Positions 1-64,000 of a stretch of DNA of 64,000 nt are shown piece after piece (position 1 is the first letter of the stretch; each line of letters opens with the position of its first letter). The notes beneath the pieces were generated by a model. The model did no database searches, was not told the origin of the DNA, and saw nothing but the letters and a program-made list of their open reading frames with translations. The position numbers were made by a program, and so were the translations under genes. The stretch lies in contig CBDAOQ010000003.1 of the NCBI GenBank assembly GCA_965198125.1, positions 4,554,541 through 4,618,540 on the forward strand. Direction: 5' to 3'. This stretch comes from Candidatus Versatilivorator sp. Its GTDB lineage: Bacteria; Acidobacteriota; Terriglobia; Versatilivoradales; Versatilivoraceae.

Positions 1-226
1 AAGCCGTGGAGGCGTCCGGGATGAGGATCATATCGCTTTCCTGGATCTCCTGAAAGCCGCGGATGCTCGATCCGTCAAATCCCACGCCCTCTTCAAACAT
101 GTCCTCGTCGACCTCTTTGGATGAGATCGAGAAGTGCTGCCACAGGCCTGGCAAGTCCACAAAGCGCAGGTCAATCATCTTGATGCCTTCGTCGTTGACG
201 AACTTCAAGAGCTCTTTAGGGTTCAT
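1..226 (-). CDS. glnA: Glutamine synthetase type I, 5' part (runs off window start)
   Basis: Manual translation from ATG at 226: MNPKELLKFVNDEGIKMIDLRFVDLPGLWQHFSISSKEVDEDMFEEGVGFDGSSIRGFQEIQESDMILIPD, the classic GSI N-terminus. AAGGAG RBS upstream. Confidence 0.93.
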   Translation of the reverse strand, partial: MNPKELLKFVNDEGIKMIDLRFVDLPGLWQHFSISSKEVDEDMFEEGVGFDGSSIRGFQEIQESDMILIPDASTA

Positions 227-315
227 CGATTACTCCTTGGCGTTAAGGGGTGAAACTTCTTCCCAGGTTGGTTGAGCTTTCGGCTGGGGGAGTGCGGTGG
301 TACTGCGGCAGAACA

Positions 316-364
316 CTACGCCACGCTGCGTAGGCCCCAAGGAACCTGCATGCGGCTTTGCATG
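316..364 (-). promoter_or_regulatory. ANTAR-type dual hexaloop RNA motif in glnA leader
   Basis: Minus strand reads CATGC-AAAGCC-GCATG, 15-nt linker, CTACGC-AGCGTG-GCGTAG. Both loops are 6 nt with A1 and G4 and are closed by C-G. Confidence 0.65.
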
Positions 365-381
365 AGCCCGAAAAGAGCCGA

Positions 382-410
382 ATCTTAAGCAGAAACGGCC
401 AGGTTGTCAA
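382..410 (-). promoter_or_regulatory. Sigma70-type promoter for glnA
   Basis: TTGACA-17 bp-TAAGAT on the minus strand. Confidence 0.7.
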
Positions 411-422
411 GAGGCAAAACGC

Positions 423-926
423 TCAGACCGAGAAGGTCGTTTTGACCTGTTCGGACTTGGTCCGGATCTTGTCGGCCAAAGCCTGCTTGTGCCGCGCCAA
501 ACGGTCCGTCAGCACGGGGTCGGAGGTGGCCAGGATTTGAGTGGCAAAAATGGCTGCATTGACCGCTCCGGCTTTTCCCACAGCCATGGTGCCGACCGGC
601 ACGCCACCCGGCATCTGTACGGTAGCCAGCAAGGCATCAAAACCAACCAGAGGACTGCTGTTCACCGGAACCCCGATCACGGGAAGAACGGTTTCCGCGG
701 CTGTGACGCCCGCCAGGTGGGCAGCCCCTCCCGCGCCGGCAATGATGCACTTCAGCCCCCTTGCCGCCGCGGTTCGGGCGTACTCCGAGGCCCTTGCCGG
801 CGAACGATGAGCGGAACAGATATCAATTTCGAAAGGAATGCCGAACTCCTTGAGCTGCCGGGCGGCTTCTCCCATTATCTTCAGATCAGAGTCACTCCCC
901 ATGATGATACCGACGACCGGTTCCAT
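423..926 (-). CDS. purE: N5-CAIR mutase
   Basis: VGIIMGSDSD, SAHRSP, AGAGGAAHLAG and VQMPGGVPV motifs. Confidence 0.96.
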   Translation of the reverse strand: MEPVVGIIMGSDSDLKIMGEAARQLKEFGIPFEIDICSAHRSPARASEYARTAAARGLKCIIAGAGGAAHLAGVTAAETVLPVIGVPVNSSPLVGFDALLATVQMPGGVPVGTMAVGKAGAVNAAIFATQILATSDPVLTDRLARHKQALADKIRTKSEQVKTTFSV

Positions 927-1024
927 AATTACACCCTCCACGGTTGGTCCAGAATACAGTTCTCGACAACAGAACTCCCCAACACAGGGCCCGGGCCTGC
1001 CTGTCGGCCGGTGGCCACACCCCT

Positions 1025-2299
1025 CTAATTCAATCCCTGGCTCCCGATATCGCTCCGGTAGCGCATCTGCTCGAATCGCACGCTCTTGAGGGCACGGTAA
1101 ACCCGGGCGATAGCCGAAGGGAGATCCATTTCCTTGGCCGTGACTCCCAGAACGCGGCCTCCGGCGGTCACCGGTTGCCCGTCCTTCAAGAGTGTGCCGG
1201 CGTGGAACACCTTGACTCCTTCCATGGCGTCGGCATCGGCAATCCCTCGAATGCGCCGGCCGGTCCGATACTTTCCGGGGTAACCTCCCGAGGCCATCAC
1301 CACGCAGACACTACAGTCCGAATCCCAGGTTAGCTGCACCGAATCCAGAGTCTGTCCGTCGATGGCCTGCAGCACCTCCACCAAGTCATTCTCCAGCCGG
1401 AACAGAACCGGCTGGGCCTCGGGATCCCCCAGACGGACATTGTACTCCAAGACCTTGATGCCATCGTCCGTCAGCATCAGGCCCACATACAGAATCCCCC
1501 GGAAGGGCGTTCCCTCGGCCGCCATGCCGCGGATGGTGGGCTCGACAATGGTTTGGAGGACCTCCCTCTGTTGCTCTGGAGATAGGATTCCATCGGCCGA
1601 GTAGGCGCCCATGCCGCCAGTGTTCGGGCCTCGATCGTGGTCAAAGGCCCTCTTGTGATCCCGGGAAGGAACCATGGGCAGGAAATGCTTTCCATCGGAA
1701 AAAACCAGAAAAGAGGCTTCCCGGCCCGTCAGGCACTCTTCCAGCAACACGTTCTCCCCGGCCTCACCAAAGACCCGCTCCTTCATCATCCGCTCGACCG
1801 TCAATTCGGCTTCCTGCCGATCCCGGGCAATGACCACTCCCTTCCCCGCCGCCAGACCGTCGGCCTTGATGACCAGCGGAAAGCCCATCTCGGCCCGGCC
1901 GATAGCCCCCAATGCCTCCGTCAAGGAAGTGCAGGTCAAACAGGCCGCGGTGGGTACCTGGTGTCGCTTCATGAACTCCTTGGCAAAAATCTTGCTTCCC
2001 TCAAGACGGGCGGCGGCGGCGGCGGGTCCGATGATCGAGAGCCCGTGGGACTTGAACCGATCCACGATGCCCAGGGCCAGGGGCAGCTCCGGTCCGACAA
2101 CGGTAAGATCGATGCGGTGCTCGAGGGCGAATTGCGTCAATCCCGGCAGGTCATCCACCGCCAAGGGGACATTCACGGCAATGGAAGCCGTTCCACCGTT
2201 TCCGGGGGCACAGTAGACTCTGTTGACCCGGGGCGAACGACCGATTTTCCAGGCGAGCGCGTGCTCGCGCCCTCCCGATCCAATGACGAGAATATCCAT
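1025..2299 (-). CDS. purD: Phosphoribosylamine-glycine ligase
   Basis: MDILVIGSGGREHALAW start, KADGLAAGKGV, GPNTGGMGAY, EYNVRLGDPE. Confidence 0.96.
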   Translation of the reverse strand: MDILVIGSGGREHALAWKIGRSPRVNRVYCAPGNGGTASIAVNVPLAVDDLPGLTQFALEHRIDLTVVGPELPLALGIVDRFKSHGLSIIGPAAAAARLEGSKIFAKEFMKRHQVPTAACLTCTSLTEALGAIGRAEMGFPLVIKADGLAAGKGVVIARDRQEAELTVERMMKERVFGEAGENVLLEECLTGREASFLVFSDGKHFLPMVPSRDHKRAFDHDRGPNTGGMGAYSADGILSPEQQREVLQTIVEPTIRGMAAEGTPFRGILYVGLMLTDDGIKVLEYNVRLGDPEAQPVLFRLENDLVEVLQAIDGQTLDSVQLTWDSDCSVCVVMASGGYPGKYRTGRRIRGIADADAMEGVKVFHAGTLLKDGQPVTAGGRVLGVTAKEMDLPSAIARVYRALKSVRFEQMRYRSDIGSQGLN

Positions 2300-2333
2300 G
2301 GCTGTGGCGTCACCGATGGGGCCTGCCCTAAGG

Positions 2334-3215
2334 TCAGTCCGGTCGTTGTGACGGATGCAGGGGCAGCACCTCATTGAGGGCGCCCGAGCGAAAACCTTCC
2401 AGATCGAGGGTGATGAACGTGAAGCCCAGCGCCTTGAACTCCTTGGTCAAAAGGGCGGCCATCGCCACGTCCAGAGCCTTGGGCAATTCTTCCGGGGAGA
2501 ACTCCAGTCGGACCAGTGTTTCGTGATATCGCACCCGAAAAATCTTGAACCCGAAGTGCCGCAGGATCTCTTCGCCGCGTTCCACCAGCGATAGCTTCTC
2601 CGGGGTAATGGAAGTGCCGTAGGGAAATCGGGAAGAGAGACAAGGTAAGGCAGGTTTGTTCCAGGTAGGCAGTCCGGCCCGCCGGGAGAGCTCTCGGATG
2701 TCGATTTTGTTCATTTCGGCATCCGAAAGCGGACTGTGAACCAGATATTGCGCGGCGGCACGCCGCCCCGGCCGAAAATCGCTGCGGTCGTCCCGATTGG
2801 TTCCATCGACCACCGCCCGAAAGCCTTTTTCACGGGCCAGCCCTTGCAGCTTCGAGAACAGTTCGCTCTTGCAGAAATAACACCGTTCCGGCGAGTTTTC
2901 CCGGTACCGGGAATCGTCGACTTCGTTGGTGCGAATCTCCAGATGGCGAAGATGAAAGCGAGAGACGAATTCGCTCGTTTCCTTCCTTTGAAATGCAGGA
3001 TAGGAGGGGCTGATGGCGGTGACGCAGAGGGCCTGGTCGCCCAGGACGCGGTTGGCCATGTAGGCCAGGTAGGCACTGTCCACCCCTCCGCTGAAGCCCA
3101 CCACTACTGACTCCAATTCCCTCAGAATCTCACTGAGCCGCTGCTCCTTGGCGGCCACCTCGGGGCTGGTCAAGACCTTGGCTGTTCCCATGACTGGCTC
3201 GGTCACCGGTCTCAC
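2334..3215 (-). CDS. larE: LarE-family ATP-dependent sulfur transferase
   Basis: PP-loop FSGGVDS, RCYFCK, DFRPG, PCLSSRFPYG, DLEGFRSG. Start uncertain (3215 or 3191). Confidence 0.85.
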   Translation of the reverse strand: MRPVTEPVMGTAKVLTSPEVAAKEQRLSEILRELESVVVGFSGGVDSAYLAYMANRVLGDQALCVTAISPSYPAFQRKETSEFVSRFHLRHLEIRTNEVDDSRYRENSPERCYFCKSELFSKLQGLAREKGFRAVVDGTNRDDRSDFRPGRRAAAQYLVHSPLSDAEMNKIDIRELSRRAGLPTWNKPALPCLSSRFPYGTSITPEKLSLVERGEEILRHFGFKIFRVRYHETLVRLEFSPEELPKALDVAMAALLTKEFKALGFTFITLDLEGFRSGALNEVLPLHPSQRPD

Positions 3216-3244
3216 TCGCGGAAGGGCTGCAACCCTTTGATTCG

Positions 3245-4294
3245 CTACAGAAGACGTAAAACGGATTCTAGCACGTCGATTGACCTTCTGTACTCGTCAA
3301 TCTCGACGTGCTCCTGAGGGGTATGGTCCAGGCTGGAATCGCCGGGACCATAGGCCACCATGGGGCACTTCCAGTACGGCGCCACCACGTTCATGTCTGC
3401 GGTCCCGGTCTTCAGTTTGAATTTCGGCCGACCCTTTAAATCACGGATCGACCTGAGGAACGACCTGACCAGAGGGTTCGACTTGTCCCGCCTTACCGCA
3501 GCCTCGCGTCCCGAGAACGAGACTTGAGCCGGTTCGGCCGTCCGCAGCAAAAAGTCTTCCAGGGATTGCAGGGAAAAGTTCATCGGAATTCGGAATCCCA
3601 ATCGCAAGTCGGCTGTTTCATGGATGCCGTCGCTGCTGGAATTGAAGGAGCGGAGAGACGCTTGCAGACCCTCGAAAATCGACGCCCCCGTATTGAAGCG
3701 GTCACACCAGCGCCGGACTTCGCTCCAGTAGTCGACCGCCTGTTCACACGCCGACTGTCCCTGACCCGCCGTGTGCCTGAGCGGAACCTGCAGCCGATAG
3801 TCCACCAGCAATCGTCCCTTGTACCCCAGGGTCACCGCATTCCAGCCACTGGGTTCACCGATCACGCAAAAGTCGGGCGGGTCGAGGTCCGACAGCGCTT
3901 GCCGCGCGCCCCGAGAGGTGGCCGACTCCTCCTCCACGGCGCCGACGATCACGATCTTCTTCCCCTGCCTGTTGAGTTGCTGCTTCAAGCGATGGGCGGA
4001 GGAGATAAAACAGGCCATCGGACCTTTGGCGTCCACCGAGCCCCTGCCATAGAGTCGGCCGCCTTCGATCCTGACGGGGAGATCCCCGGCTACCGTGTCG
4101 ATATGCCCCAGAAGCACAATGGTCTTGGGCCCATCCCCCGCAATTCCAATAGCGTTGCTCACTCCATCCCGGTAGGACCGAAACCCCATGGACTGCATGG
4201 TGTCGACCAGAAAGCAGGCCAGCCGAGACTCCTGCCCGGACGGACTGGGAATGCTCACCATCTGCTGCAACAACTGCAGTTCGGAATCGGCCAT
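3245..4294 (-). CDS. lysK: [LysW]-lysine/ornithine hydrolase (M20 family)
   Basis: LGHIDTV, GRGSVDAKG, VEEE, GEPSGW, LGYKG, TGTADMN, YGPGDSSLDHTP; adjacent to lysJ. Confidence 0.85.
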   Translation of the reverse strand: MADSELQLLQQMVSIPSPSGQESRLACFLVDTMQSMGFRSYRDGVSNAIGIAGDGPKTIVLLGHIDTVAGDLPVRIEGGRLYGRGSVDAKGPMACFISSAHRLKQQLNRQGKKIVIVGAVEEESATSRGARQALSDLDPPDFCVIGEPSGWNAVTLGYKGRLLVDYRLQVPLRHTAGQGQSACEQAVDYWSEVRRWCDRFNTGASIFEGLQASLRSFNSSSDGIHETADLRLGFRIPMNFSLQSLEDFLLRTAEPAQVSFSGREAAVRRDKSNPLVRSFLRSIRDLKGRPKFKLKTGTADMNVVAPYWKCPMVAYGPGDSSLDHTPQEHVEIDEYRRSIDVLESVLRLL

Positions 4295-4385
4295 GTCCAG
4301 CCTCGAAGAAACTTATTTGAAACAACGCCTTGTGCCGCGTGGCGGGAAACCCGTTCAACGTCAAGCATAGTTAGACGGCTAATTG

Positions 4386-4592
4386 ACATGGATGCACAGG
4401 ATGCACAGGATTATTTGGCGAGAGTTTCCACCGTCATGAGTTCAACCATCGCCTCTGTTCCAACACGGATTTCCCAAAACCCGCTCCCGGGCGCTTGGAT
4501 CACTTCCAACACCCACCCGATCATCGAGCGGGTCTGCTTCCTGTGGCGCAGCCTCTCCTGCTGTTTATCCTGTCTATCCTGTGTATCCATGT
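4386..4592. repeat. Inverted 'ACATGGAT-ACAGGAT-ACAGGAT' arms enclosing a GxxExxY N-terminal remnant
   Basis: 4386-4411 ACATGGATGCACAGGATGCACAGGAT is inverted to 4567-4592. Interior minus-strand translation MDTQDRQDK...RSMIGWVLEVIQAPGSGFWE resembles the GxxExxY N-terminus. Confidence 0.7.
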
Positions 4593-4760
4593 TCAATAAG
4601 TAGAAAACCGGTTTAGCACGACTGGGCCTTGTTCCCGACAGGCCATGAAGATTCGTTGTTTCACCCTCGTATGATCCGCACGGCAGGCCCGGGGCTTGAC
4701 TTGTCTCCAACCGGGCGCAGACACACCCCTGGCCGTGCAGCTGTTGCGACATCCTGACGA

Positions 4761-5936
4761 TCACTTCAAGACCTCAGCCGTCAGCTCAACGACTCGATCC
4801 AGGTCTTCCTGTTCAATGACCAGGGGAGGCAAAAAGCGAATCACCGTCGGACCCGCGGCCAGCGCCAGCACCCCTCGTTCCATGAGCTTGAAGATGTAGG
4901 GCCCACACTTCTCCTTGAGTTCGACTCCAACCAGGAGACCCAGGCCTCTCACCTCGCGAATTCGAGGGGAACCGATGGATCGAAGTCGCTGCATGAAATG
5001 GGTTCCGAGTCGGTCGGCCCTCCGCGGCAACTCGAAATCCTCCAAGTAACGCATGGCCGCGTTGGCGGCCGCACAAGCCAGGGGATTCCCTCCAAAGGTG
5101 GAGCTGTGGGCCAGCTTGAAGAGTCGGGAGGACACCTCCTGACTCATTCCGGTGGCCCCGATGGGAAGCCCCCCGCCCATGGACTTGGCCAGGCAGAACA
5201 GATCGGGAAACAGATCGAAGTGCTCCGAGGCGAACATGCGGCCGGTTCGGCCAAATCCGGTCTGCACTTCGTCGATGATCAACAGGGCCCCGGTTTCGTT
5301 ACAACGATCCTGCACGTCCAGCAGGAAATCCATGGTACCGGGCCGGACGCCCCCTTCTCCCTGGACGACCTCCACCAGGAATGCCGCCGTACGGTCGGTG
5401 ACGGCCTCGCAGGCTCGTTGCCGATGGTTGAAGGGAACGTGGGTAAATCCTGGGACCAGGGGCTCGAAGGGAACTCGATAGTCCTTGCTCCAGGTGGCGC
5501 TCAGAGCCCCGAAGGTCTTGCCGTGAAACCCGCGCATGGCAGCCACGACCTCTTGCCGTCCGGTAGCCAGGCGGGCAAACTTCAATGCCACCTCTACTGC
5601 CTCAGAGCCGGAGTTACACAAAAAGAACCGTTGGATACTGATCGGCGTGAGCCGCTCCAGATTTTCCAGAAGCCGCGCCCTCTGTTCATGATAAAAGACC
5701 TCATGACACACCAGCAGTTTTTCCAATTGGTCCCGAATGGCCTGGTTCACATAGGGATTTCCATGTCCCAGATTGGCTGCCCCATGGCCGCCCACGCAAT
5801 CGATGAACTCTCTGCCCTCCGCGTCCCACAGGCGGGCTCCCCGTCCGCGAACCAATTCCAGGTCGCGCTTGTAGTAGGTGCCCGCGCCCAATTGTTCTTC
5901 CAGATGTTTAATGGAATCTCTGCCGAAATCGGACAC
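4761..5936 (-). CDS. lysJ: [LysW]-aminoadipate semialdehyde / acetylornithine transaminase (class III PLP)
   Basis: [53 protein letters not shown] start with GGAGG RBS. Confidence 0.8.
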
Positions 5937-5971
5937 GGTGGTTCACCTCCTCCAGAATAATGGACCTCCGG

Positions 5972-6022
5972 ATCACTCCCCCCTTGAGGGGGAGTCGCAT
6001 AAGACGGTCGAGCCGGTGGGGG
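5972..6022. repeat. REP-like palindrome family 'ATCACTCCCCC(C)TxGAGGGGGAGTC'
   Basis: Hairpin CTCCCCC..GGGGGAG. Related copies near 30741, 31185-31255, 31421 and 45958-46060. Confidence 0.75.
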
Positions 6023-6132
6023 GCCTCCGCCTAGCCTCGTGATTTACAGGGATAATTAACATCGATCCCCTGGCGCCGTTGCCGGTCGACCCCCTTGGAG
6101 ATATGCTTAACCCCACTTAACGAACACTAACC

Positions 6133-6182
6133 GTGTAAACCTTGTTTGCGGTTTATTGTGTAAACCTTGTATGGATTGCACA
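6133..6182. mobile_element. IS481-like terminal remnant (25-bp-period tandem GTGTAAACCTTGT, ending ...CACA)
   Basis: GTGTAAACCTTGT at 6133 and 6158; related end at 31299-31348. Family assignment is inferred. Confidence 0.45.
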
Positions 6183-6214
6183 AAGCCGGGCCGCCAGACT
6201 TCGCAGGAACGAAC

Positions 6215-7231
6215 TCAGAAGGCCTGCAGCTGCGGTGCTGTCACCGGAGCTCTCTGAAAAAACTCCTCGATCCGGTCCATGACTTCCGTCTCACTCCTGG
6301 AGGCATAGATGGCCTTGCGAAGGGCGGCCCCGCGGGGAATGGCGTGGGTAAACCAGGAGGCAAACTGCTTCATTTTCCCAATGGCTCCCGGGGTTTCTTC
6401 CTCGAAAAGCAGTGAAAAGTAACGCTTGATCAGATCGTATTTGTCGCCGGTGTCCGGTAGGGTCATCGGCATACCGCACTCGGTTTCACTGATCTGACGG
6501 AAAATCCAGGGGTTGGTCAAGGCTCCCCGGCCAAGCATGATTCCGTCGCATCCCGTCTCTTTGCGCATCCGCATGGCGTCAGCCGCGGTGACGATATCCC
6601 CGTTACCGATAACGGGAATTTTGAGATGGGCCTTCAGGCGGGCGATTATGCTCCAATCGGCCTTTCCGGAAAACCCCTGCACGCGGGTTCGGGGATGCAG
6701 CGCAATGGCCTCGACACCCAGGTCCTGGGCCATTTGACCGATCTCCAGAGCCACGATCTCCGACTCGCTCCAACCGGAGCGGATTTTGATGGTGAAGGGG
6801 ATCCGCGCCGCCGATCGAATCTCCTTGAGGATTTTCTCCAACAGCGTCCGCTCCCGCAGCAGGGCCGATCCCCCGCAAGCCTTCACCACCTTTTTTGCCG
6901 GGCAGCCCAGGTTGAGATCGATGGCGTCGAAGCCCAAGTCCTCCACCATCCGGGTGGCTTCCGCCAGTCGGCCGGGGTCCGCCCCAAAAAGCTGGGCGGT
7001 GACGGGACGTTCCTCCTCATGGTAGAACAGCATTCTCCGGCTCTTCACCGAGTGGCGGGTAAGGCCCTCGGCACTGGTAAACTCGGTCATGACCAAACCA
7101 CAGCCGCCCAACCGCTTGATCAGGCGGCGAAAGACGCTGTCGGTCAAGCCGGCCATGGGAGAGAGGAAGGTTGCCGGTGTCACCGCAATGTCGCGAATTC
7201 GCAGGATCGAGGCCTGTTCGGTAAGCATCAT
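6215..7231 (-). CDS. dusB: tRNA dihydrouridine synthase B
   Basis: LSPMAGLTD, DLNLGCP, GGSALLR, TIKIRSGW, HPRTR, GNGDI, MLGRGALTNPW. Confidence 0.92.
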   Translation of the reverse strand: MMLTEQASILRIRDIAVTPATFLSPMAGLTDSVFRRLIKRLGGCGLVMTEFTSAEGLTRHSVKSRRMLFYHEEERPVTAQLFGADPGRLAEATRMVEDLGFDAIDLNLGCPAKKVVKACGGSALLRERTLLEKILKEIRSAARIPFTIKIRSGWSESEIVALEIGQMAQDLGVEAIALHPRTRVQGFSGKADWSIIARLKAHLKIPVIGNGDIVTAADAMRMRKETGCDGIMLGRGALTNPWIFRQISETECGMPMTLPDTGDKYDLIKRYFSLLFEEETPGAIGKMKQFASWFTHAIPRGAALRKAIYASRSETEVMDRIEEFFQRAPVTAPQLQAF

Positions 7232-7729
7232 CGGAAGAGTCGCTCAGAGACGCAATCAACTGCCCGCCGGGAAATACCGTCTCTTTCTGCCCACACACAC
7301 GGTGAGCACGATGTGACATTTTACACTGTGCCCGGCCCGTGTTTCTCATCGGATCGCTGGATACAACATGAAAAACAATTTATCTGCCATCCATGTCGAC
7401 CCTTCGATTCTTGTTTCTATCTTTATTGCCGCCACCGGCTGCAGCGGTCCTCTTCAGTCGCTCCAGTCCTGCCATGTCGAGGCACACCCCTTTGAACGGA
7501 CTGATTCGGGAAATCCCTTGGCTGCCACATAAGTCAACTCACTTTGAAAACGCAGCACTAGCGAGACCCGTTCAGGGCCGGTCTGGATTTGCTATCAATC
7601 CCTTCAGTCTCGCCAGGGCGAAGCTGCTTGCAATAGCAGCGGAACTTCATGATGTCGCCGTTGCCCCTGTTCAGTCGCAGGTTTTTTGCAATCGGACCTA
7701 TTCTCCCAAACGAGGAAGTCGGCCAAGGC

Positions 7730-8539
7730 TCATGGGTTCCCACCAGGTCGGGAGCACTTTCCCAACCGGAGCCGATGCTTCCAGAGGAACTTGAGCAAGC
7801 TGAACAGATGATGCCGCTTGGCGCCCAACCTCCATCCCCTGGCGCTGTCCCTGCGATGGCCGTGCACCAGGCAAGCTGCCGGATTGTAGAGCACCTTCCA
7901 GCCCCGGTCCCACATGCTCTTGCACAGGTCCACGTCCTCGAAGTAGAGGAAAAAGCGCTCATCCAGAAGAGCACTCCAATTCACCGCTGCCCTCCGGATC
8001 AACATGGCGGCCCCCAGTCCCCAATCCACTTCAGACAACCTGCGGTGGTCCCAGTCCGCCATCAGATGGCGCTGCAGTTTGGGATGGTTTGACCAGAGAC
8101 GCTGAAACGGGGCGCGCCGCAGCAGCAGGGTGGCAAGCGTGTAAAAACGCCGGCAGGAGTATTGAAGGCTGCCGGCGGGACTGTTGAGTCGGGGCAACGC
8201 CACACCCGCATCGGGGTGCTGCTCCAGAGTGGCTGCCAGGACCTCCAGCGCTCCGGCCCCGACCCGCACATCCGGATTCAGGAGCAACAGATATGGACCC
8301 CGGGATTGACGATATCCCTGGTTCACGGCGGCGGCAAATCCACGGTTGGATCGGTTCTGAATTATTTCGATCCGAGGCAATCCCGGGCCGGAGATGGGAG
8401 CCAGATCTTCAGGACAATCATTGTTGATCACACAGATCTCGTAGTCCAGGTCCCCTGTATTTTGGGCCAGACTGCGAAGGCAGCAGGCAAGCTCGTGTCC
8501 CGACTGGTAGTTGACGATAACGATCGACACCCGGCTCAT
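7730..8539 (-). CDS. GT2 glycosyltransferase (WbbL/rhamnosyltransferase-like)
   Basis: VSIVIVNY, NRGFAAAVNQG, LLLNPD, DERFFLYFEDVDLC; 4-bp overlap with the upstream GT. Confidence 0.9.
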   Translation of the reverse strand: MSRVSIVIVNYQSGHELACCLRSLAQNTGDLDYEICVINNDCPEDLAPISGPGLPRIEIIQNRSNRGFAAAVNQGYRQSRGPYLLLLNPDVRVGAGALEVLAATLEQHPDAGVALPRLNSPAGSLQYSCRRFYTLATLLLRRAPFQRLWSNHPKLQRHLMADWDHRRLSEVDWGLGAAMLIRRAAVNWSALLDERFFLYFEDVDLCKSMWDRGWKVLYNPAACLVHGHRRDSARGWRLGAKRHHLFSLLKFLWKHRLRLGKCSRPGGNP

Positions 8540-11500
8540 GCTGACAGCTCTTCATATAGCTGTTCGTAGTCGGCGGCAAAGCGGGGAGAACTGTACTCAT
8601 CTTCCACCTTGGCCCGGGCATTGCCTCCCAATCGCCGGCGCTTGAGGGGATCTTTCAACAACTCCAGAGTGTAGTGGAGGAACTCGGCCGAGGAATCGGC
8701 AACCATCAGATCCCGATCGTGGTGAAAAGGGTAACCATCCAGGCAGAGCCGGGTCGCCACCACCGCTTTGCCCATGGCCATGGCCTCCAGCAGCTTGCCT
8801 CGAAGTCCGGCTCCGCTGACGATGGGGGCGACAAATACGGCGTGGCTGGAAAGGAGGGGGCGCAAATCCTCCACTCCGTCCAGAAAAGCCACCTGGCCCT
8901 TCTTGCTGTGTGCCGACAGATGGGAAGGAACCGATCGCCCGACGACGGTGAGGGTAGCATTGGGAACTGCTTCCAGGATCCCCGGCCATATTTCCCGGAA
9001 GAAATAGGACATCCCCTGCACATTGGGCGGATGCTTGAAGAAACCGACAAACATCAGGCTGTTGGGACGCTCCCGGACACCGGGCATGGACCTGAAAAAG
9101 TCGACGTCCACACCGCTTTGAGCCAGACAGGGTCGGGCCACCTTCAGCCGACGGCTCAGGTAGTCCCGGTCAACGGCCGAAAGGGCGACCACCGAACGGA
9201 CTTTGCGGCAAAGCCGTTTTTCGTAGACCCGCATCAGTCGCCACTTGATGAAGGCCGAGATCTTTTCTCCCCAGGACCCGGCCTTTCGGAAGAGGCGCTC
9301 ATAAGCCAGACTCAGCACTTCGTGGTGGGTGAGCAGGCTGGGATAGCGACGCAGGTCGGGGATGAAATTCAAGGTATGCAGGTACTCGCACTGCACCAGA
9401 TCGTAATCTCCGGTGCTCAACTCGTTGAGCACCTCTCTGCGCATCATCAAGCAGGCATGAACCACTGCCAACAGCTTCGAGAAAAGAAAAGCGCTCTTGA
9501 GCTCCCGGTCGTAGGGATAGAGCGTAATGGTTCGGACCTCCTTGCAGTACTGCTTCAAACGATCGACATGGGCTTGATCCTGGCTGGTTTCAATGAAGGA
9601 AAGGAGGGTGATCTCATTGCGGGCTGAAAGCCCCTTGAGAAGGTTCACCAGAATCCAGGAACCATCCACACCCAACCGGGGGAGCCGCTTGGAGACCACC
9701 AGGATCTTGCGAGGACCTGCCGGGCGGTCCCCGTTGGAGAGATAGCGGTGCCGGTAGAAAAACCAATGGTGGATGGCGGCAATGGCCTCCTGATCCGACA
9801 GACGTCCCGGCGGCGGACTGACCAGGCGGTTCCAGACCACCTGCGGAGCCTTGAGCAGCGCACCGGCAAAAGCCTTCAGGATGCCGAGGCGGCCGCGGCT
9901 GATATCGAGGAGGAAGCGGAAGGGCAACTTCAGAAGATGGCTGAAGAACAATCCGAACGAGGTAACGTTTTTCCAGAAAAGAACGAACAGGTTCCGGGCG
10001 ATCAGGTAGTCGATCCTGGAGTTCCCGATCTCGGTGGCGTTGGTGCTGCGATGCTTGTGGGCCACTCGGCTGGCCGGACAGAACAGCACGCGGAAACCAG
10101 CCTTCCAGGCTCGATAGGACAGGTCGGCATCTTCCACGTAGGCCGGATTGTAAATTTCGCTGAAACCGCCCAGTTCCAGGAATTTTTGTCTGTGGTAGGC
10201 GCTGGAACCGCCATGGGCATAGAAGGCCGGGACGTACTGGCGCTTCTCGTCCACCGGGGTGGGCGGGGTGTGTCCCACGTGCATGCAACCGAACATCATC
10301 ATCCCAAAGGTCTTCCCTGTTTCCAGGCGGGTCTTGCCGGAATCGTAGTTGAAAATCTGTGAGGTGACCGCAAAGACATCGGGCCGTTCGAACCCCTTGA
10401 GCAAGGGGTCCAGAAATCCGGGTTGGACAATCACGTCGTTGTTCAAGAGGACTACGACCTCGTTGCGGGCACACTGAACCCCGATGTTGTTGGCCCGACT
10501 GAAGCGGTAGTTCTTTTTCAGCTCGATCAGCCGAATGTTCCGGTAGTGCGTGCGCACGTAATCCTGTGTGCCGTCGGTGCTGCCGTTGTCCACCAGAATG
10601 ATTTCATGGTCACCTCCGTCATGGCGGACAGCCTCGACCAGCGCGTCCAGGGCCTCCTTGAGAATCTCCCGCTTGTTCCAGGTCAGGACGATCAGAGAGG
10701 CTCGGCGGCGACCCGAATCGGGGGTTTTGGAATGGGCCGCCGGTCGCCGTTGCCTGTCGACCAGGTTTTGATAGATATGCTCTACCTGGCCAACCATCAG
10801 CGACTTGTCAAAACGTCGATGCACAAGCTTCCGGCCATTGGCCCCCATTCTTCGACGTGATTCGGGATCCTTAACCAGCCGGACCACGGCCGAAGCCACG
10901 GCTTGCGAGTCTTCGGGTGGAATCAGCAGCCCCGTATGCTGCTCCGTCACCGCCTCGGGTGTTCCGCTGACCGAAGTGGCAACCACCGGCAAGCCGACCG
11001 CCATGGCCTCGAGTATGGAAAGCGGAAGCCCCTCGTAGAGCGATGTGAGCAGAAAGATGTCCAGGGCGGAAAGAATCTCGGCGACGTCCTCCCGAGCCCC
11101 CGCAAAGGTGACGTATGGCTGCAGCCCCAACTGGCGTACTCGATCCGCCAGCCTGGCTTGAGTCGGACCTTCCCCGACGAACAGAAACCGAGCCTGAGGG
11201 CAGGACTTCAATATGCTGGGGATGGCCTCCACCGTATACTGATGGCCCTTCTGAAAGTTGAAGCGCGCCACCGTGCCTATCAGCGTCTGTTCCGGACCGA
11301 TCCCAAGGCTCTGGCGAATGGCCCGTCTGCCGGACGCGGTGAAGGCAAATCGATTCACATCGATGCCGTTGAGAATCAACTTCAGTCGGTAGGGATTGAC
11401 CCGGTAGTCCTCAACCAGAAGCTGCTTGTTGGCCTGAGACACGGGAATGGTGTAGTCCAGGCAGAAGGTCATGACCCGTTTGACGAACTTTTTGGTCCGG

Positions 11501-11898
11501 ACGCCGGCCCGTTTTCCGATGGCCAACTGAAGATCCAGGTGTTCGGTTGCCAACCTCCAGGGCACCCGGCTGAAATAGGCCGCCAGGATTGGAACGAAGC
11601 AACTGAAGGTATTATTCAGGTTGAAGTGAACGATGGTGGGCTGCTGTCGCCGGAAATAGCGATAGGATTCCAGGAAGACTCTTAGTGGAGACCGGTTGGC
11701 GCTGTCCAGTTCGTCGACGAGGATGCCTCGGTCTTTAAAAAACCGGGCCAGCGGAGCCATCTCCGGAAGGGGAGAAAGCGCCACTCGAGGCTGGTACTGG
11801 TCGTGGGGTATTTCCGGGACGAGGAGTTTGAGGTAGGCTTCAGCGCCACCGAGGAAGACGGCGTCGCAGAAGTAAATCACCTTGTAGGGTGTCCGCAT
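8536..11898 (-). CDS. Tri-domain glycosyltransferase GT4-GT2-GT4 fusion
   Basis: N-terminal GT4 (GGAE, YEGLPLSILEAMA), central GT2 (LVDNGSTDGT, LLNND, YVEDADL), C-terminal GT4 (GAGLRGKLLEAMAMG). Confidence 0.88.
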   Translation of the reverse strand: MRTPYKVIYFCDAVFLGGAEAYLKLLVPEIPHDQYQPRVALSPLPEMAPLARFFKDRGILVDELDSANRSPLRVFLESYRYFRRQQPTIVHFNLNNTFSCFVPILAAYFSRVPWRLATEHLDLQLAIGKRAGVRTKKFVKRVMTFCLDYTIPVSQANKQLLVEDYRVNPYRLKLILNGIDVNRFAFTASGRRAIRQSLGIGPEQTLIGTVARFNFQKGHQYTVEAIPSILKSCPQARFLFVGEGPTQARLADRVRQLGLQPYVTFAGAREDVAEILSALDIFLLTSLYEGLPLSILEAMAVGLPVVATSVSGTPEAVTEQHTGLLIPPEDSQAVASAVVRLVKDPESRRRMGANGRKLVHRRFDKSLMVGQVEHIYQNLVDRQRRPAAHSKTPDSGRRRASLIVLTWNKREILKEALDALVEAVRHDGGDHEIILVDNGSTDGTQDYVRTHYRNIRLIELKKNYRFSRANNIGVQCARNEVVVLLNNDVIVQPGFLDPLLKGFERPDVFAVTSQIFNYDSGKTRLETGKTFGMMMFGCMHVGHTPPTPVDEKRQYVPAFYAHGGSSAYHRQKFLELGGFSEIYNPAYVEDADLSYRAWKAGFRVLFCPASRVAHKHRSTNATEIGNSRIDYLIARNLFVLFWKNVTSFGLFFSHLLKLPFRFLLDISRGRLGILKAFAGALLKAPQVVWNRLVSPPPGRLSDQEAIAAIHHWFFYRHRYLSNGDRPAGPRKILVVSKRLPRLGVDGSWILVNLLKGLSARNEITLLSFIETSQDQAHVDRLKQYCKEVRTITLYPYDRELKSAFLFSKLLAVVHACLMMRREVLNELSTGDYDLVQCEYLHTLNFIPDLRRYPSLLTHHEVLSLAYERLFRKAGSWGEKISAFIKWRLMRVYEKRLCRKVRSVVALSAVDRDYLSRRLKVARPCLAQSGVDVDFFRSMPGVRERPNSLMFVGFFKHPPNVQGMSYFFREIWPGILEAVPNATLTVVGRSVPSHLSAHSKKGQVAFLDGVEDLRPLLSSHAVFVAPIVSGAGLRGKLLEAMAMGKAVVATRLCLDGYPFHHDRDLMVADSSAEFLHYTLELLKDPLKRRRLGGNARAKVEDEYSSPRFAADYEQLYEELSA

Positions 11899-12170
11899 GG
11901 ACCGCCACCGACCTCGTGCAGGCTTGGGCGAGGATTTGCAGATTCCACTCCTCTCTCGGCGCCAATCTTGGGAGAATTATACAGTACTGTAGAAAAGGGC
12001 GGCAACTTGGATATACTCGGTTCGAACGGACCGCCACGACAAAATCCATGGCAGCAGGAGTCGGTTTCGCCGCCCCTGAGGTCGAGCTTGCGGCAGGAAT
12101 CGACGGTCCCATAGCCAACTGACGGATCTTCAACCGGACCTGTAGCCTTCGATCCGATACCAGCAATTCC

Positions 12171-14081
12171 ATGTCCCATGTTCACCCGGTGTCTGCCAAG
12201 ACCATGCAGGGCGCCTCGCTCATGGTTCTGCGTACCGCGGCCTTGTATCCCATAGGTTTCCTGGGTGAAGTCTGGCTGGCACGGCTGTTGGAACCCCAGG
12301 ACTTCGGTGTCTACGCCATGGCCGGCTTCGTCACCGTAACCCTGGCCACGGTCCTCGAGGTAGGCCTGGGGGGCGCCCTCATACAGCGGCCCGAGCCACC
12401 CGGCCGGGATGAATTCCAGACATTTTTTTCCTTGCAACTTCTGGTGATCTCCGTCCTGGTCCTGGGCCTGTTCCTGCTTGCTCCCCGACTGCTCGGCTGG
12501 ATGAACCTCGATTCGAGCGTCCGCTGGATACTGCTTGGCCTGTTACCCTGTCCCTGGATCAGCGGTTTGGGGGCCATGTCCTGCGTCCGCCTGGACAGGA
12601 GCCTTCGCTACGGCGTGTTTGCCAAAATGGACGTACTGAGAGTGCTCTCCTACGTCGGCATTGCCGTGCCCCTGGCTATTTTGGGGTGGGGCGTCTGGAG
12701 TCTGGTGGTCGGAATCGTGGCTGGCACGCTGGTGCGAAGCGCGGTGGCCTTTCAGGCTGCCCCCTGGCCCGTTGGATTTCGATTGCGGTTTTCAGGAATG
12801 GGGAAAACCCTGCGCTTTGGTTTTCTCTTCCAGGCCTCGACGCTGACCTCCCTCTTTCGCGACCATATCCCGGTGTTGCTGGCCGGTCCTCGATTCGGCC
12901 CGCAGTCTGTAGGCTACCTGAATTGGGCCAAGAACATGACTTTCTACAGCAGTCAGGCCTTCACCCAGGCAGTGTCCCGAGTGACCTTTCCCTCTATTTC
13001 ACGCGTCCAGCAGGATCCGCAGGCAGTCCGCCAGATAGCACAGAACACTCTCAAGTACGTCAACCTCTTAACCTTCCCGAGTATCCTGATCTTCGCGGCC
13101 TTGATACCCGAGTTCGTGCAAGTGGTATTTACCTCCAAATGGGCTCCGGCCATTCCGGCCTTTTACTTTTATTCCATCCGAATGCTTGGATCCAACATCA
13201 GCACGCTTCATATTGCCGTGCTGAACGGTCTGGGAAGGGTTGAGATCTCCCTGCGAATCCTGGTCTGGTGGACAATTCTGGATTGGGCTCTGGCATTGAT
13301 GCTCTGTTCCTGGTTCGGATTCGAAGGGGTGGCCATGGCTTATGCAATCAGCGTGATTCCCGTTGCCGCCTGGCTGGTCCTGGAACTGAACAAGCTGGTA
13401 AAGGTCGATCTGTTGCGGAGTCTTGTCTTCCCGCTTGCGATCAGTGGCGCGGCAGCAACCGCGGTCTGGCTGGCCAAAGGCGGAAGCCAGGCCTCCTGGC
13501 TGACCCTTTGCGGATGGATATTGGCCGGGCTCGTCTTTTATGTCCTGTTATTGCTGCTGGTTGAGGGGCGGTCCCTGCTCGGGGACATTCGAGTTTTTCT
13601 GACAACCCTGGCCCGGAGGGAACGAAAGATTCACCTGATTCCGAGTTGCGCAGAGATTTCCCGAATCAGTGCGTTCAATGGGGCGTGCCTCCCCATTTCC
13701 CTGCACCCAGTCGCCATGGATACACGGGATAAACAGGATGAAGAACCGGGCGATCCCGTTTATCCTCGCCATCCTGTCAATCCATGTAAAACAAGAATCG
13801 AAGGGACGACCTGGATGGCAGATGAGGGTTGCTTAGCGGGAACGATTGCAAGCCGGTTCTTTGGGTTTTTCTTAGTGTCCCTTCGTGGTCCTTCGTGCCC
13901 CTTCGTGGATATCTTTTTCCCCTTCATTGCTTGTTGCTCTGAGGCACAGCTCACTAGTCAACCGGACAGACACGATCACGCGATTCCATGCGCAGAGTCC
14001 TCCAAATTTCCCTTTGGCTCACCCAATGGAGCGAGCGGTGGATGCCCAGTGCATTCTCCATCGCCGCCGGACTCACCCTGA
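12171..14081 (+). CDS. Wzx/PST-family oligosaccharide flippase; the last ~150 codons read through intergenic repeats
   Basis: LARLLEPQDFG, many TM segments, PKW-like SKWAPAIP. The hydrophobic domain ends near 13630 and the rest translates repeat DNA. Confidence 0.8.
   Translation: MSHVHPVSAKTMQGASLMVLRTAALYPIGFLGEVWLARLLEPQDFGVYAMAGFVTVTLATVLEVGLGGALIQRPEPPGRDEFQTFFSLQLLVISVLVLGLFLLAPRLLGWMNLDSSVRWILLGLLPCPWISGLGAMSCVRLDRSLRYGVFAKMDVLRVLSYVGIAVPLAILGWGVWSLVVGIVAGTLVRSAVAFQAAPWPVGFRLRFSGMGKTLRFGFLFQASTLTSLFRDHIPVLLAGPRFGPQSVGYLNWAKNMTFYSSQAFTQAVSRVTFPSISRVQQDPQAVRQIAQNTLKYVNLLTFPSILIFAALIPEFVQVVFTSKWAPAIPAFYFYSIRMLGSNISTLHIAVLNGLGRVEISLRILVWWTILDWALALMLCSWFGFEGVAMAYAISVIPVAAWLVLELNKLVKVDLLRSLVFPLAISGAAATAVWLAKGGSQASWLTLCGWILAGLVFYVLLLLLVEGRSLLGDIRVFLTTLARRERKIHLIPSCAEISRISAFNGACLPISLHPVAMDTRDKQDEEPGDPVYPRHPVNPCKTRIEGTTWMADEGCLAGTIASRFFGFFLVSLRGPSCPFVDIFFPFIACCSEAQLTSQPDRHDHAIPCAESSKFPFGSPNGASGGCPVHSPSPPDSP
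13715..13787. repeat. Inverted ACAGGAT-type repeat pair
   Basis: CCATGGATACACGGGATAAACAGGAT ... ATCCTCGCCATCCTGTCAATCCATGT; same family as 4386-4592 and 30851-31088. Confidence 0.65.
13871..13945. repeat. ~75-bp dispersed repeat with a CTTCGTG triad (second copy 39857-39930)
   Basis: CTTAGTG..CTTCGTGGTCCTTCGTGCCCCTTCGTGGATATCTTTTTCC..CTTGTTG..TGAGGC nearly identical at both sites. Confidence 0.8.
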
Positions 14082-15340
14082 TAATCTTTCTGGCCGGTTG
14101 GCTCGCAGGGGGAGCTTCGCTGGTGGACTGCGTCCGGTACTGGGGCGATGGATTCTGGGTCCTGCTCGAGTTTGGCATGCAGATGTGCCTGATGCTGGTG
14201 GCCGGCTATCTGCTGGCCTCCTCCCCCCTGGTCAAGCGTCTGTTGAGCCTGCTGACTTCTCACTTTCAAACCCCCAGGAACGCGATCGCCGGTCTGGCTC
14301 TGCTCTCCATGGCCTTGAGCTGGATCAACTGGGCACTGGGAATCGTGGGTGGAGCCGTGCTGGCTCGCCTGTTTGCCCGGAGAGTCCCCCAGCTCGACCT
14401 GCGTCTGATCGTTGCCGTAGCCTACCTGGGTCTGGGGTGCACCTGGCACGCCGGCCTCTCGGCCTCCGCACCTCTCCTGGTCGCGACTCCGGGACATTTT
14501 CTGGAGAGCGAGATCGGGTTGATCCCCACCGAATTGACGATCTTCCACCCTTTCAACCTGCTCTTGACCGTGGCCGTGCTGATCAGCCTGACCTTCCTGG
14601 TCTGGCAATTGGCCCGCTGGACACCGCTCTCCCCGTCACAAACGCAAGCCCAGCGTGCTCGCTTGGGGCGCGTCGACTCTCCCAAGCCGCCGGCGACCGC
14701 CAGAGAGGGCCGGCCTTCCCTGGCATCCATCCTGGACCGCGGCTATTGGCTGAACGGACTGCTGGGGGCTTGCGGCCTCGCCTGGGTTGTGACGACCTGG
14801 TTGGACAACCAGCTCCAGGTCACCTTCAACAGCATCAATTTCCTGCTGTTGTTCCTCGGGATCACCCTGCATCCTAGCCCCGACTCGGTCAGCCGCTCGG
14901 CAAAGGAGGCGGTCTCCTTCGTGTATGGGATTATTCTGCAGTTTCCCTTCTATGCGGGCATGTTCGGCATCATCAAAGGCACCGGACTCTCCGCGGTCAT
15001 GGGTAATGCTTTTGTCTCGGTTGCTTCAGCTCGGACACTGCCTTTGCTGGTCTACTGGTATTCGGGCATCGTCAACTACTTTGTGCCTTCCGGGGGATCC
15101 AAGTGGGCCATAGAGGCTCCCTACCTGGTGGCGGCTGCACAGAACCTGGGAGTTCCCATCAACCAAGTGGTTCTGGCCTACGCCTGGGGAGACATGGCGA
15201 CCAACCTGCTTCATCCCTTCTGGGCACTCCCCCTCATTACCGCCACCGGTCTGGAGTTTCGGGAAATTCTGGGGTACGGGATCGTTATTTTCTGTTTCTA
15301 CGTCAGCCTGGTCAGCCTGGCTATCTGGTTCTTTCTCTAA
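13988..15340 (+). CDS. atoE: Short-chain fatty acid transporter (AtoE/TIGR00366 family)
   Basis: WMPSAF, WGDGFW, FGMQM, INWAL, WHAGLSASAPL, QFPFYAGMFG, VPSGGSKW, AWGD motifs. Confidence 0.85.
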   Translation: MRRVLQISLWLTQWSERWMPSAFSIAAGLTLIIFLAGWLAGGASLVDCVRYWGDGFWVLLEFGMQMCLMLVAGYLLASSPLVKRLLSLLTSHFQTPRNAIAGLALLSMALSWINWALGIVGGAVLARLFARRVPQLDLRLIVAVAYLGLGCTWHAGLSASAPLLVATPGHFLESEIGLIPTELTIFHPFNLLLTVAVLISLTFLVWQLARWTPLSPSQTQAQRARLGRVDSPKPPATAREGRPSLASILDRGYWLNGLLGACGLAWVVTTWLDNQLQVTFNSINFLLLFLGITLHPSPDSVSRSAKEAVSFVYGIILQFPFYAGMFGIIKGTGLSAVMGNAFVSVASARTLPLLVYWYSGIVNYFVPSGGSKWAIEAPYLVAAAQNLGVPINQVVLAYAWGDMATNLLHPFWALPLITATGLEFREILGYGIVIFCFYVSLVSLAIWFFL

Positions 15341-15415
15341 AACAGTCATCCATGGCTGGAGGTTCGGCCAGTGGGCATCAACAAGTCCATCAATATCCCC
15401 GGAATGGACAACTCC

Positions 15416-15874
15416 ATGTCCCGGCGCTATCCATCCGCTCCTGTATGTGCGGTAGGAGCCCTGATCTATCGAGGAAGCCAGATCCTGCTGGTGCGACGGG
15501 GAAAAGCGCCTTCCCTGGGGAAATGGTCGGTCCCCGGAGGACGTTTGCATCTCGGAGAGACTCTGGAAGCGGCGGTCATCCGGGAAACCCGCGAGGAAAC
15601 CCGCTTGGCCGTCCGTCCATTGAGGATCGGGAAGGTGGTGGAACATCTCTTAAGGGATGAGCGGGGAGACATCGAGTACCACTACGTGATCGTGGATTAT
15701 GTCTGTCAGGTTATCGACGGTTCACCCCAACCGGCCAGCGATGCCAGCGAAGTCCGGTTCGTGGAAATTTCCGAGCTGGGTCAATGGGACATGACCGAAG
15801 GAACCGCTCAAGTCATTCAAGAGGTCTTCGACCAGACCGTCCGGCGGGCTGGAGACCCGAATTCACCGAGTTGA
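15416..15874 (+). CDS. NUDIX hydrolase
   Basis: Nudix box PGGRLHLGETLEAAVIRETREETRL. Confidence 0.88.
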   Translation: MSRRYPSAPVCAVGALIYRGSQILLVRRGKAPSLGKWSVPGGRLHLGETLEAAVIRETREETRLAVRPLRIGKVVEHLLRDERGDIEYHYVIVDYVCQVIDGSPQPASDASEVRFVEISELGQWDMTEGTAQVIQEVFDQTVRRAGDPNSPS

Positions 15875-15890
15875 AGGGTAGAAATGCCGG

Positions 15891-17030
15891 CTAGGATTCC
15901 AAGGGCCTGCCGAGCACCTGTTCGTAGGTTTTCCAAGCCATCTCGGTAGACTTCTTCCAGGAATACTTCTTGACCTGGCGGAAACCTTTTTCCCTAAGGT
16001 CCCGACGCAGGCTCGAATCGAACAGCAACTGCCTCAACCCTCTGCTGATGTCGAAAACATTTTCGGGGTTGACCAGCAGCGCCGCGTCTCCCAGCACCTC
16101 CGGCAGGGAAGACACATTCGAGGTCAATACCGGAGTGCCGTTGGCCATGGCCTCCAATGGAGGCAAGCCAAACCCCTCGTAGAGGGAGGGGAAAACAAAG
16201 ATCTGAGCCGTACGATAAAAGACCCGCAAGGTCTCATAGGGAACGAACCCCAGGAAACGCACCTCGTGCTGGAGGCCGCCTCGCACGGCAGTCCTCCGTA
16301 GGAGTTGGTATCGGGAGAGTTCGTCACCGATAATCAACAGTTTTAGATCCCTCCACTCCGGATCTTCCCGCAATTCGCTCTTAAGCACGGCGAAGGCTTC
16401 GATGGCGCGTGCCAGGTTCTTGTGGGGCCGCACGTTACCGGTGTAGAGCAGAAACGGCGCATCCACCTGATATCGCTCCAGAATTCTCTTCTTCTCCTCT
16501 TCCCCCGACGCGGCGGTCAAACGCTCATCGATCGCATTGTGAATGACCGTTATTTTTTCGCCGGGAACGTTGAAGAGACGGGTCAGATCGCGGCGCGTCG
16601 CTTCCGAAACGGCAATGATCCGGCTGCAACGCCTGACCGATCGGCGGGTTCGCAGCCAGGCACGTCTGAATTCCGCTTTGGAACCCGCCGCGCGGGGAAA
16701 CAGAACGTGCACGCAATCATGGACGGTGATCACCGAACGACAGCGCAGGAAGCGCGGGGAGTGGTAGTGAGGGGTGTGCAGAAGGTCCACCCGGCGCCTG
16801 TCCAGCAGGCGGGGAAGTACCAGGTTGTCCCAAAGACTGCTGCCCGCGGTGGGTTCCATGAGGAAATCGAAGTTCGGGGGCAGCGGCTCCAGTTCCTCCG
16901 GGTGGCCGGGGCGGGCCACCAGGACGACAGAAGTTTTGCGGGCCAGAGAGGCCAAATGGAGGACCAGATTGCGGATATAGGTCCCAATCCCGTGGTCGTG
17001 CAACCTCCGAATGTCGAAAGCGATTTTCAT
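15891..17030 (-). CDS. GT4 glycosyltransferase
   Basis: MKIAFD, GIGTY, TVHD, RPHKN, PSLYEGFGLPPLEAMA. Confidence 0.92.
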   Translation of the reverse strand: MKIAFDIRRLHDHGIGTYIRNLVLHLASLARKTSVVLVARPGHPEELEPLPPNFDFLMEPTAGSSLWDNLVLPRLLDRRRVDLLHTPHYHSPRFLRCRSVITVHDCVHVLFPRAAGSKAEFRRAWLRTRRSVRRCSRIIAVSEATRRDLTRLFNVPGEKITVIHNAIDERLTAASGEEEKKRILERYQVDAPFLLYTGNVRPHKNLARAIEAFAVLKSELREDPEWRDLKLLIIGDELSRYQLLRRTAVRGGLQHEVRFLGFVPYETLRVFYRTAQIFVFPSLYEGFGLPPLEAMANGTPVLTSNVSSLPEVLGDAALLVNPENVFDISRGLRQLLFDSSLRRDLREKGFRQVKKYSWKKSTEMAWKTYEQVLGRPLES

Positions 17031-17150
17031 GAACCTTGTGCCTGTTCAGGCTCGATGAAAGGCAGGCTATGGGGCCCGCCGGCCCTGTCCCGTTGCAAGG
17101 ATTCCTCTTGAAATCGTGACCGCTGAGGATTGTCCCGCAATGCGGGCCAG

Positions 17151-19337
17151 CTAAGCCCCTCCGGCATCCCCGGGCTGGATTGGAGCAGGAAACGCTTCAG
17201 GGGCTTTTCGCCGGGTCACCTGGCGAACGAATTCAATCCAGATGGGAAGCGCTACCCTGCCTCCCGTCTCGCCTCTCCCCAGCGACCGCTTCTGATCGAA
17301 ACCTACCCAGACGCCACAGGTGAAACTGGGAGTGAGACCAATGAACCACGCATCGGTGTAGTCGTTGGTTGTCCCCGTCTTGCCCGCCACCGCGCGATTG
17401 AGGCCCCGCGCCCGGCGAGCCGTTCCCTCCTCAACCACGCTCTGCAGCAGGGTCACCATGACTCGGGCCGTTTCCCGGGAAACAACGTCACTCGCCTCAA
17501 CCAGTTGTTCCTCCTGAGTCGCCCCTTCGTAATCGGTCACCTTCCGCAGATAACGGGGTGTCACCCGAACACCGTCGTTTCCATAGGCACTGTAAGCCGA
17601 AGTCATCTCAAGCAGGGTCACCTCGGCGGCACCCAGCGCCACCGGCAAAAAGGGCGCTAGACCGGGACTGGTGATGCCGAATCGCCGGGCGGTCCGGAGC
17701 ACCTTTTCGATGCCGAAGTGATCCGCCAACCTGACTGCAGGGATATTGCGGGAGTGGGCAAATGCCCGTCTCAGAGTGATCGAGCCCTCGAACTTGCCAT
17801 CGTAATTTCTGGGGCTCCAGGGTTGGCCGGAATTGGGAAAACTGACGGGAATGTCCTCAATCAGGTCCTCCGGTGTCATGCCCTCTTCCAACGCGAGTGT
17901 GTATACAAAAGGCTTGAAGGCTGAACCGGGCTGGCGGTAGGCCTGGGTAGAACGATTGAATTTGCTCCGCCCAAAATCATGACCGCCTACCATGACCTTG
18001 ATTTCTCCACTGGCGTTGTCAATGGCCACAATCGCTCCCTGAACCTGCGGTCGCTGGCTCAATTCGACTTTTACCACCCGGCCACCGGGGTCGACCACGG
18101 TGATTCGGAAAAGCGCCAGGTCTCCGACTCTAAGAATCTTTCCGAGAGAGCGCCTTCCGGTCCAGCGGGCTCCCGATCTGTAGAGCGTCCCCCGATAGCG
18201 GCCGATTTTCACCTGAGCAGTCCTATCCGTGACTCCAACCACCAGACCCACCCGACGTTGTCCCGGGAGCGGCGGTTTGGTCCAGTCCTTGTACTGAAAG
18301 GATTCAAGGGAGCCCTTTCCCCGGGTCAGCACATTGGTTTCAACCCCTCTCCAGCCGTGCCTCCGATCATAGGCCTCCAAACCACCGGTCAGCGCTTCAA
18401 CGGCTGCCGCCTGCATTTCCAGGTTCAGGGTGGTATAGGCCCTCAAGCCTCTCTCTCTGACTGTTTGGAACCCGTAGGTTTCCGCCAGGTATTTTCGAAC
18501 CTCCTCGGCGAAAAAGGGCGCCAGGTCGTTTTCCCGGGAGGCAATCCGCAGCCCCAGGGGCTCTTGCCTGGCTGCATCCGCCTTTTCCCGGGTGATCTTT
18601 CCCTCGGCGACCATTCGCCGCAGCACGTAGTTGCGACGGACCATCACCCGATCTTCCATCCGCATGGGTGACCCCAAATGGGCAATAGCCGGAAGCGCGG
18701 CCAACACAGCGATCTGATCCAGAGTCAAATTCCTCAGCCTCTTGCTGAAATAGAATTGAGCAGCGGCCTCAAACCCGTAGGTCCGGTGCCCCAGTGGGAC
18801 CTGATTGCAGTAAAGCGTCAGAATCTGCGCCTTGGTATAAAAACGTTCAATTTGAATGGAGAACAGAAACTCCTGAAATTTTCGCTTAAATCTCTTTTCA
18901 GCGGTCAGGAAACAGAGCCGGCTCAGTTGCTGGGTAATAGTGCTCGTGCCCCGGATCCTCCCGCCTCCAATGGCTGCTTTGACCACGGCTCGAGCAATCC
19001 CCCCGATATCCACCCCCCAGTGCCTCTCGAAGTTCTTGTCCTCGGTGGCGATAAGGGCATCCCGAAGCAGTCGGGGGATTTCCTCGTAGGTGATGACGAC
19101 GCGGCGCTCCAGGGCAAAGGATCCAATGGTCCTTCCGTCGTCCGAATAGAGTTCGGTTATGACGTTGGGACGGTAGTCCTGAAGCTCCTGGACACGAGGC
19201 AGATCGCTTCTGTAAACGATCAGCAATCCACTGAGCGCACCGATTCCAATCGAGATCAACAGCAGGAAAGCAAAGATCAGGCGGCCAAAAACGCGATGGT
19301 CTCGGAAACGGAAGGAAAAGGCGGCTGGGAGCGGCAT
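17151..19337 (-). CDS. mrcA: Penicillin-binding protein 1A
   Basis: TM anchor, transglycosylase EDKNFERHWGVD and GTSTITQQL, transpeptidase PGSAFKP, SRN, KTGT. Start approximate. Confidence 0.9.
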   Translation of the reverse strand: MPLPAAFSFRFRDHRVFGRLIFAFLLLISIGIGALSGLLIVYRSDLPRVQELQDYRPNVITELYSDDGRTIGSFALERRVVITYEEIPRLLRDALIATEDKNFERHWGVDIGGIARAVVKAAIGGGRIRGTSTITQQLSRLCFLTAEKRFKRKFQEFLFSIQIERFYTKAQILTLYCNQVPLGHRTYGFEAAAQFYFSKRLRNLTLDQIAVLAALPAIAHLGSPMRMEDRVMVRRNYVLRRMVAEGKITREKADAARQEPLGLRIASRENDLAPFFAEEVRKYLAETYGFQTVRERGLRAYTTLNLEMQAAAVEALTGGLEAYDRRHGWRGVETNVLTRGKGSLESFQYKDWTKPPLPGQRRVGLVVGVTDRTAQVKIGRYRGTLYRSGARWTGRRSLGKILRVGDLALFRITVVDPGGRVVKVELSQRPQVQGAIVAIDNASGEIKVMVGGHDFGRSKFNRSTQAYRQPGSAFKPFVYTLALEEGMTPEDLIEDIPVSFPNSGQPWSPRNYDGKFEGSITLRRAFAHSRNIPAVRLADHFGIEKVLRTARRFGITSPGLAPFLPVALGAAEVTLLEMTSAYSAYGNDGVRVTPRYLRKVTDYEGATQEEQLVEASDVVSRETARVMVTLLQSVVEEGTARRARGLNRAVAGKTGTTNDYTDAWFIGLTPSFTCGVWVGFDQKRSLGRGETGGRVALPIWIEFVRQVTRRKAPEAFPAPIQPGDAGGA

Positions 19338-19542
19338 TGGAATTCGAGATTGATACGGGGGACAACGCCAAAAGATAACAGACCTTGAAGAGGAAATCCA
19401 ACCGGCCCCGCACCAGGTGTACGACTTGATTTTGATATCGAGGATTGATGGTCGGCGTTTCATTCACAGCATGGGGTGCACGTCGGCTTTCTGAGAAGTG
19501 GCCCGCCAGACACCCCCCACCCCACCGCCGGGACGGCATCGC

Positions 19543-19798
19543 CTGGGAGCGCGGGCGTCCCGCCCGCATCCTGTCCCTTTGGCCGCCGCTGAGCTTCCGT
19601 GCGATGCTGCAGGCAGCCACCCTGTGGGCGGGAACAGCATCGGCCAGGCCGAAGGAGAGCCATGGCGCCGTTCCCGGTTGATCCAAGTGGGGGAGATGGT
19701 CGAGGCTGTGCCAGGCTTGGTGCGGGCGGGACGCCCGCGCTCCCAGGAAGCCATCATCGTGCGGGCGGGACGCCCGCGCTCCCAGCAAGCCGTCATCC
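19543..19798. repeat. REP cluster 'TGCGGGCGGGACGCCCGCGCTCCCAG'
   Basis: One inverted copy at 19543-19569, two tandem copies at 19721 and 19760 (39-bp period), and another at 31392. Confidence 0.85.
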
Positions 19799-19894
19799 CA
19801 TGACATCACTTTTCTGACGTACACCCCCGCACCAGGGCGCCCCGCCAAACCTATCCGGACCAAGCAGAATGTTATGGGTGCAAACTCACGGGTA

Positions 19895-19924
19895 TTTGAC
19901 AGGTAGAGACTCAGATATTATATT
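19895..19924 (+). promoter_or_regulatory. dnaK sigma70 promoter overlapped by a HAIR-like HspR operator
   Basis: TTGACA(19896)-17-TATATT(19919). TTTGACA-N7-ACTCAGA compared with the HAIR consensus CTTGAGT-N7-ACTCAAG. Confidence 0.7.
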
Positions 19925-20001
19925 GTGGCCGCTCGCATACAGAGGAGCAAAAGCGCCAAGTTAATGATTTTACAAAATATCAACAAGGAGGATCTCAAGT
20001 C

Positions 20002-21912
20002 ATGAGCAAAATTATCGGCATCGATCTGGGCACGACCAATTCAGTCGTGGCCGTGATGGAGGCAGGCGAGCCGACAGTCATTGCCAGCCCTGAGGGAGGT
20101 CGAACCACTCCTTCAACGGTGGCCTTCGCCAAGGGAGGAGAACGGCTGGTAGGACAGGTCGCCAAAAGGCAGGCAGTGACCAACCCGGAAAACACGATTT
20201 ATTCCATCAAGCGCTTCATGGGGCGCAAGTTTGCGGAAGTAAACGAGGAGATGAAGATCGTCCCTTATAAGGTAACCCCTGCCTCCAACAACGACGTCCG
20301 GGTGGCCATCATGGGGAAAGAGTACAGCCCACCGGAAATTTCTTCCATGATTCTGCAAAAAATGAGGACGGCTGCCGAGGAGTACCTGGGCCAGAAGGTC
20401 ACCAAGGCCGTGGTCACCGTTCCCGCCTACTTCAACGACTCCCAACGTCAGGCCACCAATGACGCGGGCAAAATCGCCGGTTTGGAGGTGCTGAGAATTG
20501 TCAACGAGCCTACCGCGGCCGCTCTGGCCTACGGTCTCGACAAAAAGAAGGACGAGACCATCGCCGTCTATGACTTCGGAGGCGGCACCTTCGACATCTC
20601 CATTCTGGAAGTGGGCGAAGGCGTGGTGGAAGTCAAGTCCACCAACGGGGACACCCACTTGGGCGGAGACAACATTGACCAGAGGATTATCGACTGGATT
20701 GTAGATGAATTCATCAAGGATCAGGGAATCGATCTTTCCAAGGACAAGATGGCCTTGCAGAGGCTCAAGGAAGCCGCAGAGAAAGCAAAAATGGAGCTCT
20801 CGACCACTCTGGAAACCGAGATCAATCTGCCGTTTGTGACGGCCGATGCCTCGGGACCCAAGCACCTGAACATGAAACTCACTCGCGCCAAGTTTGAAGG
20901 TCTGGTGGAAGATATCCTGCAACGCAGCGTCGAGCCCTGCAAGCTGGCCCTTAAGGATGCCGGCCTGAACCCCGAGGACATCAACGAGGTGGTTCTGGTT
21001 GGCGGCTCAACTCGCATTCCCCGCGTCCAACAGATCGTGAAGGACCTTTTCAGAAAGGATCCCCACAAAGGCGTCAATCCGGACGAAGTGGTCGCCATCG
21101 GGGCTGGTGTTCAAGCCGGTGTTCTGGGTGGAGACGTCAAGGATCTGCTGCTGCTGGACGTGACGCCGCTTTCCCTGGGAATTGAAACGCTGGGCGCGGT
21201 CTTCACCAAATTGATTGAGCGCAACACCACCATACCCACTCGCAAGAGTGAAATATTCTCGACGGCTGCCGATAGTCAAACCTCAGTGGAAGTCCACGTG
21301 CTGCAGGGAGAGCGCAGCATGGCCAAGGGCAACCGAACGTTAGGCAAGTTCCATTTGGTGGGGATCCCGCCAGCAGCCCGCGGCGTACCCCAAATCGAGG
21401 TCACCTTTGACATCGATGCCAATGGCATCGTGAATGTCTCCGCCAAGGACCTGGGCACAAACAAGGAGCAGAACATCACCATCACCGCCTCGAGCGGTTT
21501 GTCCAAGGATGAGATCGAAAAGATGACTCGCGAAGCGGAAACCCACTCCGAAGAGGATCTCAAGTACAAGGACGAGGTAGAAGCCAGGAACAGGGCCGAC
21601 AATCTCGTCTACAATACCGAAAAGCTGCTGAAGGAAAACCGTGACAAGATCTCCGATTCGGACGCCGCCAGCATTGAATCAGCCCTGGAAAACTGCCGGA
21701 AAGCCATCAATGAAGGGGGGGCGGAGCGCATCAACGCGGCCGTCGAGGAGTTGACTCAAGCCACCCACAAACTGGCCGATGCCCTCTACAAGCAGGCGGC
21801 GCCCCAAGCCGACTCCCCTCCCTCGACACCTGGTGAAGCTTCCGAGGCTGCAGCGGCGGAGGGAGAGGTCATTGATGCCGAATACGAGGAGAGCGACGAA
21901 AAGAAGAAGTGA
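20002..21912 (+). CDS. dnaK: Chaperone DnaK
   Basis: [35 protein letters not shown]; AAGGAGG RBS. Confidence 0.98.
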
Positions 21913-22059
21913 GTCCTGCTGCGGATGCCTGCGAGAAGCCTTTCCTGGCGGGCTCCTCCGCCCGCTGCTTTCGTGCCTGGCCGGATTGATGGCACGTCGC
22001 CGTAGCTGCTGCCCATGAGGTAGGCGCCGCGGCTTCTTCCTCCTCCTCGGAGACCAGTA

Positions 22060-23139
22060 ATGAACCGACAGGATTTCTACAAGACTCTAGGAGTAACCCG
22101 GGGAGCGTCGCTTGACGACATCAGAAGGTCCTACCGGAAACTGGCTCGAAAATACCATCCGGATGTCAACCCTGGAGACCGGGCAGCCGAGGAGCGCTTC
22201 AAGAAGATTTCAGAGGCCTACGAAGTCCTGAGCGATCCCAAGAAGCGGGAGATTTACGATGCCTACGGGACCTATTCAGAGAACTATCGGCCCCGCCCGG
22301 ATGCCGGCGGGGGATTCGATTTTTCCGAGTTCGGAAGATCGGGCTTCTCCGATTTCTTTACCCGGATGTTTCAAGGTCGACCCGACACCCAGAGGCCCCA
22401 AGGGCGCGATCTTGAATACCAGATCTCAATGAGCTTCGATGATGCCTTGAAAGGCCTTCAAACCCTGATCGCCTACGATCGGATGGACCTCTGCCGAAGC
22501 TGCCGGGGAAGCGGCAAGGCTTCCACCGGCCAGGCGGGAACCTGTACCCTCTGTCGCGGAACCGGAAAACTGGCCCAAATGAGAGGGCGGACCCGCCTGC
22601 TGACCGATTGTCACCGGTGCGGAGGTACGGGAAGCAACAGCCAGCCGTGCCCTTCCTGCAGCGGGCAGGGGCGCACCCGCAGTCCTACCAGACTGGAGGT
22701 CCGGATTCCAGCCGGTGTACAGAACGGCTCTCGTATCCGATTTGGCGGAAAGGGAGATGTCGGCCTGGGAGGGACTCCATCGGGGGACCTGTACGTCGTG
22801 GCCAAGGTAACTCCTCACCCCTTCTTTGAAAGGAAGGGAGACAATATTTATTGCAAAGTTCCAGTGACGGTCACAGAGGCGGCATTGGGCGCCAAGATCC
22901 AGGTTCCCACCGTCGAGGGGCGGACTCTTTTGAAGATCCCCCCCGGCACACAGGGCGGACAGAAATTCAGGCTGCGTGAAAAAGGGGCCCCATCCTTGAG
23001 AGCAGCCAGAAGGGGGGACCAGTTTGTCGAAGTGAGGGTGGTGGTTCCCAAGATCGCGGATGAGCGCAGCAAGGAACTCCTGCGCGAACTGGCGCGGCTC
23101 AATCCGGCCGATCCGCGTACCGGTCTGGCGCAATTCTGA
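22060..23139 (+). CDS. dnaJ: Chaperone DnaJ
   Basis: J domain with HPD, G/F region, four CxxCxGxG repeats. Confidence 0.95.
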
Positions 23140-23199
23140 ACCGGAGAGGCCACCCGACCCGGCCAGAATGCTTTTCCCCAGAGGTGGAGGCTGACCTCA

Positions 23200-23586
23200 A
23201 TGAAGAAACATCGCAAGAGGGTTTATACTATCAGCAACGTTGCCGACGCCTACGACATCCATCCGCAGACGTTGCGGCTTTATGAGAGGCATGGCCTCTT
23301 GAAGCCCTCGCGTTCCCGGGGAAATACCAGGCTCTACACCGACCGGGACCTGCAGAGATTGGAGTTGATCTTGAACCTGACCCGCGAACTGGGGGTCAAC
23401 TTGGCGGGAGTTGAAATCATTCTCAACATGCGCGCCAAAATGGAGAAGATGCAGCAAGAAATCAGCGACTTCATGCAAGTCATCGGAGCCGAATTGGCCG
23501 AGCGCTCCTCACGCTTTGATTCCAAGCTGGAGCACGCCCTGGTCCGCACGGCGCCGTCCAAGATCATACGTCTCGACAGGAGATAG
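23200..23586 (+). CDS. hspR: HspR-like MerR-family heat-shock repressor
   Basis: YTISNVA..IHPQTLRLYERHGLLKPSRSRGNTRLY..LGVNLAGVEIIL; directly after dnaJ. Confidence 0.85.
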   Translation: MKKHRKRVYTISNVADAYDIHPQTLRLYERHGLLKPSRSRGNTRLYTDRDLQRLELILNLTRELGVNLAGVEIILNMRAKMEKMQQEISDFMQVIGAELAERSSRFDSKLEHALVRTAPSKIIRLDRR

Positions 23587-23590
23587 TTCC

Positions 23591-24337
23591 GTGGAAGCCG
23601 TACCCGAATGCCCCGAATGTGGCGGTAGTGGTTGGAAGAGGGTGGATCTGACCGACCGGCAGGGTGTGGCTCGCTGTTCCTGCCGCGAGCAGAGCAAGTT
23701 GCAGCGATTGATAGAAGCGGCTCGCATCCCGCCCCGCTATCAGGAATGCCTGTTTGAGAACTTCGACACCCTAAACCCCAAGCTGGGCAAGGCCAAGACG
23801 ATGGCCTCTCGCTTCGTCGAAGAGTATCCTGTGGTGGACTGTGGGTTGCTCATCCTGGGCACCTGTGGCGTGGGAAAGACGCATCTGGCCGTGTCGATTA
23901 TCCGCGCTCTGATGCTTCGCTACGGAACTTGGTGTATTTTCTACGACTTCCGGGAGCTACTCAAGCAGATCCAAAGCTCCTTCAATCCCGTGGTGGGAGC
24001 CACCGAATGGCAAATTATCGAACCCGTGTTGCAATGCGAGGTCCTGCTTCTGGATGACCTGGGCGCCGAGCGTCCCACCGACTGGGTTCGGGACACCTTC
24101 GCCTACATCATCAACCACCGCTACAACCAGAAGCGCACCACTCTCATCACGTCGAACTTCAAGGACGGAGAATCCAAACTTCGGAAGCTCAGCGACGGGA
24201 GTACAGTCGCCGGCGAGGAAACGCTGGCGGAACGCATCGGTGAGCGCATGCGTTCCCGGCTCCATGAGATGTGCAAAGTGATCAGGATTTCGGCAATCGA
24301 CTATCGAGTCGAAATAAAACAAGCTCAACATGAATAA
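23591..24337 (+). CDS. DnaC/IstB-like AAA+ ATPase with N-terminal Zn-binding motif
   Basis: CPECGGSG..CSC, Walker A GTCGVGKTHL, Walker B LLLDDLG, RYN..TLITSN, R(M)RSRL. GTG start inferred. Confidence 0.85.
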   Translation: MEAVPECPECGGSGWKRVDLTDRQGVARCSCREQSKLQRLIEAARIPPRYQECLFENFDTLNPKLGKAKTMASRFVEEYPVVDCGLLILGTCGVGKTHLAVSIIRALMLRYGTWCIFYDFRELLKQIQSSFNPVVGATEWQIIEPVLQCEVLLLDDLGAERPTDWVRDTFAYIINHRYNQKRTTLITSNFKDGESKLRKLSDGSTVAGEETLAERIGERMRSRLHEMCKVIRISAIDYRVEIKQAQHE

Positions 24338-24467
24338 TAAGTTGTTGATTGCTGAGGTCTGATTGTTGATTGAATAGTCATGACAACTGACTCGGCCCAC
24401 ATCCACAATCGCAATTCCGCAGTGGCCCTGTTGTTTCCACTCAAGAATTCCGACCTGCAATCGAACC

Positions 24468-25949
24468 TCAAAACTTGCGTGACCACTCCCGGGGCCAACG
24501 CTCAATGACCACCTTCTTTTCAGTATAGAATTCCACCGCGTCACGACCCTGGCCGTGGAGGACGCCCAGAAAGCTGTCTTTCCAACCGCTGAAGGGGAAG
24601 TAGGCCATGGGCGCGGCCACTCCGATATTCACCCCCACATTCCCCACAGGCACCTCATAACGAAATTTGCGGGCGGCGGCTCCGCTGCCGGTAAAGATGG
24701 AGGCGGCATTTCCGTAGGGGTTGCTGGCCACGACTTCAATGGCTTCTTCGACGGTTTCCACATGGGTGAGGCCGAGGACCGGTCCGAAGATCTCGGTGCG
24801 GGATATGTCGCTTCCCGGAGGCACCCCATCCAGAATGGTCGGCGCCACGAAAAAACCCCGTTCATAGTTGGGAATACTGGGACTTCGACCGTCCAGCAGC
24901 ACTTTGGCCCCCTCCGAGGCACCCTGGCCAATTGCGGTCTCAATGCGATGCTTGCTTTCCCGAGTCACTACCGGGCCCATCTGAACCCCGTCGTCGAGGC
25001 CGTAGCCAACCTTGATGGACCGGGCCATCTCGGCCACCGACCGGGTGAAGGGCTCGCGGGCTTCGCCCACGGTAACGACTGCCGAGACGGCCAAACATCG
25101 CTGTCCCGCGCACCCGAAGGCACTGTCGCTGACAATCTGCGTGGTGGTCGGCATATCGGCGTCCGGCAAAATGACTACGTGGTTCTTGGCCCCTCCCTGA
25201 CACTGGACCCTTTTGCCGTGACTGGCGGCTCTCCGGTAGACATGGCGGGCAACCGCCGTAGATCCCACAAAGCTGATCGCGCGCACCTGGGGATGGTCAA
25301 TGAGGGCATCCACCACCGCCCGGCTCCCGTTGAGCAGGTTCACGACCCCTGGCGGCAGATGGAGTTGCTCCAGCAACTCAAACACCCGCGTCATGGTCAA
25401 CGGCACCCGCTCGGACGGCTTCAGCACAAAGCTGTTGCCACAGGCCAGTGCGTAGGGCAAGAACCATAGGGGAATCATGGAGGGAAAGTTGAAGGGGGTA
25501 ATGGCCGCGACCACCCCCAGTGGTTGCCGAATCATGGTCTCATCAATGCCGCGGGCGACATCTTCCAGATTGTAACCCTGCATCAGTATGGGGATCCCAC
25601 AGGCAACCTCCACGTTTTCGATTCCTCGCCGCAGTTCCCCGCGGGACTCCGCCAACGTCTTGCCGTTCTCCTGGGTGGTGAGGCGGGCGATCTCCTCAAA
25701 GTGGTCTTCCAGAAGCTGCTTGAACCTGAACAGGTACTGGACACGCTCTCCCGGAGGAGTGCTTCTCCAGCCGGGAAAGGCCCGGGCGGCGGAATCCACG
25801 ACCCTGGACACGTCGCCGGCATCGCCCACCGGGTTGTCAGCCAATTCCGCCCCCGTGGCCGGATTGACAATCTTCAGGGTGTCCTTGCCCACGGAAGGAC
25901 TCCAGCCGCCATTAAGAAAGTTCAATATTTCGGTTGCTTCCGCCATCAC
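24468..25949 (-). CDS. mmsA: CoA-acylating methylmalonate-semialdehyde dehydrogenase
   Basis: [42 protein letters not shown]. Confidence 0.9.
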
Positions 25950-26039
25950 ACCACCACCTTTTCCGGAACTGTCTGCCGGTCAGATTTTATTGGAAAACCG
26001 CAGGCTAAGGGAAATGCAACTAAAAATGCGGGTTAATCC

Positions 26040-26068
26040 TTGACTCGGGCCTTCTGGTTTCATATAGT
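26040..26068 (+). promoter_or_regulatory. Sigma70-type promoter for carD
   Basis: TTGACT-17 bp-TATAGT. Confidence 0.6.
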
Positions 26069-26104
26069 TAGTGGCCTATCCTGTTTAGCGAACCCTTGGA
26101 ACTC

Positions 26105-26608
26105 ATGGCTCAGGCCCCCACCAACAGCTTTGCCATCGGCGAAAAAGTCGTCTACCCCAACCACGGCGTCGGCGTGATCGAGCAAATTAACCGCCGCAGC
26201 ATGTCCGGAAAACCGGAAGCCTTTTACCATCTCAAGATTGCGGCCAACAACATGATGGTGATGATTCCGGCAACCAATGCCACCGACGTGGGCTTGAGAA
26301 GGTTGATCAAGAAAGCCGAAGTCAAAAAGGTTCTGGAACACCTGAAACACACCGAGGTCAAGAACGCATCTGATTGGAAAAACCGCTTCAAGGAGAATTC
26401 GGAGAAAATGCGTACGGGGTGTATCTTTGAGGTGGCCGATGTCCTCAAGAGCCTCTCCCAACTGAGCATCAACCGAATTCTTTCCTTCCGGGAAAAGAAA
26501 ATGTTGGACCGCGCCAGACAGTTGATAGTCAGCGAGTTGGCCACGGTTTCCGACGTTTCCGAAGACAAAGCCGAACAGCTCATCGACGGGGCCCTGCTAC
26601 AAACCTAA
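26105..26608 (+). CDS. carD: CarD/CdnL-family transcription factor
   Basis: FAIGEKVVYPNHGVG, VGLR, WKNRF, LSFREKKML..A..LIVSELA. Confidence 0.92.
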   Translation: MAQAPTNSFAIGEKVVYPNHGVGVIEQINRRSMSGKPEAFYHLKIAANNMMVMIPATNATDVGLRRLIKKAEVKKVLEHLKHTEVKNASDWKNRFKENSEKMRTGCIFEVADVLKSLSQLSINRILSFREKKMLDRARQLIVSELATVSDVSEDKAEQLIDGALLQT

Positions 26609-27213
26609 GTAGCCTGTACTCCTCTCTCCCCCGCACAAAACTCCTCCTTCAGCACGGACATCATCAGCGTATCCTGATAACCTCGGCCGACATAGCGGTC
26701 TTTGCGCAATCGGCCTTCGGTTTGGAACCCGCACTTCCGGTAGACGTGAATGGCCGCGTCGTGATTAGCGGCCACTCTGAGGTAGATTCGCAGGAGGTTC
26801 ATCTTTTCGAAGCCCAGCCTCAGCATTTCCCGCACGGCCCAGGTACCGTAGCCTCGATTCCAGCAATCTCGCTCCCCGATCATCACAGCCAGTTCGGCCT
26901 TGCGGTCGATCCAGCGGATCGCGTGTAGACCGATGGAGCCAACCAGGCGGCCCTGCAGGGTCTCGATGGCAAAGACCCTGTCGGTGTGGCTCGCGGACAA
27001 ATCCTCCAACCACCGGGACCCATCATTTCTGGAGGTCGGGTAAGCAGAGACCTGCGACAGGTGGAGCGTGACCGCGGCATCGTTCACCCAGCGCACCAGA
27101 GAGTCGATGTCCCCCGGTTCCAAGGCTCGCAGCCTCACCGCACAAGGTCCCGCTTGCCGGGCTGGAACCCGACCAGGACCGTGCACCCTCATACGGGATG
27201 GTTCCATCCGCAA
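26605..27213 (-). CDS. RimJ/RimL-type GNAT N-acetyltransferase
   Basis: LRALE, AELAVMIG, WNRGYGT, N..AI.VY.KCGF..EG. Start uncertain. Confidence 0.85.
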   Translation of the reverse strand: MRMEPSRMRVHGPGRVPARQAGPCAVRLRALEPGDIDSLVRWVNDAAVTLHLSQVSAYPTSRNDGSRWLEDLSASHTDRVFAIETLQGRLVGSIGLHAIRWIDRKAELAVMIGERDCWNRGYGTWAVREMLRLGFEKMNLLRIYLRVAANHDAAIHVYRKCGFQTEGRLRKDRYVGRGYQDTLMMSVLKEEFCAGERGVQAT

Positions 27214-27300
27214 TTGGAGCTCCTTGCCCCCATGTGCCCGCGCCCGTCAATGCCGGAAACCGAACGCCCACCAAAATCGGACCCCCCCTCGGGATGGGCC

Positions 27301-27828
27301 TCAGGTCGCCAATTCCACGTTCCAGTACAGGTAATCGCGCCAGCTATCGGGAGCATTCCTGAACACCAGGGTGAGGCTGAGACTCGGCACCCACTTAGGC
27401 TCCGCCGGCTTCTTGATCAAGCGCATACCGGCCTCTTCCGGAGTCCTTCCTCCCTTTCTGCGATTACAATCGATGCAGGCGGTCACGATGTTGTTCCAAC
27501 TCTTGCCCCCACCCCGCGACACGGGTATGACATGGTCGAAGGTCAGGTCATCCCCGCGGCGAGCGCTGCCACAGTACTGGCAGCGGTGTCTGTCCCGAGC
27601 AAAAATATTCGCCCTGGAAAACTTGATCATGCGGCTCTTCCTGACCTTGACATAACGCAGGAGGCGCAGAACCGAGGGTAATTTGACAGAGAAGGTCACG
27701 CTGCGAATCTCACGGGAGTACTCCTCGATCACCTCCACCTTACCGGCAAACAGCAGGGTGATGGCTCTCTGCCAACTGATGACTCGGAGCGGCTCGAAGG
27801 ATGAGTTCAGCAGGAGCGTGGCTTCCAT
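27301..27828 (-). CDS. HNH endonuclease (McrA/COG1403-like)
   Basis: LLLNSSFEPL, PSVLRL, RDRHRCQYCG, TFDHVIPVSRGG, NIVTACIDCNRRKG. Confidence 0.92.
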   Translation of the reverse strand: MEATLLLNSSFEPLRVISWQRAITLLFAGKVEVIEEYSREIRSVTFSVKLPSVLRLLRYVKVRKSRMIKFSRANIFARDRHRCQYCGSARRGDDLTFDHVIPVSRGGGKSWNNIVTACIDCNRRKGGRTPEEAGMRLIKKPAEPKWVPSLSLTLVFRNAPDSWRDYLYWNVELAT

Positions 27829-28118
27829 GGGTTTGTCTGCTCAATGGGTGCGGCCGGGGCTCACCGCCGGCTCAATTCCGGTTCCAGGTAAAAAAAAACC
27901 GACACGACTTGAAAGATCACAAGCGGCCGGTCAGGACGTCCCCGATAGCAAATCAGCTTCGACCGCCGGGTATCCAGACATCCTTGTGATTGGTCAGGAA
28001 CACCGCAAGAAAACGTCGATCGATCAAAAATCTCATTGGATGGCTCCCGCAATCCGGACCCCGAAATCCTGCCTGCATTATCTATAGGAGGGGGGTTTTG
28101 TCAAGAGTCCCTAAATGT

Positions 28119-28148
28119 TTGACAGTGCTGCGGGGGTTCCACTATGTT
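28119..28148 (+). promoter_or_regulatory. tRNA-Val promoter, back-to-back with a minus-strand promoter (28077-28104) for the HNH gene
   Basis: TTGACA-18-TATGTT on plus; TTGACA-16-GATAAT on minus. Confidence 0.55.
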
Positions 28149-28158
28149 AGCTGAAATC

Positions 28159-28235
28159 GGGCGCGTAGCTCAGTTGGTACGAGCGCTACCTTGACACGGT
28201 AGAGGTCATCGGTTCGATCCCGGTCGCGCCCACCA
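28159..28235 (+). tRNA. tRNA-Val(GAC)
   Basis: GGGCGCG acceptor, TAGCTCAGTTGG D arm, CTACC-TTGACAC-GGTAG anticodon arm, GGTTCGATCC T arm, CCA end. Confidence 0.97.
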
Positions 28236-28455
28236 CCGCCCACGTCCATAGAAGTCAAGAAGTTCCATTAATCACCTTATTATCAGATACTTATAATTCC
28301 GAATAATATTGTCTCATGTAAGGGTCTGAACCGTTACCGGAGCTGCTATTGGGGTATTCCGTGCCGTCCTGGCAAGAGATTTGGTGGAATCGCTGCTGTA
28401 TCCTGTGAATGGTATAGACTTCTATGAGGTGACGTCCGGCTAAAGTACAAAGAGC

Positions 28456-29238
28456 TTAAGTCGCTTGAGCAACGAAGAAACAGTAATCGCCCAGACCGCG
28501 ATCTGCGCTAGCGCGAACTTCCCACCAAAGGCCCGAGTCCAGGTCTGCCCGCAGTTTTACGAGACCCTCTTCAATCTCCGGGCCCCTGTGTTCCCTGAAG
28601 GCCGAGATGCCGTTGCGGAATCCCGGATCGAAGTAAAGTTCCGGGCGGTCCTTGCCAGCATAAAGAAACAGATCCGAGAGATCAGACGGCACGTCCCACG
28701 TTTCGAAGCCGACAAGGCAAAAGCCCGCGGCGGACAAGGCATGTTCCACTGTTTCTCGGGTGGGGAGCACACGCCTTGCGGCTGCCATCATGGTCGGGAA
28801 GTATGACGCCAACCAATAGGCTTCGCCCTGCTCTGGCAGTGCGGAAAAGATGACGTAGCGGCCTCGTTCAGCGAGCGCACGCCGGACATCGGCAAAGACC
28901 CGCTCCAGGTCAGCCATGTGGTGTATCGCAAGGGTGGTGACGGCGTGAGCATGGGAACTGTCGGCGAATGGCAGCGCCGCACCGTCGGCGAGCACCAGGG
29001 GACAGGCCACTTTCTTGGCTCGGGCTTGGGCGAGCATGCCCCAGGACCGATCCACTCCGACCATGACCAGTCCACGGTCCGAAAGGGCAGATGTGTAGTT
29101 GGCAGTGCCGCAGGCTACGTCCATTACCGGTGCACCGCGAGACGCATCCAGCAACTCGACGAGGCGGTCGGCGATGCCCGGGTCGGCACGGCGCGTTGCG
29201 TCGTAGGTAGTGCCGATGAAGTCATATTTTGCAGTCAT
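28456..29238 (-). CDS. Class I SAM-dependent methyltransferase
   Basis: MDVACGTANY, GVDRS..ML, DGAALPF, AIHH. Start at MTAKYD inferred. Confidence 0.88.
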   Translation of the reverse strand: MTAKYDFIGTTYDATRRADPGIADRLVELLDASRGAPVMDVACGTANYTSALSDRGLVMVGVDRSWGMLAQARAKKVACPLVLADGAALPFADSSHAHAVTTLAIHHMADLERVFADVRRALAERGRYVIFSALPEQGEAYWLASYFPTMMAAARRVLPTRETVEHALSAAGFCLVGFETWDVPSDLSDLFLYAGKDRPELYFDPGFRNGISAFREHRGPEIEEGLVKLRADLDSGLWWEVRASADRGLGDYCFFVAQAT

Positions 29239-29397
29239 GTCTATCTCTATCTTGGCGCCATCGGGGAATCTCAAGTGTAGAAGTTGCGACCTGATCTGAT
29301 ACCGGCTTGAAGAAGCGTGGGTTACCGGTTTTGATGGAGGTGTCAGGCATTCAATCAATACCAAAAAAGCCGTCACCTCCGATCACTATTACAGAGA

Positions 29398-29634
29398 CAC
29401 GACTGTCCGGTTAAAACTCGCACAATATCAACTGCTTACAAGATTGGGAACCTTCTTGTTGCCAATGGAATCTCTTAAGTACTTGATCCGTAGAGACTTT
29501 TTCGAAGAGAGTGATGCTGAGAATTTGCAGGATTTCGCCGAGACTTCGGTCGATTTTAAGTTCCTTTTTGCTCGTAACTTGATGGAATTAAACCTGTTAC
29601 ACTAACGTCGTGAATGTTTAACGGGACAGTAGTG
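29398..29634. mobile_element. 237-bp MITE-like element
   Basis: 18-bp imperfect TIRs CACGACTGTCCGGTTAAA / TTTAACGGGACAGTAGTG; AT-rich non-coding interior; no clear TSD. Confidence 0.6.
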
Positions 29635-29652
29635 ATTTAAAATCAAATATTT

Positions 29653-30197
29653 GAGCCTTTTGCAAAATTCCCGCTGCTAAGGAATAAGTATTGCAAAGGC
29701 TCGGATGATCCTCGGCTCAACAGCATTGAGCCGAGATATCTCATCAGTGAGAACCATGGTCTGGCTAGCCCTCCCGGCCATCCTCACCGCCGCCAGGCGT
29801 GTCCGGTTGTTTCACGAAGACGCGAGAGTAATTGAACGGGGGAAGGGCCGCGCGTTTGGCCAAACTAGAATGTTCCATAGGGCAAAATCTTTCAGTTTTA
29901 CAAGCTGCTTGAGGCTCCCATAAGCTGCAAGGAAGCGGGGATGGGGCTGATGGTGGAACAGTTGATGCGCCTGACGCTATAAGCAGGTCCCGTTGGATCC
30001 CGGACAATGCAGGATGAGCACCCGCCCGTAGGGCAGGGACGAAGTAAGCTGTGCCTGCGCCCGGCCTCTGTCTGTGATCCGGCCTTCAGATCCGGACATT
30101 TCCGTTCAAAAGTGTCTTTGCTGTCGGGTAATCACGGGCAGAACATCATGTTAGCCAGCAAAATGTCATGCCCCATTACGAATTTTGCAAAAGGGTC
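29653..30197. mobile_element. 545-bp non-autonomous IS5/IS1182-like element
   Basis: TIRs GAGCCTTTTGCAAAATTC / GAATTTTGCAAAAGGGTC, flanked by ATTT on both sides. Confidence 0.75.
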
Positions 30198-30201
30198 ATT
30201 T

Positions 30202-30365
30202 GAGCCTTTTGCAAAATTCGGAGTCGGGCATGAGATGGGGGCAGAATGCTCCTGCAAAATAACGCCCTCGAAAGGGATCTGCACCTGGCTAGCCATGGGT
30301 TTCCCAGGGACAACAACTCTTCCCGACAATAAATTCCGCTTCCTAGCGAATTTTGCAAAAGGCTC
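30202..30365. mobile_element. 164-bp MITE (copy 1)
   Basis: Perfect 19-bp TIR GAGCCTTTTGCAAAATTCG; 4-bp TSD ATTT; near-identical inverted copy at 39559-39722. Confidence 0.9.
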
Positions 30366-30555
30366 ATTTATGAGATTTTTGTAGTAGCGGTCGCGCCCAC
30401 CACGTCCTGCCATCCTCCGTGAATTCCTGGCACCTGTTGAATGGAAGCGTCCACAACGATCTCCCCACTGGACTCCCCACTGGCGTGAAGCTCCCTTCTC
30501 AGCCAAATTTAGCGTAGCGCAGGGTACTTCTCCGAGTGCGTGTTGATCCGGGCCC

Positions 30556-30705
30556 GCCCTGCGGTGCCGATCATTCGAGGAAAAACGACCAATCGTTAAT
30601 GAAGATGAACCACCAATGAACACGAAAAGACACGGAGACAGACGAACCTCCTTCAACGACAAGCAGTACCAAGATGCTTCTGAAATTTCTTGACCTTGGT
30701 GTGAC
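30556..30705. repeat. ~150-bp dispersed repeat with a CACGAA triad (second copy ~39320-39480)
   Basis: GCCCTGC..TTCGAGG..CCAATCGT..GAACCAC..ACCTCCTTCAACGACAA..ATGCTTCTG..ACCTTGGT shared by both. Confidence 0.75.
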
Positions 30706-30740
30706 GATCTCATGGGATGAAGGCTTCCCGGGAGCGCGGG

Positions 30741-31545
30741 ATCACTCTCTCCTGGAGGGAGAGTCGCAGAAGCTGAGCCGCCAGGCGACGGCTGATACGG
30801 CGGGGGGATGGAAGCGGCCCGTCGCCCGGGGATCATTTTTTTCCATTATTAACATCGATAGACAGGATGGACAGGATAAACGGGACGAGAGCTTGCTGCA
30901 CAAGAAGCCGGCTCGGCCGATGATCCGGTGCGGGCTTGCGGATGCCCGGGATTACAAGACGCCGGACTTCTGAAACAAAATCCTGTAAATCCTGTGCATC
31001 GATGTGAATTATCCATTTGAACGATGCCCAGGATTAAAGGACGCCGGACTCCCAAGGACCATCCTGAATATCCTGTCCATCCATGTGAACTATCCCCGTA
31101 AAGCACAAGGCGGGGAGGGCTCAGCCAACTCGACGGTGGGCTCCGCGCTTGTCTGGATCACCTGCCTGACGATCTTGCTGGTTCCCTTCCCCCCCACCGG
31201 CTCGACTGCGGGCTCCACCCGCATCTCGCCGACTCCCCCTCCAGGGGGGAGTGATTCTTGAGGCCTGCAAATGGCTGCTTGCTGGATTCCTTGGCAAGGT
31301 GTAAACCCTGTTCCCGGTTTATGGTGTAAAGGATGTTCCCGGTCTGCATCCCAGACCGGAGGCGGCGGCGGAAGCATGGACAGGTTCAGGATGCGGGCGG
31401 GACGCCCGCGCTCCCAGGCCAATCACTACCCCCCTGGAGGGGGAATCGCAGAAGGCCGAGCCGCCCGGCGAAGGCTGATGCGGTGAGGGGGAGCCGGGCC
31501 GCGAGGCCGTGGCCGTGGACAGGCCGATCCCCTGGCGCCGGCTGA
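30741..31545. repeat. Mosaic REP/repeat field
   Basis: Contains CTCCCCCTxGAGGGGGAG copies, ACAGGAT arms (30851-31088), an IS481-like end (31299-31348) and a GCGGGCGGGACGCCCGC REP (31392). No credible ORF. Confidence 0.75.
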
Positions 31546-31628
31546 GCCCCCTCCATCTCCAATGGATGACGAACAGGAGAACGGTTATAATCTTCCGGAT
31601 GTAGTCCCCACCGTGGACGAGGAACACC

Positions 31629-32990
31629 GTGAAACAGAAACTGGCCATTCTGGGCGGCAATCCTGCCATGCCGGAGGGGATCGAACGGGCCCGTTGGCCG
31701 CGCTACAGTCAACCGGAACTCGATGAGCTATGCCGGGTCCTGAGAGAGGAGCAGCTCGGCGGATGCGACGCGCCCCAGATCGCCGCACTGGAGCGGGAGT
31801 GGGCCCGGCGCATGGGCGCCCCCTACTGTTGTGCCGTCGGCTCCGGCTCCGATGCTCTGCACATGGCGCTGTGGGCTGCCGGCGTCGGTCCCGGCGATGA
31901 GGTCCTGGTGCCGGCCTATACCTTCCTCTCGGGGGCGCTCACCGTTCTCCATCAAGGGGCGGTGCCCGTGTTCGTGGATGTTCAGCCCGACTCCTGCAAC
32001 ATGGACCCCGCCCAGATCGAGCGCCACATCACCTCCAGAACCAAAGCCATCCTGCCGGTCCACCTGTCGGGGCTTCCGGCCGATATGGACGAGATCAACG
32101 CCGTCGCCCGCCAACACGGCCTGGCCGTTATTGAGGACGCGGCCCACGCTCCCGGGGCAACCTACAAGGGCCGGATGGTCGGAAACCTGGGAGATGCCGC
32201 CGCATTCAGCATCAACGCCATGAAGAATCTCCCCGCGGGCGAAGCCGGAATTTTCAGCACCCGCCACCGGCACTTTATCGAGCGGGTGGACGGCCTTTGG
32301 CTGCGGGTCCGTTTTCACCAGGCTCGGGAGGAGCAAAAGTACCCGTTGGCGACCCTGGGCCACAACTATCGCTGCAGTGTGGTCTCGGCTGCCCTGGCCC
32401 GAGGCCAGTTGGCGCGGCTCGACGACCTGAACGGCGAAAGGCAATCCCTGTGCGAACGCCTGACGCAACAGATCCAAGAATTGCCGGGGGTGATCCCGCC
32501 GCGTGTTCCTCCCGACCGGAGCCACGCTTACCACCTCTATCGAGTGCGCTTCGACCCTCTGGCAGCCGGCCTGGACCTGACCCCTTCCGAGTTCCGCGCC
32601 AAGGTGGTGGCGGCCCTGGGAGCGGAGGGAGTGCTCTGCCGCTCCTGGATGAACTGGACCATTCCCTCGTTGCCCCTCTTTACCCGTCCGGAGGAGTTTG
32701 AGGCCAACCATCCCTGGCGGCGTCCCTGGTCCGCCGATCGTGTCTACGACCCCCGGGACTACCCGGAGGCCAGCCGGGTGGTGACGGAGACGTCGCTGGT
32801 CATGGAAGCGCCCACCGCGGCCAGCCGGCAGATCATCGATTTCATGGCCGAGGGGTTTCGCAAGGTCTTCTCCCAGATCGACGAGGTGGCCAAGCTGCAA
32901 CTGCCGGGCCAACTGCTGGACGGCGGGGCGGCCAACCTCGACGAGATCCGGCGCTGGTTGGGCCCTGCCCTGCCGGTGCAGCCGACCTGA
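31629..32990 (+). CDS. DegT/DnrJ/EryC1/StrS PLP aminotransferase
   Basis: SGSDAL, GPGDEVLVP, PVHLSG, IEDAAHAPG, FSINAMKNLPAGE (PLP Lys). Confidence 0.9.
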   Translation: MKQKLAILGGNPAMPEGIERARWPRYSQPELDELCRVLREEQLGGCDAPQIAALEREWARRMGAPYCCAVGSGSDALHMALWAAGVGPGDEVLVPAYTFLSGALTVLHQGAVPVFVDVQPDSCNMDPAQIERHITSRTKAILPVHLSGLPADMDEINAVARQHGLAVIEDAAHAPGATYKGRMVGNLGDAAAFSINAMKNLPAGEAGIFSTRHRHFIERVDGLWLRVRFHQAREEQKYPLATLGHNYRCSVVSAALARGQLARLDDLNGERQSLCERLTQQIQELPGVIPPRVPPDRSHAYHLYRVRFDPLAAGLDLTPSEFRAKVVAALGAEGVLCRSWMNWTIPSLPLFTRPEEFEANHPWRRPWSADRVYDPRDYPEASRVVTETSLVMEAPTAASRQIIDFMAEGFRKVFSQIDEVAKLQLPGQLLDGGAANLDEIRRWLGPALPVQPT

Positions 32991-33004
32991 GGGCTCAGGT
33001 ATCC

Positions 33005-34126
33005 GTGGCGAAATCTCTGCGAGTCGGAATCATCGGAACCGGTCGGGCCGGCCGTTGCCAGGCCAGGGCTTTTTCACGCCTCCCCGGCGTCAGCGTGACC
33101 GCACTCTGGAACCGCACCCGCACCAAGGCGGAGAGTCTGGCGGCTGCGCTGAAGTCCCCGGGACTGCATGTATTCGACGACTGGCGCCGTCTGATCGACA
33201 AGAGCCCGGTCGACATCATCAGCATCGCCACCGATCCTGTTCTCCGTCTGGAGCCCTTTGCCTACGCCCTCGCCAAACGGCGCCACGTTCTGGTGGAAAA
33301 GCCGCTTGCCTGGGGTTTGCCGGAAGCCGAGGCCATGGCGAAGGCCGCCCGCCAAGCGGAGACGGTCACGGCCATCAGCTTCAACTGGCGCTATTCTCCG
33401 GCCTGTCTCACCCTGTGGCGCGCCCTCCGGGAGGGCCAGATCGGCAAACTGCTCGACCTCCAGACCGAGTGGCGACTCTGCTTCAGCCCCGGCCCAAGGC
33501 CCTGGACGGCCAACAGCGGCGTGCTCCGGGAGACGGGCAGCCACGAATTCGATCGGGCCTGCCACCTGACCGGCTGGCGATTCCGGCGCCTGGCCTGCTC
33601 ACTGAGGTCGGCCCCCTCCTCCCAGGATACGGCTCAATCCGGGCGGAAGGCGCCGGAAACCTTTGCTTCGGTGCTGGCGGAGATGTCGGATCGGGCCGTA
33701 GGCAACTTTCGCTTGCTGATCACGCCGGGTGAGCCGGAACGAAGTATCGTCCTCGGCGGGGTGGAGGGGACGCTGACCTTGACCAGCCAATGGGTCACCG
33801 TGACACGGGACCAGGACAGCCAGCGACGGATGAGGCTGTGCAACGAGCTGCAGGTGGTCAGGCAACGGCCCCAGGATAAAGATCCGGTCGTTCTGCAAGT
33901 GGCCGACTCGGACCGCCAACCTGCCGGGGTTCTTTCGGGGCAGCATACCTGGAACCGGCTGATTGCCGATTTCGTGTCGGCCGTCCGCAATGAAGACCGG
34001 CGGCACCACAGCGTGCCTCACCTGCCCCATATCTCAGACGGCCTGGCGGCGCAGCGTTTGATCCAGGCCTGCGAGCTCTCCCACGCCGAAGGGCGGTGGA
34101 TCGAGCTGTCCCCTCCGGATCCTTGA
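33005..34126 (+). CDS. Gfo/Idh/MocA NAD(P)-dependent oxidoreductase
   Basis: VGIIGTG, HVLVEKP, FNWRY, ETGSHEFD. Confidence 0.88.
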   Translation: MAKSLRVGIIGTGRAGRCQARAFSRLPGVSVTALWNRTRTKAESLAAALKSPGLHVFDDWRRLIDKSPVDIISIATDPVLRLEPFAYALAKRRHVLVEKPLAWGLPEAEAMAKAARQAETVTAISFNWRYSPACLTLWRALREGQIGKLLDLQTEWRLCFSPGPRPWTANSGVLRETGSHEFDRACHLTGWRFRRLACSLRSAPSSQDTAQSGRKAPETFASVLAEMSDRAVGNFRLLITPGEPERSIVLGGVEGTLTLTSQWVTVTRDQDSQRRMRLCNELQVVRQRPQDKDPVVLQVADSDRQPAGVLSGQHTWNRLIADFVSAVRNEDRRHHSVPHLPHISDGLAAQRLIQACELSHAEGRWIELSPPDP

Positions 34127-34366
34127 CCTGACTGTGCCCGCGGGTAAGAACCCTGGAGGAGCACCCCCGGGCAATTGCTGCAAGCGGGCGGCTGCGTCTG
34201 CACGGCCACCGATGGGTCCGGTGCGGCAAGCCATGGATCGCCAGCCGGATAGAGTGAGTTCCGGGGGCGCGTTTTGGTTGGATTCTCCCGGGCCGGTTTG
34301 CCCGACCTGAGACACCTGCATCTCCGGGAAGGCTTGTCGCGGGCTGGGGGCAGAGGAGCCTGGCTG

Positions 34367-37300
34367 ATGTGGATTCGCTTGGGATTGGCGCTTTCGTTAC
34401 TATCGCTTCCGGCGTGGGGGTCTGCCGGGGAGGAGACCGGTCGAGAATTCTTCGAGAAAAGAATCCGTCCGGTTTTGGCCACTCACTGCGCCTCCTGCCA
34501 CGGGCCGGATAGACAGGAATCGGGGCTCCGCCTGGATACCCGGTCCTCCATGCTGAAGGGCGGCAGATCGGGGCCGGTGGTGAAGCCCGGCCAACCGCTC
34601 CAAAGTCGACTCTACCAGGCCGTCACCTATCGGAACCCGCAGTTGAAGATGCCGCCGCCGGGCCGTCTTCCGCCATCGGTTATTGAGGACCTCCGGATCT
34701 GGATTGAAGCGGGAGCTGCCTGGCCCCAGTCGGAGCCGGCCCCAATTCCCGGAACATTTCCCGAAGCGTTCGACCTTGCAGCCCGCAAGCAGCGATACCC
34801 CTGGATCTGGGAGACCCCGCGAAGCCAACCGGCGCCCTCCACCCGGAACACCCGCTGGTCCCGGGATCCCATCGACCGGTTTCTGCTGGTCAAACTGGAG
34901 CAAAAAGGCCTGCGCCCCGCCCCACCCGTGGACCACCGCACCTGGCTGCGCCGGGTTTCCTATGCCTTGACGGGCTTGCCTCCCACGCCGGAGGAGCTCC
35001 GGCGGTTCGTCAACGACGAACGACCTGCAGCCCATGCCCAGCAGCTGGATCGACTTCTGGCCTCGCCCCGTTTCGGCGAACGCTGGGCCCGGCATTGGAT
35101 GGACCTGGTGCACTACGCCGAATCGCGCGGTCATGAAACCGACTTTCTCATCGCCAACGCCTTCCAGTATCGCGACTACCTCATCCGGGCCTTCAACCAC
35201 GATATTCCCTACCCGCAACTGGTCGCAGAGCACCTCGCGGGCGACCTGCTGCCGGCTCCCCGTCTGGATCCGGCCACCGGCGCCAATGAATCGGTCCTTG
35301 CCACCGGGTGGCCCTTCTTCGGTGAGGAGGAGGATTCCCCGGTTGACCTGCGCCAAGACGAAATCGAACGTCTCGACAACCGCATCGATGTGTTGAGCAA
35401 GACCTTCCTTGGATTGACGGTATCCTGCGCCCGCTGCCATGACCACAAGTTCGACGCCATTTCGCAGCGGGATTACTATGCGCTGTTCGGTTTCCTGCTG
35501 AGCTCCAGCTACCGACAGGTGCGCTTTCAATCCATGGAGCACAACCGGCAGGTGGCTCTCGAGTTGCATGCCCTCGCCGGAGCCTACCGCTCCCGGGTTC
35601 TCAAGACGGTGGGGCAGGCCCAGAAGCCGCATTTGCAACAAACGGCAGCCTACCTCATGGCAGTCCGCCAACTGATCGAAGCCGAAAGGGAAACCGGATG
35701 CCGCTTCGACGACGGCGGTTCGCTGCTGGAGTCGGTAGCCTGGCCCAGGCGCCTCGAGGTGAGGCTCTTGAGGCATTGGGCCGAAGCCGTCAAGAGCGCC
35801 CTGGGAAACCCGGCCGACCCGCTGCATCCCATTGCCCGGGTGGTTCAGGATTGGGACCCCGGCGACCCTCAGGGCGTTTCAGCCGTCCTTAAGGAGGTGT
35901 TCGATCCCTGGAGAATGCAACCCAGCCTGAAGGAGGCCTTGCAGGCATCGGGCGCTCGGATCATCCTGGATTATTCGAAGTTGGGCCCGGGCGACTGGCG
36001 GGTGGACGGACCTGGCTTTGGCAGCGCTTCTCGAAGGGCCGGGGAGGTGCGGCTGGGGAGGCGCTTGACCTCTCCCATCTCCCGTGTATTCCACCATGGA
36101 GGCGCCCATAAGGACCCGGTCTGGGACGTCCTGAAGCTGTTGCCGGGAACCGAACGGGATCCCGAGCGCCTCCGGAACTGGGTGCGTGCCGGCCGCTCCC
36201 TGCGCACGCCTACCTTTACCCTGAAGACAGGCAAGCTCTACTATCTGGCCAGGGGAACGGGCCGGGTCTACGCCACCGTCGACTCCTACACCCTGCAGGA
36301 AGGCCCTCTCTACGGGGAGCTGGCTCGCCGCTGGAAAGACGTTCCTGAGCTGCGCTGGATCGAGCAGGACCTGACCCATCACCGCGGCCATCGGGTTCAC
36401 CTGGAGTTCAGCCCCGAAGGATCGGATGACCTGGGGATCGCCATGGTCATCGAAGCGGCACGCAAGCCCAATCCCTATGCGCCTCCCAACCACCTCCTGA
36501 TCAGCAGACTGGCAACCTGCCGTTCCCTGCCTTCCCTGGCCCGGGCCTATCAAGAGCTGTTGCTGGAAGCTTCCGAGCGCCTGGCTGGGGACACCATCGC
36601 CGGATCGCCCCAGTCCGCTTCATTTGCCCGGCTGGCCGACTGGCTGGTTCAGCACCCGGAAATCAGCCTGGGTCCACCTTCGGAACGGAAAAAGCGATTT
36701 CAAGCGCTGGACCCATTCTTCTCCAGGCAAAGAGAACTGTTCAGCCGGATTCAAACCGCCTCCGCCACCGCCCCTGCCCTGCTGGACGGCAATGGAATCG
36801 ACCAGCCCCTGCTGCATCGGGGACAGGTCCTTCAGGAGGGTCCCCGAGTCCCCCGGAGATTCCTGGAATCCGTCGCCGGACCCGAACCGCTGGCGTCCCG
36901 CGGTGGCAGCGGCCGCCTGCAACTGGCCGAAGCCCTGACCGCTCCCTCCAACCCGTTGCTGGCCCGGGTGTGGGTGAACCGGGTCTGGCACCATCTCTTT
37001 GGGCGGGGTATCGTGGCCTCGGTGGACAACTTCGGCTGGTTGGGGGAACGCCCCAGCCACCCGGAGCTGCTGGACCATCTCTCCCACTGGTTCAGGGTAA
37101 AAGCCGAGGGGTCCCTCAAGCAATTGATTCGCAGAATCCTGCTGTCGCAATCCTATCGAATGTCCAGCAAGCCATCCGACCGATCGGCCGCCCGGCTCGA
37201 CCCCGAAAACCGGCTGTTGCATCGCATGAACCTGCGGCGGCTGGAGGGAGAAAGCATCCGGGATGCCGTCCTGGCAATCTCGGGACGTCTCAATCTGCAG

Positions 37301-37789
37301 ATGTCCGGGCCTCCCGTGCAGGTTCACAAAGACGATGTCGTCCTGTTTCGAGGCGCTCCCAAAAAGCTGGGCCCCCCGGACGGAGACGGACGCCGCAGCG
37401 TTTACCTGGCTGCCCGGCGAAACTTTCTGTCCTCGCTGCTGCTGACCTTTGACGCACCCAAACCCTTCGCCACGGTGGGACGGCGCAACGTTTCCAACGT
37501 TCCGGCCCAGTCCCTGGCCCTGATGAATCATCCCTTTTTCCATGAGCAAGCCCGGAGGTGGGCCCGCCGCCTGGAGGAAACGGTTGGCGATCTTTCTCCT
37601 GCCCTGCGTATCCGGCGGATGTACCTGGAGGCCTTTGCCCGGCCTCCCACCCCGGCTGAACTGAACGCCTGCCTGAGATCGCTCGACCGGATGTCACGGC
37701 TGCTGAACCGTCCGCCCCCCGGACTGTCGGCCTGGGAGGCGCTGAGCCACGCCCTTTTCAATGTGAAGGAATTGATCTATATTCGATAG
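34367..37789 (+). CDS. Planctomycete cytochrome c / DUF1549-DUF1553 (PSD1) protein
   Basis: Signal peptide, FFEKRIRPVL, CASCH, PIDRF, GERWARHWMD, CARCHDHKFD, NRVWHHLFGRG, PSHPELLD. Confidence 0.92.
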   Translation: MWIRLGLALSLLSLPAWGSAGEETGREFFEKRIRPVLATHCASCHGPDRQESGLRLDTRSSMLKGGRSGPVVKPGQPLQSRLYQAVTYRNPQLKMPPPGRLPPSVIEDLRIWIEAGAAWPQSEPAPIPGTFPEAFDLAARKQRYPWIWETPRSQPAPSTRNTRWSRDPIDRFLLVKLEQKGLRPAPPVDHRTWLRRVSYALTGLPPTPEELRRFVNDERPAAHAQQLDRLLASPRFGERWARHWMDLVHYAESRGHETDFLIANAFQYRDYLIRAFNHDIPYPQLVAEHLAGDLLPAPRLDPATGANESVLATGWPFFGEEEDSPVDLRQDEIERLDNRIDVLSKTFLGLTVSCARCHDHKFDAISQRDYYALFGFLLSSSYRQVRFQSMEHNRQVALELHALAGAYRSRVLKTVGQAQKPHLQQTAAYLMAVRQLIEAERETGCRFDDGGSLLESVAWPRRLEVRLLRHWAEAVKSALGNPADPLHPIARVVQDWDPGDPQGVSAVLKEVFDPWRMQPSLKEALQASGARIILDYSKLGPGDWRVDGPGFGSASRRAGEVRLGRRLTSPISRVFHHGGAHKDPVWDVLKLLPGTERDPERLRNWVRAGRSLRTPTFTLKTGKLYYLARGTGRVYATVDSYTLQEGPLYGELARRWKDVPELRWIEQDLTHHRGHRVHLEFSPEGSDDLGIAMVIEAARKPNPYAPPNHLLISRLATCRSLPSLARAYQELLLEASERLAGDTIAGSPQSASFARLADWLVQHPEISLGPPSERKKRFQALDPFFSRQRELFSRIQTASATAPALLDGNGIDQPLLHRGQVLQEGPRVPRRFLESVAGPEPLASRGGSGRLQLAEALTAPSNPLLARVWVNRVWHHLFGRGIVASVDNFGWLGERPSHPELLDHLSHWFRVKAEGSLKQLIRRILLSQSYRMSSKPSDRSAARLDPENRLLHRMNLRRLEGESIRDAVLAISGRLNLQMSGPPVQVHKDDVVLFRGAPKKLGPPDGDGRRSVYLAARRNFLSSLLLTFDAPKPFATVGRRNVSNVPAQSLALMNHPFFHEQARRWARRLEETVGDLSPALRIRRMYLEAFARPPTPAELNACLRSLDRMSRLLNRPPPGLSAWEALSHALFNVKELIYIR

Positions 37790-37836
37790 GTTGCCGAACT
37801 GAAATCCAGCCACGACCTGTCGGGGTGAGCCTCTCT

Positions 37837-39285
37837 ATGGACACCAGCCCCATGCCGCTGTCCCGGCGCCAGATGCTTCGCTGCTGTTCCACGGGTTTCG
37901 GCGCCCTGGCCCTGTCGGCGCTCCTGGCCGATCCCACCTATGGAGCCACCCTGCAAACGGGAGCCAAGCCGGGCGGTGCCGCGGCCCCAAGGTTACCCCA
38001 TTGGCGCCCCCGGGCTCGCAACGTCATCTTCCTCTACATGGAAGGGGGTGTTTCCCAGGTCGACAGCTTTGATTACAAGCCCCTCCTGAACCGCTACCAC
38101 GGCAGGGCTCCTCAGGAAGTCATCGGAGAGCTGGAGGCCACCCAGTTCCAGGAGGTGGGGTCCATCCTCCAATCGCCCTGGAACTTTCGCCGCCACGGCC
38201 AAAGCGGTCTGTGGGTGAGCGATCTTTTCCCGCACATTGCCCGCCAGGTCGATGACCTCTGTATCATTCACTCCCTCACCTCCAAGTTCCCGGAACACAC
38301 CAGCGCCAATTATTTTCTGCACACCGGCGTCGGGATCCAGGGACGGCCCAGCCTGGGGTCCTGGAGTGTCTACGGACTGGGCAGCGAAAACCGGAACCTT
38401 CCGGGGTTTGTCGTGCTGAACGGGGGCCTGATTCCCTCGGGCGGGATTGACTGTTTCACCAACGGGTTCCTTCCGGCGACTTATCAGGGTTCGCTGTTTC
38501 AGGCCAAGGATCCTCCGGTAGCCAACCTTCGATCCCACCAGAGTTCGCCCCGGCTTCAGTCGGCCAAAAGGGACCTAGTGAGGGATCTGGACCGGCTTTC
38601 GCTGCAGCAGATGGGAGAAACCGACGCCCTGGAGTCGGCCATCGCCAACTATGAGCTGGCTGCACGCATGCAGGTGGAGGTTCCCGGTCTGATGGACCTC
38701 AGCCGCGAATCTCCATCGGTACAACGGCAGTACGGCCTGGAAGCCGCCTACGAACCGACGCGTCAATTCGGCCGGCAATGCCTGATTGCCCGCCGGCTGG
38801 TGGAACGGGGCGTCCGCTTCGTGGAGTTGACCTGTCCCGGTATCCCGGGGATCTCCCGCTGGGACGCCCACGCTCAGCTCAGGAAAAACCACAGTCTGAA
38901 CGCCCTGGCCACCGATCAGCCGATCACGGCGCTGCTGGCCGACTTGAAGCGCTGCGGCCTGCTGGAGGAAACCCTGGTCCTCTGGGCGGGTGAGTTCGGC
39001 CGCACGCCGTTTGCCCAAAAGGAAGATGGGCGTGACCACAATGAGTTCGGATTTACCCTGTGGATGGCGGGCGGCGGGGTGCGGGGCGGAATGACCTACG
39101 GCAGGACCGACGAGTGGGGGTACAAGGCAGTGGAGAACCCACTGGAGATGCATGACTTCCACGCAACCATCCTGCACCTTCTGGGGCTGGACCACACCCG
39201 ACTGACCTATCGCTTTGGCGGACGGGATATGCGCCTGACCGACGTCTACGGCAGAGTGGTCAAGGAAATCCTGGCCTCCGCCTGA
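37837..39285 (+). CDS. DUF1501 protein (Tat-exported)
   Basis: SRRQML Tat motif, GGVSQVDSFD, ARRLVERGVRFV, WDAH, GEFGRTP, GRDH, RLTDV. Confidence 0.92.
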   Translation: MDTSPMPLSRRQMLRCCSTGFGALALSALLADPTYGATLQTGAKPGGAAAPRLPHWRPRARNVIFLYMEGGVSQVDSFDYKPLLNRYHGRAPQEVIGELEATQFQEVGSILQSPWNFRRHGQSGLWVSDLFPHIARQVDDLCIIHSLTSKFPEHTSANYFLHTGVGIQGRPSLGSWSVYGLGSENRNLPGFVVLNGGLIPSGGIDCFTNGFLPATYQGSLFQAKDPPVANLRSHQSSPRLQSAKRDLVRDLDRLSLQQMGETDALESAIANYELAARMQVEVPGLMDLSRESPSVQRQYGLEAAYEPTRQFGRQCLIARRLVERGVRFVELTCPGIPGISRWDAHAQLRKNHSLNALATDQPITALLADLKRCGLLEETLVLWAGEFGRTPFAQKEDGRDHNEFGFTLWMAGGGVRGGMTYGRTDEWGYKAVENPLEMHDFHATILHLLGLDHTRLTYRFGGRDMRLTDVYGRVVKEILASA

Positions 39286-39558
39286 CCGGTGCCCCCTGCT
39301 GCTTCATGGCTCGCGACCCTGCCCTGCCGTGCGGATGATTCGAGGGAAAAAACCCAATCGTCAATAAAGACGAACCACGAATGAACACGAATAAACACAA
39401 ATAGACAAGAAAACACATGGACCTCCTTCAACGACAAACGGCACCAAAATGCTTCTGCAACTTTGTTACCTTGGTTTGACTTCGTGTCCTTCTTAGATAA
39501 CCCCTCGATATCGGTTGTCACACCCCCCAATCAACAATTCATCAATCAGTTTATTGGT

Positions 39559-39722
39559 GAGCCTTTTGCAAAATTCGCTAGGAAGCGGGATTTATTGTCG
39601 GGAAGAGTTGGTGTCCCTGGGAAACCCATGGCTAGCCAGGTGCAGATCCCTTTCGAGGGCGTTATTTTGCAGGAGCATTCTGCCCCCATCTCATGCCCGA
39701 CTCCGAATTTTGCAAAAGGCTC
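39559..39722. mobile_element. 164-bp MITE (copy 2, inverted)
   Basis: Same TIR as 30202-30365; 4-bp TSD TGGT on both sides. Confidence 0.9.
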
Positions 39723-39938
39723 TGGTGTTCATTCGTGTCCATTCGTGGTTCGCCGTTTTCCTTTGTGGATAACTCTTATCGGTCCTTGTTGCGTGTGTGG
39801 AAAACTCTTCCCCCTCCACAACCTTTGGCGGATCCCTCTTGAGCCTTCTCCAACCCCTTAGTGGCCCTTCGTAGTCCTTCGTGCCTCTTCGTGGATATCT
39901 TTTTTCCTTCACTGCTTGTTGGTCTGAGGCTCCCCGGC

Positions 39939-40907
39939 CTATTCCTTCTCAACCAGGATCTGAGCCAACAGCTCGGGATCTACGTTCCCGCCACTGATCA
40001 CGGTGACGCTCTGCCTGGCGGGCGGCAGCTCGTGTTGATGATAGAGAAAGGCGGCAAAGGGCACCGCGCCGCTGGGCTCCACGACCAGCCGGACATCCAG
40101 AACCAGCCTGCGCAAGGCCTTGCGAATCTCCTCCTCGCTGACGGTGATGATATCGTCCACGAAGGTCTGAATATGTTCGAAGGTAATGTCGCCGATCCGG
40201 GTGGCTCTCATGCCGTCGGCAATCGTTCTGCGGGTCTGCTCAATGGGAAGTTCCACAATCCTGCCGCTTCGCAAGCTGGCTTGTGCGTCGTTGGCCCACT
40301 CCGGCTCCACACCCACCACGTGAATGCCGGGGCGGCTAAGCTTCAAGGCCGCCGCCACTCCACTGATGAGGCCCCCGCCCCCTATGGGAACCAGGACCAG
40401 TTCCACATCGGGGAGATCCTGGAGGATCTCGAGACCCACCGTGGCCTGGCCGGCGATGATGGTCTCATCGTCAAAGGGCGGCACCATGGCCAGACCCCGC
40501 TCGGCCGCCAGAGTTTCGGCCGCCATCCGCCATTCCTCTTCCCCGCCCTCCTCCACGGTGACGATCTCGGCGCCCAGGTCCAGGGTCTTGGCGCGTTTAA
40601 TGGCGGGCGCCCGGGCCGGCATGACGATGACCGCCCGAATACCCATGGCCCGGGCGGCGTAGGCCACTCCCTGGGCATGGTTGCCGCTGGAGAAGGCGAT
40701 CACACCCTGCCGCCGCTGGTCCGGAGAGAGCGAGGCGATCTTGTTGTAGGCGCCACGAAGCTTGAAGGCTCCCACGGGTTGAAAGCTCTCCGGTTTTGGA
40801 AACGTCTGCCGGTCGCTGGAGAAGTCGGTAAAGTGCACCAGAGGCGTGCTGACCGCTACTCCCGCAATCCTGGCTTGGGCTGACTTGATGTCTTCCAGGG
40901 TGATCAT
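39939..40907 (-). CDS. Threonine/serine dehydratase-family PLP enzyme (no ACT domain)
   Basis: GAFKLRGA, SSGNHAQG, GQATVGLE, PIGGGGL, ISGGNVD. Confidence 0.9.
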   Translation of the reverse strand: MITLEDIKSAQARIAGVAVSTPLVHFTDFSSDRQTFPKPESFQPVGAFKLRGAYNKIASLSPDQRRQGVIAFSSGNHAQGVAYAARAMGIRAVIVMPARAPAIKRAKTLDLGAEIVTVEEGGEEEWRMAAETLAAERGLAMVPPFDDETIIAGQATVGLEILQDLPDVELVLVPIGGGGLISGVAAALKLSRPGIHVVGVEPEWANDAQASLRSGRIVELPIEQTRRTIADGMRATRIGDITFEHIQTFVDDIITVSEEEIRKALRRLVLDVRLVVEPSGAVPFAAFLYHQHELPPARQSVTVISGGNVDPELLAQILVEKE

Positions 40908-41021
40908 GGAGCCGCTTTCTCTTCCGTGCGCCCACTTGCGGCTGTTCGGCTGGACGCATGAAGCCGTTACCGGGTTCGCTCCATCCCGGACTTGGGAATC
41001 ACCAGTGGCGCACCAGAGCTG

Positions 41022-41696
41022 TCAATCGGCTGCAAAGCAATAGAAGTAGCCGTTGCCTCCGGTACCCTGCAGATTGGCTTGACTGCAACCCCGAGAACCG
41101 TGGGAGGAGTTCCAGGAGGTCGGCTTGGCGCCGCCGCCAATCCGGTCATGGTGGCCCACCTGGGCGCTACCCTCGCCGTTTCCGGTCCAGTTCTGGCAGG
41201 TGTGGTCTTCGCCGTCAGTAAAGGCAGTGCCGTCCTCCTGGGTGCCGGTCAGGATGTCATGCTGGTTGGGAGTGTCCCCACGGCCGTTGACCGCCTCGCC
41301 CTTCTCGCTAAGTGAATTCTCCTTGCTCAGCTTGTTGTTCTCCGAGTGCAAATCGGCAACGTTCCCGGCAACCTGGACACCCTTGGCGTTGTACCAGGGA
41401 CCGGAGCCGATTCGGTCGCGAGCATTGATCCCAGGCTGGTCTCCGGAAGGGCTGGCGCTCAAGTAAGCCCGCCAGGTCCGGTTGCCTGCTCCCGCGGCTT
41501 CAGCCAACTCCTGACAGTGGGCATCGGCGCCGGCCAAGCCGCCCAGGTTGGCCCCGTCACCAGGACCGCTGCCGGTGATGAAGAAGCTCAAATCCGTTTT
41601 CTCCTCGCTTGCCGGCTCTGTTGCCTTGGGCGGTTCCGGAGGGGAGGCACAGCCCCCTGACATCACCAACGCTACAACCAGCACCGTTTTCTTCAT
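41022..41696 (-). CDS. Lipoprotein with lectin/endostatin-like domain
   Basis: Lipobox SGG-C, GGLAGADAHCQ, WRAYLS, NARDRIG.GPW, C.NW, YCFA. Confidence 0.75.
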   Translation of the reverse strand: MKKTVLVVALVMSGGCASPPEPPKATEPASEEKTDLSFFITGSGPGDGANLGGLAGADAHCQELAEAAGAGNRTWRAYLSASPSGDQPGINARDRIGSGPWYNAKGVQVAGNVADLHSENNKLSKENSLSEKGEAVNGRGDTPNQHDILTGTQEDGTAFTDGEDHTCQNWTGNGEGSAQVGHHDRIGGGAKPTSWNSSHGSRGCSQANLQGTGGNGYFYCFAAD

Positions 41697-42258
41697 GGTA
41701 CTCCCCTTTCACTCGCCCTGACATGGGCGGAATCCATAGTGACTTCAGTTGCTTAACCTGGGTGCATTCTATATGACCTGCCTGTCGCGGGGAAACCTTG
41801 CGGCGTGAAAAAGAAGGACCTCCAAGTCTATTTTATGGGAGCATCCCGGATATCATTATCGTATAATCTTGTCCGTCTTTTATACCGAATTCATAATAAA
41901 TGGATTTGAGTGGCTTTGCCCGTGAGCAAGCGGGCAGGCTCTTGCATTCTTAATTAAAGGTTCATGCGGGCTTCCTCCTTGAACAGATTGGGTTCGCTCC
42001 TATCCGTTTCTCGGATTTAGCCCATGTGAATAATCTTCACAGAATTCACAGTTAGTTAACTTCTTACAACGGGATAGCGTTTCAATGAGGAAATCTCTTG
42101 TAAAGAGGTAAGATAACCGTATATTAAGGCAAAAAATTTAGTTATAAATCTAAGACGTATGGCAGGAGAGAACCGGACAGGCAGGTTGCAGATAGAGTGA
42201 ATCCGTTTCGTGTCCATTCGACTTTATTTCAAAAGAGTCATCCCAGCAGGAGGAATCC

Positions 42259-45174
42259 ATGCTCCATAGACTTGGTGTCCTGACCGTTGTGCTGCTCCTG
42301 GTTGGGGTTTCCGGCGTTGCCTACGCTCAGGGAACCGCTACCTTGAAAGGCGAGGTGAGCGACAACTACGGCTCGGTCATCCCGGCCGCGGAAGTAATTG
42401 TGACCAACAATGCCACTGGAGTCGAGGTAATCGCCTCGACGGATGCCGTCGGCAGCTACGAATTGACCCTGGAGCCCGGGACCTACACGGTAACGGTGGA
42501 GGCTTCCGGCTTCGAGACGGCCAGCGCCAGCGACGTCGAACTGATGGCAGGCCAATCGGTCCTGCGCAACTTCTCGCTGGAATTGGGAGCCGTCACCACC
42601 TCGATCGTGGTGGTTGGGAGCCGGGCCGAGCCAAGGTCGGCGACCGAGTCCACCGTGCCGGTGGACGTCATCCGCCCCGAGGACTTTTCCAACCAGGGAA
42701 GCAGGGACCTGGCAGCCCAGTTGCGGACGGTGATTCCCTCCTTCAACATCAACACCCAGCCGATCAGCGATGCGGCCACCGTCGTCCGGCCGGCCAACTT
42801 GCGCAACCTGGCCCCCGACCACACCCTGATCCTGGTCAACGGAAAGCGCCGCCACCGCTCGGCCGTCATCACCTGGCTGGGGAACGGGATCGCCGATGGC
42901 TCGCAGGGGCCCGACATCTCGACTATTCCATCCATTGCCATTCGGCAGGCCGAGGTTCTCCGTGACGGTGCAGCCGCGCAATACGGCTCGGACGCCATTG
43001 CCGGAGTCATCAACTTCCAACTGAAGAACGCTCCCTCGGGAGGCAGCCTGGAAGTCCAGACCGGGGGGTACCTCAATTCAAATCCGGGGGACCCGGCGAC
43101 CTGCGGGTCGGGGATCATCGGCGACATCAAGCACTCCTGCAACGGGATCGGCGGACATGGCCAGAACTTGTCGGTCGCCGGAAACATCGGGATGCCGCTT
43201 GGATCGAACGGTTTTGTCAACCTCAGTATGGAGTACGGCAACGCCAACCCCACCAACCGCGCCATCCAGCGCGATGACGCCCAAGGCATTATCGACGCGG
43301 GTAACACCAATTTGCGCAACACGGCCCAGGTCTGGGGGGCCCCAAGGATCAACCACGACGTCAAGCTGTTCGGCAACTTCGGCCACATGTTCGAGAACAA
43401 TTGGCAATTCTACGGTCACGCCAACTACGTTACCCGCAAGGTGACCGGTGGCTTTTACTTCCGGAATCCACACACCCGCGGCGGGGTTTTCCGCGGTCCC
43501 AAGGTGAATGGCCTCTCCACGCTGCTCGTCGGCGACCGGGTCTGGGCCGAGACCGCTCCCGAAGGCCGCGAGCCTCCTCCCGGACGCGAGCCAGGCTCCG
43601 GCGGCTGCCCCATCGTCCCGATTATCGACAACGTGCCCGATCGCGATGCACTCGCGGCCGTCGAGGCCGACCCGAACTGCTTCACCCTCCACAGCCGCTT
43701 TCCCGGAGGGTTCACCCCGCAATTCGGCGGTGACCTGATCGACTACTCGCTGGTCACCGGCCTGCGCGGCTTCGCCAGCAACGGTTTCACCTGGGACGCC
43801 AGCGCCAGCATCGGCACCAGCGAGATCGATCAGTTCATTTTCGATACGGTCAATGCGTCCCTCGGCTACGACACCCCGACATCCTTCAGGCCAGGCATCT
43901 ACCGGCAGGACGAAGTCAATTTCAACTTCGACGTTTCCTACCCCCTCCACCAATACGTGCACACGGCCGCCGGCACGGAGTGGCGGCAGGAGAAGTTCAC
44001 CATTGGCGCCGGCGATCAGTCGTCGTGGGAAATCGGTCCCTATGCCGTGCAGGGGTTCAGTTCCGGTTCGAACGGCTTCAACGGCTATCGGGCCGACACC
44101 ACGGCGGGAGAGTGGAGCCGCAGCAATGTCGCCGTCTACGGCGACGTCGAGTTTGGCGACCCCGGCAAAAAGTGGACGGTCGGTACGGCCGTCCGGTTTG
44201 AGGACTTCGAGGACTTCGGCACCACCATCAACGGCAAGATCTCGGGGCGCTTCGAGCTGAGCGATCGCGTCGCCCTGCGCAGCGCCATCAGCAGCGGGTT
44301 TCGGGCGCCGACACCGGGGCAACAGCATGCATTCAACGTGACCACGGCCTTTATCGGCGGGCAGTTGACCAACAACGGCGTGGTCCCCTCCACCTCGGCG
44401 GTGGCTGTTACGCGCGGCGGCGGTCAGCTCCAACCGGAGAAATCACGCAACTACAGCGCGGGCATGGTGGTTGAGGAGGGCCCCTTCACCTTCACTGCCG
44501 ACTATTTCCGGATCGACATCGCTGACCGCGTTTCCCTGTCTCAGGAAATCAACTTGTCGGAGGGGGAGATCGAGACGCTGCTGGACGAAGGGATTCCCGA
44601 AGCACGCAATTTCCCCGTGTTCCGCTTCTTCCTGAACGACTTTTCGACCACGACCCAGGGCATCGACCTGATCTCGACGATGGTGGTCGGGAAAACGACC
44701 TTCAGTGGGGTCTTCAACTACACGGATACGACCCTCAAGGACATTGAATCGTCGGTGATCGACACTTTCCGTATCACGACGCTGGAACGGGGACTGCCCA
44801 ACACGCGCTGGAACTTCACCGTCAACCACGACGGCGGACGGTGGAACCTGATGGGCCGCTTGAACTACTTCGGTGCATTCTGGGACAGCGAGGACGGGCG
44901 CAACGCGAACGATGTGGCTCCGGATGTTGTGACAGAGTCCTGGCTCTACCCCTCCTATGCCGGCAAGGCGCTGCTGGATCTGGAGCTGGGTATCCCGTTC
45001 GGAGACAACCTCAAACTGGCCCTGGGGGGTGAAAACGTGCTGAATACCTACCCCGAAGTGAACCAGTATGGCGCCCAAACGGTGGGCAACAAGTACGGCC
45101 AGTTCTCGCCCTTCGGGTTCGGCGGCGCCTACTACTACGTGCGGCTCAGCTACAGTTGGGGTAAGCTTTTCTAG
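42259..45174 (+). CDS. TonB-dependent receptor with N-terminal carboxypeptidase-regulatory-like domain
   Basis: Signal peptide, plug motifs TLILVNGKRRH and EVLRDGAAAQYGSDAIAGVINF, SGFRAP, PEKS, terminal F; AGGAGG RBS. Confidence 0.93.
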   Translation: MLHRLGVLTVVLLLVGVSGVAYAQGTATLKGEVSDNYGSVIPAAEVIVTNNATGVEVIASTDAVGSYELTLEPGTYTVTVEASGFETASASDVELMAGQSVLRNFSLELGAVTTSIVVVGSRAEPRSATESTVPVDVIRPEDFSNQGSRDLAAQLRTVIPSFNINTQPISDAATVVRPANLRNLAPDHTLILVNGKRRHRSAVITWLGNGIADGSQGPDISTIPSIAIRQAEVLRDGAAAQYGSDAIAGVINFQLKNAPSGGSLEVQTGGYLNSNPGDPATCGSGIIGDIKHSCNGIGGHGQNLSVAGNIGMPLGSNGFVNLSMEYGNANPTNRAIQRDDAQGIIDAGNTNLRNTAQVWGAPRINHDVKLFGNFGHMFENNWQFYGHANYVTRKVTGGFYFRNPHTRGGVFRGPKVNGLSTLLVGDRVWAETAPEGREPPPGREPGSGGCPIVPIIDNVPDRDALAAVEADPNCFTLHSRFPGGFTPQFGGDLIDYSLVTGLRGFASNGFTWDASASIGTSEIDQFIFDTVNASLGYDTPTSFRPGIYRQDEVNFNFDVSYPLHQYVHTAAGTEWRQEKFTIGAGDQSSWEIGPYAVQGFSSGSNGFNGYRADTTAGEWSRSNVAVYGDVEFGDPGKKWTVGTAVRFEDFEDFGTTINGKISGRFELSDRVALRSAISSGFRAPTPGQQHAFNVTTAFIGGQLTNNGVVPSTSAVAVTRGGGQLQPEKSRNYSAGMVVEEGPFTFTADYFRIDIADRVSLSQEINLSEGEIETLLDEGIPEARNFPVFRFFLNDFSTTTQGIDLISTMVVGKTTFSGVFNYTDTTLKDIESSVIDTFRITTLERGLPNTRWNFTVNHDGGRWNLMGRLNYFGAFWDSEDGRNANDVAPDVVTESWLYPSYAGKALLDLELGIPFGDNLKLALGGENVLNTYPEVNQYGAQTVGNKYGQFSPFGFGGAYYYVRLSYSWGKLF

Positions 45175-45375
45175 CCAGCCAGACGGCCCAGCGGGGGGTC
45201 ACGAACAGCTTTTCCCTGGCCCCCCCAACCTCAACCCCGGGGCCACCGCCTGGTTGCGGACAGCCGTAGCGAGCCTGAAGGTCGCTGGAAATCGGTGTTG
45301 ACGGAACTCGCCTCCCAAAGGTCTGGACATCAGCCTGTCTGGTTTCGTCCCTTCGAGTTCAACGGCGGTTTTGGG

Positions 45376-45852
45376 CTACCCGCAACTCAACCATTGGGCC
45401 AGCGCCTTGTCCGGATTGGCCAGTTCCTCGATCGAGTCATACCAACTGGCTTCCCAGCCGCTTTCCGGAAGGCCGGTGAACACCATCAGGTTGAGAGGGT
45501 AGCCTTCGCTGTCGGTGCAACGCCGGAAATCGTCCCGGAACAGGAATACCGGCTTCCCCCAGGCAATCGCCATCCCCAGCTCCACCATCACTCCCTCGTC
45601 CGGGGGACAGCCGTTGACTACTGCAAACAGTCCATCCGCCTCCCGCACGTCGCGAAGGTCAGCCTGACCGATCCGATAGGCCCAATGCGGGCTGCTCCGG
45701 TCGATCTGGTTGTTGCGGGCAAACGGCTCCCACACCTGGGCGCCCATCGATTCCAGGGCCGCCACCAGATCCTGCAACGGTCCCGCGCGCTGCTGCGCCG
45801 AGAATCCGTACGGATTGGCCAGATAAAGGGTCTTTTTCGTCAGCATGTTCAT
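45376..45852 (-). CDS. Nucleoside 2-deoxyribosyltransferase-family protein
   Basis: LYLANPYGF, DLRDVREAD, PDEGVMVELGMA, NLM. Confidence 0.85.
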   Translation of the reverse strand: MNMLTKKTLYLANPYGFSAQQRAGPLQDLVAALESMGAQVWEPFARNNQIDRSSPHWAYRIGQADLRDVREADGLFAVVNGCPPDEGVMVELGMAIAWGKPVFLFRDDFRRCTDSEGYPLNLMVFTGLPESGWEASWYDSIEELANPDKALAQWLSCG

Positions 45853-45957
45853 CTCAGCAAACCTCTCGACCCGAGGGGCAACAAAGGCCCCTAACCACGC
45901 CGCCGCCAAGGCGGGGCGGCCGCTGCCGCTGATATTGACTCACGGGGGGCGGTGTTT

Positions 45958-46060
45958 GCCCCCCACCGGCTCGACTGCGGGCTCCGGGCAATCACTCCCC
46001 CCTCGAGGGGGAGTCTCAGAAGCCGAGCCGCCAGGCGAAGGCCGATGCGGTGGGGGGTGG
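45958..46060. repeat. REP-like composite palindrome
   Basis: CCCCCCACCGGCTCGACTGCGGGCTCC..ATCACTCCCCCTCGAGGGGGAGTC..GAGCCGCCAGGCGAAGGCCGATGCGG; matches 31185-31255 and 31421-31492. Confidence 0.75.
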
Positions 46061-46103
46061 AAGCCGGGCCGCACCTTAGTATACATTTCTGCTCCATCGC
46101 TGC

Positions 46104-47009
46104 TCAGATCCCAACACTTGGAGCATTGCCGAGTGGTGCGCGTCCCAGCGCTAACAACTGGCGCACAAGTTGCCGACCTTCTTGAGTTATTCCTGGGGAA
46201 GCGAGCAGGGGTTGGGCTCTCGCGACTTCGTCGCGGACGGCACGCACGCGCTCCTCGGCGAATCTCCGGTCCAGTCCGGGTGGCGGCCTCTGCGCCGCAA
46301 GCTGCCACAGTCTCTGCACAATCACGAACACATACAAAGCGTGGAGCACGCCCTGCACGTTCCGTTCGCAGTTCCGCCACGGTGAGAAGGTGACCGTTTC
46401 CGGGCGGTTCGACTCGACGAACGGAATCCGGCGTTCGAGCAAGGACAGTTGCAGGTGCATCGTTTCGTGGACCAGAGCTTCCGCCACCCGCTCGGTTCTC
46501 GCGTGAGTCCCGTGGTCTGGTACGGAGAGGAACACGGAAAAAGGCAGGTCAGGCCTGCTGAAGCTACAATCTACCTCGGGAGACGACGCCTTGAGCAGGT
46601 GGACGCAGCGCACTAGGTGTTCGATGGAGGAGGACAGCTCCGGCCAGACAGCATGCGTAAGATGCCAAGCCTGTCTCAGGATGCCAACATCATCCGCCGG
46701 AACCGTAGACTCATCGACTCTGTGCAGCGAAAGACCCACAGCGTCAAGCTCGGCGACAGCTCGATAGGGGAGACACTCAAGTAGAACGAGGCATCCCTTC
46801 ACTCCAGCTGGCGGATCGACCTTGCCAATGATCCGCCTTGCCTCGTTGGCGTTTCGCGCCATCATGCGCGCCGTGCCGTAGGACTCGAAGTCGAGACCAA
46901 GCGGACTCAGGAGGTCGGCAACACCAATCTGTTGCAGTGCCGCAGGCAGTGCCGAAGTCCAGTGAGCGGGGCGCAGGAGGACGTCTTCCACAGATTGAAC
47001 AGTGTCCAT
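46104..47009 (-). CDS. HExxH-motif RiPP tailoring protein (aKG-HExxH-like)
   Basis: SFSRPDLPFSVF, EALVHETMHLQL, SPWR...R...GVLHALYVF; last gene of the RiPP operon. Confidence 0.8.
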   Translation of the reverse strand: MDTVQSVEDVLLRPAHWTSALPAALQQIGVADLLSPLGLDFESYGTARMMARNANEARRIIGKVDPPAGVKGCLVLLECLPYRAVAELDAVGLSLHRVDESTVPADDVGILRQAWHLTHAVWPELSSSIEHLVRCVHLLKASSPEVDCSFSRPDLPFSVFLSVPDHGTHARTERVAEALVHETMHLQLSLLERRIPFVESNRPETVTFSPWRNCERNVQGVLHALYVFVIVQRLWQLAAQRPPPGLDRRFAEERVRAVRDEVARAQPLLASPGITQEGRQLVRQLLALGRAPLGNAPSVGI

Positions 47010-47018
47010 AGCAAGCTT

Positions 47019-47606
47019 CTATCTGACGACCGCATGAAACGAATACACGATGGAATACCGCTCGCCACGGACGACTTCGCTGACTGCATGATGCGAGCGG
47101 CGGGATATCTCAAAGATCAAGGCCTGTCTCGACACAGGCGCGAGGACCACCCGCACGTCTTCAGGTTCGCCACCACCAAAGAGCAGCAAGTACCCACCGT
47201 CGCCAGCACTCCAGCCGCGATTCAGCTGCACGATCAGTCGATGGGTCTCGCCACCCTCAAGGTAGTCGTCGTGGATCCGAATGCGCTGCCCTTTCGTAAG
47301 TCGATGAGCTGTCATGTCGACGGTCGCTTGGAGTCGCCTGTTGAAAAGTGCCGAAATCTGATCACGCATCTCTGCAATGGTCGTATCGGCAGCCAACTGC
47401 GCGACGTCAGAGGGCAACTCGACATCGCGCATGTCGAATTCGTGCTGACAATAGAACGATTCCTCCGTGAGATTCCACGGAGCTGCACGTTCGAACCATG
47501 ACAAGGTCGACCGCTCGACTTCGGTGCACAAGGCTTCCGGCAAAACAGAAAACGGAAAAGGGTCTATCTCGAGGCAGGCAGTTGACAAGTCGACAACGGG
47601 TCGCAT
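47019..47606 (-). CDS. yhhC: 2OG-Fe(II) oxygenase (YhhC-like)
   Basis: FYCQHEF, IRIHDD (HxD), THRLIVQLNRGW..GG, SHHAVSEV..GERYS. Confidence 0.78.
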   Translation of the reverse strand: MRPVVDLSTACLEIDPFPFSVLPEALCTEVERSTLSWFERAAPWNLTEESFYCQHEFDMRDVELPSDVAQLAADTTIAEMRDQISALFNRRLQATVDMTAHRLTKGQRIRIHDDYLEGGETHRLIVQLNRGWSAGDGGYLLLFGGGEPEDVRVVLAPVSRQALIFEISRRSHHAVSEVVRGERYSIVYSFHAVVR

Positions 47607-48757
47607 CAGGCTGGGAGGTGGGCGTTTAGGTATCGTCGAACGTGTGAAATCAGAAAAAGGTGATCGGTACAGTAGACCGAAGGGTTATCGAAGCCCCGCT
47701 CGTCGCTCCAACGGTAGAGCGGCATCCCGCCGCCACAAACCGAGAGTTCGGGGCAACGCAGGCATTGGTTGTTGGCAGGATGCTGCATCTCGACATGCTC
47801 TCGAAAGGCGGCTGTCCGCACGATATCCTGCAAAGAATGAGAATGGATTGACCACAGCTCGTTGAACCGATCTCCGCCGTCGAATGTACTCTTGAGCGTG
47901 TCGTTCTTCGTGACAGTCCCATCGGTATCGATGATGAGGATCGCGTTTTGGTCTCGCCCCATTCCCTCCTTCGTAGCTGACCCTCCAAGCACCAGCTTCA
48001 CCAAGTCATCCAGCACGCGGACCGGAACGGGATCGGGATCACTCATGTAGACATCGAAGAGGCCTGCCAGCCATTCTCCCGCTTCGTGCGTATCGAATCC
48101 GGCCTTGCCTGGCGGCAAACGCGAGTGGTTTCCGTCGGGCAGAAGAAAACTCATCCCAGGTACACCGAGCCCTCGCAGGAACCAGTAGACATCGCTGGGA
48201 TTCGTGGACGGTTCGACAACGCTGAGTGTGCCTGAGAACAGTCGTTCCGTTGCAGGGTGGCGTTGCAGGCAATGGATACCGCTGAGTGTGGCCCCGAAGG
48301 TCCCACCTTGATCGAACCGCACGCGGCGGGAATCATTGATCTTCTTCGGTCCGTCGAGACTCACTGAGACCGTGGCCCCGGCGTCCACAAAAAGGTCGAG
48401 CAGCGGATCAGTGAGGAGCGTCCCGTTCGTCTGCACCGACAGAGTGCATCCCACGGGGAGGCGGGAGCGGAGACCAGTCAGTAACCGCGCTAGTAGTGCT
48501 TCTCCAAGCAGCAGTGGCTCCCCACCGTGGAGCACGACGGCGAAGTCCTGATCTTGAGCCTGCCGCAGTTCATTGAGACGACTGACTATAGCGTCGATCG
48601 TTGCCTGCGACATGGCAGGAGGCTGACGTTGCCACCCCTGGTCACCGAGCTGGTAGACGTAACAATAGCTGCACGCGATGTTGCAACGGCTGGCGACCTT
48701 CAGCAGGACAGTATCGATAGGGACCGGCACGTCACCCCGACATGGTGGCCCGTTCAC
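47606..48757 (-). CDS. yhhB: Cyclophane-forming radical SAM/SPASM maturase (YhhB-like)
   Basis: KVASRCNIACSYCY, HGGEPLL, QTNG, SLDGP, SPASM CxxC..CGGG..NPSVYC. Confidence 0.85.
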   Translation of the reverse strand: MNGPPCRGDVPVPIDTVLLKVASRCNIACSYCYVYQLGDQGWQRQPPAMSQATIDAIVSRLNELRQAQDQDFAVVLHGGEPLLLGEALLARLLTGLRSRLPVGCTLSVQTNGTLLTDPLLDLFVDAGATVSVSLDGPKKINDSRRVRFDQGGTFGATLSGIHCLQRHPATERLFSGTLSVVEPSTNPSDVYWFLRGLGVPGMSFLLPDGNHSRLPPGKAGFDTHEAGEWLAGLFDVYMSDPDPVPVRVLDDLVKLVLGGSATKEGMGRDQNAILIIDTDGTVTKNDTLKSTFDGGDRFNELWSIHSHSLQDIVRTAAFREHVEMQHPANNQCLRCPELSVCGGGMPLYRWSDERGFDNPSVYCTDHLFLISHVRRYLNAHLPA

Positions 48758-48948
48758 CGGTTGTGCCGGTTGTGTACGCGGTCGTACCGGGTGCTGGAAG
48801 ATGATTTTGCCGTCGTCTCCATGCGTACCTCTTCTACGAGTCGACGAAGAGCCGGACTCAACTCGGTGCCCGCCGGAATATCAATGCGACTGTCAAAGAC
48901 GGCATTCTCCAAAGACCCGGAGGTGGTCAACTGTTCCTTCTTCTCCAT
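48754..48948 (-). CDS. yhhA: Triceptide RiPP precursor (YhhA-like), core YDRVHNRHNR
   Basis: Leader SPALRRLVEEVR, C-terminal Y-D-R, H-N-R, H-N-R motifs; stop overlaps the rSAM start. GGAG RBS before MEKK (alternative start 48993). Confidence 0.85.
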   Translation of the reverse strand: MEKKEQLTTSGSLENAVFDSRIDIPAGTELSPALRRLVEEVRMETTAKSSSSTRYDRVHNRHNR

Positions 48949-49100
48949 GGCTTCGCTCCATGCTTCTGGTGTCATGTGTGCACTAGCTTCCATTCTACCA
49001 CCGAATCGGTCGATGATCTATCATCATTGTCTGTAAATCACTTAAAACAAACGATGATCATCTCGTTGTTTTCAATTAACCTATTTAGAATCATTGATTT

Positions 49101-49874
49101 CTAGGTTATATTATCCGTTTCTTCGCCGACGGTAGTCAGATAGTCGCGAGCCATAGCGCTGTGAGGGGCGTCGGGTCGTGCGAACGAGTCTACTTTGAGC
49201 CTCGCTTTGCGACGTAGGGCCTCACTTGTGCCTGGGTCGCGTACGACCTCATACAGAATCTCCAACTGGTTGAGTACGCACTGCCTATCCTCCTGCAATC
49301 CTGGCCGATTCAACCCAAGCACGGTGACCGTCACTCGCCCGCGTTCCGTGCCCGGCTCACAAGCAGATCCATTGAAAGTAAGGTGCTCGCTCAACTCTGT
49401 CTCGCCGTAGGGATTCAGGAGCAACAGAGACTCCCTGTCGAGGGGGTCGAGGTGATTCCGAGTTCGCTGTCCGGGCTCTTCAAGCGGGAAGTAATCAGAT
49501 TTCTTAAGGTTGCACGTTTCGCAGGCAAGCACGAGATTGTCCCACCGGTATGCCAGCCAATAGTAGCCAGGATATAGCTTATTGCTCATCTTGTCCTGAC
49601 GAACAGCACCCTTCGGGCGGAAGTGGTCGATCCGACCTGCAGAGGTGGGGGAAGGCTTCGACTCACAATAGCAGCACTTATCGTGCTGGAGCGTGCTGAG
49701 AGCATTCCTGACTTGTGGGGATCCATAGATGTTCTTCTTGATTTTGAACTTCAGTTTGCCGGAATCATACGCAGCCCGACTACCAATGTAAGCGTCGCAG
49801 TCTTGTCGAGTCGCGCTGTTTCCGTGACTCAAAAGCAACGGAGGAATACGATCCGGCCTGTTCAGGTTAATCAC
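49101..49874 (-). CDS. HNH endonuclease, PtuB/retron-effector-like
   Basis: QHDKCCYCES, IDHFRPK, YYWLAYRWDNLVLACETCNLKK, LLLNP, LGLNR; GTGA overlap with the ATPase stop. Confidence 0.85.
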   Translation of the reverse strand: MINLNRPDRIPPLLLSHGNSATRQDCDAYIGSRAAYDSGKLKFKIKKNIYGSPQVRNALSTLQHDKCCYCESKPSPTSAGRIDHFRPKGAVRQDKMSNKLYPGYYWLAYRWDNLVLACETCNLKKSDYFPLEEPGQRTRNHLDPLDRESLLLLNPYGETELSEHLTFNGSACEPGTERGRVTVTVLGLNRPGLQEDRQCVLNQLEILYEVVRDPGTSEALRRKARLKVDSFARPDAPHSAMARDYLTTVGEETDNIT

Positions 49875-51220
49875 CTCTTCTCTTCCCGCCGTGCCTGAAG
49901 ATCTGCCGCCGCCTGCCGAATGATCCGCATTGCTTCCTGGTCCTCGAGCTGCTCCGCGGTAGGCAATGAGGCCAGTTCGTCGGCAATTTGCTGGAGCCGT
50001 ACGCTGGCTTTCGGGGTAACCGGATGCTTCTCGAACAGCTTCTCCCGCTCTTTCATGAGAGCTTCGACACGTAGCGATCTCGCGGTCTCTAGTTCGAAGA
50101 GATTGACCAGAATCTGGTCGAAGCGCCACCCCTCGACGACGTCTGGTTCGTTCTCAATGGCTACTTGATCGCCTGCCTCAGTCTGTTTCAGCACGGCTAC
50201 GTTGACATCGATCATGGAGGTGATCATCAGCGGACTGTGAGTAGTCGCGACGAACTGAACGTTTCTAAAGTGATCGGAGAACTGTTTCATGATCATGCGC
50301 TGCCAGCGAGGATGAAGGTGCAGGTCGATCTCGTCGATCAACACCACAGCCGGCTCCGCAAGCGGCTTCGTGCTCTCTGGGTAGTGCTTGACAAGCCTCC
50401 ACGCCAGGTCAACGATCCACGCGGTGACGGTTCGGTGGCCAAGACTCAGGTCATTCAGCGGGACATCCCCGAACTGGGTCTGAAATCTGAGCCTGCCGCT
50501 AAGTTCTTCCGGGTCTGCGATATCGATGTCGCTGGCCGCATTGATGAAAGGGAGGATATCGGCCAAGGCATGTTTCATACTATCCAGACGGGCCTTCGAC
50601 TTCGCGTTGCCTTTAAGGGCCGAGTAGTCGAGCTGTGACAACACATCGGCGGCATCGATAAGCTCTGTGCTGTCTTCATGAAGCAGGTCACCCGGTTCAG
50701 ACTCAGACAACTTTTCGGCATTCTGATTTCCCATATACCGATTTGCCGCATAAGGAATGATGAACGGTTCTACCGTCGTGTCGGGCTCGTTTACAGTTCG
50801 CCGCACATTCTCGAGCGTGTTGTCGCGGGCCGATAGGGCCATTCCGGTTCTTACGCGCGCCGTTGACGGGATGCCTGACGCTAGAGTAGGAATCTCGACC
50901 ATCTCCGCCTGCAGGGTCGTGCTGCGGGCACCGTCACGTAACAGCTTGGCCATGTCAGGAGGATCTTGATCGTGCAGCCATGGTTGGATACCTGCTTGCG
51001 TATCCTTACCAGGCGGGTAGTACGGTGTCGGGCGCATCCATGCCAGACACTGCAGGAGGGTCGTTTTGCCAACTCCGTTGTCCCCCACGAGCAAGGTCCA
51101 ACGGGCTGGGCGGCCGTTTGAGTCTACAAGGTGCAGTACCTGCTTTTCCGCAAAGCAACGCGCGTTCTCAATCTCAAGACTGAGGAAGTAGATCGCTCTC
51201 TGGCGGCGTTTGGCTGGCAT
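49871..51220 (-). CDS. ABC/AAA_21-type ATPase, PtuA-like
   Basis: Walker A GDNGVGKT, signature LSLG, Walker B/D-loop VLIDEIDLHLHPRWQ, H-loop TTHSP. Confidence 0.88.
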   Translation of the reverse strand: MPAKRRQRAIYFLSLEIENARCFAEKQVLHLVDSNGRPARWTLLVGDNGVGKTTLLQCLAWMRPTPYYPPGKDTQAGIQPWLHDQDPPDMAKLLRDGARSTTLQAEMVEIPTLASGIPSTARVRTGMALSARDNTLENVRRTVNEPDTTVEPFIIPYAANRYMGNQNAEKLSESEPGDLLHEDSTELIDAADVLSQLDYSALKGNAKSKARLDSMKHALADILPFINAASDIDIADPEELSGRLRFQTQFGDVPLNDLSLGHRTVTAWIVDLAWRLVKHYPESTKPLAEPAVVLIDEIDLHLHPRWQRMIMKQFSDHFRNVQFVATTHSPLMITSMIDVNVAVLKQTEAGDQVAIENEPDVVEGWRFDQILVNLFELETARSLRVEALMKEREKLFEKHPVTPKASVRLQQIADELASLPTAEQLEDQEAMRIIRQAAADLQARREEKR

Positions 51221-51579
51221 TCGAATCTCTCGATGGTCGGTGAACTATACGCCGAGGACGATCCACGCCACCGCGCACACCGCACTCTACTGCAGATTAA
51301 CACCCTGCATGGCACATTCCGCTCGGAGAGTGATCGCTGTCATCCGATACTGACCCGCCCCCGCGATTTTACCACTTTCTAAGTTAGAAGTTCGCGTCCA
51401 CTTCTCCTCACGTGGCCGTTTGTTTCAGGCCAACATCTGAGCTCAGGATACAGAAAACCAGAAAAACTGAGGGAGTTATAGGAGTGTCAACGACGAAACA
51501 GGTGGGGGACTTATTGGGGGATCATTGCAAGTTGAATCAAATATAACCTATTGATATAAAAATATTTATATATAATATC

Positions 51580-51669
51580 TGGCGGAGAGAGCGGGATTCG
51601 AACCCGCGTTAGAGTTTCCCCTAAACACGCTTTCCAAGCGTGCGCCTTCAGCCACTCGGCCACCTCTCC
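51580..51669 (-). tRNA. tRNA-Ser(GGA)
   Basis: GGAGAGGTGGCCGAGTGG..CACGC-TTGGAAA-GCGTG, long variable arm, GGTTCGAATCC, CCA end. Confidence 0.97.
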
Positions 51670-51825
51670 CCATTCAATTACCGCCCGATTGTAGTGAAAA
51701 CCCGGGGCGGCGTCCAGAGGGCTTCGGATTCAGGCCCGGCGGCGCCGCCGCGTGGCCCGGTGGCGTGGGACTGCCCCAATCCGCGGGCTGATGCCCACGG
51801 CCGGTCCGCAGCGGCCTTGCCTCCC

Positions 51826-52257
51826 TCACAGAATCCGGACCCGGTCGCCCACGGAGATGGCACCTCCCGACTCGACGCTTGCGAGCATTCCCCTGCGTCC
51901 ATGCAACTCCCGCTGCAGGCCGGCCCGGATTTCATCCATGCGGCTGCAAGGCCGGCAGGGCGTGGTGATTCGCAGCCGCACCTCCGATCCGATCTGCAGG
52001 ATGCGGCCTTGATCGAGGCCATTCAAGGCGATGCCGCGAATGGTCAGGTTTTCCTTGACCTCGCCGATACGCAGGTTCATGGCTTGCAGCGTTTCTTCCT
52101 CGATGAGGAGAACCTGGCGCTCACTCCCTGCCCGAGCGTGGTGATCCATCTCCAGACCCAAATCCTGAATGAGCCTGGCCGGATTGACCGGTTGCATGGG
52201 CCGGCGGGACCCGGGACACCGCTGGATGCTGACAAGGACTCCTTTGTGGGAACTCAT
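51826..52257 (-). CDS. MOSC domain protein
   Basis: GLEMDHHA, RQVLL, ENLT, PCRPC, RRGM...GGAISVGD. Confidence 0.85.
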   Translation of the reverse strand: MSSHKGVLVSIQRCPGSRRPMQPVNPARLIQDLGLEMDHHARAGSERQVLLIEEETLQAMNLRIGEVKENLTIRGIALNGLDQGRILQIGSEVRLRITTPCRPCSRMDEIRAGLQRELHGRRGMLASVESGGAISVGDRVRIL

Positions 52258-52491
52258 GGAACCTTCCTGGACATTTCCAATGCTCACCACCTGGCGGACC
52301 CAAGTCTTCGCCCCATTCCAGGCCCGATCCCTAGCCGGAATCCCCGAAGCCGGCCAGATTCCCGCCGCAGCCCTGGCGTTGCCCACCTTCCGGCTCCGCG
52401 GGCATCCTCAATTTGACCGGCCCGCGGCCATTCATTAAGATGGGCACCCCGGTCAGCTTCCGTGTTCTCCTCGGCGATGCCTCTCGGATCA

Positions 52492-53070
52492 ATGGGACAA
52501 TCGGCTTCTCAAATTGCCTCTGAACTGGCTTCTCGGGCCCCACACAGACTCGAGGGCCGACATTCGGGGCGAGCGGCCGTTCTGATGCCGATCTGGGAAC
52601 GAAGGGAAGCCCTGTATTTCCTGCTTACCCGGCGTACCGAAACGGTGGAAACCCACAAGGGACAGATTTCCTTTCCCGGAGGCATGCGAGACTCGGAGCA
52701 GGAGCCCCTGGTTCGGACCGCGCTGAGAGAAACGCAAGAGGAGATCGGGCTGCCGGAATCGCAGATACGAATCCTGGGGCAGTTCGACGACTACCTGTCC
52801 TCCACCGACCTGATTGTCACGCCATTTGTCGGCTGGGTCTCCCCCCCACTGGAGCTGAGTCCCAACCCTGAAGAAGTCGAAGAGATTTTGGAGGTCCCCT
52901 GGAGCCTCTTCCGAGATCCCGGTTTATCCAGGACCGAAACCCTCCACCGACTGGGCCGGGACATTCTGGTCTACCACTACGATTTTCGAGGCCGAGACGT
53001 CTGGGGGCTGACGGCCCGGATCATCCGGGATTTCCTGCACCTTATGGATGCCTTGCCTCCCGAAAGTTGA
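52492..53070 (+). CDS. CoA pyrophosphatase (NudL-like Nudix)
   Basis: AAVL, LTRR..HKGQISFPGG, TALRETQEEIG, VWGLTA. Confidence 0.9.
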   Translation: MGQSASQIASELASRAPHRLEGRHSGRAAVLMPIWERREALYFLLTRRTETVETHKGQISFPGGMRDSEQEPLVRTALRETQEEIGLPESQIRILGQFDDYLSSTDLIVTPFVGWVSPPLELSPNPEEVEEILEVPWSLFRDPGLSRTETLHRLGRDILVYHYDFRGRDVWGLTARIIRDFLHLMDALPPES

Positions 53071-53075
53071 CGTTG

Positions 53076-53337
53076 AAGCCGCATTTCTCACCAGGGGGTT
53101 GCACTCTTCTCAAGAGTGCAACTTGGCGCAGGATTTTCCGCTTCAGCGCGTGCTCGTGACCGAAGGGCGTAGCCGGAACACCATTCAAGGGAGCATGTGC
53201 GCGCTGAAGGGGAAAAGACAAGCCAGGGCGCGCCCAGCACCGTCTGTCCCCTGCAGACTCCAAACAAAGCGCCGCAAGATGTTAAAGACAAGCACTTTTC
53301 TACCTTAGGCTCAGCGTCCTGGTGAGAAATGCGGGTT
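53076..53337. mobile_element. ~260-bp MITE (copy 1)
   Basis: TIR A(G/C)CCGCATTTCTCACC / GGTGAGAAATGCGGGT; first ~165 bp nearly identical to 56825-56990. Confidence 0.85.
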
Positions 53338-53367
53338 AAAGCCGCGGCTGCCCGATTTTAGCTCCCC

Positions 53368-54366
53368 TCACTCCTCTTTCAGACGCCTTTTCATCAAGTC
53401 TCTCACGGCCTCTCGCGGTTCCTTGCGGTGGTGGAGCAGCAGATTCATCTGCTCCGCGATGGGCATTTCCACTCCATAGCGTTCAGCCAGCTTCAAGGTG
53501 GCCCCGGTGGCGGGAATTCCTTCCGCCACCGTGCGCATTCCCTCCGTGATATCCGCCAACCCGCACCCCTTTCCCAACTGGAAGCCAACCCGGCGATTGC
53601 GACTGAGTTCGCCGTGGCAGGTCAGTACCAGATCCCCCACGCCGGCCAGACCGGCCATGGTTTCCGTCCGGCCACCGCAGGCCACAACCAGGCGTGTCAT
53701 TTCCGCCAGACCGCGCGTCACCACCGCCGCGACGGAATTGCAACCCAAACCCATTCCGGCACACACTCCGGCGGCGATGGCGATCACGTTCTTGACCGCG
53801 CCGCCCAGTTCCACGCCGATGATGTCGGTATTGGTGTAGAGACGAAGCGAGGGGCCGGAGAACTCGGTTTGCACCACCCGGTTGACGGTTGGGTCGGGTC
53901 CGGCCACGACAATGGCCGTCGGATCGCCCCGAGCGACCTCCCTGGCAAAGGAGGGACCGGAGATCGCGGCGATTCGAGGCCGAAAAGAGGATGAAATCAC
54001 GGCTTCCATCACCTGGGACATACGCTGCAGGCTGGTGCTTTCGATCCCTTTGGTGGCGCTCACCAGAACAGACTCGGGACGCAGGTAGGGCAGCATCTCC
54101 CGGTAGAGCCGGCGGCAACAATTGGCCGGGACGGCCGTCAAGACGATTTCGGCCCCTTCCAGACCAAATGCCAACGAATCTGTGGCGACGACTGAATCCG
54201 GGATCGAAAAATCACTGAGGTAAAGAGGGTTGCTCCGCCCCGCATTGATGGCGGGGACCAGCTCCGGCTCATAGACCCAGAGTCGAATCCGGTGTCCCAT
54301 TCTCGCCAGTGCAATGGATAGGGCTGTACCCCAACCGCCCCCGCCAATGATCGCCACCCGCTTCAT
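53368..54366 (-). CDS. gpsA: NAD(P)H-dependent glycerol-3-phosphate dehydrogenase
   Basis: IGGGGWGTAL, SATKG, SGPSFA, GAVKNVIAIAAG, GDLVLTC, SRN. Confidence 0.95.
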   Translation of the reverse strand: MKRVAIIGGGGWGTALSIALARMGHRIRLWVYEPELVPAINAGRSNPLYLSDFSIPDSVVATDSLAFGLEGAEIVLTAVPANCCRRLYREMLPYLRPESVLVSATKGIESTSLQRMSQVMEAVISSSFRPRIAAISGPSFAREVARGDPTAIVVAGPDPTVNRVVQTEFSGPSLRLYTNTDIIGVELGGAVKNVIAIAAGVCAGMGLGCNSVAAVVTRGLAEMTRLVVACGGRTETMAGLAGVGDLVLTCHGELSRNRRVGFQLGKGCGLADITEGMRTVAEGIPATGATLKLAERYGVEMPIAEQMNLLLHHRKEPREAVRDLMKRRLKEE

Positions 54367-54459
54367 GGTCCTCGCCCCGTCGGGCCGTGCTGCGCTCCAG
54401 CCCACCCTCCTGCAGAACTTCCTGTTTGTGGTTTGACAGCGACCCGGTGAGCACTCCGG

Positions 54460-55695
54460 TTAGAGCAACCTGCGCCGCACCATGTCCAAGGCCGTTTGGG
54501 TGGCCCAAAAACGGATCTTCTCCCGATCGCCGCTGAATCGACACTCCCGATGCTCGACCTGGTTTTCCATGGCGAGGGCCAGATGCACCAGCCCCACTGG
54601 CTTTTCCGGGCTGCCGCCGGATGGCCCTGCCACGCCCGTCACTCCAATGCCGATGCTGGCTCCGGTCCGATCACGAATTCCTTCCGCCAAGGCCTTGGCC
54701 ACCTCCGCACTGACGGCGCCGCCCATTTCCAAAAGCAGAGGCGGCATCCCGGTAAATTCCACTTTGGACCGGTTGCTGTAGCAGATGACACCGCCGAGAA
54801 AATACCTGGAGCTGCCGGAAACCCTGGTGATTCGTTCGGCAATCAGACCTCCGGTACAGCTTTCAGCCACGGCCAGAGTCTTTTTTTTTCGGAGAAGGCA
54901 TTCCCCGACGACCTGTTCCAGGCTCTCGTCACCGGTGGAGAAAATGTAATCCCCCAGTTCGATCCGGATCCGATCGGCCACCTTCTGAACCAACGCCATG
55001 GCTTCCTGCCGGGATGTGGCCTTGCCGGTCAGGTGAACCTGAATCTCTCCCTTGCCGGCCAAAATAGTGGTCACGGGGTTCTTGTACCGAGTATAGATCG
55101 GAGCAATCTGCTCGTCGAGCTGAGATTCCGCCATCCCGGTAGCCCTCAGGACACGGGTAAACAGATGAAAACCCTTCGAACGACGGCTGAGCAACGACAG
55201 GCAGGATTCCTCAAAAATCGTCTTCATTTCCGAAGGCACTCCGGGGAGCAGAATAATGACCGCGTCGCCTTCTTCCAGCCAAAGCCCCGGAGCGGTCCCC
55301 AGCCTGTTCTCGAGAACTCGCGCTCCCACGGGAACCAGGGCCTGGCGGGCATTGTTGGCGGGCATCTCCAGTCCCCGGCTCCGAAAGCGAGTCCGGATGC
55401 CCTGGAGAATGTCATCCTGCAGCACCATCTGCCTTTGGAACACGCGCGCAAATACTTTCCTGGTAATGTCGTCTTCGGTCGGTCCCAGACCTCCGGTGGC
55501 GATCACCAGCGGGGACCGCTCCACCGCCGACCTCACCACCTGCTCCAGCCGGGATTCGTGGTCCCCGGCAACCACCTTGAGATCGACTTCAATGCCGATG
55601 GAGTTGAGTTGCCTGGTCAGATAGAGGGAGTTGGAATCCACCCGGTGAGGAGTCAGCAACTCCGACCCAATGGCGATAATCTCTGCGGTTTCCAT
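54460..55695 (-). CDS. cinA: CinA competence/damage-inducible protein (NMN deamidase)
   Basis: IGSELL, GGLGPTEDD, GTAPG, LPGVP, AESCTGG, GSS.YF, GVAGP.GG. Confidence 0.93.
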   Translation of the reverse strand: METAEIIAIGSELLTPHRVDSNSLYLTRQLNSIGIEVDLKVVAGDHESRLEQVVRSAVERSPLVIATGGLGPTEDDITRKVFARVFQRQMVLQDDILQGIRTRFRSRGLEMPANNARQALVPVGARVLENRLGTAPGLWLEEGDAVIILLPGVPSEMKTIFEESCLSLLSRRSKGFHLFTRVLRATGMAESQLDEQIAPIYTRYKNPVTTILAGKGEIQVHLTGKATSRQEAMALVQKVADRIRIELGDYIFSTGDESLEQVVGECLLRKKKTLAVAESCTGGLIAERITRVSGSSRYFLGGVICYSNRSKVEFTGMPPLLLEMGGAVSAEVAKALAEGIRDRTGASIGIGVTGVAGPSGGSPEKPVGLVHLALAMENQVEHRECRFSGDREKIRFWATQTALDMVRRRLL

Positions 55696-55770
55696 AGGAT
55701 GGGGGAGGGACCTGGCCGGCTAGCTGGAGGGGAGCAATGGGCTGTCGAATCTTCCCAGGCCTTGCCTGCG

Positions 55771-56778
55771 TCAGGGCAGCGGCTTACCCTCGACTCCCAG
55801 GTGAACCTGATAGATGGAGCTGGTCGTGGCAAGATACATGTCCTGCCCATATCCGAAAGCCAAGCCGATGAGGTTGGAACCGCTGACAGCCAATGTGGCC
55901 TCGGCCTTGGGATCGATCTTCACCACCCCTCGCCGACCTGCCAGCGACGCCGCCACATAGAGGTTGCCTTCCGCATCAAAAGCCAATCCCTGAGGACGGC
56001 CCAAACCGGTAAAGAAAACTTCGACCTCGCCGCTGGCGTTGACCTTGTAGACATGGTCGCAGGTAGATGCGGTTGGTCCGGTCACAAAGAGACTGCCTGC
56101 CTGATCGAAGGCGAGGTGATAGGCCGAGACACTGGGTTCAAGAGTCGCAAAAACAAAGATCTCACGGTTTTTGTCGATCTTGAAAATGGTGCCGCTGCGG
56201 TCGCCGACGTAAAGGTTGTCCTCGCGGTCGAAGACGATATCGGTGGCCACCCCCATGCCCTTGGCATAGATCGCCGTCTCACCCTGGGGGGAAACCCTGA
56301 AAATGTTCCCATCCTGGCGGCTGGAAACAAACAGTTCGTCCCTGCTGTTGAGAGCCAATCCGGTTGGGTTGATGATCTCCGCGCCCAAGGGGTTGACGAC
56401 CCCGGTCTGACTCACTTTAAAGATCGAGTTGGGAACCTTCTCGCCCTTGCGCCCGCTCATGGTCGAATAGAGATTGCCGCCCGAATCCAGGGCTGGATTG
56501 GCCACAGGGTGCAGATTGTCGGTCACCAGATTGGCCACCTCGCAGGTGACGTGATTGCTCTCCTGACCGTCAATGGCAATCCACAGTTCCCCGCTGCAGG
56601 CCTCCGACGGCACCTGAGCCACAATCAGGTCGGAGGCCACCGAAACCAAATGGCTGGGGGCCCGCTGAATCTTCACCTCGGGGCGCAAGAAGGACTTCAA
56701 TTCCAAGCCACTGCAGCGAATGAAAATCTCTCCACCGGGAATGGCTGCTGCAGGTAACAGATCCAGGATTTTTACCAT
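55771..56778 (-). CDS. IPT/TIG plus NHL/SMP-30 beta-propeller protein
   Basis: N-terminal Ig-like segment; repeated P.GLA/ALD..GNLY blades. Confidence 0.7.
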   Translation of the reverse strand: MVKILDLLPAAAIPGGEIFIRCSGLELKSFLRPEVKIQRAPSHLVSVASDLIVAQVPSEACSGELWIAIDGQESNHVTCEVANLVTDNLHPVANPALDSGGNLYSTMSGRKGEKVPNSIFKVSQTGVVNPLGAEIINPTGLALNSRDELFVSSRQDGNIFRVSPQGETAIYAKGMGVATDIVFDREDNLYVGDRSGTIFKIDKNREIFVFATLEPSVSAYHLAFDQAGSLFVTGPTASTCDHVYKVNASGEVEVFFTGLGRPQGLAFDAEGNLYVAASLAGRRGVVKIDPKAEATLAVSGSNLIGLAFGYGQDMYLATTSSIYQVHLGVEGKPLP

Positions 56779-56825
56779 GGGTCAGATCGATGGGATGGAT
56801 GGTGTCTGCAAGCTCCGCGGGATTA

Positions 56826-57085
56826 ACCCGCATTTCTCACCGGGGGGTAGCACTCTTCTCAAGAGTGCAACTTGGCGCAGGATTTTCCGCTTCAGCGCGT
56901 GCTCGTGACCGAAGGGCGTAGCCGGTACACCATTCGAGGGAGCATGTGCGCGCTGAAGGGGAAAAGACAAGCCAGGGCGCGCCCAGCACGGTGTGTACCC
57001 GGAAGCCTTTAAAATAGGAGCCATAAGCTGCTGAAGATAAACTATCTTTCATGAGGTGCCCTGCGACCCGGTGAGAAATGCGGGT
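56826..57085. mobile_element. ~260-bp MITE (copy 2) with TA duplication, inserted at the pgpA stop codon
   Basis: TA-ACCCGCATTTCTCACCGG...CCGGTGAGAAATGCGGGT-TA. Confidence 0.88.
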
Positions 57086-57603
57086 TACGCCAAAGAGGGC
57101 CAATAGAGTTTAATCAGAACCAACAGCAAGGAGGCGTAAAAGCCGGCCGCCAAATCGTCGAGGACGATTCCGAACCCCAGGGGAACTTTCTCCAAGGACC
57201 TTATCGGGAAGGGCTTGGTAATGTCGAAGAAGCGAAAGAACAGAAAGCCGAGAAAAAGCAGGGTGAATCGGGGGTTTCCGAAGATCAAGCCAAAGGTCAG
57301 CAACTGACCCACGATCTCATCAATGACGACTTGAGGTGGATCCCGCTTACCCAGGACCGCTTCCGCCCGGGAGCCCGCCCAGATGCCTACGGCGCTGATG
57401 ACCGCGACCACCAGCCAATTGACGAAGACCCGCTGTCCCCCGATGAGTTGCCAACGGGAGAGGAGCAAAATCAGCAGAATGCCCACAAAGGAACCGACCG
57501 TGCCGGGTGCTATCGGGAAATAACCGACACCGAATCCCGTGGCAATTACCAGGGCCAATCGGTCCTTGATGCCTGAAGGTCTGGTGACTGTCGGAGCCCC
57601 CAT
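57085..57603 (-). CDS. pgpA: Phosphatidylglycerophosphatase A
   Basis: APGTVGS, DPPQVVIDEIVG, FRFFDITKP, GIVLDDLAAG. Confidence 0.93.
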   Translation of the reverse strand: MGAPTVTRPSGIKDRLALVIATGFGVGYFPIAPGTVGSFVGILLILLLSRWQLIGGQRVFVNWLVVAVISAVGIWAGSRAEAVLGKRDPPQVVIDEIVGQLLTFGLIFGNPRFTLLFLGFLFFRFFDITKPFPIRSLEKVPLGFGIVLDDLAAGFYASLLLVLIKLYWPSLA

Positions 57604-57786
57604 CTATTCTTCAGCCAGCGCTTCTTCAGCGTCCTCGATTTCGGGTGTGTTCTCCACCGGAACCGTGTAGTGGTCCATCGCCCAGTTCCCCAAATCACGC
57701 GTTTGGCAGCGCTCACTGCAAAACGGACGGTGGGTGTTCCCTTCCCACCGAACCGGCTTGCTGCAAATGGGACACTTCAATGCCAT
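57604..57786 (-). CDS. yacG: DNA gyrase inhibitor YacG
   Basis: CPIC..RPFCSERC..DLGNW. Confidence 0.9.
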   Translation of the reverse strand: MALKCPICSKPVRWEGNTHRPFCSERCQTRDLGNWAMDHYTVPVENTPEIEDAEEALAEE

Positions 57787-57850
57787 GCCCTTCTCCACAG
57801 GTAAGCGATAGCACCCGCCCGGGCCGGCCACTTCCAATACACTCCCCAAG

Positions 57851-59173
57851 CTAAACCAATCGCCCCACCAGATCATATTCCATGGCCTGGGTAATTTCAA
57901 CGTTGCCGAATTCTCCTGAATCGGGGGGTGGGCCCTCCAGATCATTGATTAAAACCACGCCATCGATTCTGGGGGCTTGAGACTCCAGCCGGCCTTGCCA
58001 GAGCAGGTCGCTTTCGGCCGATTTTCCCTCCATCAGAACGGGTTGGCGCTCCCCCACCATACCCCGGTTCTTCCGTCGGGAAATTTTCGCTTGGAGGCCC
58101 ATCAACCGCCGCCGGCGCCTTTCCACCAGGGATTGGGGCAGCTTCCCTTCCAGGCGGTAGCTGCCGGCCTCTTCCTCATCCGAATAGGTAAAGGTCCCCA
58201 GCCGATCGAACTGGATCGTCTCCACAAAGCGGCACAGTTCCGCAAACTCCTCTTCAGTCTCGCCGGGGTAACCCACGATCATGGAGGTCCGCAACGTAAT
58301 CCCCGGAACCCGTTCGCAAACCCGATCCAACAGCCGGGAAAGGCTGGAGCTGTTCCCTCCTCGTTTCATCGATCTGAGGATCCTCTCACTGGCATGCTGG
58401 AGAGGCATGTCCAGATACCGGCAGACCTTCTCCTCGTCCCGCATGGCCGCCAGCACATCGTCCCCGAGCTGTGAAGGAAATGCGTAGAGGAAGCGAATCC
58501 AACCGATGCCCTCCACCCTGGCCAGTTCCCTCAAGAGCCGGGAGAGCCCCTGCTTGATACCCAGGTCGGTCCCGTACTGGGTGGTCTCCTGAGAAATCAA
58601 AACGATCTCTCTTGCTCCGCCGTCAGCCAGAAATCGGGCTTCCTTCAGGACGGAAGCCATCGGGCGGCTGCGATGAGGGCCGCGAATCCTGGGGATGACG
58701 CAAAAGGAACAGGGGCGATCGCAACCCTCGGCAATTTTGATGTAGGCGGTGTGGCCGGGGGTCGTCAGCAGGCGGGGGGTTCTTTCGTCGTAAAGGTAAT
58801 AGGGGTTCTCGATTGGCGGCCGGGCGCGATTCTCGCAGACGTCGATGATGGATTCCAACTGGGTGGTTCCCAGGACGGCATCCACCTCGGGAATCTCGGC
58901 TTGAATTTCATCCCTGTAGCGCTCTACCAGGCAGCCGGTAACCACCAGCCGGGAGCACTGACCGCTGTTTTTGAACTCGGCCATCTCCAGGATGGTATCC
59001 ACGCTCTCTTGCTTGGCCTTGTCGATGAAGCCGCAGGTATTGACCACGATGACGTCTGCCCGTTCGGGTTGCGGCGTGATCTCGTACCCTCTTCGACGCA
59101 GCAGCCCCATCATGACCTCGCTGTCGACCAGGTTTTTTTCGCAGCCCAGACTCACCAAACCTATCTTCTTCAT
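57851..59173 (-). CDS. rimO: Ribosomal protein S12 methylthiotransferase
   Basis: SLGCEKNLVDSE, NTCGFI, GCL, KIAEGCDRPCSFCVIP, AP.IDG TRAM region. Confidence 0.95.
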   Translation of the reverse strand: MKKIGLVSLGCEKNLVDSEVMMGLLRRRGYEITPQPERADVIVVNTCGFIDKAKQESVDTILEMAEFKNSGQCSRLVVTGCLVERYRDEIQAEIPEVDAVLGTTQLESIIDVCENRARPPIENPYYLYDERTPRLLTTPGHTAYIKIAEGCDRPCSFCVIPRIRGPHRSRPMASVLKEARFLADGGAREIVLISQETTQYGTDLGIKQGLSRLLRELARVEGIGWIRFLYAFPSQLGDDVLAAMRDEEKVCRYLDMPLQHASERILRSMKRGGNSSSLSRLLDRVCERVPGITLRTSMIVGYPGETEEEFAELCRFVETIQFDRLGTFTYSDEEEAGSYRLEGKLPQSLVERRRRRLMGLQAKISRRKNRGMVGERQPVLMEGKSAESDLLWQGRLESQAPRIDGVVLINDLEGPPPDSGEFGNVEITQAMEYDLVGRLV

Positions 59174-59369
59174 AAGAATACTCTTGGAACCAGTTTGCAG
59201 GAAGGTCCCGGCCAAAGCTGCCAGGAGCCGACAATTTCTGAGGGGCGGTCGGAGAACCCTGCATGCCTCGCGCTACTCCCGAGGCCACCTGTCATTCTAG
59301 CACTTGCCCCCAAATCAGCAAGGAGAGTCGGCCCCGTGTTTCTTCCCGGGCCGGTGCCTGATCGGGGGG

Positions 59370-60488
59370 TTATCGATATCCCACCTTGTAGATCGCGTAG
59401 TCCTCATATCCGGTGGTGACGCGGAGGTAACCACTCAGTTCCCGATTCAGAGATTCGTCGCCGGTGTCAACCAGGAGAGGTCTGCCCCCCAGGGAAGCCA
59501 GCTTCTCTTTGGTGGCTACCACCAGGAGACCCGGCTTCCCGACCTGCCGGAGCAGGGTGGGGCTGATTTGCTGGTTTCCCCGACCCAGAATATGGCCCTG
59601 GCCTCCAATAACGGTGATCACGATTCTGGCACGACGCCCGGCGGTCAGCTCGGTCAGCCGCCGCTCGGAGACGTCGCGGGCAACCAGTCGGCGGTTGCAA
59701 ACGACATCCACACCCAGCAGCGTGTTTGGAAGCCCCAACCTCTCCATGATGGCTCGAGTGGTCGTCCCGGGTCCGATCACAAAAACCTCCGATTCCTGCA
59801 TGGAATCGATGACGTCCTCAGCCATCCCGGCCAGAGCCTGAGCTTCGGACGCCATTCCTCCCGCCTTCATTCTTTGGACATACCGGTTTTCCACGGGTAC
59901 CCGCAGATAACCGTAGAGCCTGGCATCGACCACGCCTTGACGATAGGCCTCCTCGTCAATATCCATGACCTCGCCCTCTCGAACACCTCTCAACCGCCCC
60001 TCGAGGACCCCACGGGCCACCTCTCCGGCGTCCCTGGGTGTCACGGCGTAGACGGCTGAATGAATCTTGACTCCAGCCGGGATTCCCAGGGTTACCAGTT
60101 GGCGGCCCACGGCCTTGCACACATTCCGGGCGGTCCCGTCACCTCCCGCAAACAGGAGCAGGTCCACCTCGCGCTCCAAGAGCTGTCTGGCAGCCTGCTC
60201 GGTGTCCTCCCAGGTGGTTTTCCTTCCCCGTATGGAATCCAGAATCCGAGGGGCCAGACCGGCCCGACGGCAGACATCCTCCCCCATCTGCCGGGGACAA
60301 GTGATCCATTGCACCGCCTCTTTCATTCCCGCAAAGGCGGCCAGCGTCTGGCTGACCCTCTTGGGGGCTTCCGGAGTCGCACCCAGCTTTCGGGCCAGGC
60401 GCAGGACTTCAGGACCGTCACTGCCCTTTAGCCCGACCTTGCCTCCCATCCCGGCGATGGGATTGACAATGAGCCCCACGCTCTTCAT
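59370..60488 (-). CDS. ATP-NAD kinase-family protein
   Basis: GLIVNPIAGMGG.VGLKGSDG, FAGGDGTAR, GIPAGVKIHS, GRGNQQ. Confidence 0.85.
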   Translation of the reverse strand: MKSVGLIVNPIAGMGGKVGLKGSDGPEVLRLARKLGATPEAPKRVSQTLAAFAGMKEAVQWITCPRQMGEDVCRRAGLAPRILDSIRGRKTTWEDTEQAARQLLEREVDLLLFAGGDGTARNVCKAVGRQLVTLGIPAGVKIHSAVYAVTPRDAGEVARGVLEGRLRGVREGEVMDIDEEAYRQGVVDARLYGYLRVPVENRYVQRMKAGGMASEAQALAGMAEDVIDSMQESEVFVIGPGTTTRAIMERLGLPNTLLGVDVVCNRRLVARDVSERRLTELTAGRRARIVITVIGGQGHILGRGNQQISPTLLRQVGKPGLLVVATKEKLASLGGRPLLVDTGDESLNRELSGYLRVTTGYEDYAIYKVGYR

Positions 60489-60500
60489 CGGCAATTGTGT

Positions 60501-62072
60501 CTACCCGTTGCCGGCACCGGCCTGCTTTTTCCTCCGGTACTGGCGCCAGGTGACGGCGATTCTCTCCGGCTCGTCGATGCCGGGTGAGGGAACTTTGTGG
60601 ACCACGGAGTTGTGGGGAGCGTTCTTGACGAATTCCGGATCCCGGTACGCCTCCCTGGAAATTTGACGGAGGACGGCGACGTACTCGTCCAGATCGTCCT
60701 TGGAATAGGACTCGCAGGGTTCCAGGGTAAAAGGCTCCGGTACAATCCAGGGAGGATGACTCATCCAGTAGTGCTGCAGTCCGAAGTCGGCCATTCTCCG
60801 CATCACGTCTTCGGTTCCGACTCCGGTGTCCTGCTTCAGCTTGTCCCAGGAGTAGCGAACCTGCTCCAGGCGGTGTTTTCCTTCGGCATACTGAATGACG
60901 ACCCCCGGGATCTCGCTCAGCTTCTTGAGCAGATAGTTGTTGTTGAGCACCGAGCACTCGGCGACTTCCCGCAGCCCGTCAGCGCCGTGCTGCAAAATCC
61001 AGGCATAGGCCCGCAGAATCGTGGGCGCATTTCCGAGGAAGCACCGTACTCTGCCAATGCTATCCGGCTGGTCATATTCCAGACGGTACTTCTTCCCGTC
61101 GAATGCCACCCGCGGGACCGGCAGAAACCGGCCCAGTTCCCGGACCACTCCGACGGCCCCGGTGGAATGCCCCATACAGGCATGGGGGGAGGAGAAGGTC
61201 TTGTGAATATTGAAGTGGCACAAGTCGAACCCGGCTTCCCTGGCTCGGGTGATGCCCAGGATCCCGTTGGCGTTGGCCTGATCGTAGGCACAGAGCGCCC
61301 CCACCCGGTGGGCGGCCTCGACATACTCATCGATCCTGGGATTGTAGATTCCGGTATCCTCCGGATTGGTGACAAAAATTCCGGCCGTGCGCTCGGACAG
61401 GGCCGCTTTCATGGCTTCCAGGTCGGGATATCCGCTCTCGTCGGGCATAAGCGTGATCACTTTGAATCCGGCGGTGGCCGGACTGGCGGCGTCACAGGGG
61501 TGCGAGAACAAGGTGGTAATGATTTCCGATCTTTTCTCATCCTTCCTGGCCTCGTGATAGGCCCGAACGATGCAAGCATTGGCGTAGACTCCCTGGGCGC
61601 CGCCACCGGGTTGGAAACTGAAATGGTCCAGCCCCGAGATCTCCTTGAGGAACTCCTCCAACCGGAAATAGATCTCCAGAATGCCCTGAATGGTGTCCTC
61701 GTCCTGGAGGGGATGAACATCCCGGAGGCCCGGGTTCCCGACCAGGTGTTCGTGAACCTTGGGGCTGTATTTCATGGTACAGGTCCCCTCACTGGCATCG
61801 ACGGTCATGTCCGCGCCCATGGTCTCCTGTGACAATCTCAGAAAGTGGCGGAGGACCCGAACCTGATTCACTTCGGGCAGTGCAGCCGGCTTCCGTCTTC
61901 TGAGGTTTTCCGGAATCCTGGAAACCCCGTCCCCAACCTCAGCCTCTATTTCCGCTTCAACCCTGGGGAGAAGAATTCCTCTTTCGCCGGGCACACTCAT
62001 CTCGCAGATGATCTGCTCGTCCCACCTTGCCTGATGAAATTTCCGCAACAGCGTGGTCTTGCTCCTGCCCAT
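60501..62072 (-). CDS. gcvPB: Glycine dehydrogenase subunit 2-like (GcvPB paralog)
   Basis: RHFLRLSQ, GTCTMKY, QP.GGAQG, TNPEDTG, HFNIHKTF (PLP Lys), EPCES. Several canonical motifs are divergent. Confidence 0.8.
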   Translation of the reverse strand: MGRSKTTLLRKFHQARWDEQIICEMSVPGERGILLPRVEAEIEAEVGDGVSRIPENLRRRKPAALPEVNQVRVLRHFLRLSQETMGADMTVDASEGTCTMKYSPKVHEHLVGNPGLRDVHPLQDEDTIQGILEIYFRLEEFLKEISGLDHFSFQPGGGAQGVYANACIVRAYHEARKDEKRSEIITTLFSHPCDAASPATAGFKVITLMPDESGYPDLEAMKAALSERTAGIFVTNPEDTGIYNPRIDEYVEAAHRVGALCAYDQANANGILGITRAREAGFDLCHFNIHKTFSSPHACMGHSTGAVGVVRELGRFLPVPRVAFDGKKYRLEYDQPDSIGRVRCFLGNAPTILRAYAWILQHGADGLREVAECSVLNNNYLLKKLSEIPGVVIQYAEGKHRLEQVRYSWDKLKQDTGVGTEDVMRRMADFGLQHYWMSHPPWIVPEPFTLEPCESYSKDDLDEYVAVLRQISREAYRDPEFVKNAPHNSVVHKVPSPGIDEPERIAVTWRQYRRKKQAGAGNG

Positions 62073-62106
62073 CGAATCGTCTCCCGGGGCAACCGGTTGA
62101 TGACGC

Positions 62107-63516
62107 TCAACCTTGCCCTGTTACAGTCTCCAAGGCGATCACCAGCCTGTCGATGTCTTCCTTCGTCATGATTTCGGTCACGCAGTAGAGGGCGCTCTGC
62201 CCCAGTTCCGGGAATTCCCGGGAGAGGGCCTTGCCGCCAATGATCCGGTGCTCCAGCAGGGACTTGTTGACCTGCTCCACGCTCTGGCCGGTGTCTCGAA
62301 AACTCACCACAAACTCCTTGAAGAAGGGTGTGGGGAAGAGAACGTCGACACCCTCGATCCCGGCAATTCGCTTGGCGGCATACTGGGCCTTCTGCATGAT
62401 GACCTGACCCAGCTCCTGCATCCCTTTCGGCCCCAACAGGGCCAGATAGACCCCTGCCGTGATGGCCCACAACCCGGTGGTGGTTCCCGTGTATTCCTTG
62501 CCCTTTTCCCGGGAACCGTAGGAGGTCCGTTCGAAAAGCACCTCTCCAAAGCCATATTCCCCTTCGCGAACCGTTTCGGTGAGACCGAACATCAAATCCT
62601 TGAATTCAGCGATATATCTCATGTCGTCATGGGTGGCGATAAAGCCTCCCTGTCCACCACCACAGAGCAGATGCATGCCAAGAGGATGAAAATCCCCGCA
62701 GGCGAAGGTAGCCCCGTAGCTTGCCGGGGGGGCCATCACACCCAGAGCGATGGGGTCGGTGTAGACCACCAGTTCGGCGCCCTGGGCTCGAACCATCCGG
62801 CTGACCTCCTCGGCTTGGGTTTCAATCACACCCAGGTAGGCGGGGTTTTCGATCACCACCGCCGCCGTCCGCTCGGTAAGCTTGGAACTCAGGTCGCGGA
62901 TATCCACCAAGCCGGTTGCCGGATCCATCTCGATGAGCCCGATTTCGAGTGTCGGGTCCCTGCTCCCCTTGAGATAGTTCCTGATCACGGACAGGGTCTC
63001 CCAACCCATGGACCTGGGCAGGAGCACCTGAGGGCGTCCGGTGATCCGGGAGGCCATGCGCAGTGAAGTGGCGGCCGCCTGAGGACCGTCATACAGGGGA
63101 CAGCTCAGGACATCCATCTCCAGCAGGTCCCCCATCAGACTGGCGTACTCGAAAAACGCCTGCCACTTGCCGTGATCGGCATAGGACTCCCCCACGTAAG
63201 CCGTGAGGAACTCGGCGCGGTTATTGATCTCGTCGCAGACCGCCGGCACGTAGTGCTGAGCACAGCCGGCTCCCAGAAAATTGAGGTGCTCCGAACAATT
63301 CCTGTTCTTCTGCAGCAGCCGCTCCACGTGCCTCTTGATCGACGCCTCGTCCAGAATGGGCTCCGGAAGATTCAGCCTTCTGCCAAGCCGCAAATGGCTC
63401 GGAATCTCGGCATACAGATCCTCGATGCCGGCGGCGCCTATCTCCTTGAGCATCTGCGCCTTGATTTCCGGGACCGAGTTTGGAATATAGGGATAAACGA
63501 TTGGGTCGTTGCTCAT
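62107..63516 (-). CDS. gcvPA: Glycine dehydrogenase subunit 1-like (GcvPA paralog)
   Basis: YPYIP, FLGAG..HYVP, EFLTAY, LYDG, ENP.YLG, REK, CVTE. Confidence 0.8.
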   Translation of the reverse strand: MSNDPIVYPYIPNSVPEIKAQMLKEIGAAGIEDLYAEIPSHLRLGRRLNLPEPILDEASIKRHVERLLQKNRNCSEHLNFLGAGCAQHYVPAVCDEINNRAEFLTAYVGESYADHGKWQAFFEYASLMGDLLEMDVLSCPLYDGPQAAATSLRMASRITGRPQVLLPRSMGWETLSVIRNYLKGSRDPTLEIGLIEMDPATGLVDIRDLSSKLTERTAAVVIENPAYLGVIETQAEEVSRMVRAQGAELVVYTDPIALGVMAPPASYGATFACGDFHPLGMHLLCGGGQGGFIATHDDMRYIAEFKDLMFGLTETVREGEYGFGEVLFERTSYGSREKGKEYTGTTTGLWAITAGVYLALLGPKGMQELGQVIMQKAQYAAKRIAGIEGVDVLFPTPFFKEFVVSFRDTGQSVEQVNKSLLEHRIIGGKALSREFPELGQSALYCVTEIMTKEDIDRLVIALETVTGQG

Positions 63517-63569
63517 CACCACTCCCATTGCCCTGCCTGACGGCAAAATGCGGGACAGCGCCGGCAGTC

Positions 63570-64000
63570 CTACCCACCCACTTCACACCAATCCATGGCC
63601 AGCAGGGCATAGGCCTTGGTCGCCACCATCAGCTCGTCGATTTCGACATACTCGTCGGCAGCGTGTGCGACCAGGATGCTTCCAGGCCCGTAGACAATGC
63701 TCGGAATCCCCTGCGGGTTGAGAAAGGCCGCATCGCAAACCGCGTAAAATCCAGCGAACTTGGCTGGAACGTCGAAGCGCGTTCCCTGCGCAGCTTCGCC
63801 GTGGGCGGCTGCCATGGCTTGGCAGATCGCGTGGCCGGGGTCCACCGAAAAGGCCGGCCAGTTGACCTTCCATTCCACCTTGGGCGGATGGTGCCGGAGC
63901 CACTCGTCCAACTCGCAGGCATGGCGGAGATAGTTCTCGAACTCCTGCCGGACCTCCTGGGGGGTATCCTGGGGGTGATACCACAGGCAATACTCGATCG
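63570..64000 (-). CDS. ArgE/DapE-family M20 deacylase, 3' part (runs off window end)
   Basis: DEWLR.HPP, AVCDAAFL, GIPSIVYGPG, AHAADEYV. Confidence 0.82.
   Translation of the reverse strand, partial: IEYCLWYHPQDTPQEVRQEFENYLRHACELDEWLRHHPPKVEWKVNWPAFSVDPGHAICQAMAAAHGEAAQGTRFDVPAKFAGFYAVCDAAFLNPQGIPSIVYGPGSILVAHAADEYVEIDELMVATKAYALLAMDWCEVGG

Follow-up and report, generated by a model that had tools for sequence, protein, structure and literature searches.

A Yhh-type triceptide operon shares a conserved six-gene block with a predicted Septu ATPase-nuclease pair

The chemistry of triceptides is known, and we know of no triceptide to which a biological role has been assigned. The closest described system is YhhA/YhhB/YhhC, for which the primary paper is said to be Sugiyama et al., JACS 2022, and enzymes of the ChlB type, in which a radical SAM domain is fused to an aKG-HExxH domain, are reportedly treated by Morishita et al., Nat Chem 2024. 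Two defense systems are also relevant. Infection sensing by Septu is still debated, and in type I-A and I-B retrons a PtuAB-like pair or an ATPase-Toprim protein accompanies msDNA and its reverse transcriptase. Passages describing the type enzyme YhhB state that it links Tyr-C3 and His-C2 to Arg-C-beta (PMC11002830, PMC11499958), and the product of YhhC is given in a passage of a third paper as L-erythro-beta-OH-Asp (PMC12186529). ChlB-type enzymes are covered in the introduction of PMC12636437.

The window, meaning the whole 64,000-nucleotide stretch of DNA that was analyzed, contains a four-gene yhh operon next to a predicted Septu pair (Table 1). The favored explanation, to which we assign a probability of roughly 0.7 from sequence comparisons, is that this is a Yhh-type triceptide operon whose modified peptide would act with the Septu module in anti-phage defense.

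Table 1. Features of the six-gene block and their coordinates in the window.
Feature	Coordinates	Strand	Evidence
Six-gene block ptuA-ptuB-yhhA-yhhB-yhhC-HExxH, 5.15 kb	46113..51270	-	blastn against relatives; flanks unrelated
ptuA, predicted ABC/SMC-type ATPase of Septu, 449 aa	49871..51220	-	PADLOC PDLC00304, Pfam AAA_21/AAA_15
ptuB, predicted HNH nuclease of Septu, 257 aa from GTG 49874	49101..49874	-	PADLOC PDLC00339, Pfam HNH
ptuB-yhhA spacer, putative function	48949..49100	-	AT-rich hairpin, inverted repeat, -10-like element
yhhA, precursor, 64 aa	48754..48948	-	NF041705 score; start from GGAG Shine-Dalgarno and homologue alignment
yhhB, radical SAM/SPASM three-residue cyclophane synthase, 383 aa, GTG start	47606..48757	-	NF041707, Pfam Radical_SAM
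yhhC, 2OG-Fe(II) oxygenase, 195 aa, Asp beta-hydroxylase by homology	47019..47606	-	NF041706, Pfam
Standalone aKG-HExxH oxygenase, 301 aa, HETMH at residues 181-185	46104..47009	-	TIGR04267, fold

The precursor was read from a minus-strand ORF (48754..48993) whose C-terminal end is STRYDRVHNRHNR. The last 10 residues, YDRVHNRHNR, consist largely of three aromatic-X-Arg triplets (YDR, HNR, and HNR). This ORF reading and a score of 53 bits against NCBIfam NF041705 (curated cut-off 36, E 2.8e-14) confirm the claim of an earlier, sequence-only reading that such a core occupies the extreme C terminus, and the match lies far enough over the cut-off that it is not due to chance. The leader of ~54 aa contains the conserved SPALRRLVEEVR. 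Met16 of the longest ORF is likely the true start. A GGAG lies 7 nt 5' of its ATG at 48948, and 10 homologues, 62-66 aa long, have their start Met aligned with Met16. The ATG of the longer ORF, at 48993, falls within a conserved -10-like element, TGGTAGAAT. RNA-library contigs (two libraries from one study, 0 differences) terminate at 48967/48968, which is a weak hint in favor of the Met16 start. The limits of the sequence-only reading agree with these gene models, 48948 being the Met16 ATG and 46104 the last base of the HExxH stop codon. The core is near-invariant across 25 genome loci (Y-[DNS]-R-x-[HYF]-[NH]-R-H-N-R) and probably recognizes a conserved target.

The locus shares with the YhhABC system a C-terminal Y-x-R/H-x-R/H-x-R core, the A-B-C gene order with stop/start overlaps, and YhhB and YhhC proteins that exceed the equivalog cut-offs. 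The precursor gene is directly upstream of yhhB, with its TGA stop overlapping the yhhB GTG start, and yhhC in turn shares 1 nt with the yhhB stop. YhhB scored 468.9 bits against the equivalog model NF041707 (cut-off 445) and 56.7 bits against Pfam Radical_SAM, and has a CxxxCxxC motif (C25/C29/C32) and C-terminal SPASM cysteines (Cys332/335/341/363). YhhC scored 225.1 bits against NF041706 (cut-off 150), also matched Pfam 2OG-FeII_Oxy_3/4, and has an intact HxD...H iron triad (H112-x-D114 and His172/173). By homology to the characterized system, YhhB would recognize the leader of the 64-aa precursor and form three 3-residue cyclophanes (Tyr1-C3/Arg3-C-beta, His5-C2/Arg7-C-beta, and His8-C2/Arg10-C-beta), and YhhC would beta-hydroxylate core Asp2. 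The Tyr/His/His-to-Arg tricyclophane foreseen by the sequence-only reading equals, by homology, the YhhB chemistry described in the cited passages (PMC11002830, PMC11499958), and, of the hydroxylations it considered possible on Asp, Asn, or Arg, the one on Asp corresponds to the beta-OH-Asp formation already attributed to YhhC (PMC12186529). Because both reactions are published for YhhABC, that reading of the core was right, but it is not new. As compared through citing passages and the models NF041705-7, the window locus differs from the YhhABC system by a fourth gene, encoding the aKG-HExxH protein, and by a tight link to Septu. Its type of precursor also has a longer leader, with total lengths of 62-66 aa versus 47-58 aa in HExxH-less loci.

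The two genes upstream encode an adjacent ABC-type ATPase and HNH nuclease that both match Septu models. PtuA aligned with PDLC00304 over its full length (452.4 bits) and has the Walker A motif GDNGVGKT at residue 46. PtuB scored 238.6 bits against PDLC00339 in an alignment that begins at residue 87 of the long ORF, and its Cys cluster and residues H84/N113/N122 are invariant in the homologue alignment. The ptuB GTG start overlaps the ptuA TGA. Full-length PADLOC matches, intact Walker A and HNH/Cys residues, and translational coupling are shared with Septu type I, and phage protection is the predicted role of the pair. The sequence-only reading had ended at the precursor; these next two genes belong to the same cassette. 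Prediction of a complex of PtuA, PtuB, and unmodified YhhA returned a score of 0.00 and 'no answer', which is evidence neither way.

Three elements can be read in the spacer between ptuB and yhhA: a hairpin that is AT-rich and has a T-run (49044-49072), an inverted repeat, GATGATAGATCATC (49012-49025), which occurs once in the window, and the -10-like element, of the extended type (48992-49000). The inverted repeat and the -10-like element are kept in the close acidobacterial loci L006-L012, and the yhh operon appears to have a promoter of its own. RNA-library contigs (X18-X20) leave 48989-49205 uncovered, a coverage gap that proves nothing.

The extent of the block was delimited by blastn of window positions 40000-57000 against 9 close loci. 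DNA homology of 70-84% is confined to 46113..51193-51351 in the 9 relatives, which is exactly the six genes, and a search for direct repeats or att sites flanking the block found none. Conservation at greater distance was analyzed with 25 genome loci fetched by YhhB at an identity of at least 47%. Adjacent PtuA and PtuB were present in 13, an AAA_15/21 ATPase replaced them in 4, and neither was found in 8, which include an IS-disrupted locus and a contig of 2.6 kb. Every adjacent PtuA matches PDLC00304 (390-489 bits) and every adjacent PtuB matches PDLC00339 (239-289 bits). Of 401 Acidobacteriota genomes, 5 encode a YhhB over the cut-off, each with a PtuA homologue no more than ~4 kb away. In the reverse test, metagenome contigs were fetched by PtuA and nothing else; 30 of the 80 have yhh genes. 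In the PtuA tree, all 35 linked PtuA sequences fall in one clade of 49 (SH-aLRT 97), although the linked rows are mutually related and YhhB had served to fetch 13 of them (PtuA the other 22), so the counts overstate independence. The linked clade has 0 informative unlinked members; of the 5 unlinked rows that are informative, 4 lie in its sister clade (n = 10). Compared with Septu type I, the window PtuA clade therefore has a four-gene peptide-maturation operon as its constant neighbor, which the sister clade lacks. These comparisons show the yhh operon to be one half of a conserved and, as judged from sequence, horizontally moving six-gene cassette, with the predicted Septu pair as the other half; by its distribution, the block moves across several bacterial phyla. 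The Septu link, just outside the interval of the sequence-only reading, is the new part of the analysis. In the literature searched, no paper joined Septu with cyclophanes, or Septu with radical SAM and PtuA, and among the matches listed for both Septu and RiPPs, all are genome surveys as judged by title and the start of the abstract.

The strongest rival explanation is that this is an ordinary RiPP cluster with which the Septu pair hitch-hikes: a single joining event on a small mobile block, after which the two modules are kept together by inheritance with no functional interplay. A single origin of the linkage suffices to explain the PtuA tree, the block relocates as a unit to unrelated contexts, and the yhh operon has the promoter-like region described above. 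Each half also occurs alone. Six to seven loci have yhhABC with neither HExxH nor PtuAB (Colwellia, Marinomonas, Marinospirillum, Aliidiomarina, Pseudomonas, and one Sphaerotilus record). Five contigs form a PtuAB subclade inside the linked clade (L050, L052, L054, L055, and L060), and in the three that were checked (L050, L054, and L055) a KAP NTPase or a methyltransferase, in place of HExxH, follows the pair. Seven PtuAB loci without yhh have no other conserved neighbor in common. In two of the loci (L006 and L007) PtuB is truncated beside an intact yhh operon. The halves alone, the L050-type subclade, and the truncated PtuB together argue against strict toxin-antitoxin dependence. Against hitch-hiking, adjacency persists down to ~35% PtuA and ~47% YhhB identity and is kept in at least five gene orders, including one with PtuAB placed between yhhC and HExxH (L023 and L032). 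No further neighbor is conserved: all-against-all neighbor clustering retained only YhhB, YhhC, HExxH, PtuA, PtuB, and a HEC-04-like ATPase, and no conserved protease, exporter, or receptor was found in it beside yhh loci. Moreover, the ATPase that substitutes for PtuAB in four loci is a different, ATPase-nuclease-like protein matching PADLOC HEC-04/ATPase-Toprim_I-B. Hitch-hiking is an unlikely explanation that still carries some weight. The conserved linkage makes the operon look functionally tied to anti-phage defense, in which the modified peptide would work with the PtuA ATPase and the PtuB nuclease against phage.

The fourth yhh gene encodes the second of two distinct Fe/2OG-type enzymes; the sequence-only reading had called both, and they are separately identified here by NF041706 (YhhC) and TIGR04267 (aKG-HExxH beta-hydroxylase; 115.7 bits, cut-off 40). 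With this match, all four models it had proposed searching, for YhhA, YhhB, YhhC, and aKG-HExxH, were exceeded at their curated cut-offs. A Pfam scan of the HExxH protein gave no match. A PDB sequence search identified 8s5f, the ChlB HExxH oxygenase (E 6.9e-16), and Foldseek with an AF2 model (pLDDT 92) returned 8s5f (E 2.4e-12, TM 0.59) and 22ob (E 3.4e-8), compared with E 0.017 and TM 0.24 for the best peptidase, 4l7a. The modeled protein matches an aKG-dependent oxygenase fold rather than a zincin protease, as the sequence-only reading had held. HETMH is unchanged in all 47 aligned sequences, and H181, E182, and H185 within it are invariant together with 21 other residues. The protein shares with the fused radical SAM/aKG-HExxH enzymes of the ChlB type (8s5f) the HExxH iron site, the fold, and a cyclophane-synthase partner, but it is encoded by a separate gene, is ~20% identical over the fold, and sits beside a second, classical 2OG oxygenase.

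Of the 25 yhh loci, 19 have a standalone HExxH gene, which makes the four-gene form the usual one; so do 22 of the 24 PtuA-fetched contigs that have yhhC, and the other two contigs end at most 421 nt past yhhC. The combination had been called poorly characterized. No published assay of a standalone HExxH protein from yhh clusters was found, but in this sample the combination is the majority form, and cluster mining should expect the four-gene form more commonly than the three-gene form. From its family and fold, the enzyme would act as an Fe(II)/2-oxoglutarate oxygenase that adds at least one further hydroxyl, most likely to the beta-carbon of a ring His or Asn after ring formation. No core residue covarying with HExxH presence was found in the compared loci. 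Among the YhhB-fetched loci only, Thr occupies core position 4 in precisely those that lack HExxH. Thr as a stand-in for HExxH hydroxylation was rejected, as Thr4 also occurs among PtuA-fetched loci that have HExxH (L065, L077, and L122), a group in which S, F, L, and Q are found at this position too.

It is quite improbable that the HExxH protein instead cleaves the backbone of the peptide, whether by oxidation or by hydrolysis, to remove the leader or trim the C terminus for instance, with no side-chain hydroxylation. Precedent comes from PMC12636437, which describes oxidative backbone cleavage by the aKG-HExxH enzymes PflC and PosC, and proteolysis by PflC when no leader is present, but in its introduction reports the closest relative of solved structure, from a cyclophane system, as a beta-hydroxylase of Asp and His that requires a preformed ring. 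Also in favor of cleavage, the cassette has no conserved leader protease, and in many relatives the last Arg is followed by G, GR, GQ, S, or SR. However, the window core stops at the last Arg, and the extensions are seen alike in loci with and without HExxH. A secreted metal chelator taken up by the neighboring TonB-dependent receptor is very improbable: beta-hydroxy-Asp and His are common metal ligands and a receptor-like outer-membrane ORF of 971 aa lies at 42259..45174, but this ORF is outside the shared block and kept at no other yhh locus, neither an exporter nor a protease is conserved, and four Arg dominate the core.

For the favored reading, in which the peptide acts with Septu, retrons offer an analogy. 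PtuA and PtuB also match the PADLOC models ATPase_I-A and HNH_I-A; we take these names and ATPase-Toprim_I-B to denote retron types I-A and I-B. The locus has in common with these retrons two alternative effector modules adjoining an accessory module, which at the window locus is a modified peptide with three enzymes. Assignment as an Ec78-like type I-A retron was rejected, the scores of 139.9 against NF041760 (cut-off 500) and 38.9 against NF041761 (cut-off 150), the NCBIfam equivalogs for retron-type PtuA and PtuB, being far under the thresholds. No reverse transcriptase match was found among the six genes of the 5.15-kb block, and an Rfam search for ncRNA over 45300-51800 gave tRNA only. 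By this analogy, the hydroxylated tricyclophane might be an intracellular ligand, not a secreted product, that controls the state of the Septu ATPase-nuclease as msDNA does for PtuAB in type I-A retrons, and of the ATPase-Toprim protein in four lineages; we regard this specific role as doubtful. Peptide synthesis requires SAM, iron, oxygen, and 2-oxoglutarate, so peptide loss upon phage takeover could free the nuclease. If true, this would be the first biological role of triceptides and the first RiPP-controlled immune effector. The retention of the yhh operon beside one Septu clade provides a handle on both the triceptide role and Septu sensing.

Two features near the block were set aside. 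A nucleoside 2-deoxyribosyltransferase gene (45376..45909) was considered as a system part; its position is beyond the shared block, and it is absent beside other loci. A very deep RNA-library signal (45951-46167), considered as an SRP-like RNA, has no Rfam match and corresponds to a multi-copy repeat.

The conserved unit is a six-gene cassette, ptuA-ptuB-yhhA-yhhB-yhhC-HExxH, with PtuA from a single clade and, in some loci, an alternative ATPase. The Yhh half fills 46104-48948 with four closely packed minus-strand genes in the window's open reading frames. All four score over their NCBIfam cut-offs, and the precursor, maturase and two oxygenases that the sequence-only reading placed there are present. 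The yhhB GTG start overlaps the yhhA TGA, and YhhB contains CxxxCxxC at C25/C29/C32 plus four C-terminal cysteines. Translation of yhhA most likely begins at ATG 48948, the same upper coordinate chosen in that reading; GGAG lies 7 nt upstream, the ATG aligns with the starts of 10 homologues (62-66 aa), and an alternative upstream ATG at 48993 falls inside the conserved -10-like element. Two further same-strand genes directly upstream of the operon encode an ATPase and an HNH protein and form a Septu pair; the real ptuB start is GTG 49874, overlapping the ptuA stop. The catalytic motifs are intact and all six proteins belong to the tabulated families.

Features of the cassette and its surroundings, in window coordinates
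Feature	Position	Strand	Description
HExxH, second oxygenase		-	301 aa; TIGR04267 (aKG-HExxH peptide beta-hydroxylase), 115.7 bits vs cut-off 40; no match in Pfam search
yhhC, first oxygenase		-	195 aa; NF041706, 225 bits vs cut-off 150; Pfam 2OG-FeII_Oxy_3/4
yhhB maturase		-	383 aa; NF041707 (YhhB), 468.9 bits vs cut-off 445
yhhA precursor		-	NF041705 (YhhA), 53 bits vs cut-off 36; C-terminal end ...STRYDRVHNRHNR
ptuB		-	HNH protein; PADLOC PtuB model PDLC00339, 239 bits
ptuA		-	449-aa ABC-type ATPase; PADLOC PtuA model PDLC00304, 452 bits, full length
Deoxyribosyltransferase gene	45376-45909	-	Nucleoside 2-deoxyribosyltransferase family (PF05014, 100.6 bits), just outside block
Palindromic element	45978-46072		GC-rich, about 90 nt, abutting HExxH-side edge of block
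-10-like element	48992-49000		Extended -10-like TGGTAGAAT before yhhA
Inverted repeat	49012-49025		GATGATAGATCATC, just upstream of -10-like element
tRNA-Ser(GGA)	51580-51669	-	About 230-300 nt past ptuA-side block edge, then AT-rich stretch

The close acidobacterial loci L006-L012 keep both GATGATAGATCATC and TGGTAGAAT. Within the window the inverted repeat occurs only once, and it is a candidate operator for a regulator of the peptide operon.

Published work describes YhhB joining Tyr-C3 and His-C2 to Arg-C-beta to give the HNR cyclophane (PMC11002830, PMC11499958) and YhhC forming L-erythro-beta-hydroxy-Asp on YhhB-modified YhhA (PMC12186529). By homology, the YhhA core would carry three cyclophanes and a beta-hydroxy-Asp. 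The tricyclophane and hydroxy-Asp proposed from the sequence are correct on this basis but not new, because the chemistry is already published, and the operon adds another member to an established RiPP family.

The HExxH protein is a ChlB-type oxygenase and not a protease, which bears out the earlier assignment as an aKG-dependent enzyme. Its sole significant solved relative by sequence is the ChlB HExxH domain (8s5f, E 6.9e-16, residues 112-288). An AlphaFold2 model built from an alignment of 47 sequences has a mean pLDDT of 92 and retrieved 8s5f (E 2.4e-12, TM 0.59) and 22ob (E 3.4e-8) with Foldseek; the top peptidase was 4l7a (E 0.017, TM 0.24). H181, E182, H185 and 21 further residues are invariant across the 47 sequences. 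Family members are reported to beta-hydroxylate His, Asp, Phe, Gln and Pro (PMC13060819); the cyclophane-linked enzyme requires the preformed ring, and one case performs oxidative backbone cleavage (PMC12636437). Judging from its family, the HExxH enzyme would add a further hydroxylation.

A YhhB scan of one genome per species gave 45 loci, 25 of which have a YhhB with at least 47% identity. In 19 of these, an HExxH gene comes after yhhC or elsewhere inside the cluster; the six lacking it comprise a Sphaerotilus record and five from Gammaproteobacteria, and of these five one is a 2.6-kb contig too short for judging HExxH. The core is near-invariant in all 25 loci (YDR-x-H-[NH]-RHNR, with or without a trailing G, GR or GQ) and becomes Y-[DNS]-R-x-[HYF]-[NH]-R-H-N-R when metagenome loci are included. 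Variant cores YNRTYHRHNR occur in L065, L077 and L122, where ring 2 has Tyr in place of His and the ring middle has His in place of Asn. L077 encodes two precursors, and in L065 and L122 the precursor gene separates yhhB from yhhC. Thr at core position 4 was promising as a marker of HExxH status in the YhhB-fetched loci and failed with more loci.

PtuA and PtuB are adjacent to yhh in 13 of the 25 YhhB-fetched loci, nine close acidobacterial and four distant (Pseudomonadales, two Gammaproteobacteria and Terriglobia) at 35-42% identity, and one PtuA model and one PtuB model of PADLOC match all 13 pairs. PtuAB is absent from the six loci that lack HExxH. Four proteobacterial loci with yhh and HExxH (L016, L018, L019, L020), sisters of PtuAB-linked loci on the YhhB tree, have in the PtuAB position (at about 3.7-5.6 kb in each locus) a single 512-582-aa AAA_21/AAA_15 ATPase matching PADLOC HEC-04 (about 126 bits) and ATPase-Toprim_I-B. 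Two HExxH-bearing loci have neither module: an IS separates yhhA from yhhB in one, and the other is integrase-flanked. When predicted neighbours in the window and in 28 loci were compared all against all, six families appeared in at least 4 of the 29 neighbourhoods: YhhB, YhhC, HExxH, PtuA, PtuB and one further ATPase. Other ORFs at this level were short and lay over the precursor or antisense to cluster genes.

Among 401 sampled Acidobacteriota genomes, YhhB exceeded the cut-off in five, from four families including the window's own, and in all five a PtuA homologue lies no more than about 4 kb away; a PtuA of this type without YhhB occurs in two further genomes. In the reverse test, eight aligned PtuA sequences (A1) served as the query and fetched 80 metagenome contigs, 30 of which carry yhh genes. 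Among contigs whose PtuA reaches 35% identity and is flanked by 3 kb or more on both sides, 14 have yhhB, yhhC and HExxH and 7 do not; one of the seven, L056, represents the L057 element interrupted by IS21 in ptuB. HExxH is present on 22 of 24 yhhC-matching contigs, and the remaining two end 0 and 421 nt past yhhC. Gene order in the metagenome set is convergent (21), divergent (6) or co-directional (3), and PtuAB sits between yhhC and HExxH in L023 and L032. L090 and L098 look like decayed cassettes, in which yhhA and yhhB border on a short remnant of the ptuA N-terminus and neither yhhC nor HExxH is matched.

A quick IQ-TREE analysis of 63 PtuA rows, rooted on four PtuA at 26-28% identity, places all 35 linked rows in one clade of 49 (SH-aLRT 97), whose other 14 rows are contigs too short for judging linkage. 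Of the five informative unlinked rows, four fall in the 10-row sister clade (SH-aLRT 95), which contains no linked row, and one falls in the outgroup. A single state change is enough to explain linkage on this tree. Because 13 of the 35 linked rows were YhhB-fetched, the unbiased count in the clade is 22 linked and 0 unlinked. Five of the short rows (L050, L052, L054, L055, L060) form one subclade; after PtuB, the three checked carry a KAP NTPase (L050, L054) or a methyltransferase (L055), which probably reflects secondary loss. On the 55-row YhhB tree, each of the three major subclades contains PtuAB-linked rows, with unlinked and HEC-04 rows nested among them, a topology that fits linkage in the ancestor, several later losses and a single swap of effector. 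The two trees disagree on some clades.

Comparison of window positions 40000-57000 with the nine close loci by blastn gave a single stretch of homology per locus, starting at 46113-46215, ending at 51100-51351 and interrupted only where ptuB is deleted in L006 and L007 and at a gap in L014. No homology to these loci extends beyond the six genes in that interval, the flanking genes differ, and no direct repeats were found flanking the block. The L006/L007 deletion takes out the 5' part of ptuB. Insertion sequences repeatedly strike the cassette: a DDE transposase between yhhA and yhhB (L015:4907-5950), a transposase-like gene in the same place (L020:4514-5755) and an IS21 IstB gene inside ptuB (L056:9124-9882). 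The deoxyribosyltransferase gene is not conserved beside other cassettes, and there is no integrase near the tRNA-Ser(GGA).

The cassette can be viewed equally well as a novel form of Septu or of the Yhh system. The literature search found no paper combining Septu with radical SAM and PtuA or with a cyclophane; among the matches listed for Septu with RiPPs, titles and opening abstract lines point to genome surveys. Conserved adjacency suggests that the modified peptide and the ATPase-nuclease module work together in phage defence. The partners of Yhh also match PADLOC ATPase_I-A and HNH_I-A (PtuAB) and ATPase-Toprim_I-B, the models for the effectors of retron types I-A and I-B. Because both alternative partners match retron-type effector models, the Yhh module may, by analogy, stand where a retron has its sensor and regulator. 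Alternatively, the Septu pair may have joined the Yhh operon once and been co-inherited as a hitch-hiker without functional interplay. Either half can persist alone, which argues against strict toxin-antitoxin dependence and keeps the hitch-hiker reading alive as a rather unlikely explanation. No protease, exporter, regulator or receptor is shared among the 29 neighbourhoods; the lack of a conserved leader protease and exporter there leaves open action inside the cell, a weak indication since RiPPs can also rely on housekeeping proteases and transporters.

Cassette DNA (46104-51220) is almost whole in 16 sequencing runs of 6 studies (0.68-0.94 of sampled words), and four metatranscriptome runs from two studies contain 19-29% of its sampled words. 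Two metatranscriptome runs of one study gave contigs with 0 differences over 48642-48967 and 48656-48968, covering the precursor and the start of yhhB, and further 0-difference pieces lie on yhhB, ptuB and ptuA. These contigs show presence and suggest transcription without proving it, because RNA libraries can contain DNA. The runs giving 0-difference contigs carry the label 'sponge metagenome'. The palindromic element has 60 matches in the window's own genome, at least 40 at 84-96% identity, folds into a long hairpin (-75 kcal/mol, z -2) with no Rfam match and is probably a REP/MITE-like repeat. It is possibly transcribed, with a summed contig depth of about 5500 and 4280 in two metatranscriptome runs.

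Follow-up and report, generated by a model that had tools for sequence, protein, structure and literature searches.

Six co-directional genes, which fill positions 46104-51220 on the minus strand behind tRNA-Ser in the analysed window (the whole 64,000-nucleotide stretch from Candidatus Versatilivorator sp.), are tentatively described here as a composite, horizontally mobile anti-phage cassette, the 'Yhh-Septu' system, in which a triceptide would regulate the PtuAB pair; we consider this assignment a nearly even proposition. The gene arrangement given in the original prediction was confirmed, as the ptu genes match Septu models over their full length and the yhh and HExxH genes score above the NCBIfam cut-offs. 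The cassette and its surroundings contain the following features.

51580..51669, minus strand: tRNA-Ser(GGA), on which ARAGORN and Rfam (tRNA, 58.2 bits) agree
51221..51579, minus strand: leader region between the tRNA and ptuA, 359 nt, GC 0.47, absent from the relative G009 and so part of the insert
49871..51220, minus strand: PtuA, Septu ABC/AAA_21-type ATPase, 449 aa (PADLOC PDLC00304, 452 bits over 1-444)
49101..49874, minus strand: PtuB, Septu HNH nuclease, 257 aa (PADLOC PDLC00339, 243 bits over 1-249)
48949..49100, minus strand: AT-rich ptuB-yhhA spacer (alignment of 11 collinear cassettes)
48754..48948 (longest ORF 48754-48993), minus strand: YhhA precursor (NF041705, 53 bits, cut-off 36)
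47606..48757, minus strand: YhhB, radical SAM/SPASM cyclophane synthase, 383 aa (NF041707, 468.9 bits, cut-off 445)
47019..47606, minus strand: YhhC, 2OG-Fe(II) peptide hydroxylase, 195 aa (NF041706, 225 bits, cut-off 150; Pfam 2OG-FeII_Oxy_4)
46104..47009, minus strand: aKG-HExxH-type peptide beta-hydroxylase, 301 aa (TIGR04267, 115.7 bits, cut-off 40)

The closest relative, G009, has flanks 96% identical to those of the window and lacks exactly these six genes, linking window positions 45986 and 51580 via 427 bp of repeats. The 5.6-kb cassette is thus a single indel relative to G009, which supports the RiPP-linked defence interpretation given earlier. The right border of the inserted block lies exactly at the tRNA-Ser 3' end, where homology to G009 restarts at 51580, and the left end coincides with the stop codon of the aKG-HExxH gene, where homology to the cassette of locus L064 and to other cassettes ends. 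The region 51221-51579 presumably contains the ptuAB promoter; a promoter search of this region made no call above chance. The ORF content of the six-gene block includes no peptidase, exporter or immunity gene, as had been noted from the sequence. The next genes past the block encode a nucleoside 2-deoxyribosyltransferase and a TonB receptor, both belonging to the backbone, and the eight flanking ORFs produced no PADLOC matches at 1e-10. The cassette is solitary between housekeeping flanks and lies outside any larger defence island, so that the island setting proposed earlier did not hold; the alternative of an independent module co-located in such an island likewise fits the window poorly, homology between loci being confined to the cassette. 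A tRNA-linked integrative island was considered and rejected, since the insert has no integrase ORF and a search of 44500-52500 yielded no direct repeat of the tRNA end; the insertion falls exactly at the tRNA 3' end. Rfam at E<=0.1 detected the tRNA only, plus one chance-level match on its opposite strand.

PtuA matches the Pfam family AAA_21 (79.5 bits) and also AAA_15, and contains Walker A (GDNGVGKT) and Walker B (VVLIDEID) motifs; residues G46, K52, T54, D296, and H328 do not vary among 33 sequences. Its relatives in PDB are the Septu PtuA (8ee4/8ee7) and PtuA of the retrons Ec78/Ec83. The GTG start of ptuB overlaps the ptuA stop codon TGA as GTGA, indicating translational coupling. PtuB matches Pfam HNH with 24.1 bits (cut-off 21.4), and its pattern CCYCE...H84...N113...N122 is invariant in 36 homologues. 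The pair therefore supplies both the ATPase and the HNH nuclease of Septu, and it resembles stand-alone Septu type I in the full-length matches to PADLOC models, the gene overlap and the retained catalytic motifs. In contrast to classical Septu, for which two genes suffice, PtuAB is accompanied in 45 loci, across phyla, by four conserved RiPP genes that are co-mobile with it.

The yhhB gene is GTGA-coupled to yhhA. The precursor YhhA probably has 64 aa, starting from ATG 48948, because this start is conserved across 11 collinear cassettes and is preceded by a GGAG Shine-Dalgarno sequence; the longest ORF would yield 79 aa. YhhA has the leader motif SPALRRLVEEVR and the C-terminal core YDRVHNRHNR. 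A core was found in 103 of 107 loci, and its sequence, Y-D/N/S-R-x-HNRHNR, is nearly invariant throughout all clades. In YhhB, the CxxxCxxC cysteines (C25, C29, C32) and the SPASM cysteines (C332, C335, C341, C363) are invariant in 15 homologues, and the aKG-HExxH enzyme has the motif HETMH at residue 181. The ring-motif core of YhhA, the YhhB maturase and the YhhC oxygenase assign these genes, by sequence, to the Yhh triceptide family.

It is very improbable that PtuA and PtuB were recruited into this RiPP pathway, for instance to confer self-immunity or to serve as an ATPase for processing or chaperoning, with no immune role here. Such recruitment would agree with the tight linkage and with the absence of other genes for immunity, a peptidase or export, and with nothing further; it is opposed by the full-length Septu matches, by the conserved Walker and HNH residues, and by the exchange of the partners for SIR2 and other effectors, and we know of no role of an HNH nuclease in peptide maturation. 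In addition, one report describes production of the modified peptide in E. coli from plasmids encoding no more than YhhA, B, and C (PMC12186529). In the accessible parts of the published accounts (PMC11002830, PMC11499958, PMC12186529), YhhB installs Tyr-to-Arg and His-to-Arg cyclophane rings on the YDR/HNR/HNR core and YhhC hydroxylates Asp; these parts cover the chemistry and mention neither a biological role nor a nuclease partner. The published Yhh cluster (Sugiyama et al. 2022, known via citing papers) shares with the cassette the YDR and HNR ring motifs, YhhA, YhhB, and YhhC of the cassette scoring above the NCBIfam equivalog cut-offs, and differs from it in that the aKG-HExxH enzyme and PtuAB are added here. 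No paper joining Yhh and PtuAB was found in the literature.

The AT-rich spacer of 107-152 bp between ptuB and yhhA was recovered as predicted, and both lengths follow from alternative yhhA start codons: 107 nt (GC 0.33) to ATG 48993, or 152 nt (GC 0.39) to ATG 48948. It includes a conserved extended -10-like sequence TGgTAGAAT at 49000-48992 and two palindromes, GATGATCATC (49062-49053) and GATGAT-AG-ATCATC (49025-49012), and probably provides the yhh operon with a promoter and operator of its own. RNA contigs from two studies end at 48967-48969, which is a weak hint. Pieces of yhhA-yhhB, HExxH, ptuB, and ptuA are present in contigs of four metatranscriptome runs from two studies, where DNA carry-over is possible. 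The ptuAB and yhh genes look like separate transcription units, often convergent, an arrangement that runs counter to the best explanation.

We collected 107 YhhB loci from genomes and metagenomes. PtuA/PtuB adjoin the Yhh genes in 45 of them, and many of the other 62 are contigs too short to tell. Upstream sequence of at least 3 kb and downstream sequence of at least 3.7 kb are available for 39 informative loci, of which 35 contain HExxH; PtuAB occurs in 23 of these 35, another defence-like gene instead in nine, and none in three, and PtuAB is found in none of the four informative loci without HExxH. This survey of the YhhB neighbourhoods, proposed as a check of the original prediction, favours a specific PtuAB link. 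As the loci were gathered via YhhB and many are related, the counts overstate independence. Five gene orders are represented in the 45 loci: convergent downstream (23), collinear upstream (13), divergent upstream (6), internal (2), and same-strand downstream (1). Acidobacteriota and Gammaproteobacteria are among the hosts. Blastn alignments of 12 locus pairs showed, in 12 of 12, homology restricted to the Yhh genes and the effector, with unrelated flanks; judged by these alignments, the cassette is the inherited unit. The PtuA and YhhB distances are correlated (Mantel r = 0.89, n = 35, reached in 0 of 2000 permutations), the correlation being weak for distant pairs alone (r = 0.26), and the same clades recur in both trees. 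In an unbiased sample of 401 Acidobacteriota genomes, YhhB exceeded the cut-off in five, all with PtuA within about 3.5 kb, and PtuA-like proteins at E<=1e-30 gave eight matches in seven genomes. The link between Yhh and PtuAB is more than local chance. Beyond these genes, every gene family recurs in at most four loci, so that neither an exporter nor a peptidase gene is conserved; the expectation that exporters and peptidases might be the usual Yhh neighbours was not borne out, no recurrent family of either kind being seen in the 107 neighbourhoods. Of the RiPP-linked defence interpretation proposed earlier, the conserved linkage and the single-indel cassette stand, and the co-location in a defence island does not.

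Two self-sufficient defence modules could also travel together, co-selected by synergy or by a shared mini-island, Septu acting alone, as is usual for it, and the triceptide being anti-phage or antimicrobial, which we regard as rather doubtful. In agreement with it, the only two stand-alone PtuAB pairs seen within the clade (L149 and L150), located between housekeeping genes, are nested inside the Yhh-linked PtuA branch, and the modules are apparently transcribed separately. Furthermore, Yhh clusters also occur without PtuAB beside unrelated defence genes, namely GmrSD (L064) and a RADAR-like pair (L086); on Novosphingobium pLA4 the neighbour is a short pAgo, and on a Vibrio plasmid it is an AAA ATPase together with DUF2971 genes. 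Against it, the immediate neighbour in 23 of the 35 informative loci is one PtuAB subfamily and no random draw of defence systems, ptuBA is intercalated in the yhh operon between yhhC and HExxH in L030 and L037, the unit of homology is the cassette including the effector, and the cassette of the window is solitary. Secreted antibiotic RiPPs usually diversify, whereas this core peptide is invariant and no exporter was found at the Yhh loci. The anti-phage lanthipeptides reported in the literature lend such a role some precedent, being RiPPs tied to phage defence; judging from the abstract, they belong to another RiPP class with other enzymes, and a nuclease partner is not mentioned there.

The effector slot of the HExxH loci is occupied by different proteins, and sister YhhB sequences carry different effectors. 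A HEC-04/retron-I-B-like ABC ATPase replaces PtuAB in four HExxH loci, Sel1-DUF2971 in four loci (two of them fully informative), an AAA_15 ATPase with a 170-aa partner in two (one fully informative), and SIR2-TPR and PIN in one HExxH locus each. Replacements in six loci (L022, L025, L026, L038, L081, L095) match models of OLD/ABC-ATPase defence effectors (Gabija GajA, PARIS AriA, the retron I-B ATPase-Toprim, PADLOC HEC-04); we know of no link of such systems to RiPP genes. Reuse of the slot, which supports the best explanation, also shows in L037, where a truncated HEC-04-like gene is retained beside the inserted ptuBA. Decayed or missing effectors are seen as well: in L064 a PtuB remnant is found with GmrSD where PtuA would be, PtuB is 5'-truncated in L014 and L019, and the Yhh clusters of L033, L119, and L127 have no effector. 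This persistence of Yhh clusters with a decayed or missing effector, and the existence of three-gene yhhABC clusters devoid of any effector, count against the best explanation, and the stand-alone pairs of L149 and L150 fit an obligatory inhibitor poorly.

The triceptide might instead serve a non-defence function, such as metal handling, signalling or stress, with PtuAB and the other toxic neighbours as an addiction module stabilising a mobile cassette. In its favour, the cassette is mobile and has a patchy distribution, being present in 3 of 14 genomes of the genus, in 5 of 401 from the phylum and in 1 of 400 from a Gammaproteobacteria sample; the effectors resemble toxins, the peptide core shows the conservation of a housekeeping-type ligand, and the accessible parts of published accounts name no natural function for Yhh peptides. 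We nevertheless find this unlikely: the recurrent partners PtuAB, OLD/ABC ATPases and SIR2 are phage-defence families, DUF2971-type proteins are repeatedly found near yhh clusters together with other defence-like genes, the exchange of an addiction module for SIR2-TPR or Sel1-DUF2971 at one and the same position would be unnecessary, and the three-gene clusters do without such a partner.

The regulatory role of the triceptide was considered by analogy with retrons of type I-A (Ec78/Ec83, 'retron-Septu'), in which the RT-msDNA complex keeps PtuAB in check. Both combine a PtuAB effector with a module making a small, unusual, non-protein-like molecule, and the effector slot of retron types also takes an ATPase-Toprim-like or SIR2 protein. 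The cassette differs in having neither a reverse transcriptase nor msr/msd RNA (all ORFs of the insert are accounted for, and Rfam was searched), its extra module being a peptide-maturation pathway. Membership in type I-A was rejected on these grounds, and on the scores of PtuA (139.9 bits, cut-off 500) and PtuB (40.1 bits, cut-off 150) against the retron equivalog pair NF041760 and NF041761. The analogy of the triceptide with msDNA is our inference, and it gains indirect support from the ATPase, SIR2, or repeat-protein genes that other Yhh loci hold in the PtuAB slot.

Under the regulatory model, the yhh operon would be transcribed from its own promoter-like region, and the HExxH enzyme would add a further oxidation to the peptide modified by YhhB and YhhC. 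The small, rigid, cationic product would remain cytoplasmic, as no exporter or peptidase accompanies it, and would act as a regulatory ligand of the PtuA-PtuB ATPase-nuclease complex. Most likely it would keep PtuAB silent until infection upsets the supply or binding of the peptide, a role held by the RT-msDNA complex in type I-A retrons; released PtuAB would then cut nucleic acid and the infection would be aborted. Elsewhere, the same peptide module may be paired with another ABC ATPase, SIR2-TPR, or Sel1-DUF2971. We infer the peptide binding, the intracellular location and the anti-phage activity alike, which tells against the best explanation.

The joint travel of the peptide genes and the nuclease pair in many unrelated bacteria suggests that the peptide functions within a type of bacterial immune system not described before. 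It is possible, if a good deal short of probable, that in a family of modular immune systems the conserved half that signals or senses is the HExxH-bearing Yhh cluster, whose hydroxylated three-cyclophane peptide, as an intracellular ligand, controls interchangeable killing modules (PtuAB, OLD-like ABC ATPases, SIR2-TPR, Sel1-DUF2971). The TPR, Sel1, and HEAT repeats of some effectors would then be peptide receptors, and the peptide would report phage takeover because its supply needs continued translation as well as SAM, 2-oxoglutarate and iron. A RiPP ligand would here for the first time form the basis of an immune system, as the peptide equivalent of retron msDNA or cyclic-nucleotide signals.

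Septu defence is widespread, and the restraint and release of its nuclease are still under study; retrons provide a precedent for an odd small molecule that restrains and releases such a nuclease. If the peptide cassette fills that place, the Yhh triceptides, so far a matter of chemistry only, would gain a biological role and RiPPs would join the molecules of intracellular immune control. The system would be compact (5 kb) and amenable to direct testing in E. coli, and further effector types, such as Sel1-DUF2971, SIR2-TPR, and the HEC-04-like ATPase, may respond to the same peptide.

Behind the 3' end of a tRNA-Ser gene lie six genes of the same strand, which encode the Septu ATPase PtuA and HNH nuclease PtuB, the precursor peptide YhhA, the radical SAM/SPASM enzyme YhhB, the 2OG oxygenase YhhC, and a final aKG-HExxH hydroxylase:

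51580-51669, minus strand, tRNA-Ser(GGA) (ARAGORN and Rfam)
49871-51220, minus strand, PtuA (PADLOC PDLC00304, 452 bits, full length)
49101-49874, minus strand, PtuB (PADLOC PDLC00339, 243 bits; Pfam HNH above cut-off)
48754-48993, minus strand, YhhA (NF041705, 53 bits, cut-off 36)
47606-48757, minus strand, YhhB (NF041707, 468.9 bits, cut-off 445)
47019-47606, minus strand, YhhC (NF041706, 225 bits, cut-off 150)
46104-47009, minus strand, aKG-HExxH hydroxylase (TIGR04267, 115.7 bits, cut-off 40)

The ptuA/ptuB and yhhA/yhhB junctions are GTGA overlaps, yhhB and yhhC share 1 base, and yhhC and the HExxH gene are 9 bases apart. Motif checks found the Walker A and B motifs of PtuA, the HNH residues of PtuB, and the CxxxCxxC and SPASM cysteines of YhhB to be intact, as is HETMH in the last enzyme. 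PtuA is present in a single copy in the genome. The original prediction described this block correctly in every detail open to checking.

The limits of the insert emerged when 12.5 kb of the window was searched against the other 13 genomes of the genus. The closest relative, which lacks the cassette (G009), matches the window at 94-96% up to position 45986 and again from 51580, with 427 bp of short GC-rich repeats between the two matching stretches at its empty site. The insert thus begins immediately beyond the HExxH stop, ends precisely at the 3' end of tRNA-Ser, and contains the six genes and nothing else; as noted at the outset, the block has no exporter, peptidase, or immunity gene. The G+C content is 0.52-0.58 in ptuAB, 0.56-0.61 in the yhh genes, and 0.60-0.65 outside. 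Neither an integrase gene in the insert nor an att-type direct repeat of the tRNA end was found. The eight flanking ORFs are housekeeping genes (PLP enzyme, TonB receptor, MOSC, NUDIX, GpsA, CinA, and others), none of which has a PADLOC match at 1e-10. The cassette is a solitary unit of 5.6 kb, not two neighbors within a crowded defense island, which argues against the alternative first allowed for, that the two modules are merely co-located in such an island.

Several other elements were observed in this region. The deoxyribosyltransferase gene at 45376-45909, considered as a retron-II-like effector, was rejected, as it belongs to the backbone and is contiguous in G009. A GC-rich repeat of ~80 nt sits at the insert's left edge (window 45991-46072; 853-1157 in locus L144); several copies fill the empty site of G009, one of which ARAGORN reads as tRNA-Leu(caa). 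In three of four RNA runs (X17, X19, and X20), the bin 45948-46163 ranks at or near the top in contig depth; in the fourth (X18) it has none. The repeat could represent a small RNA or a REP-like element. On the other side, a ~260-bp repeat at 53076-53340, many genomic copies of which are 86-98% identical (at least 18 matches in this genome, including 4611365-4611627 inside the stretch of the window, and at least 17 in G009), looks like a MITE or an IS remnant.

YhhB loci were collected by a scan of one genome per species (45 loci, 25 with YhhB of at least 47% identity), by whole-genome searches of relatives, and by scanning metagenomes with an alignment of 15 YhhB sequences (80 loci, 47-88% identity). 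Left out of all counts were distant radical SAM enzymes (loci L006-L012, L039-L058, and L060-L063), 22-36% identical to YhhB plus one short 41% fragment (L051), which gave tblastn matches to YhhB only, save for weak HExxH-like matches in L039 and L063. The YhhB of genome G006 lies at a contig end and is uninformative for its neighborhood. In the final set of 107 loci, which excludes the window's own, neighbors were searched by tblastn with the window proteins and four further PtuA/PtuB pairs. Of these, 45 have PtuA and/or PtuB next to Yhh (15/27 from genomes and 30/80 from metagenomes), and the remaining loci are mostly contigs of 1.4-6 kb that end short of the expected PtuAB position. Thirty-nine loci whose sequence extends 3 kb or more upstream and 3.7 kb or more downstream of YhhB were regarded as informative. 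Among these, PtuAB is the immediate neighbor in 23 of the 35 loci containing the HExxH gene, a result that favors the proposed link between the RiPP operon and the Septu pair.

Immediate neighbors of the Yhh genes in informative loci
HExxH-containing loci (35): PtuAB, 23
HExxH-containing loci (35): HEC-04-like ABC ATPase, 4
HExxH-containing loci (35): Sel1-DUF2971, 2
HExxH-containing loci (35): AAA_15 ATPase + 170-aa partner, 1
HExxH-containing loci (35): SIR2-TPR, 1
HExxH-containing loci (35): PIN, 1
HExxH-containing loci (35): no defense-like neighbor, 3
Loci without HExxH (4): PtuAB, 0

Collapsing YhhB at 95% identity changes little (PtuAB in 22 of 37 clusters). No match to YhhB was found in phage records at 1e-20.

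The association was also observed in a sample not chosen through YhhB. Among 401 Acidobacteriota genomes, YhhB is above the cut-off in five, and the window PtuA has 8 matches at E<=1e-30 in seven. PtuA lies within ~3.5 kb of YhhB in all five YhhB-bearing genomes, two of which belong to the same genus, so that they represent four or five events rather than a statistic. Every PtuA match of at least 44% identity in this sample is Yhh-linked. PtuA was found elsewhere at 1e-20 in none of three genomes whose Yhh locus is without PtuAB. In the Gammaproteobacteria sample, YhhB exceeds the cut-off in 1 of 400 genomes, the centre genome only, a frequency too low to support another 2x2 table.

The arrangement of the 45 PtuAB-Yhh loci is diverse. 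PtuAB is convergent directly after the HExxH stop in 23 loci, collinear upstream, as in the window, in 13, divergent upstream in six, and downstream on the same strand in one, while in two (L030 and L037) ptuBA lies between yhhC and the HExxH gene. The hosts, as named in record titles, include Vicinamibacterales, Bryobacterales, Terriglobia, Pseudomonadales, and other Gammaproteobacteria. For each of the 12 locus pairs compared, blastn homology is limited to the cassette; L015 and L016, in particular, match only in 7543-12590, from ptuA to the HExxH stop, and their flanks of up to 10 kb per side are unrelated. Since gene orders vary, hosts differ, and homology ends at the cassette, the pairing exceeds the shared ancestry of one island. 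Apart from Yhh and PtuA/PtuB themselves, no gene family is shared by more than 4 loci (5 in the smaller set of genomes), and thus no exporter, peptidase, or immunity gene is conserved across the loci, at the resolution of crude ORF calling and with non-homologous genes of these kinds possibly differing from locus to locus.

Pairwise distances of PtuA and YhhB in the 35 loci where both are full-length are correlated with r = 0.89, which none of 2000 Mantel permutations reaches; for pairs whose YhhB proteins differ by more than 35%, r is only 0.26. Quick trees of YhhB (66 rows) and PtuA (41 rows), both with SH-aLRT support only, have in common the window clade and the groups L117/L130/L131 (with L133 near), L092/L107/L108, L023/L030/L037 (L037 being present in the PtuA tree only), and L087/L074/L076. 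The Yhh-linked PtuA proteins form one clade with support 99. Stand-alone PtuAB of two large Acidobacteriota genomes (L149 and L150), with housekeeping neighbors, nest within this clade, and two further stand-alone pairs (L151) fall outside it. The latter are located ~3 kb apart at 2477-9067 of their locus in genome G294, which also carries a Yhh-Septu cassette elsewhere.

Other genes occupy the position of PtuAB in a number of loci. In L022, L025, L026, and L038, the divergent upstream gene encodes an ABC ATPase of 512-582 aa; the best PADLOC match of the three scanned (L022, L025, and L026) is HEC-04 (120-126 bits), followed by the retron I-B ATPase-Toprim, PtuA, AriA, and GajA. Locus L037 retains the first 225 codons of such a HEC-04-like gene, 83.6% identical to that of L022, with ptuBA inserted further on, and from its sequence looks like an effector replacement caught midway. 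Convergent genes abutting the HExxH stop encode Sel1-DUF2971 proteins of 494-745 aa as called (L078, L084, L088, and L112, the last cut by the contig end), an AAA_15/AAA_21 ATPase (PADLOC NsnB, PDC-M55A, and AriA) with a 170-aa partner (L081 and L095), and SIR2-TPR (L103), TPR (L110), HEAT (L116), and PIN (L035) proteins; the TPR, HEAT, and PIN genes, seen once each, may be chance neighbors. Sister YhhB proteins have unlike neighbors, namely HEAT in L116 versus PtuAB in L120, and Sel1-DUF2971 in L078 versus PtuAB in L100, and in such pairs DNA homology ends at or shortly before the HExxH stop. Locus L064 (3641-7732), whose YhhB is the closest to that of the window (88% identical), has no PtuA; it contains an upstream GmrSD-type restriction enzyme (749 aa) and a PtuB remnant with a stop.

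Some loci are decayed or otherwise unusual. In L014 and L019 (both 9159-9635), PtuB, which abuts PtuA, is missing 98 N-terminal residues, among them the CCYCE and His84 region, so the effector is probably dead, and the yhh operon is intact. PtuA of L023 (8035-9393; Pseudomonadales, G435) has one in-frame TGA, reflecting a pseudogene or an assembly error, and YhhB of L036 and L037, both from long-read assemblies, is frameshifted. In L086 (1877-6259), genes for a KAP-NTPase-like protein and an RdrB-like adenosine deaminase, a RADAR-like pair, are directly upstream of yhh genes with HExxH. In Acinetobacter (L033, 4106-9616), yhh follows three co-directional genes, the first two tyrosine-recombinase-like and the third (719 aa) without a family, and the locus looks like a recombinase-trio mobile element with yhh as cargo. 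More distant yhh clusters on plasmids adjoin a Piwi/SMEK pair and two integrases (Novosphingobium pLA4, L147), a Fic protein and a His-Xaa-Ser radical SAM system (Rhizobium tumorigenes, L148), or AAA ATPase and DUF2971 genes (Vibrio). In L147 and L148, yhhB is annotated as ~711-716 aa, about double the usual length, with GNAT and glycosyltransferase genes behind it.

Ahead of YhhB, 103 of 107 loci have a YhhA-like ORF with the ring motifs. It has the leader motif SPxLxRLIEEVRNE and the C-terminus Y-(D/N/S)-R-x-H-N-R-H-N-R, sometimes followed by G/S-R/Q; the core in the window is YDRVHNRHNR. According to passages of published work (PMC11002830, PMC11499958, PMC12186529), YhhB links Tyr-C3 and His-C2 to Arg-C-beta on these ring motifs, and the product of YhhC is erythro-beta-hydroxy-Asp. 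The core is unchanged whichever effector adjoins, and such constancy between phyla suggests a single conserved target inside the cell, not an arms race with competitors. A complex prediction for PtuA, PtuB, and YhhA residues 20-79, run with no controls and with a model that cannot represent the cross-linked peptide, gave a score of 0.00 that weighs neither for nor against a complex.

The ptuB-yhhA spacer of 11 collinear cassettes, which share the gene order of the window, has kept a TGgTAGAAT box (49000-48992), the palindrome GATGAT-AG-ATCATC (49025-49012), GGAG, and the ATG at 48948. Taken at its longest, the yhhA ORF begins at 48993, within this -10-like box; the conserved ATG at 48948, with a Shine-Dalgarno sequence ahead, gives a YhhA of 64 aa. 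Two palindromes are present at window 49012-49062, GATGATCATC and GATGAT-AG-ATCATC, the second of which most collinear cassettes have kept; both resemble operators, though the cassette is without a regulator gene. Four metatranscriptome runs from two studies (two runs labeled sponge metagenome) contain contigs that match the cassette at 95-100%. These contigs span the yhhA-yhhB junction with zero mismatches (48642-48967 and 48656-48968), cover parts of the HExxH gene, yhhB, ptuB, and ptuA, and in both studies stop at 48967-48969; uncovered stretches, including the ptuB-yhhA spacer, are uninformative, and DNA carry-over into these contigs is possible. Spacer and contigs together hint, though weakly, at a separate promoter for yhh and at expression of the cassette in nature. 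Scans of 45900-51700 gave 4 promoter-like sites (2.0 +/- 1.5 expected) and 5 terminator-like sites (4.2 +/- 1.9 expected), neither above chance.

Both the Septu and the Yhh halves are members of known families. Their combination is absent from PADLOC 2.0.0, where YhhB, YhhC, and the HExxH enzyme have weak generic matches or none. No paper joining PtuA with SPASM or RiPP, or Septu with cyclophane, was found in a literature collection that covers few subscription journals and not the first publication on triceptides. Queries for Septu with radical SAM and RiPP matched only 'septum' words, and those for triceptide with phage gave nothing relevant, by title and abstract, among the records listed.

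The linkage persists although the genes have crossed phyla, changed their order, and acquired new flanks, the usual sign of cooperating genes, and some functional coupling of the Yhh and PtuAB modules is quite probable. How they are coupled can be proposed only tentatively. In retron I-A, PtuAB is governed by RT-msDNA, and PDB entries titled 'Retron I-A effector PtuA' were found; the Yhh-Septu cassette likewise combines Septu with an accessory small-molecule module. By this analogy, and because export genes are absent, the set of alternative effectors runs parallel, and some of these carry peptide-binding repeat domains, the favored mechanism is that the mature peptide might be retained inside the cell and regulate PtuAB, most likely as a restraint that infection would lift. 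A strict inhibitor model is disfavored, since stand-alone PtuAB sits within the Yhh-linked clade and Yhh clusters persist without an effector. The main rival, that two autonomous defense modules act in synergy, draws on the general defense-island flavor given by GmrSD in L064 and the RADAR-like pair in L086, and we consider it rather unlikely. On a bolder reading than regulation of PtuAB by the peptide, these loci would represent a RiPP-ligand immune family with swappable effectors.
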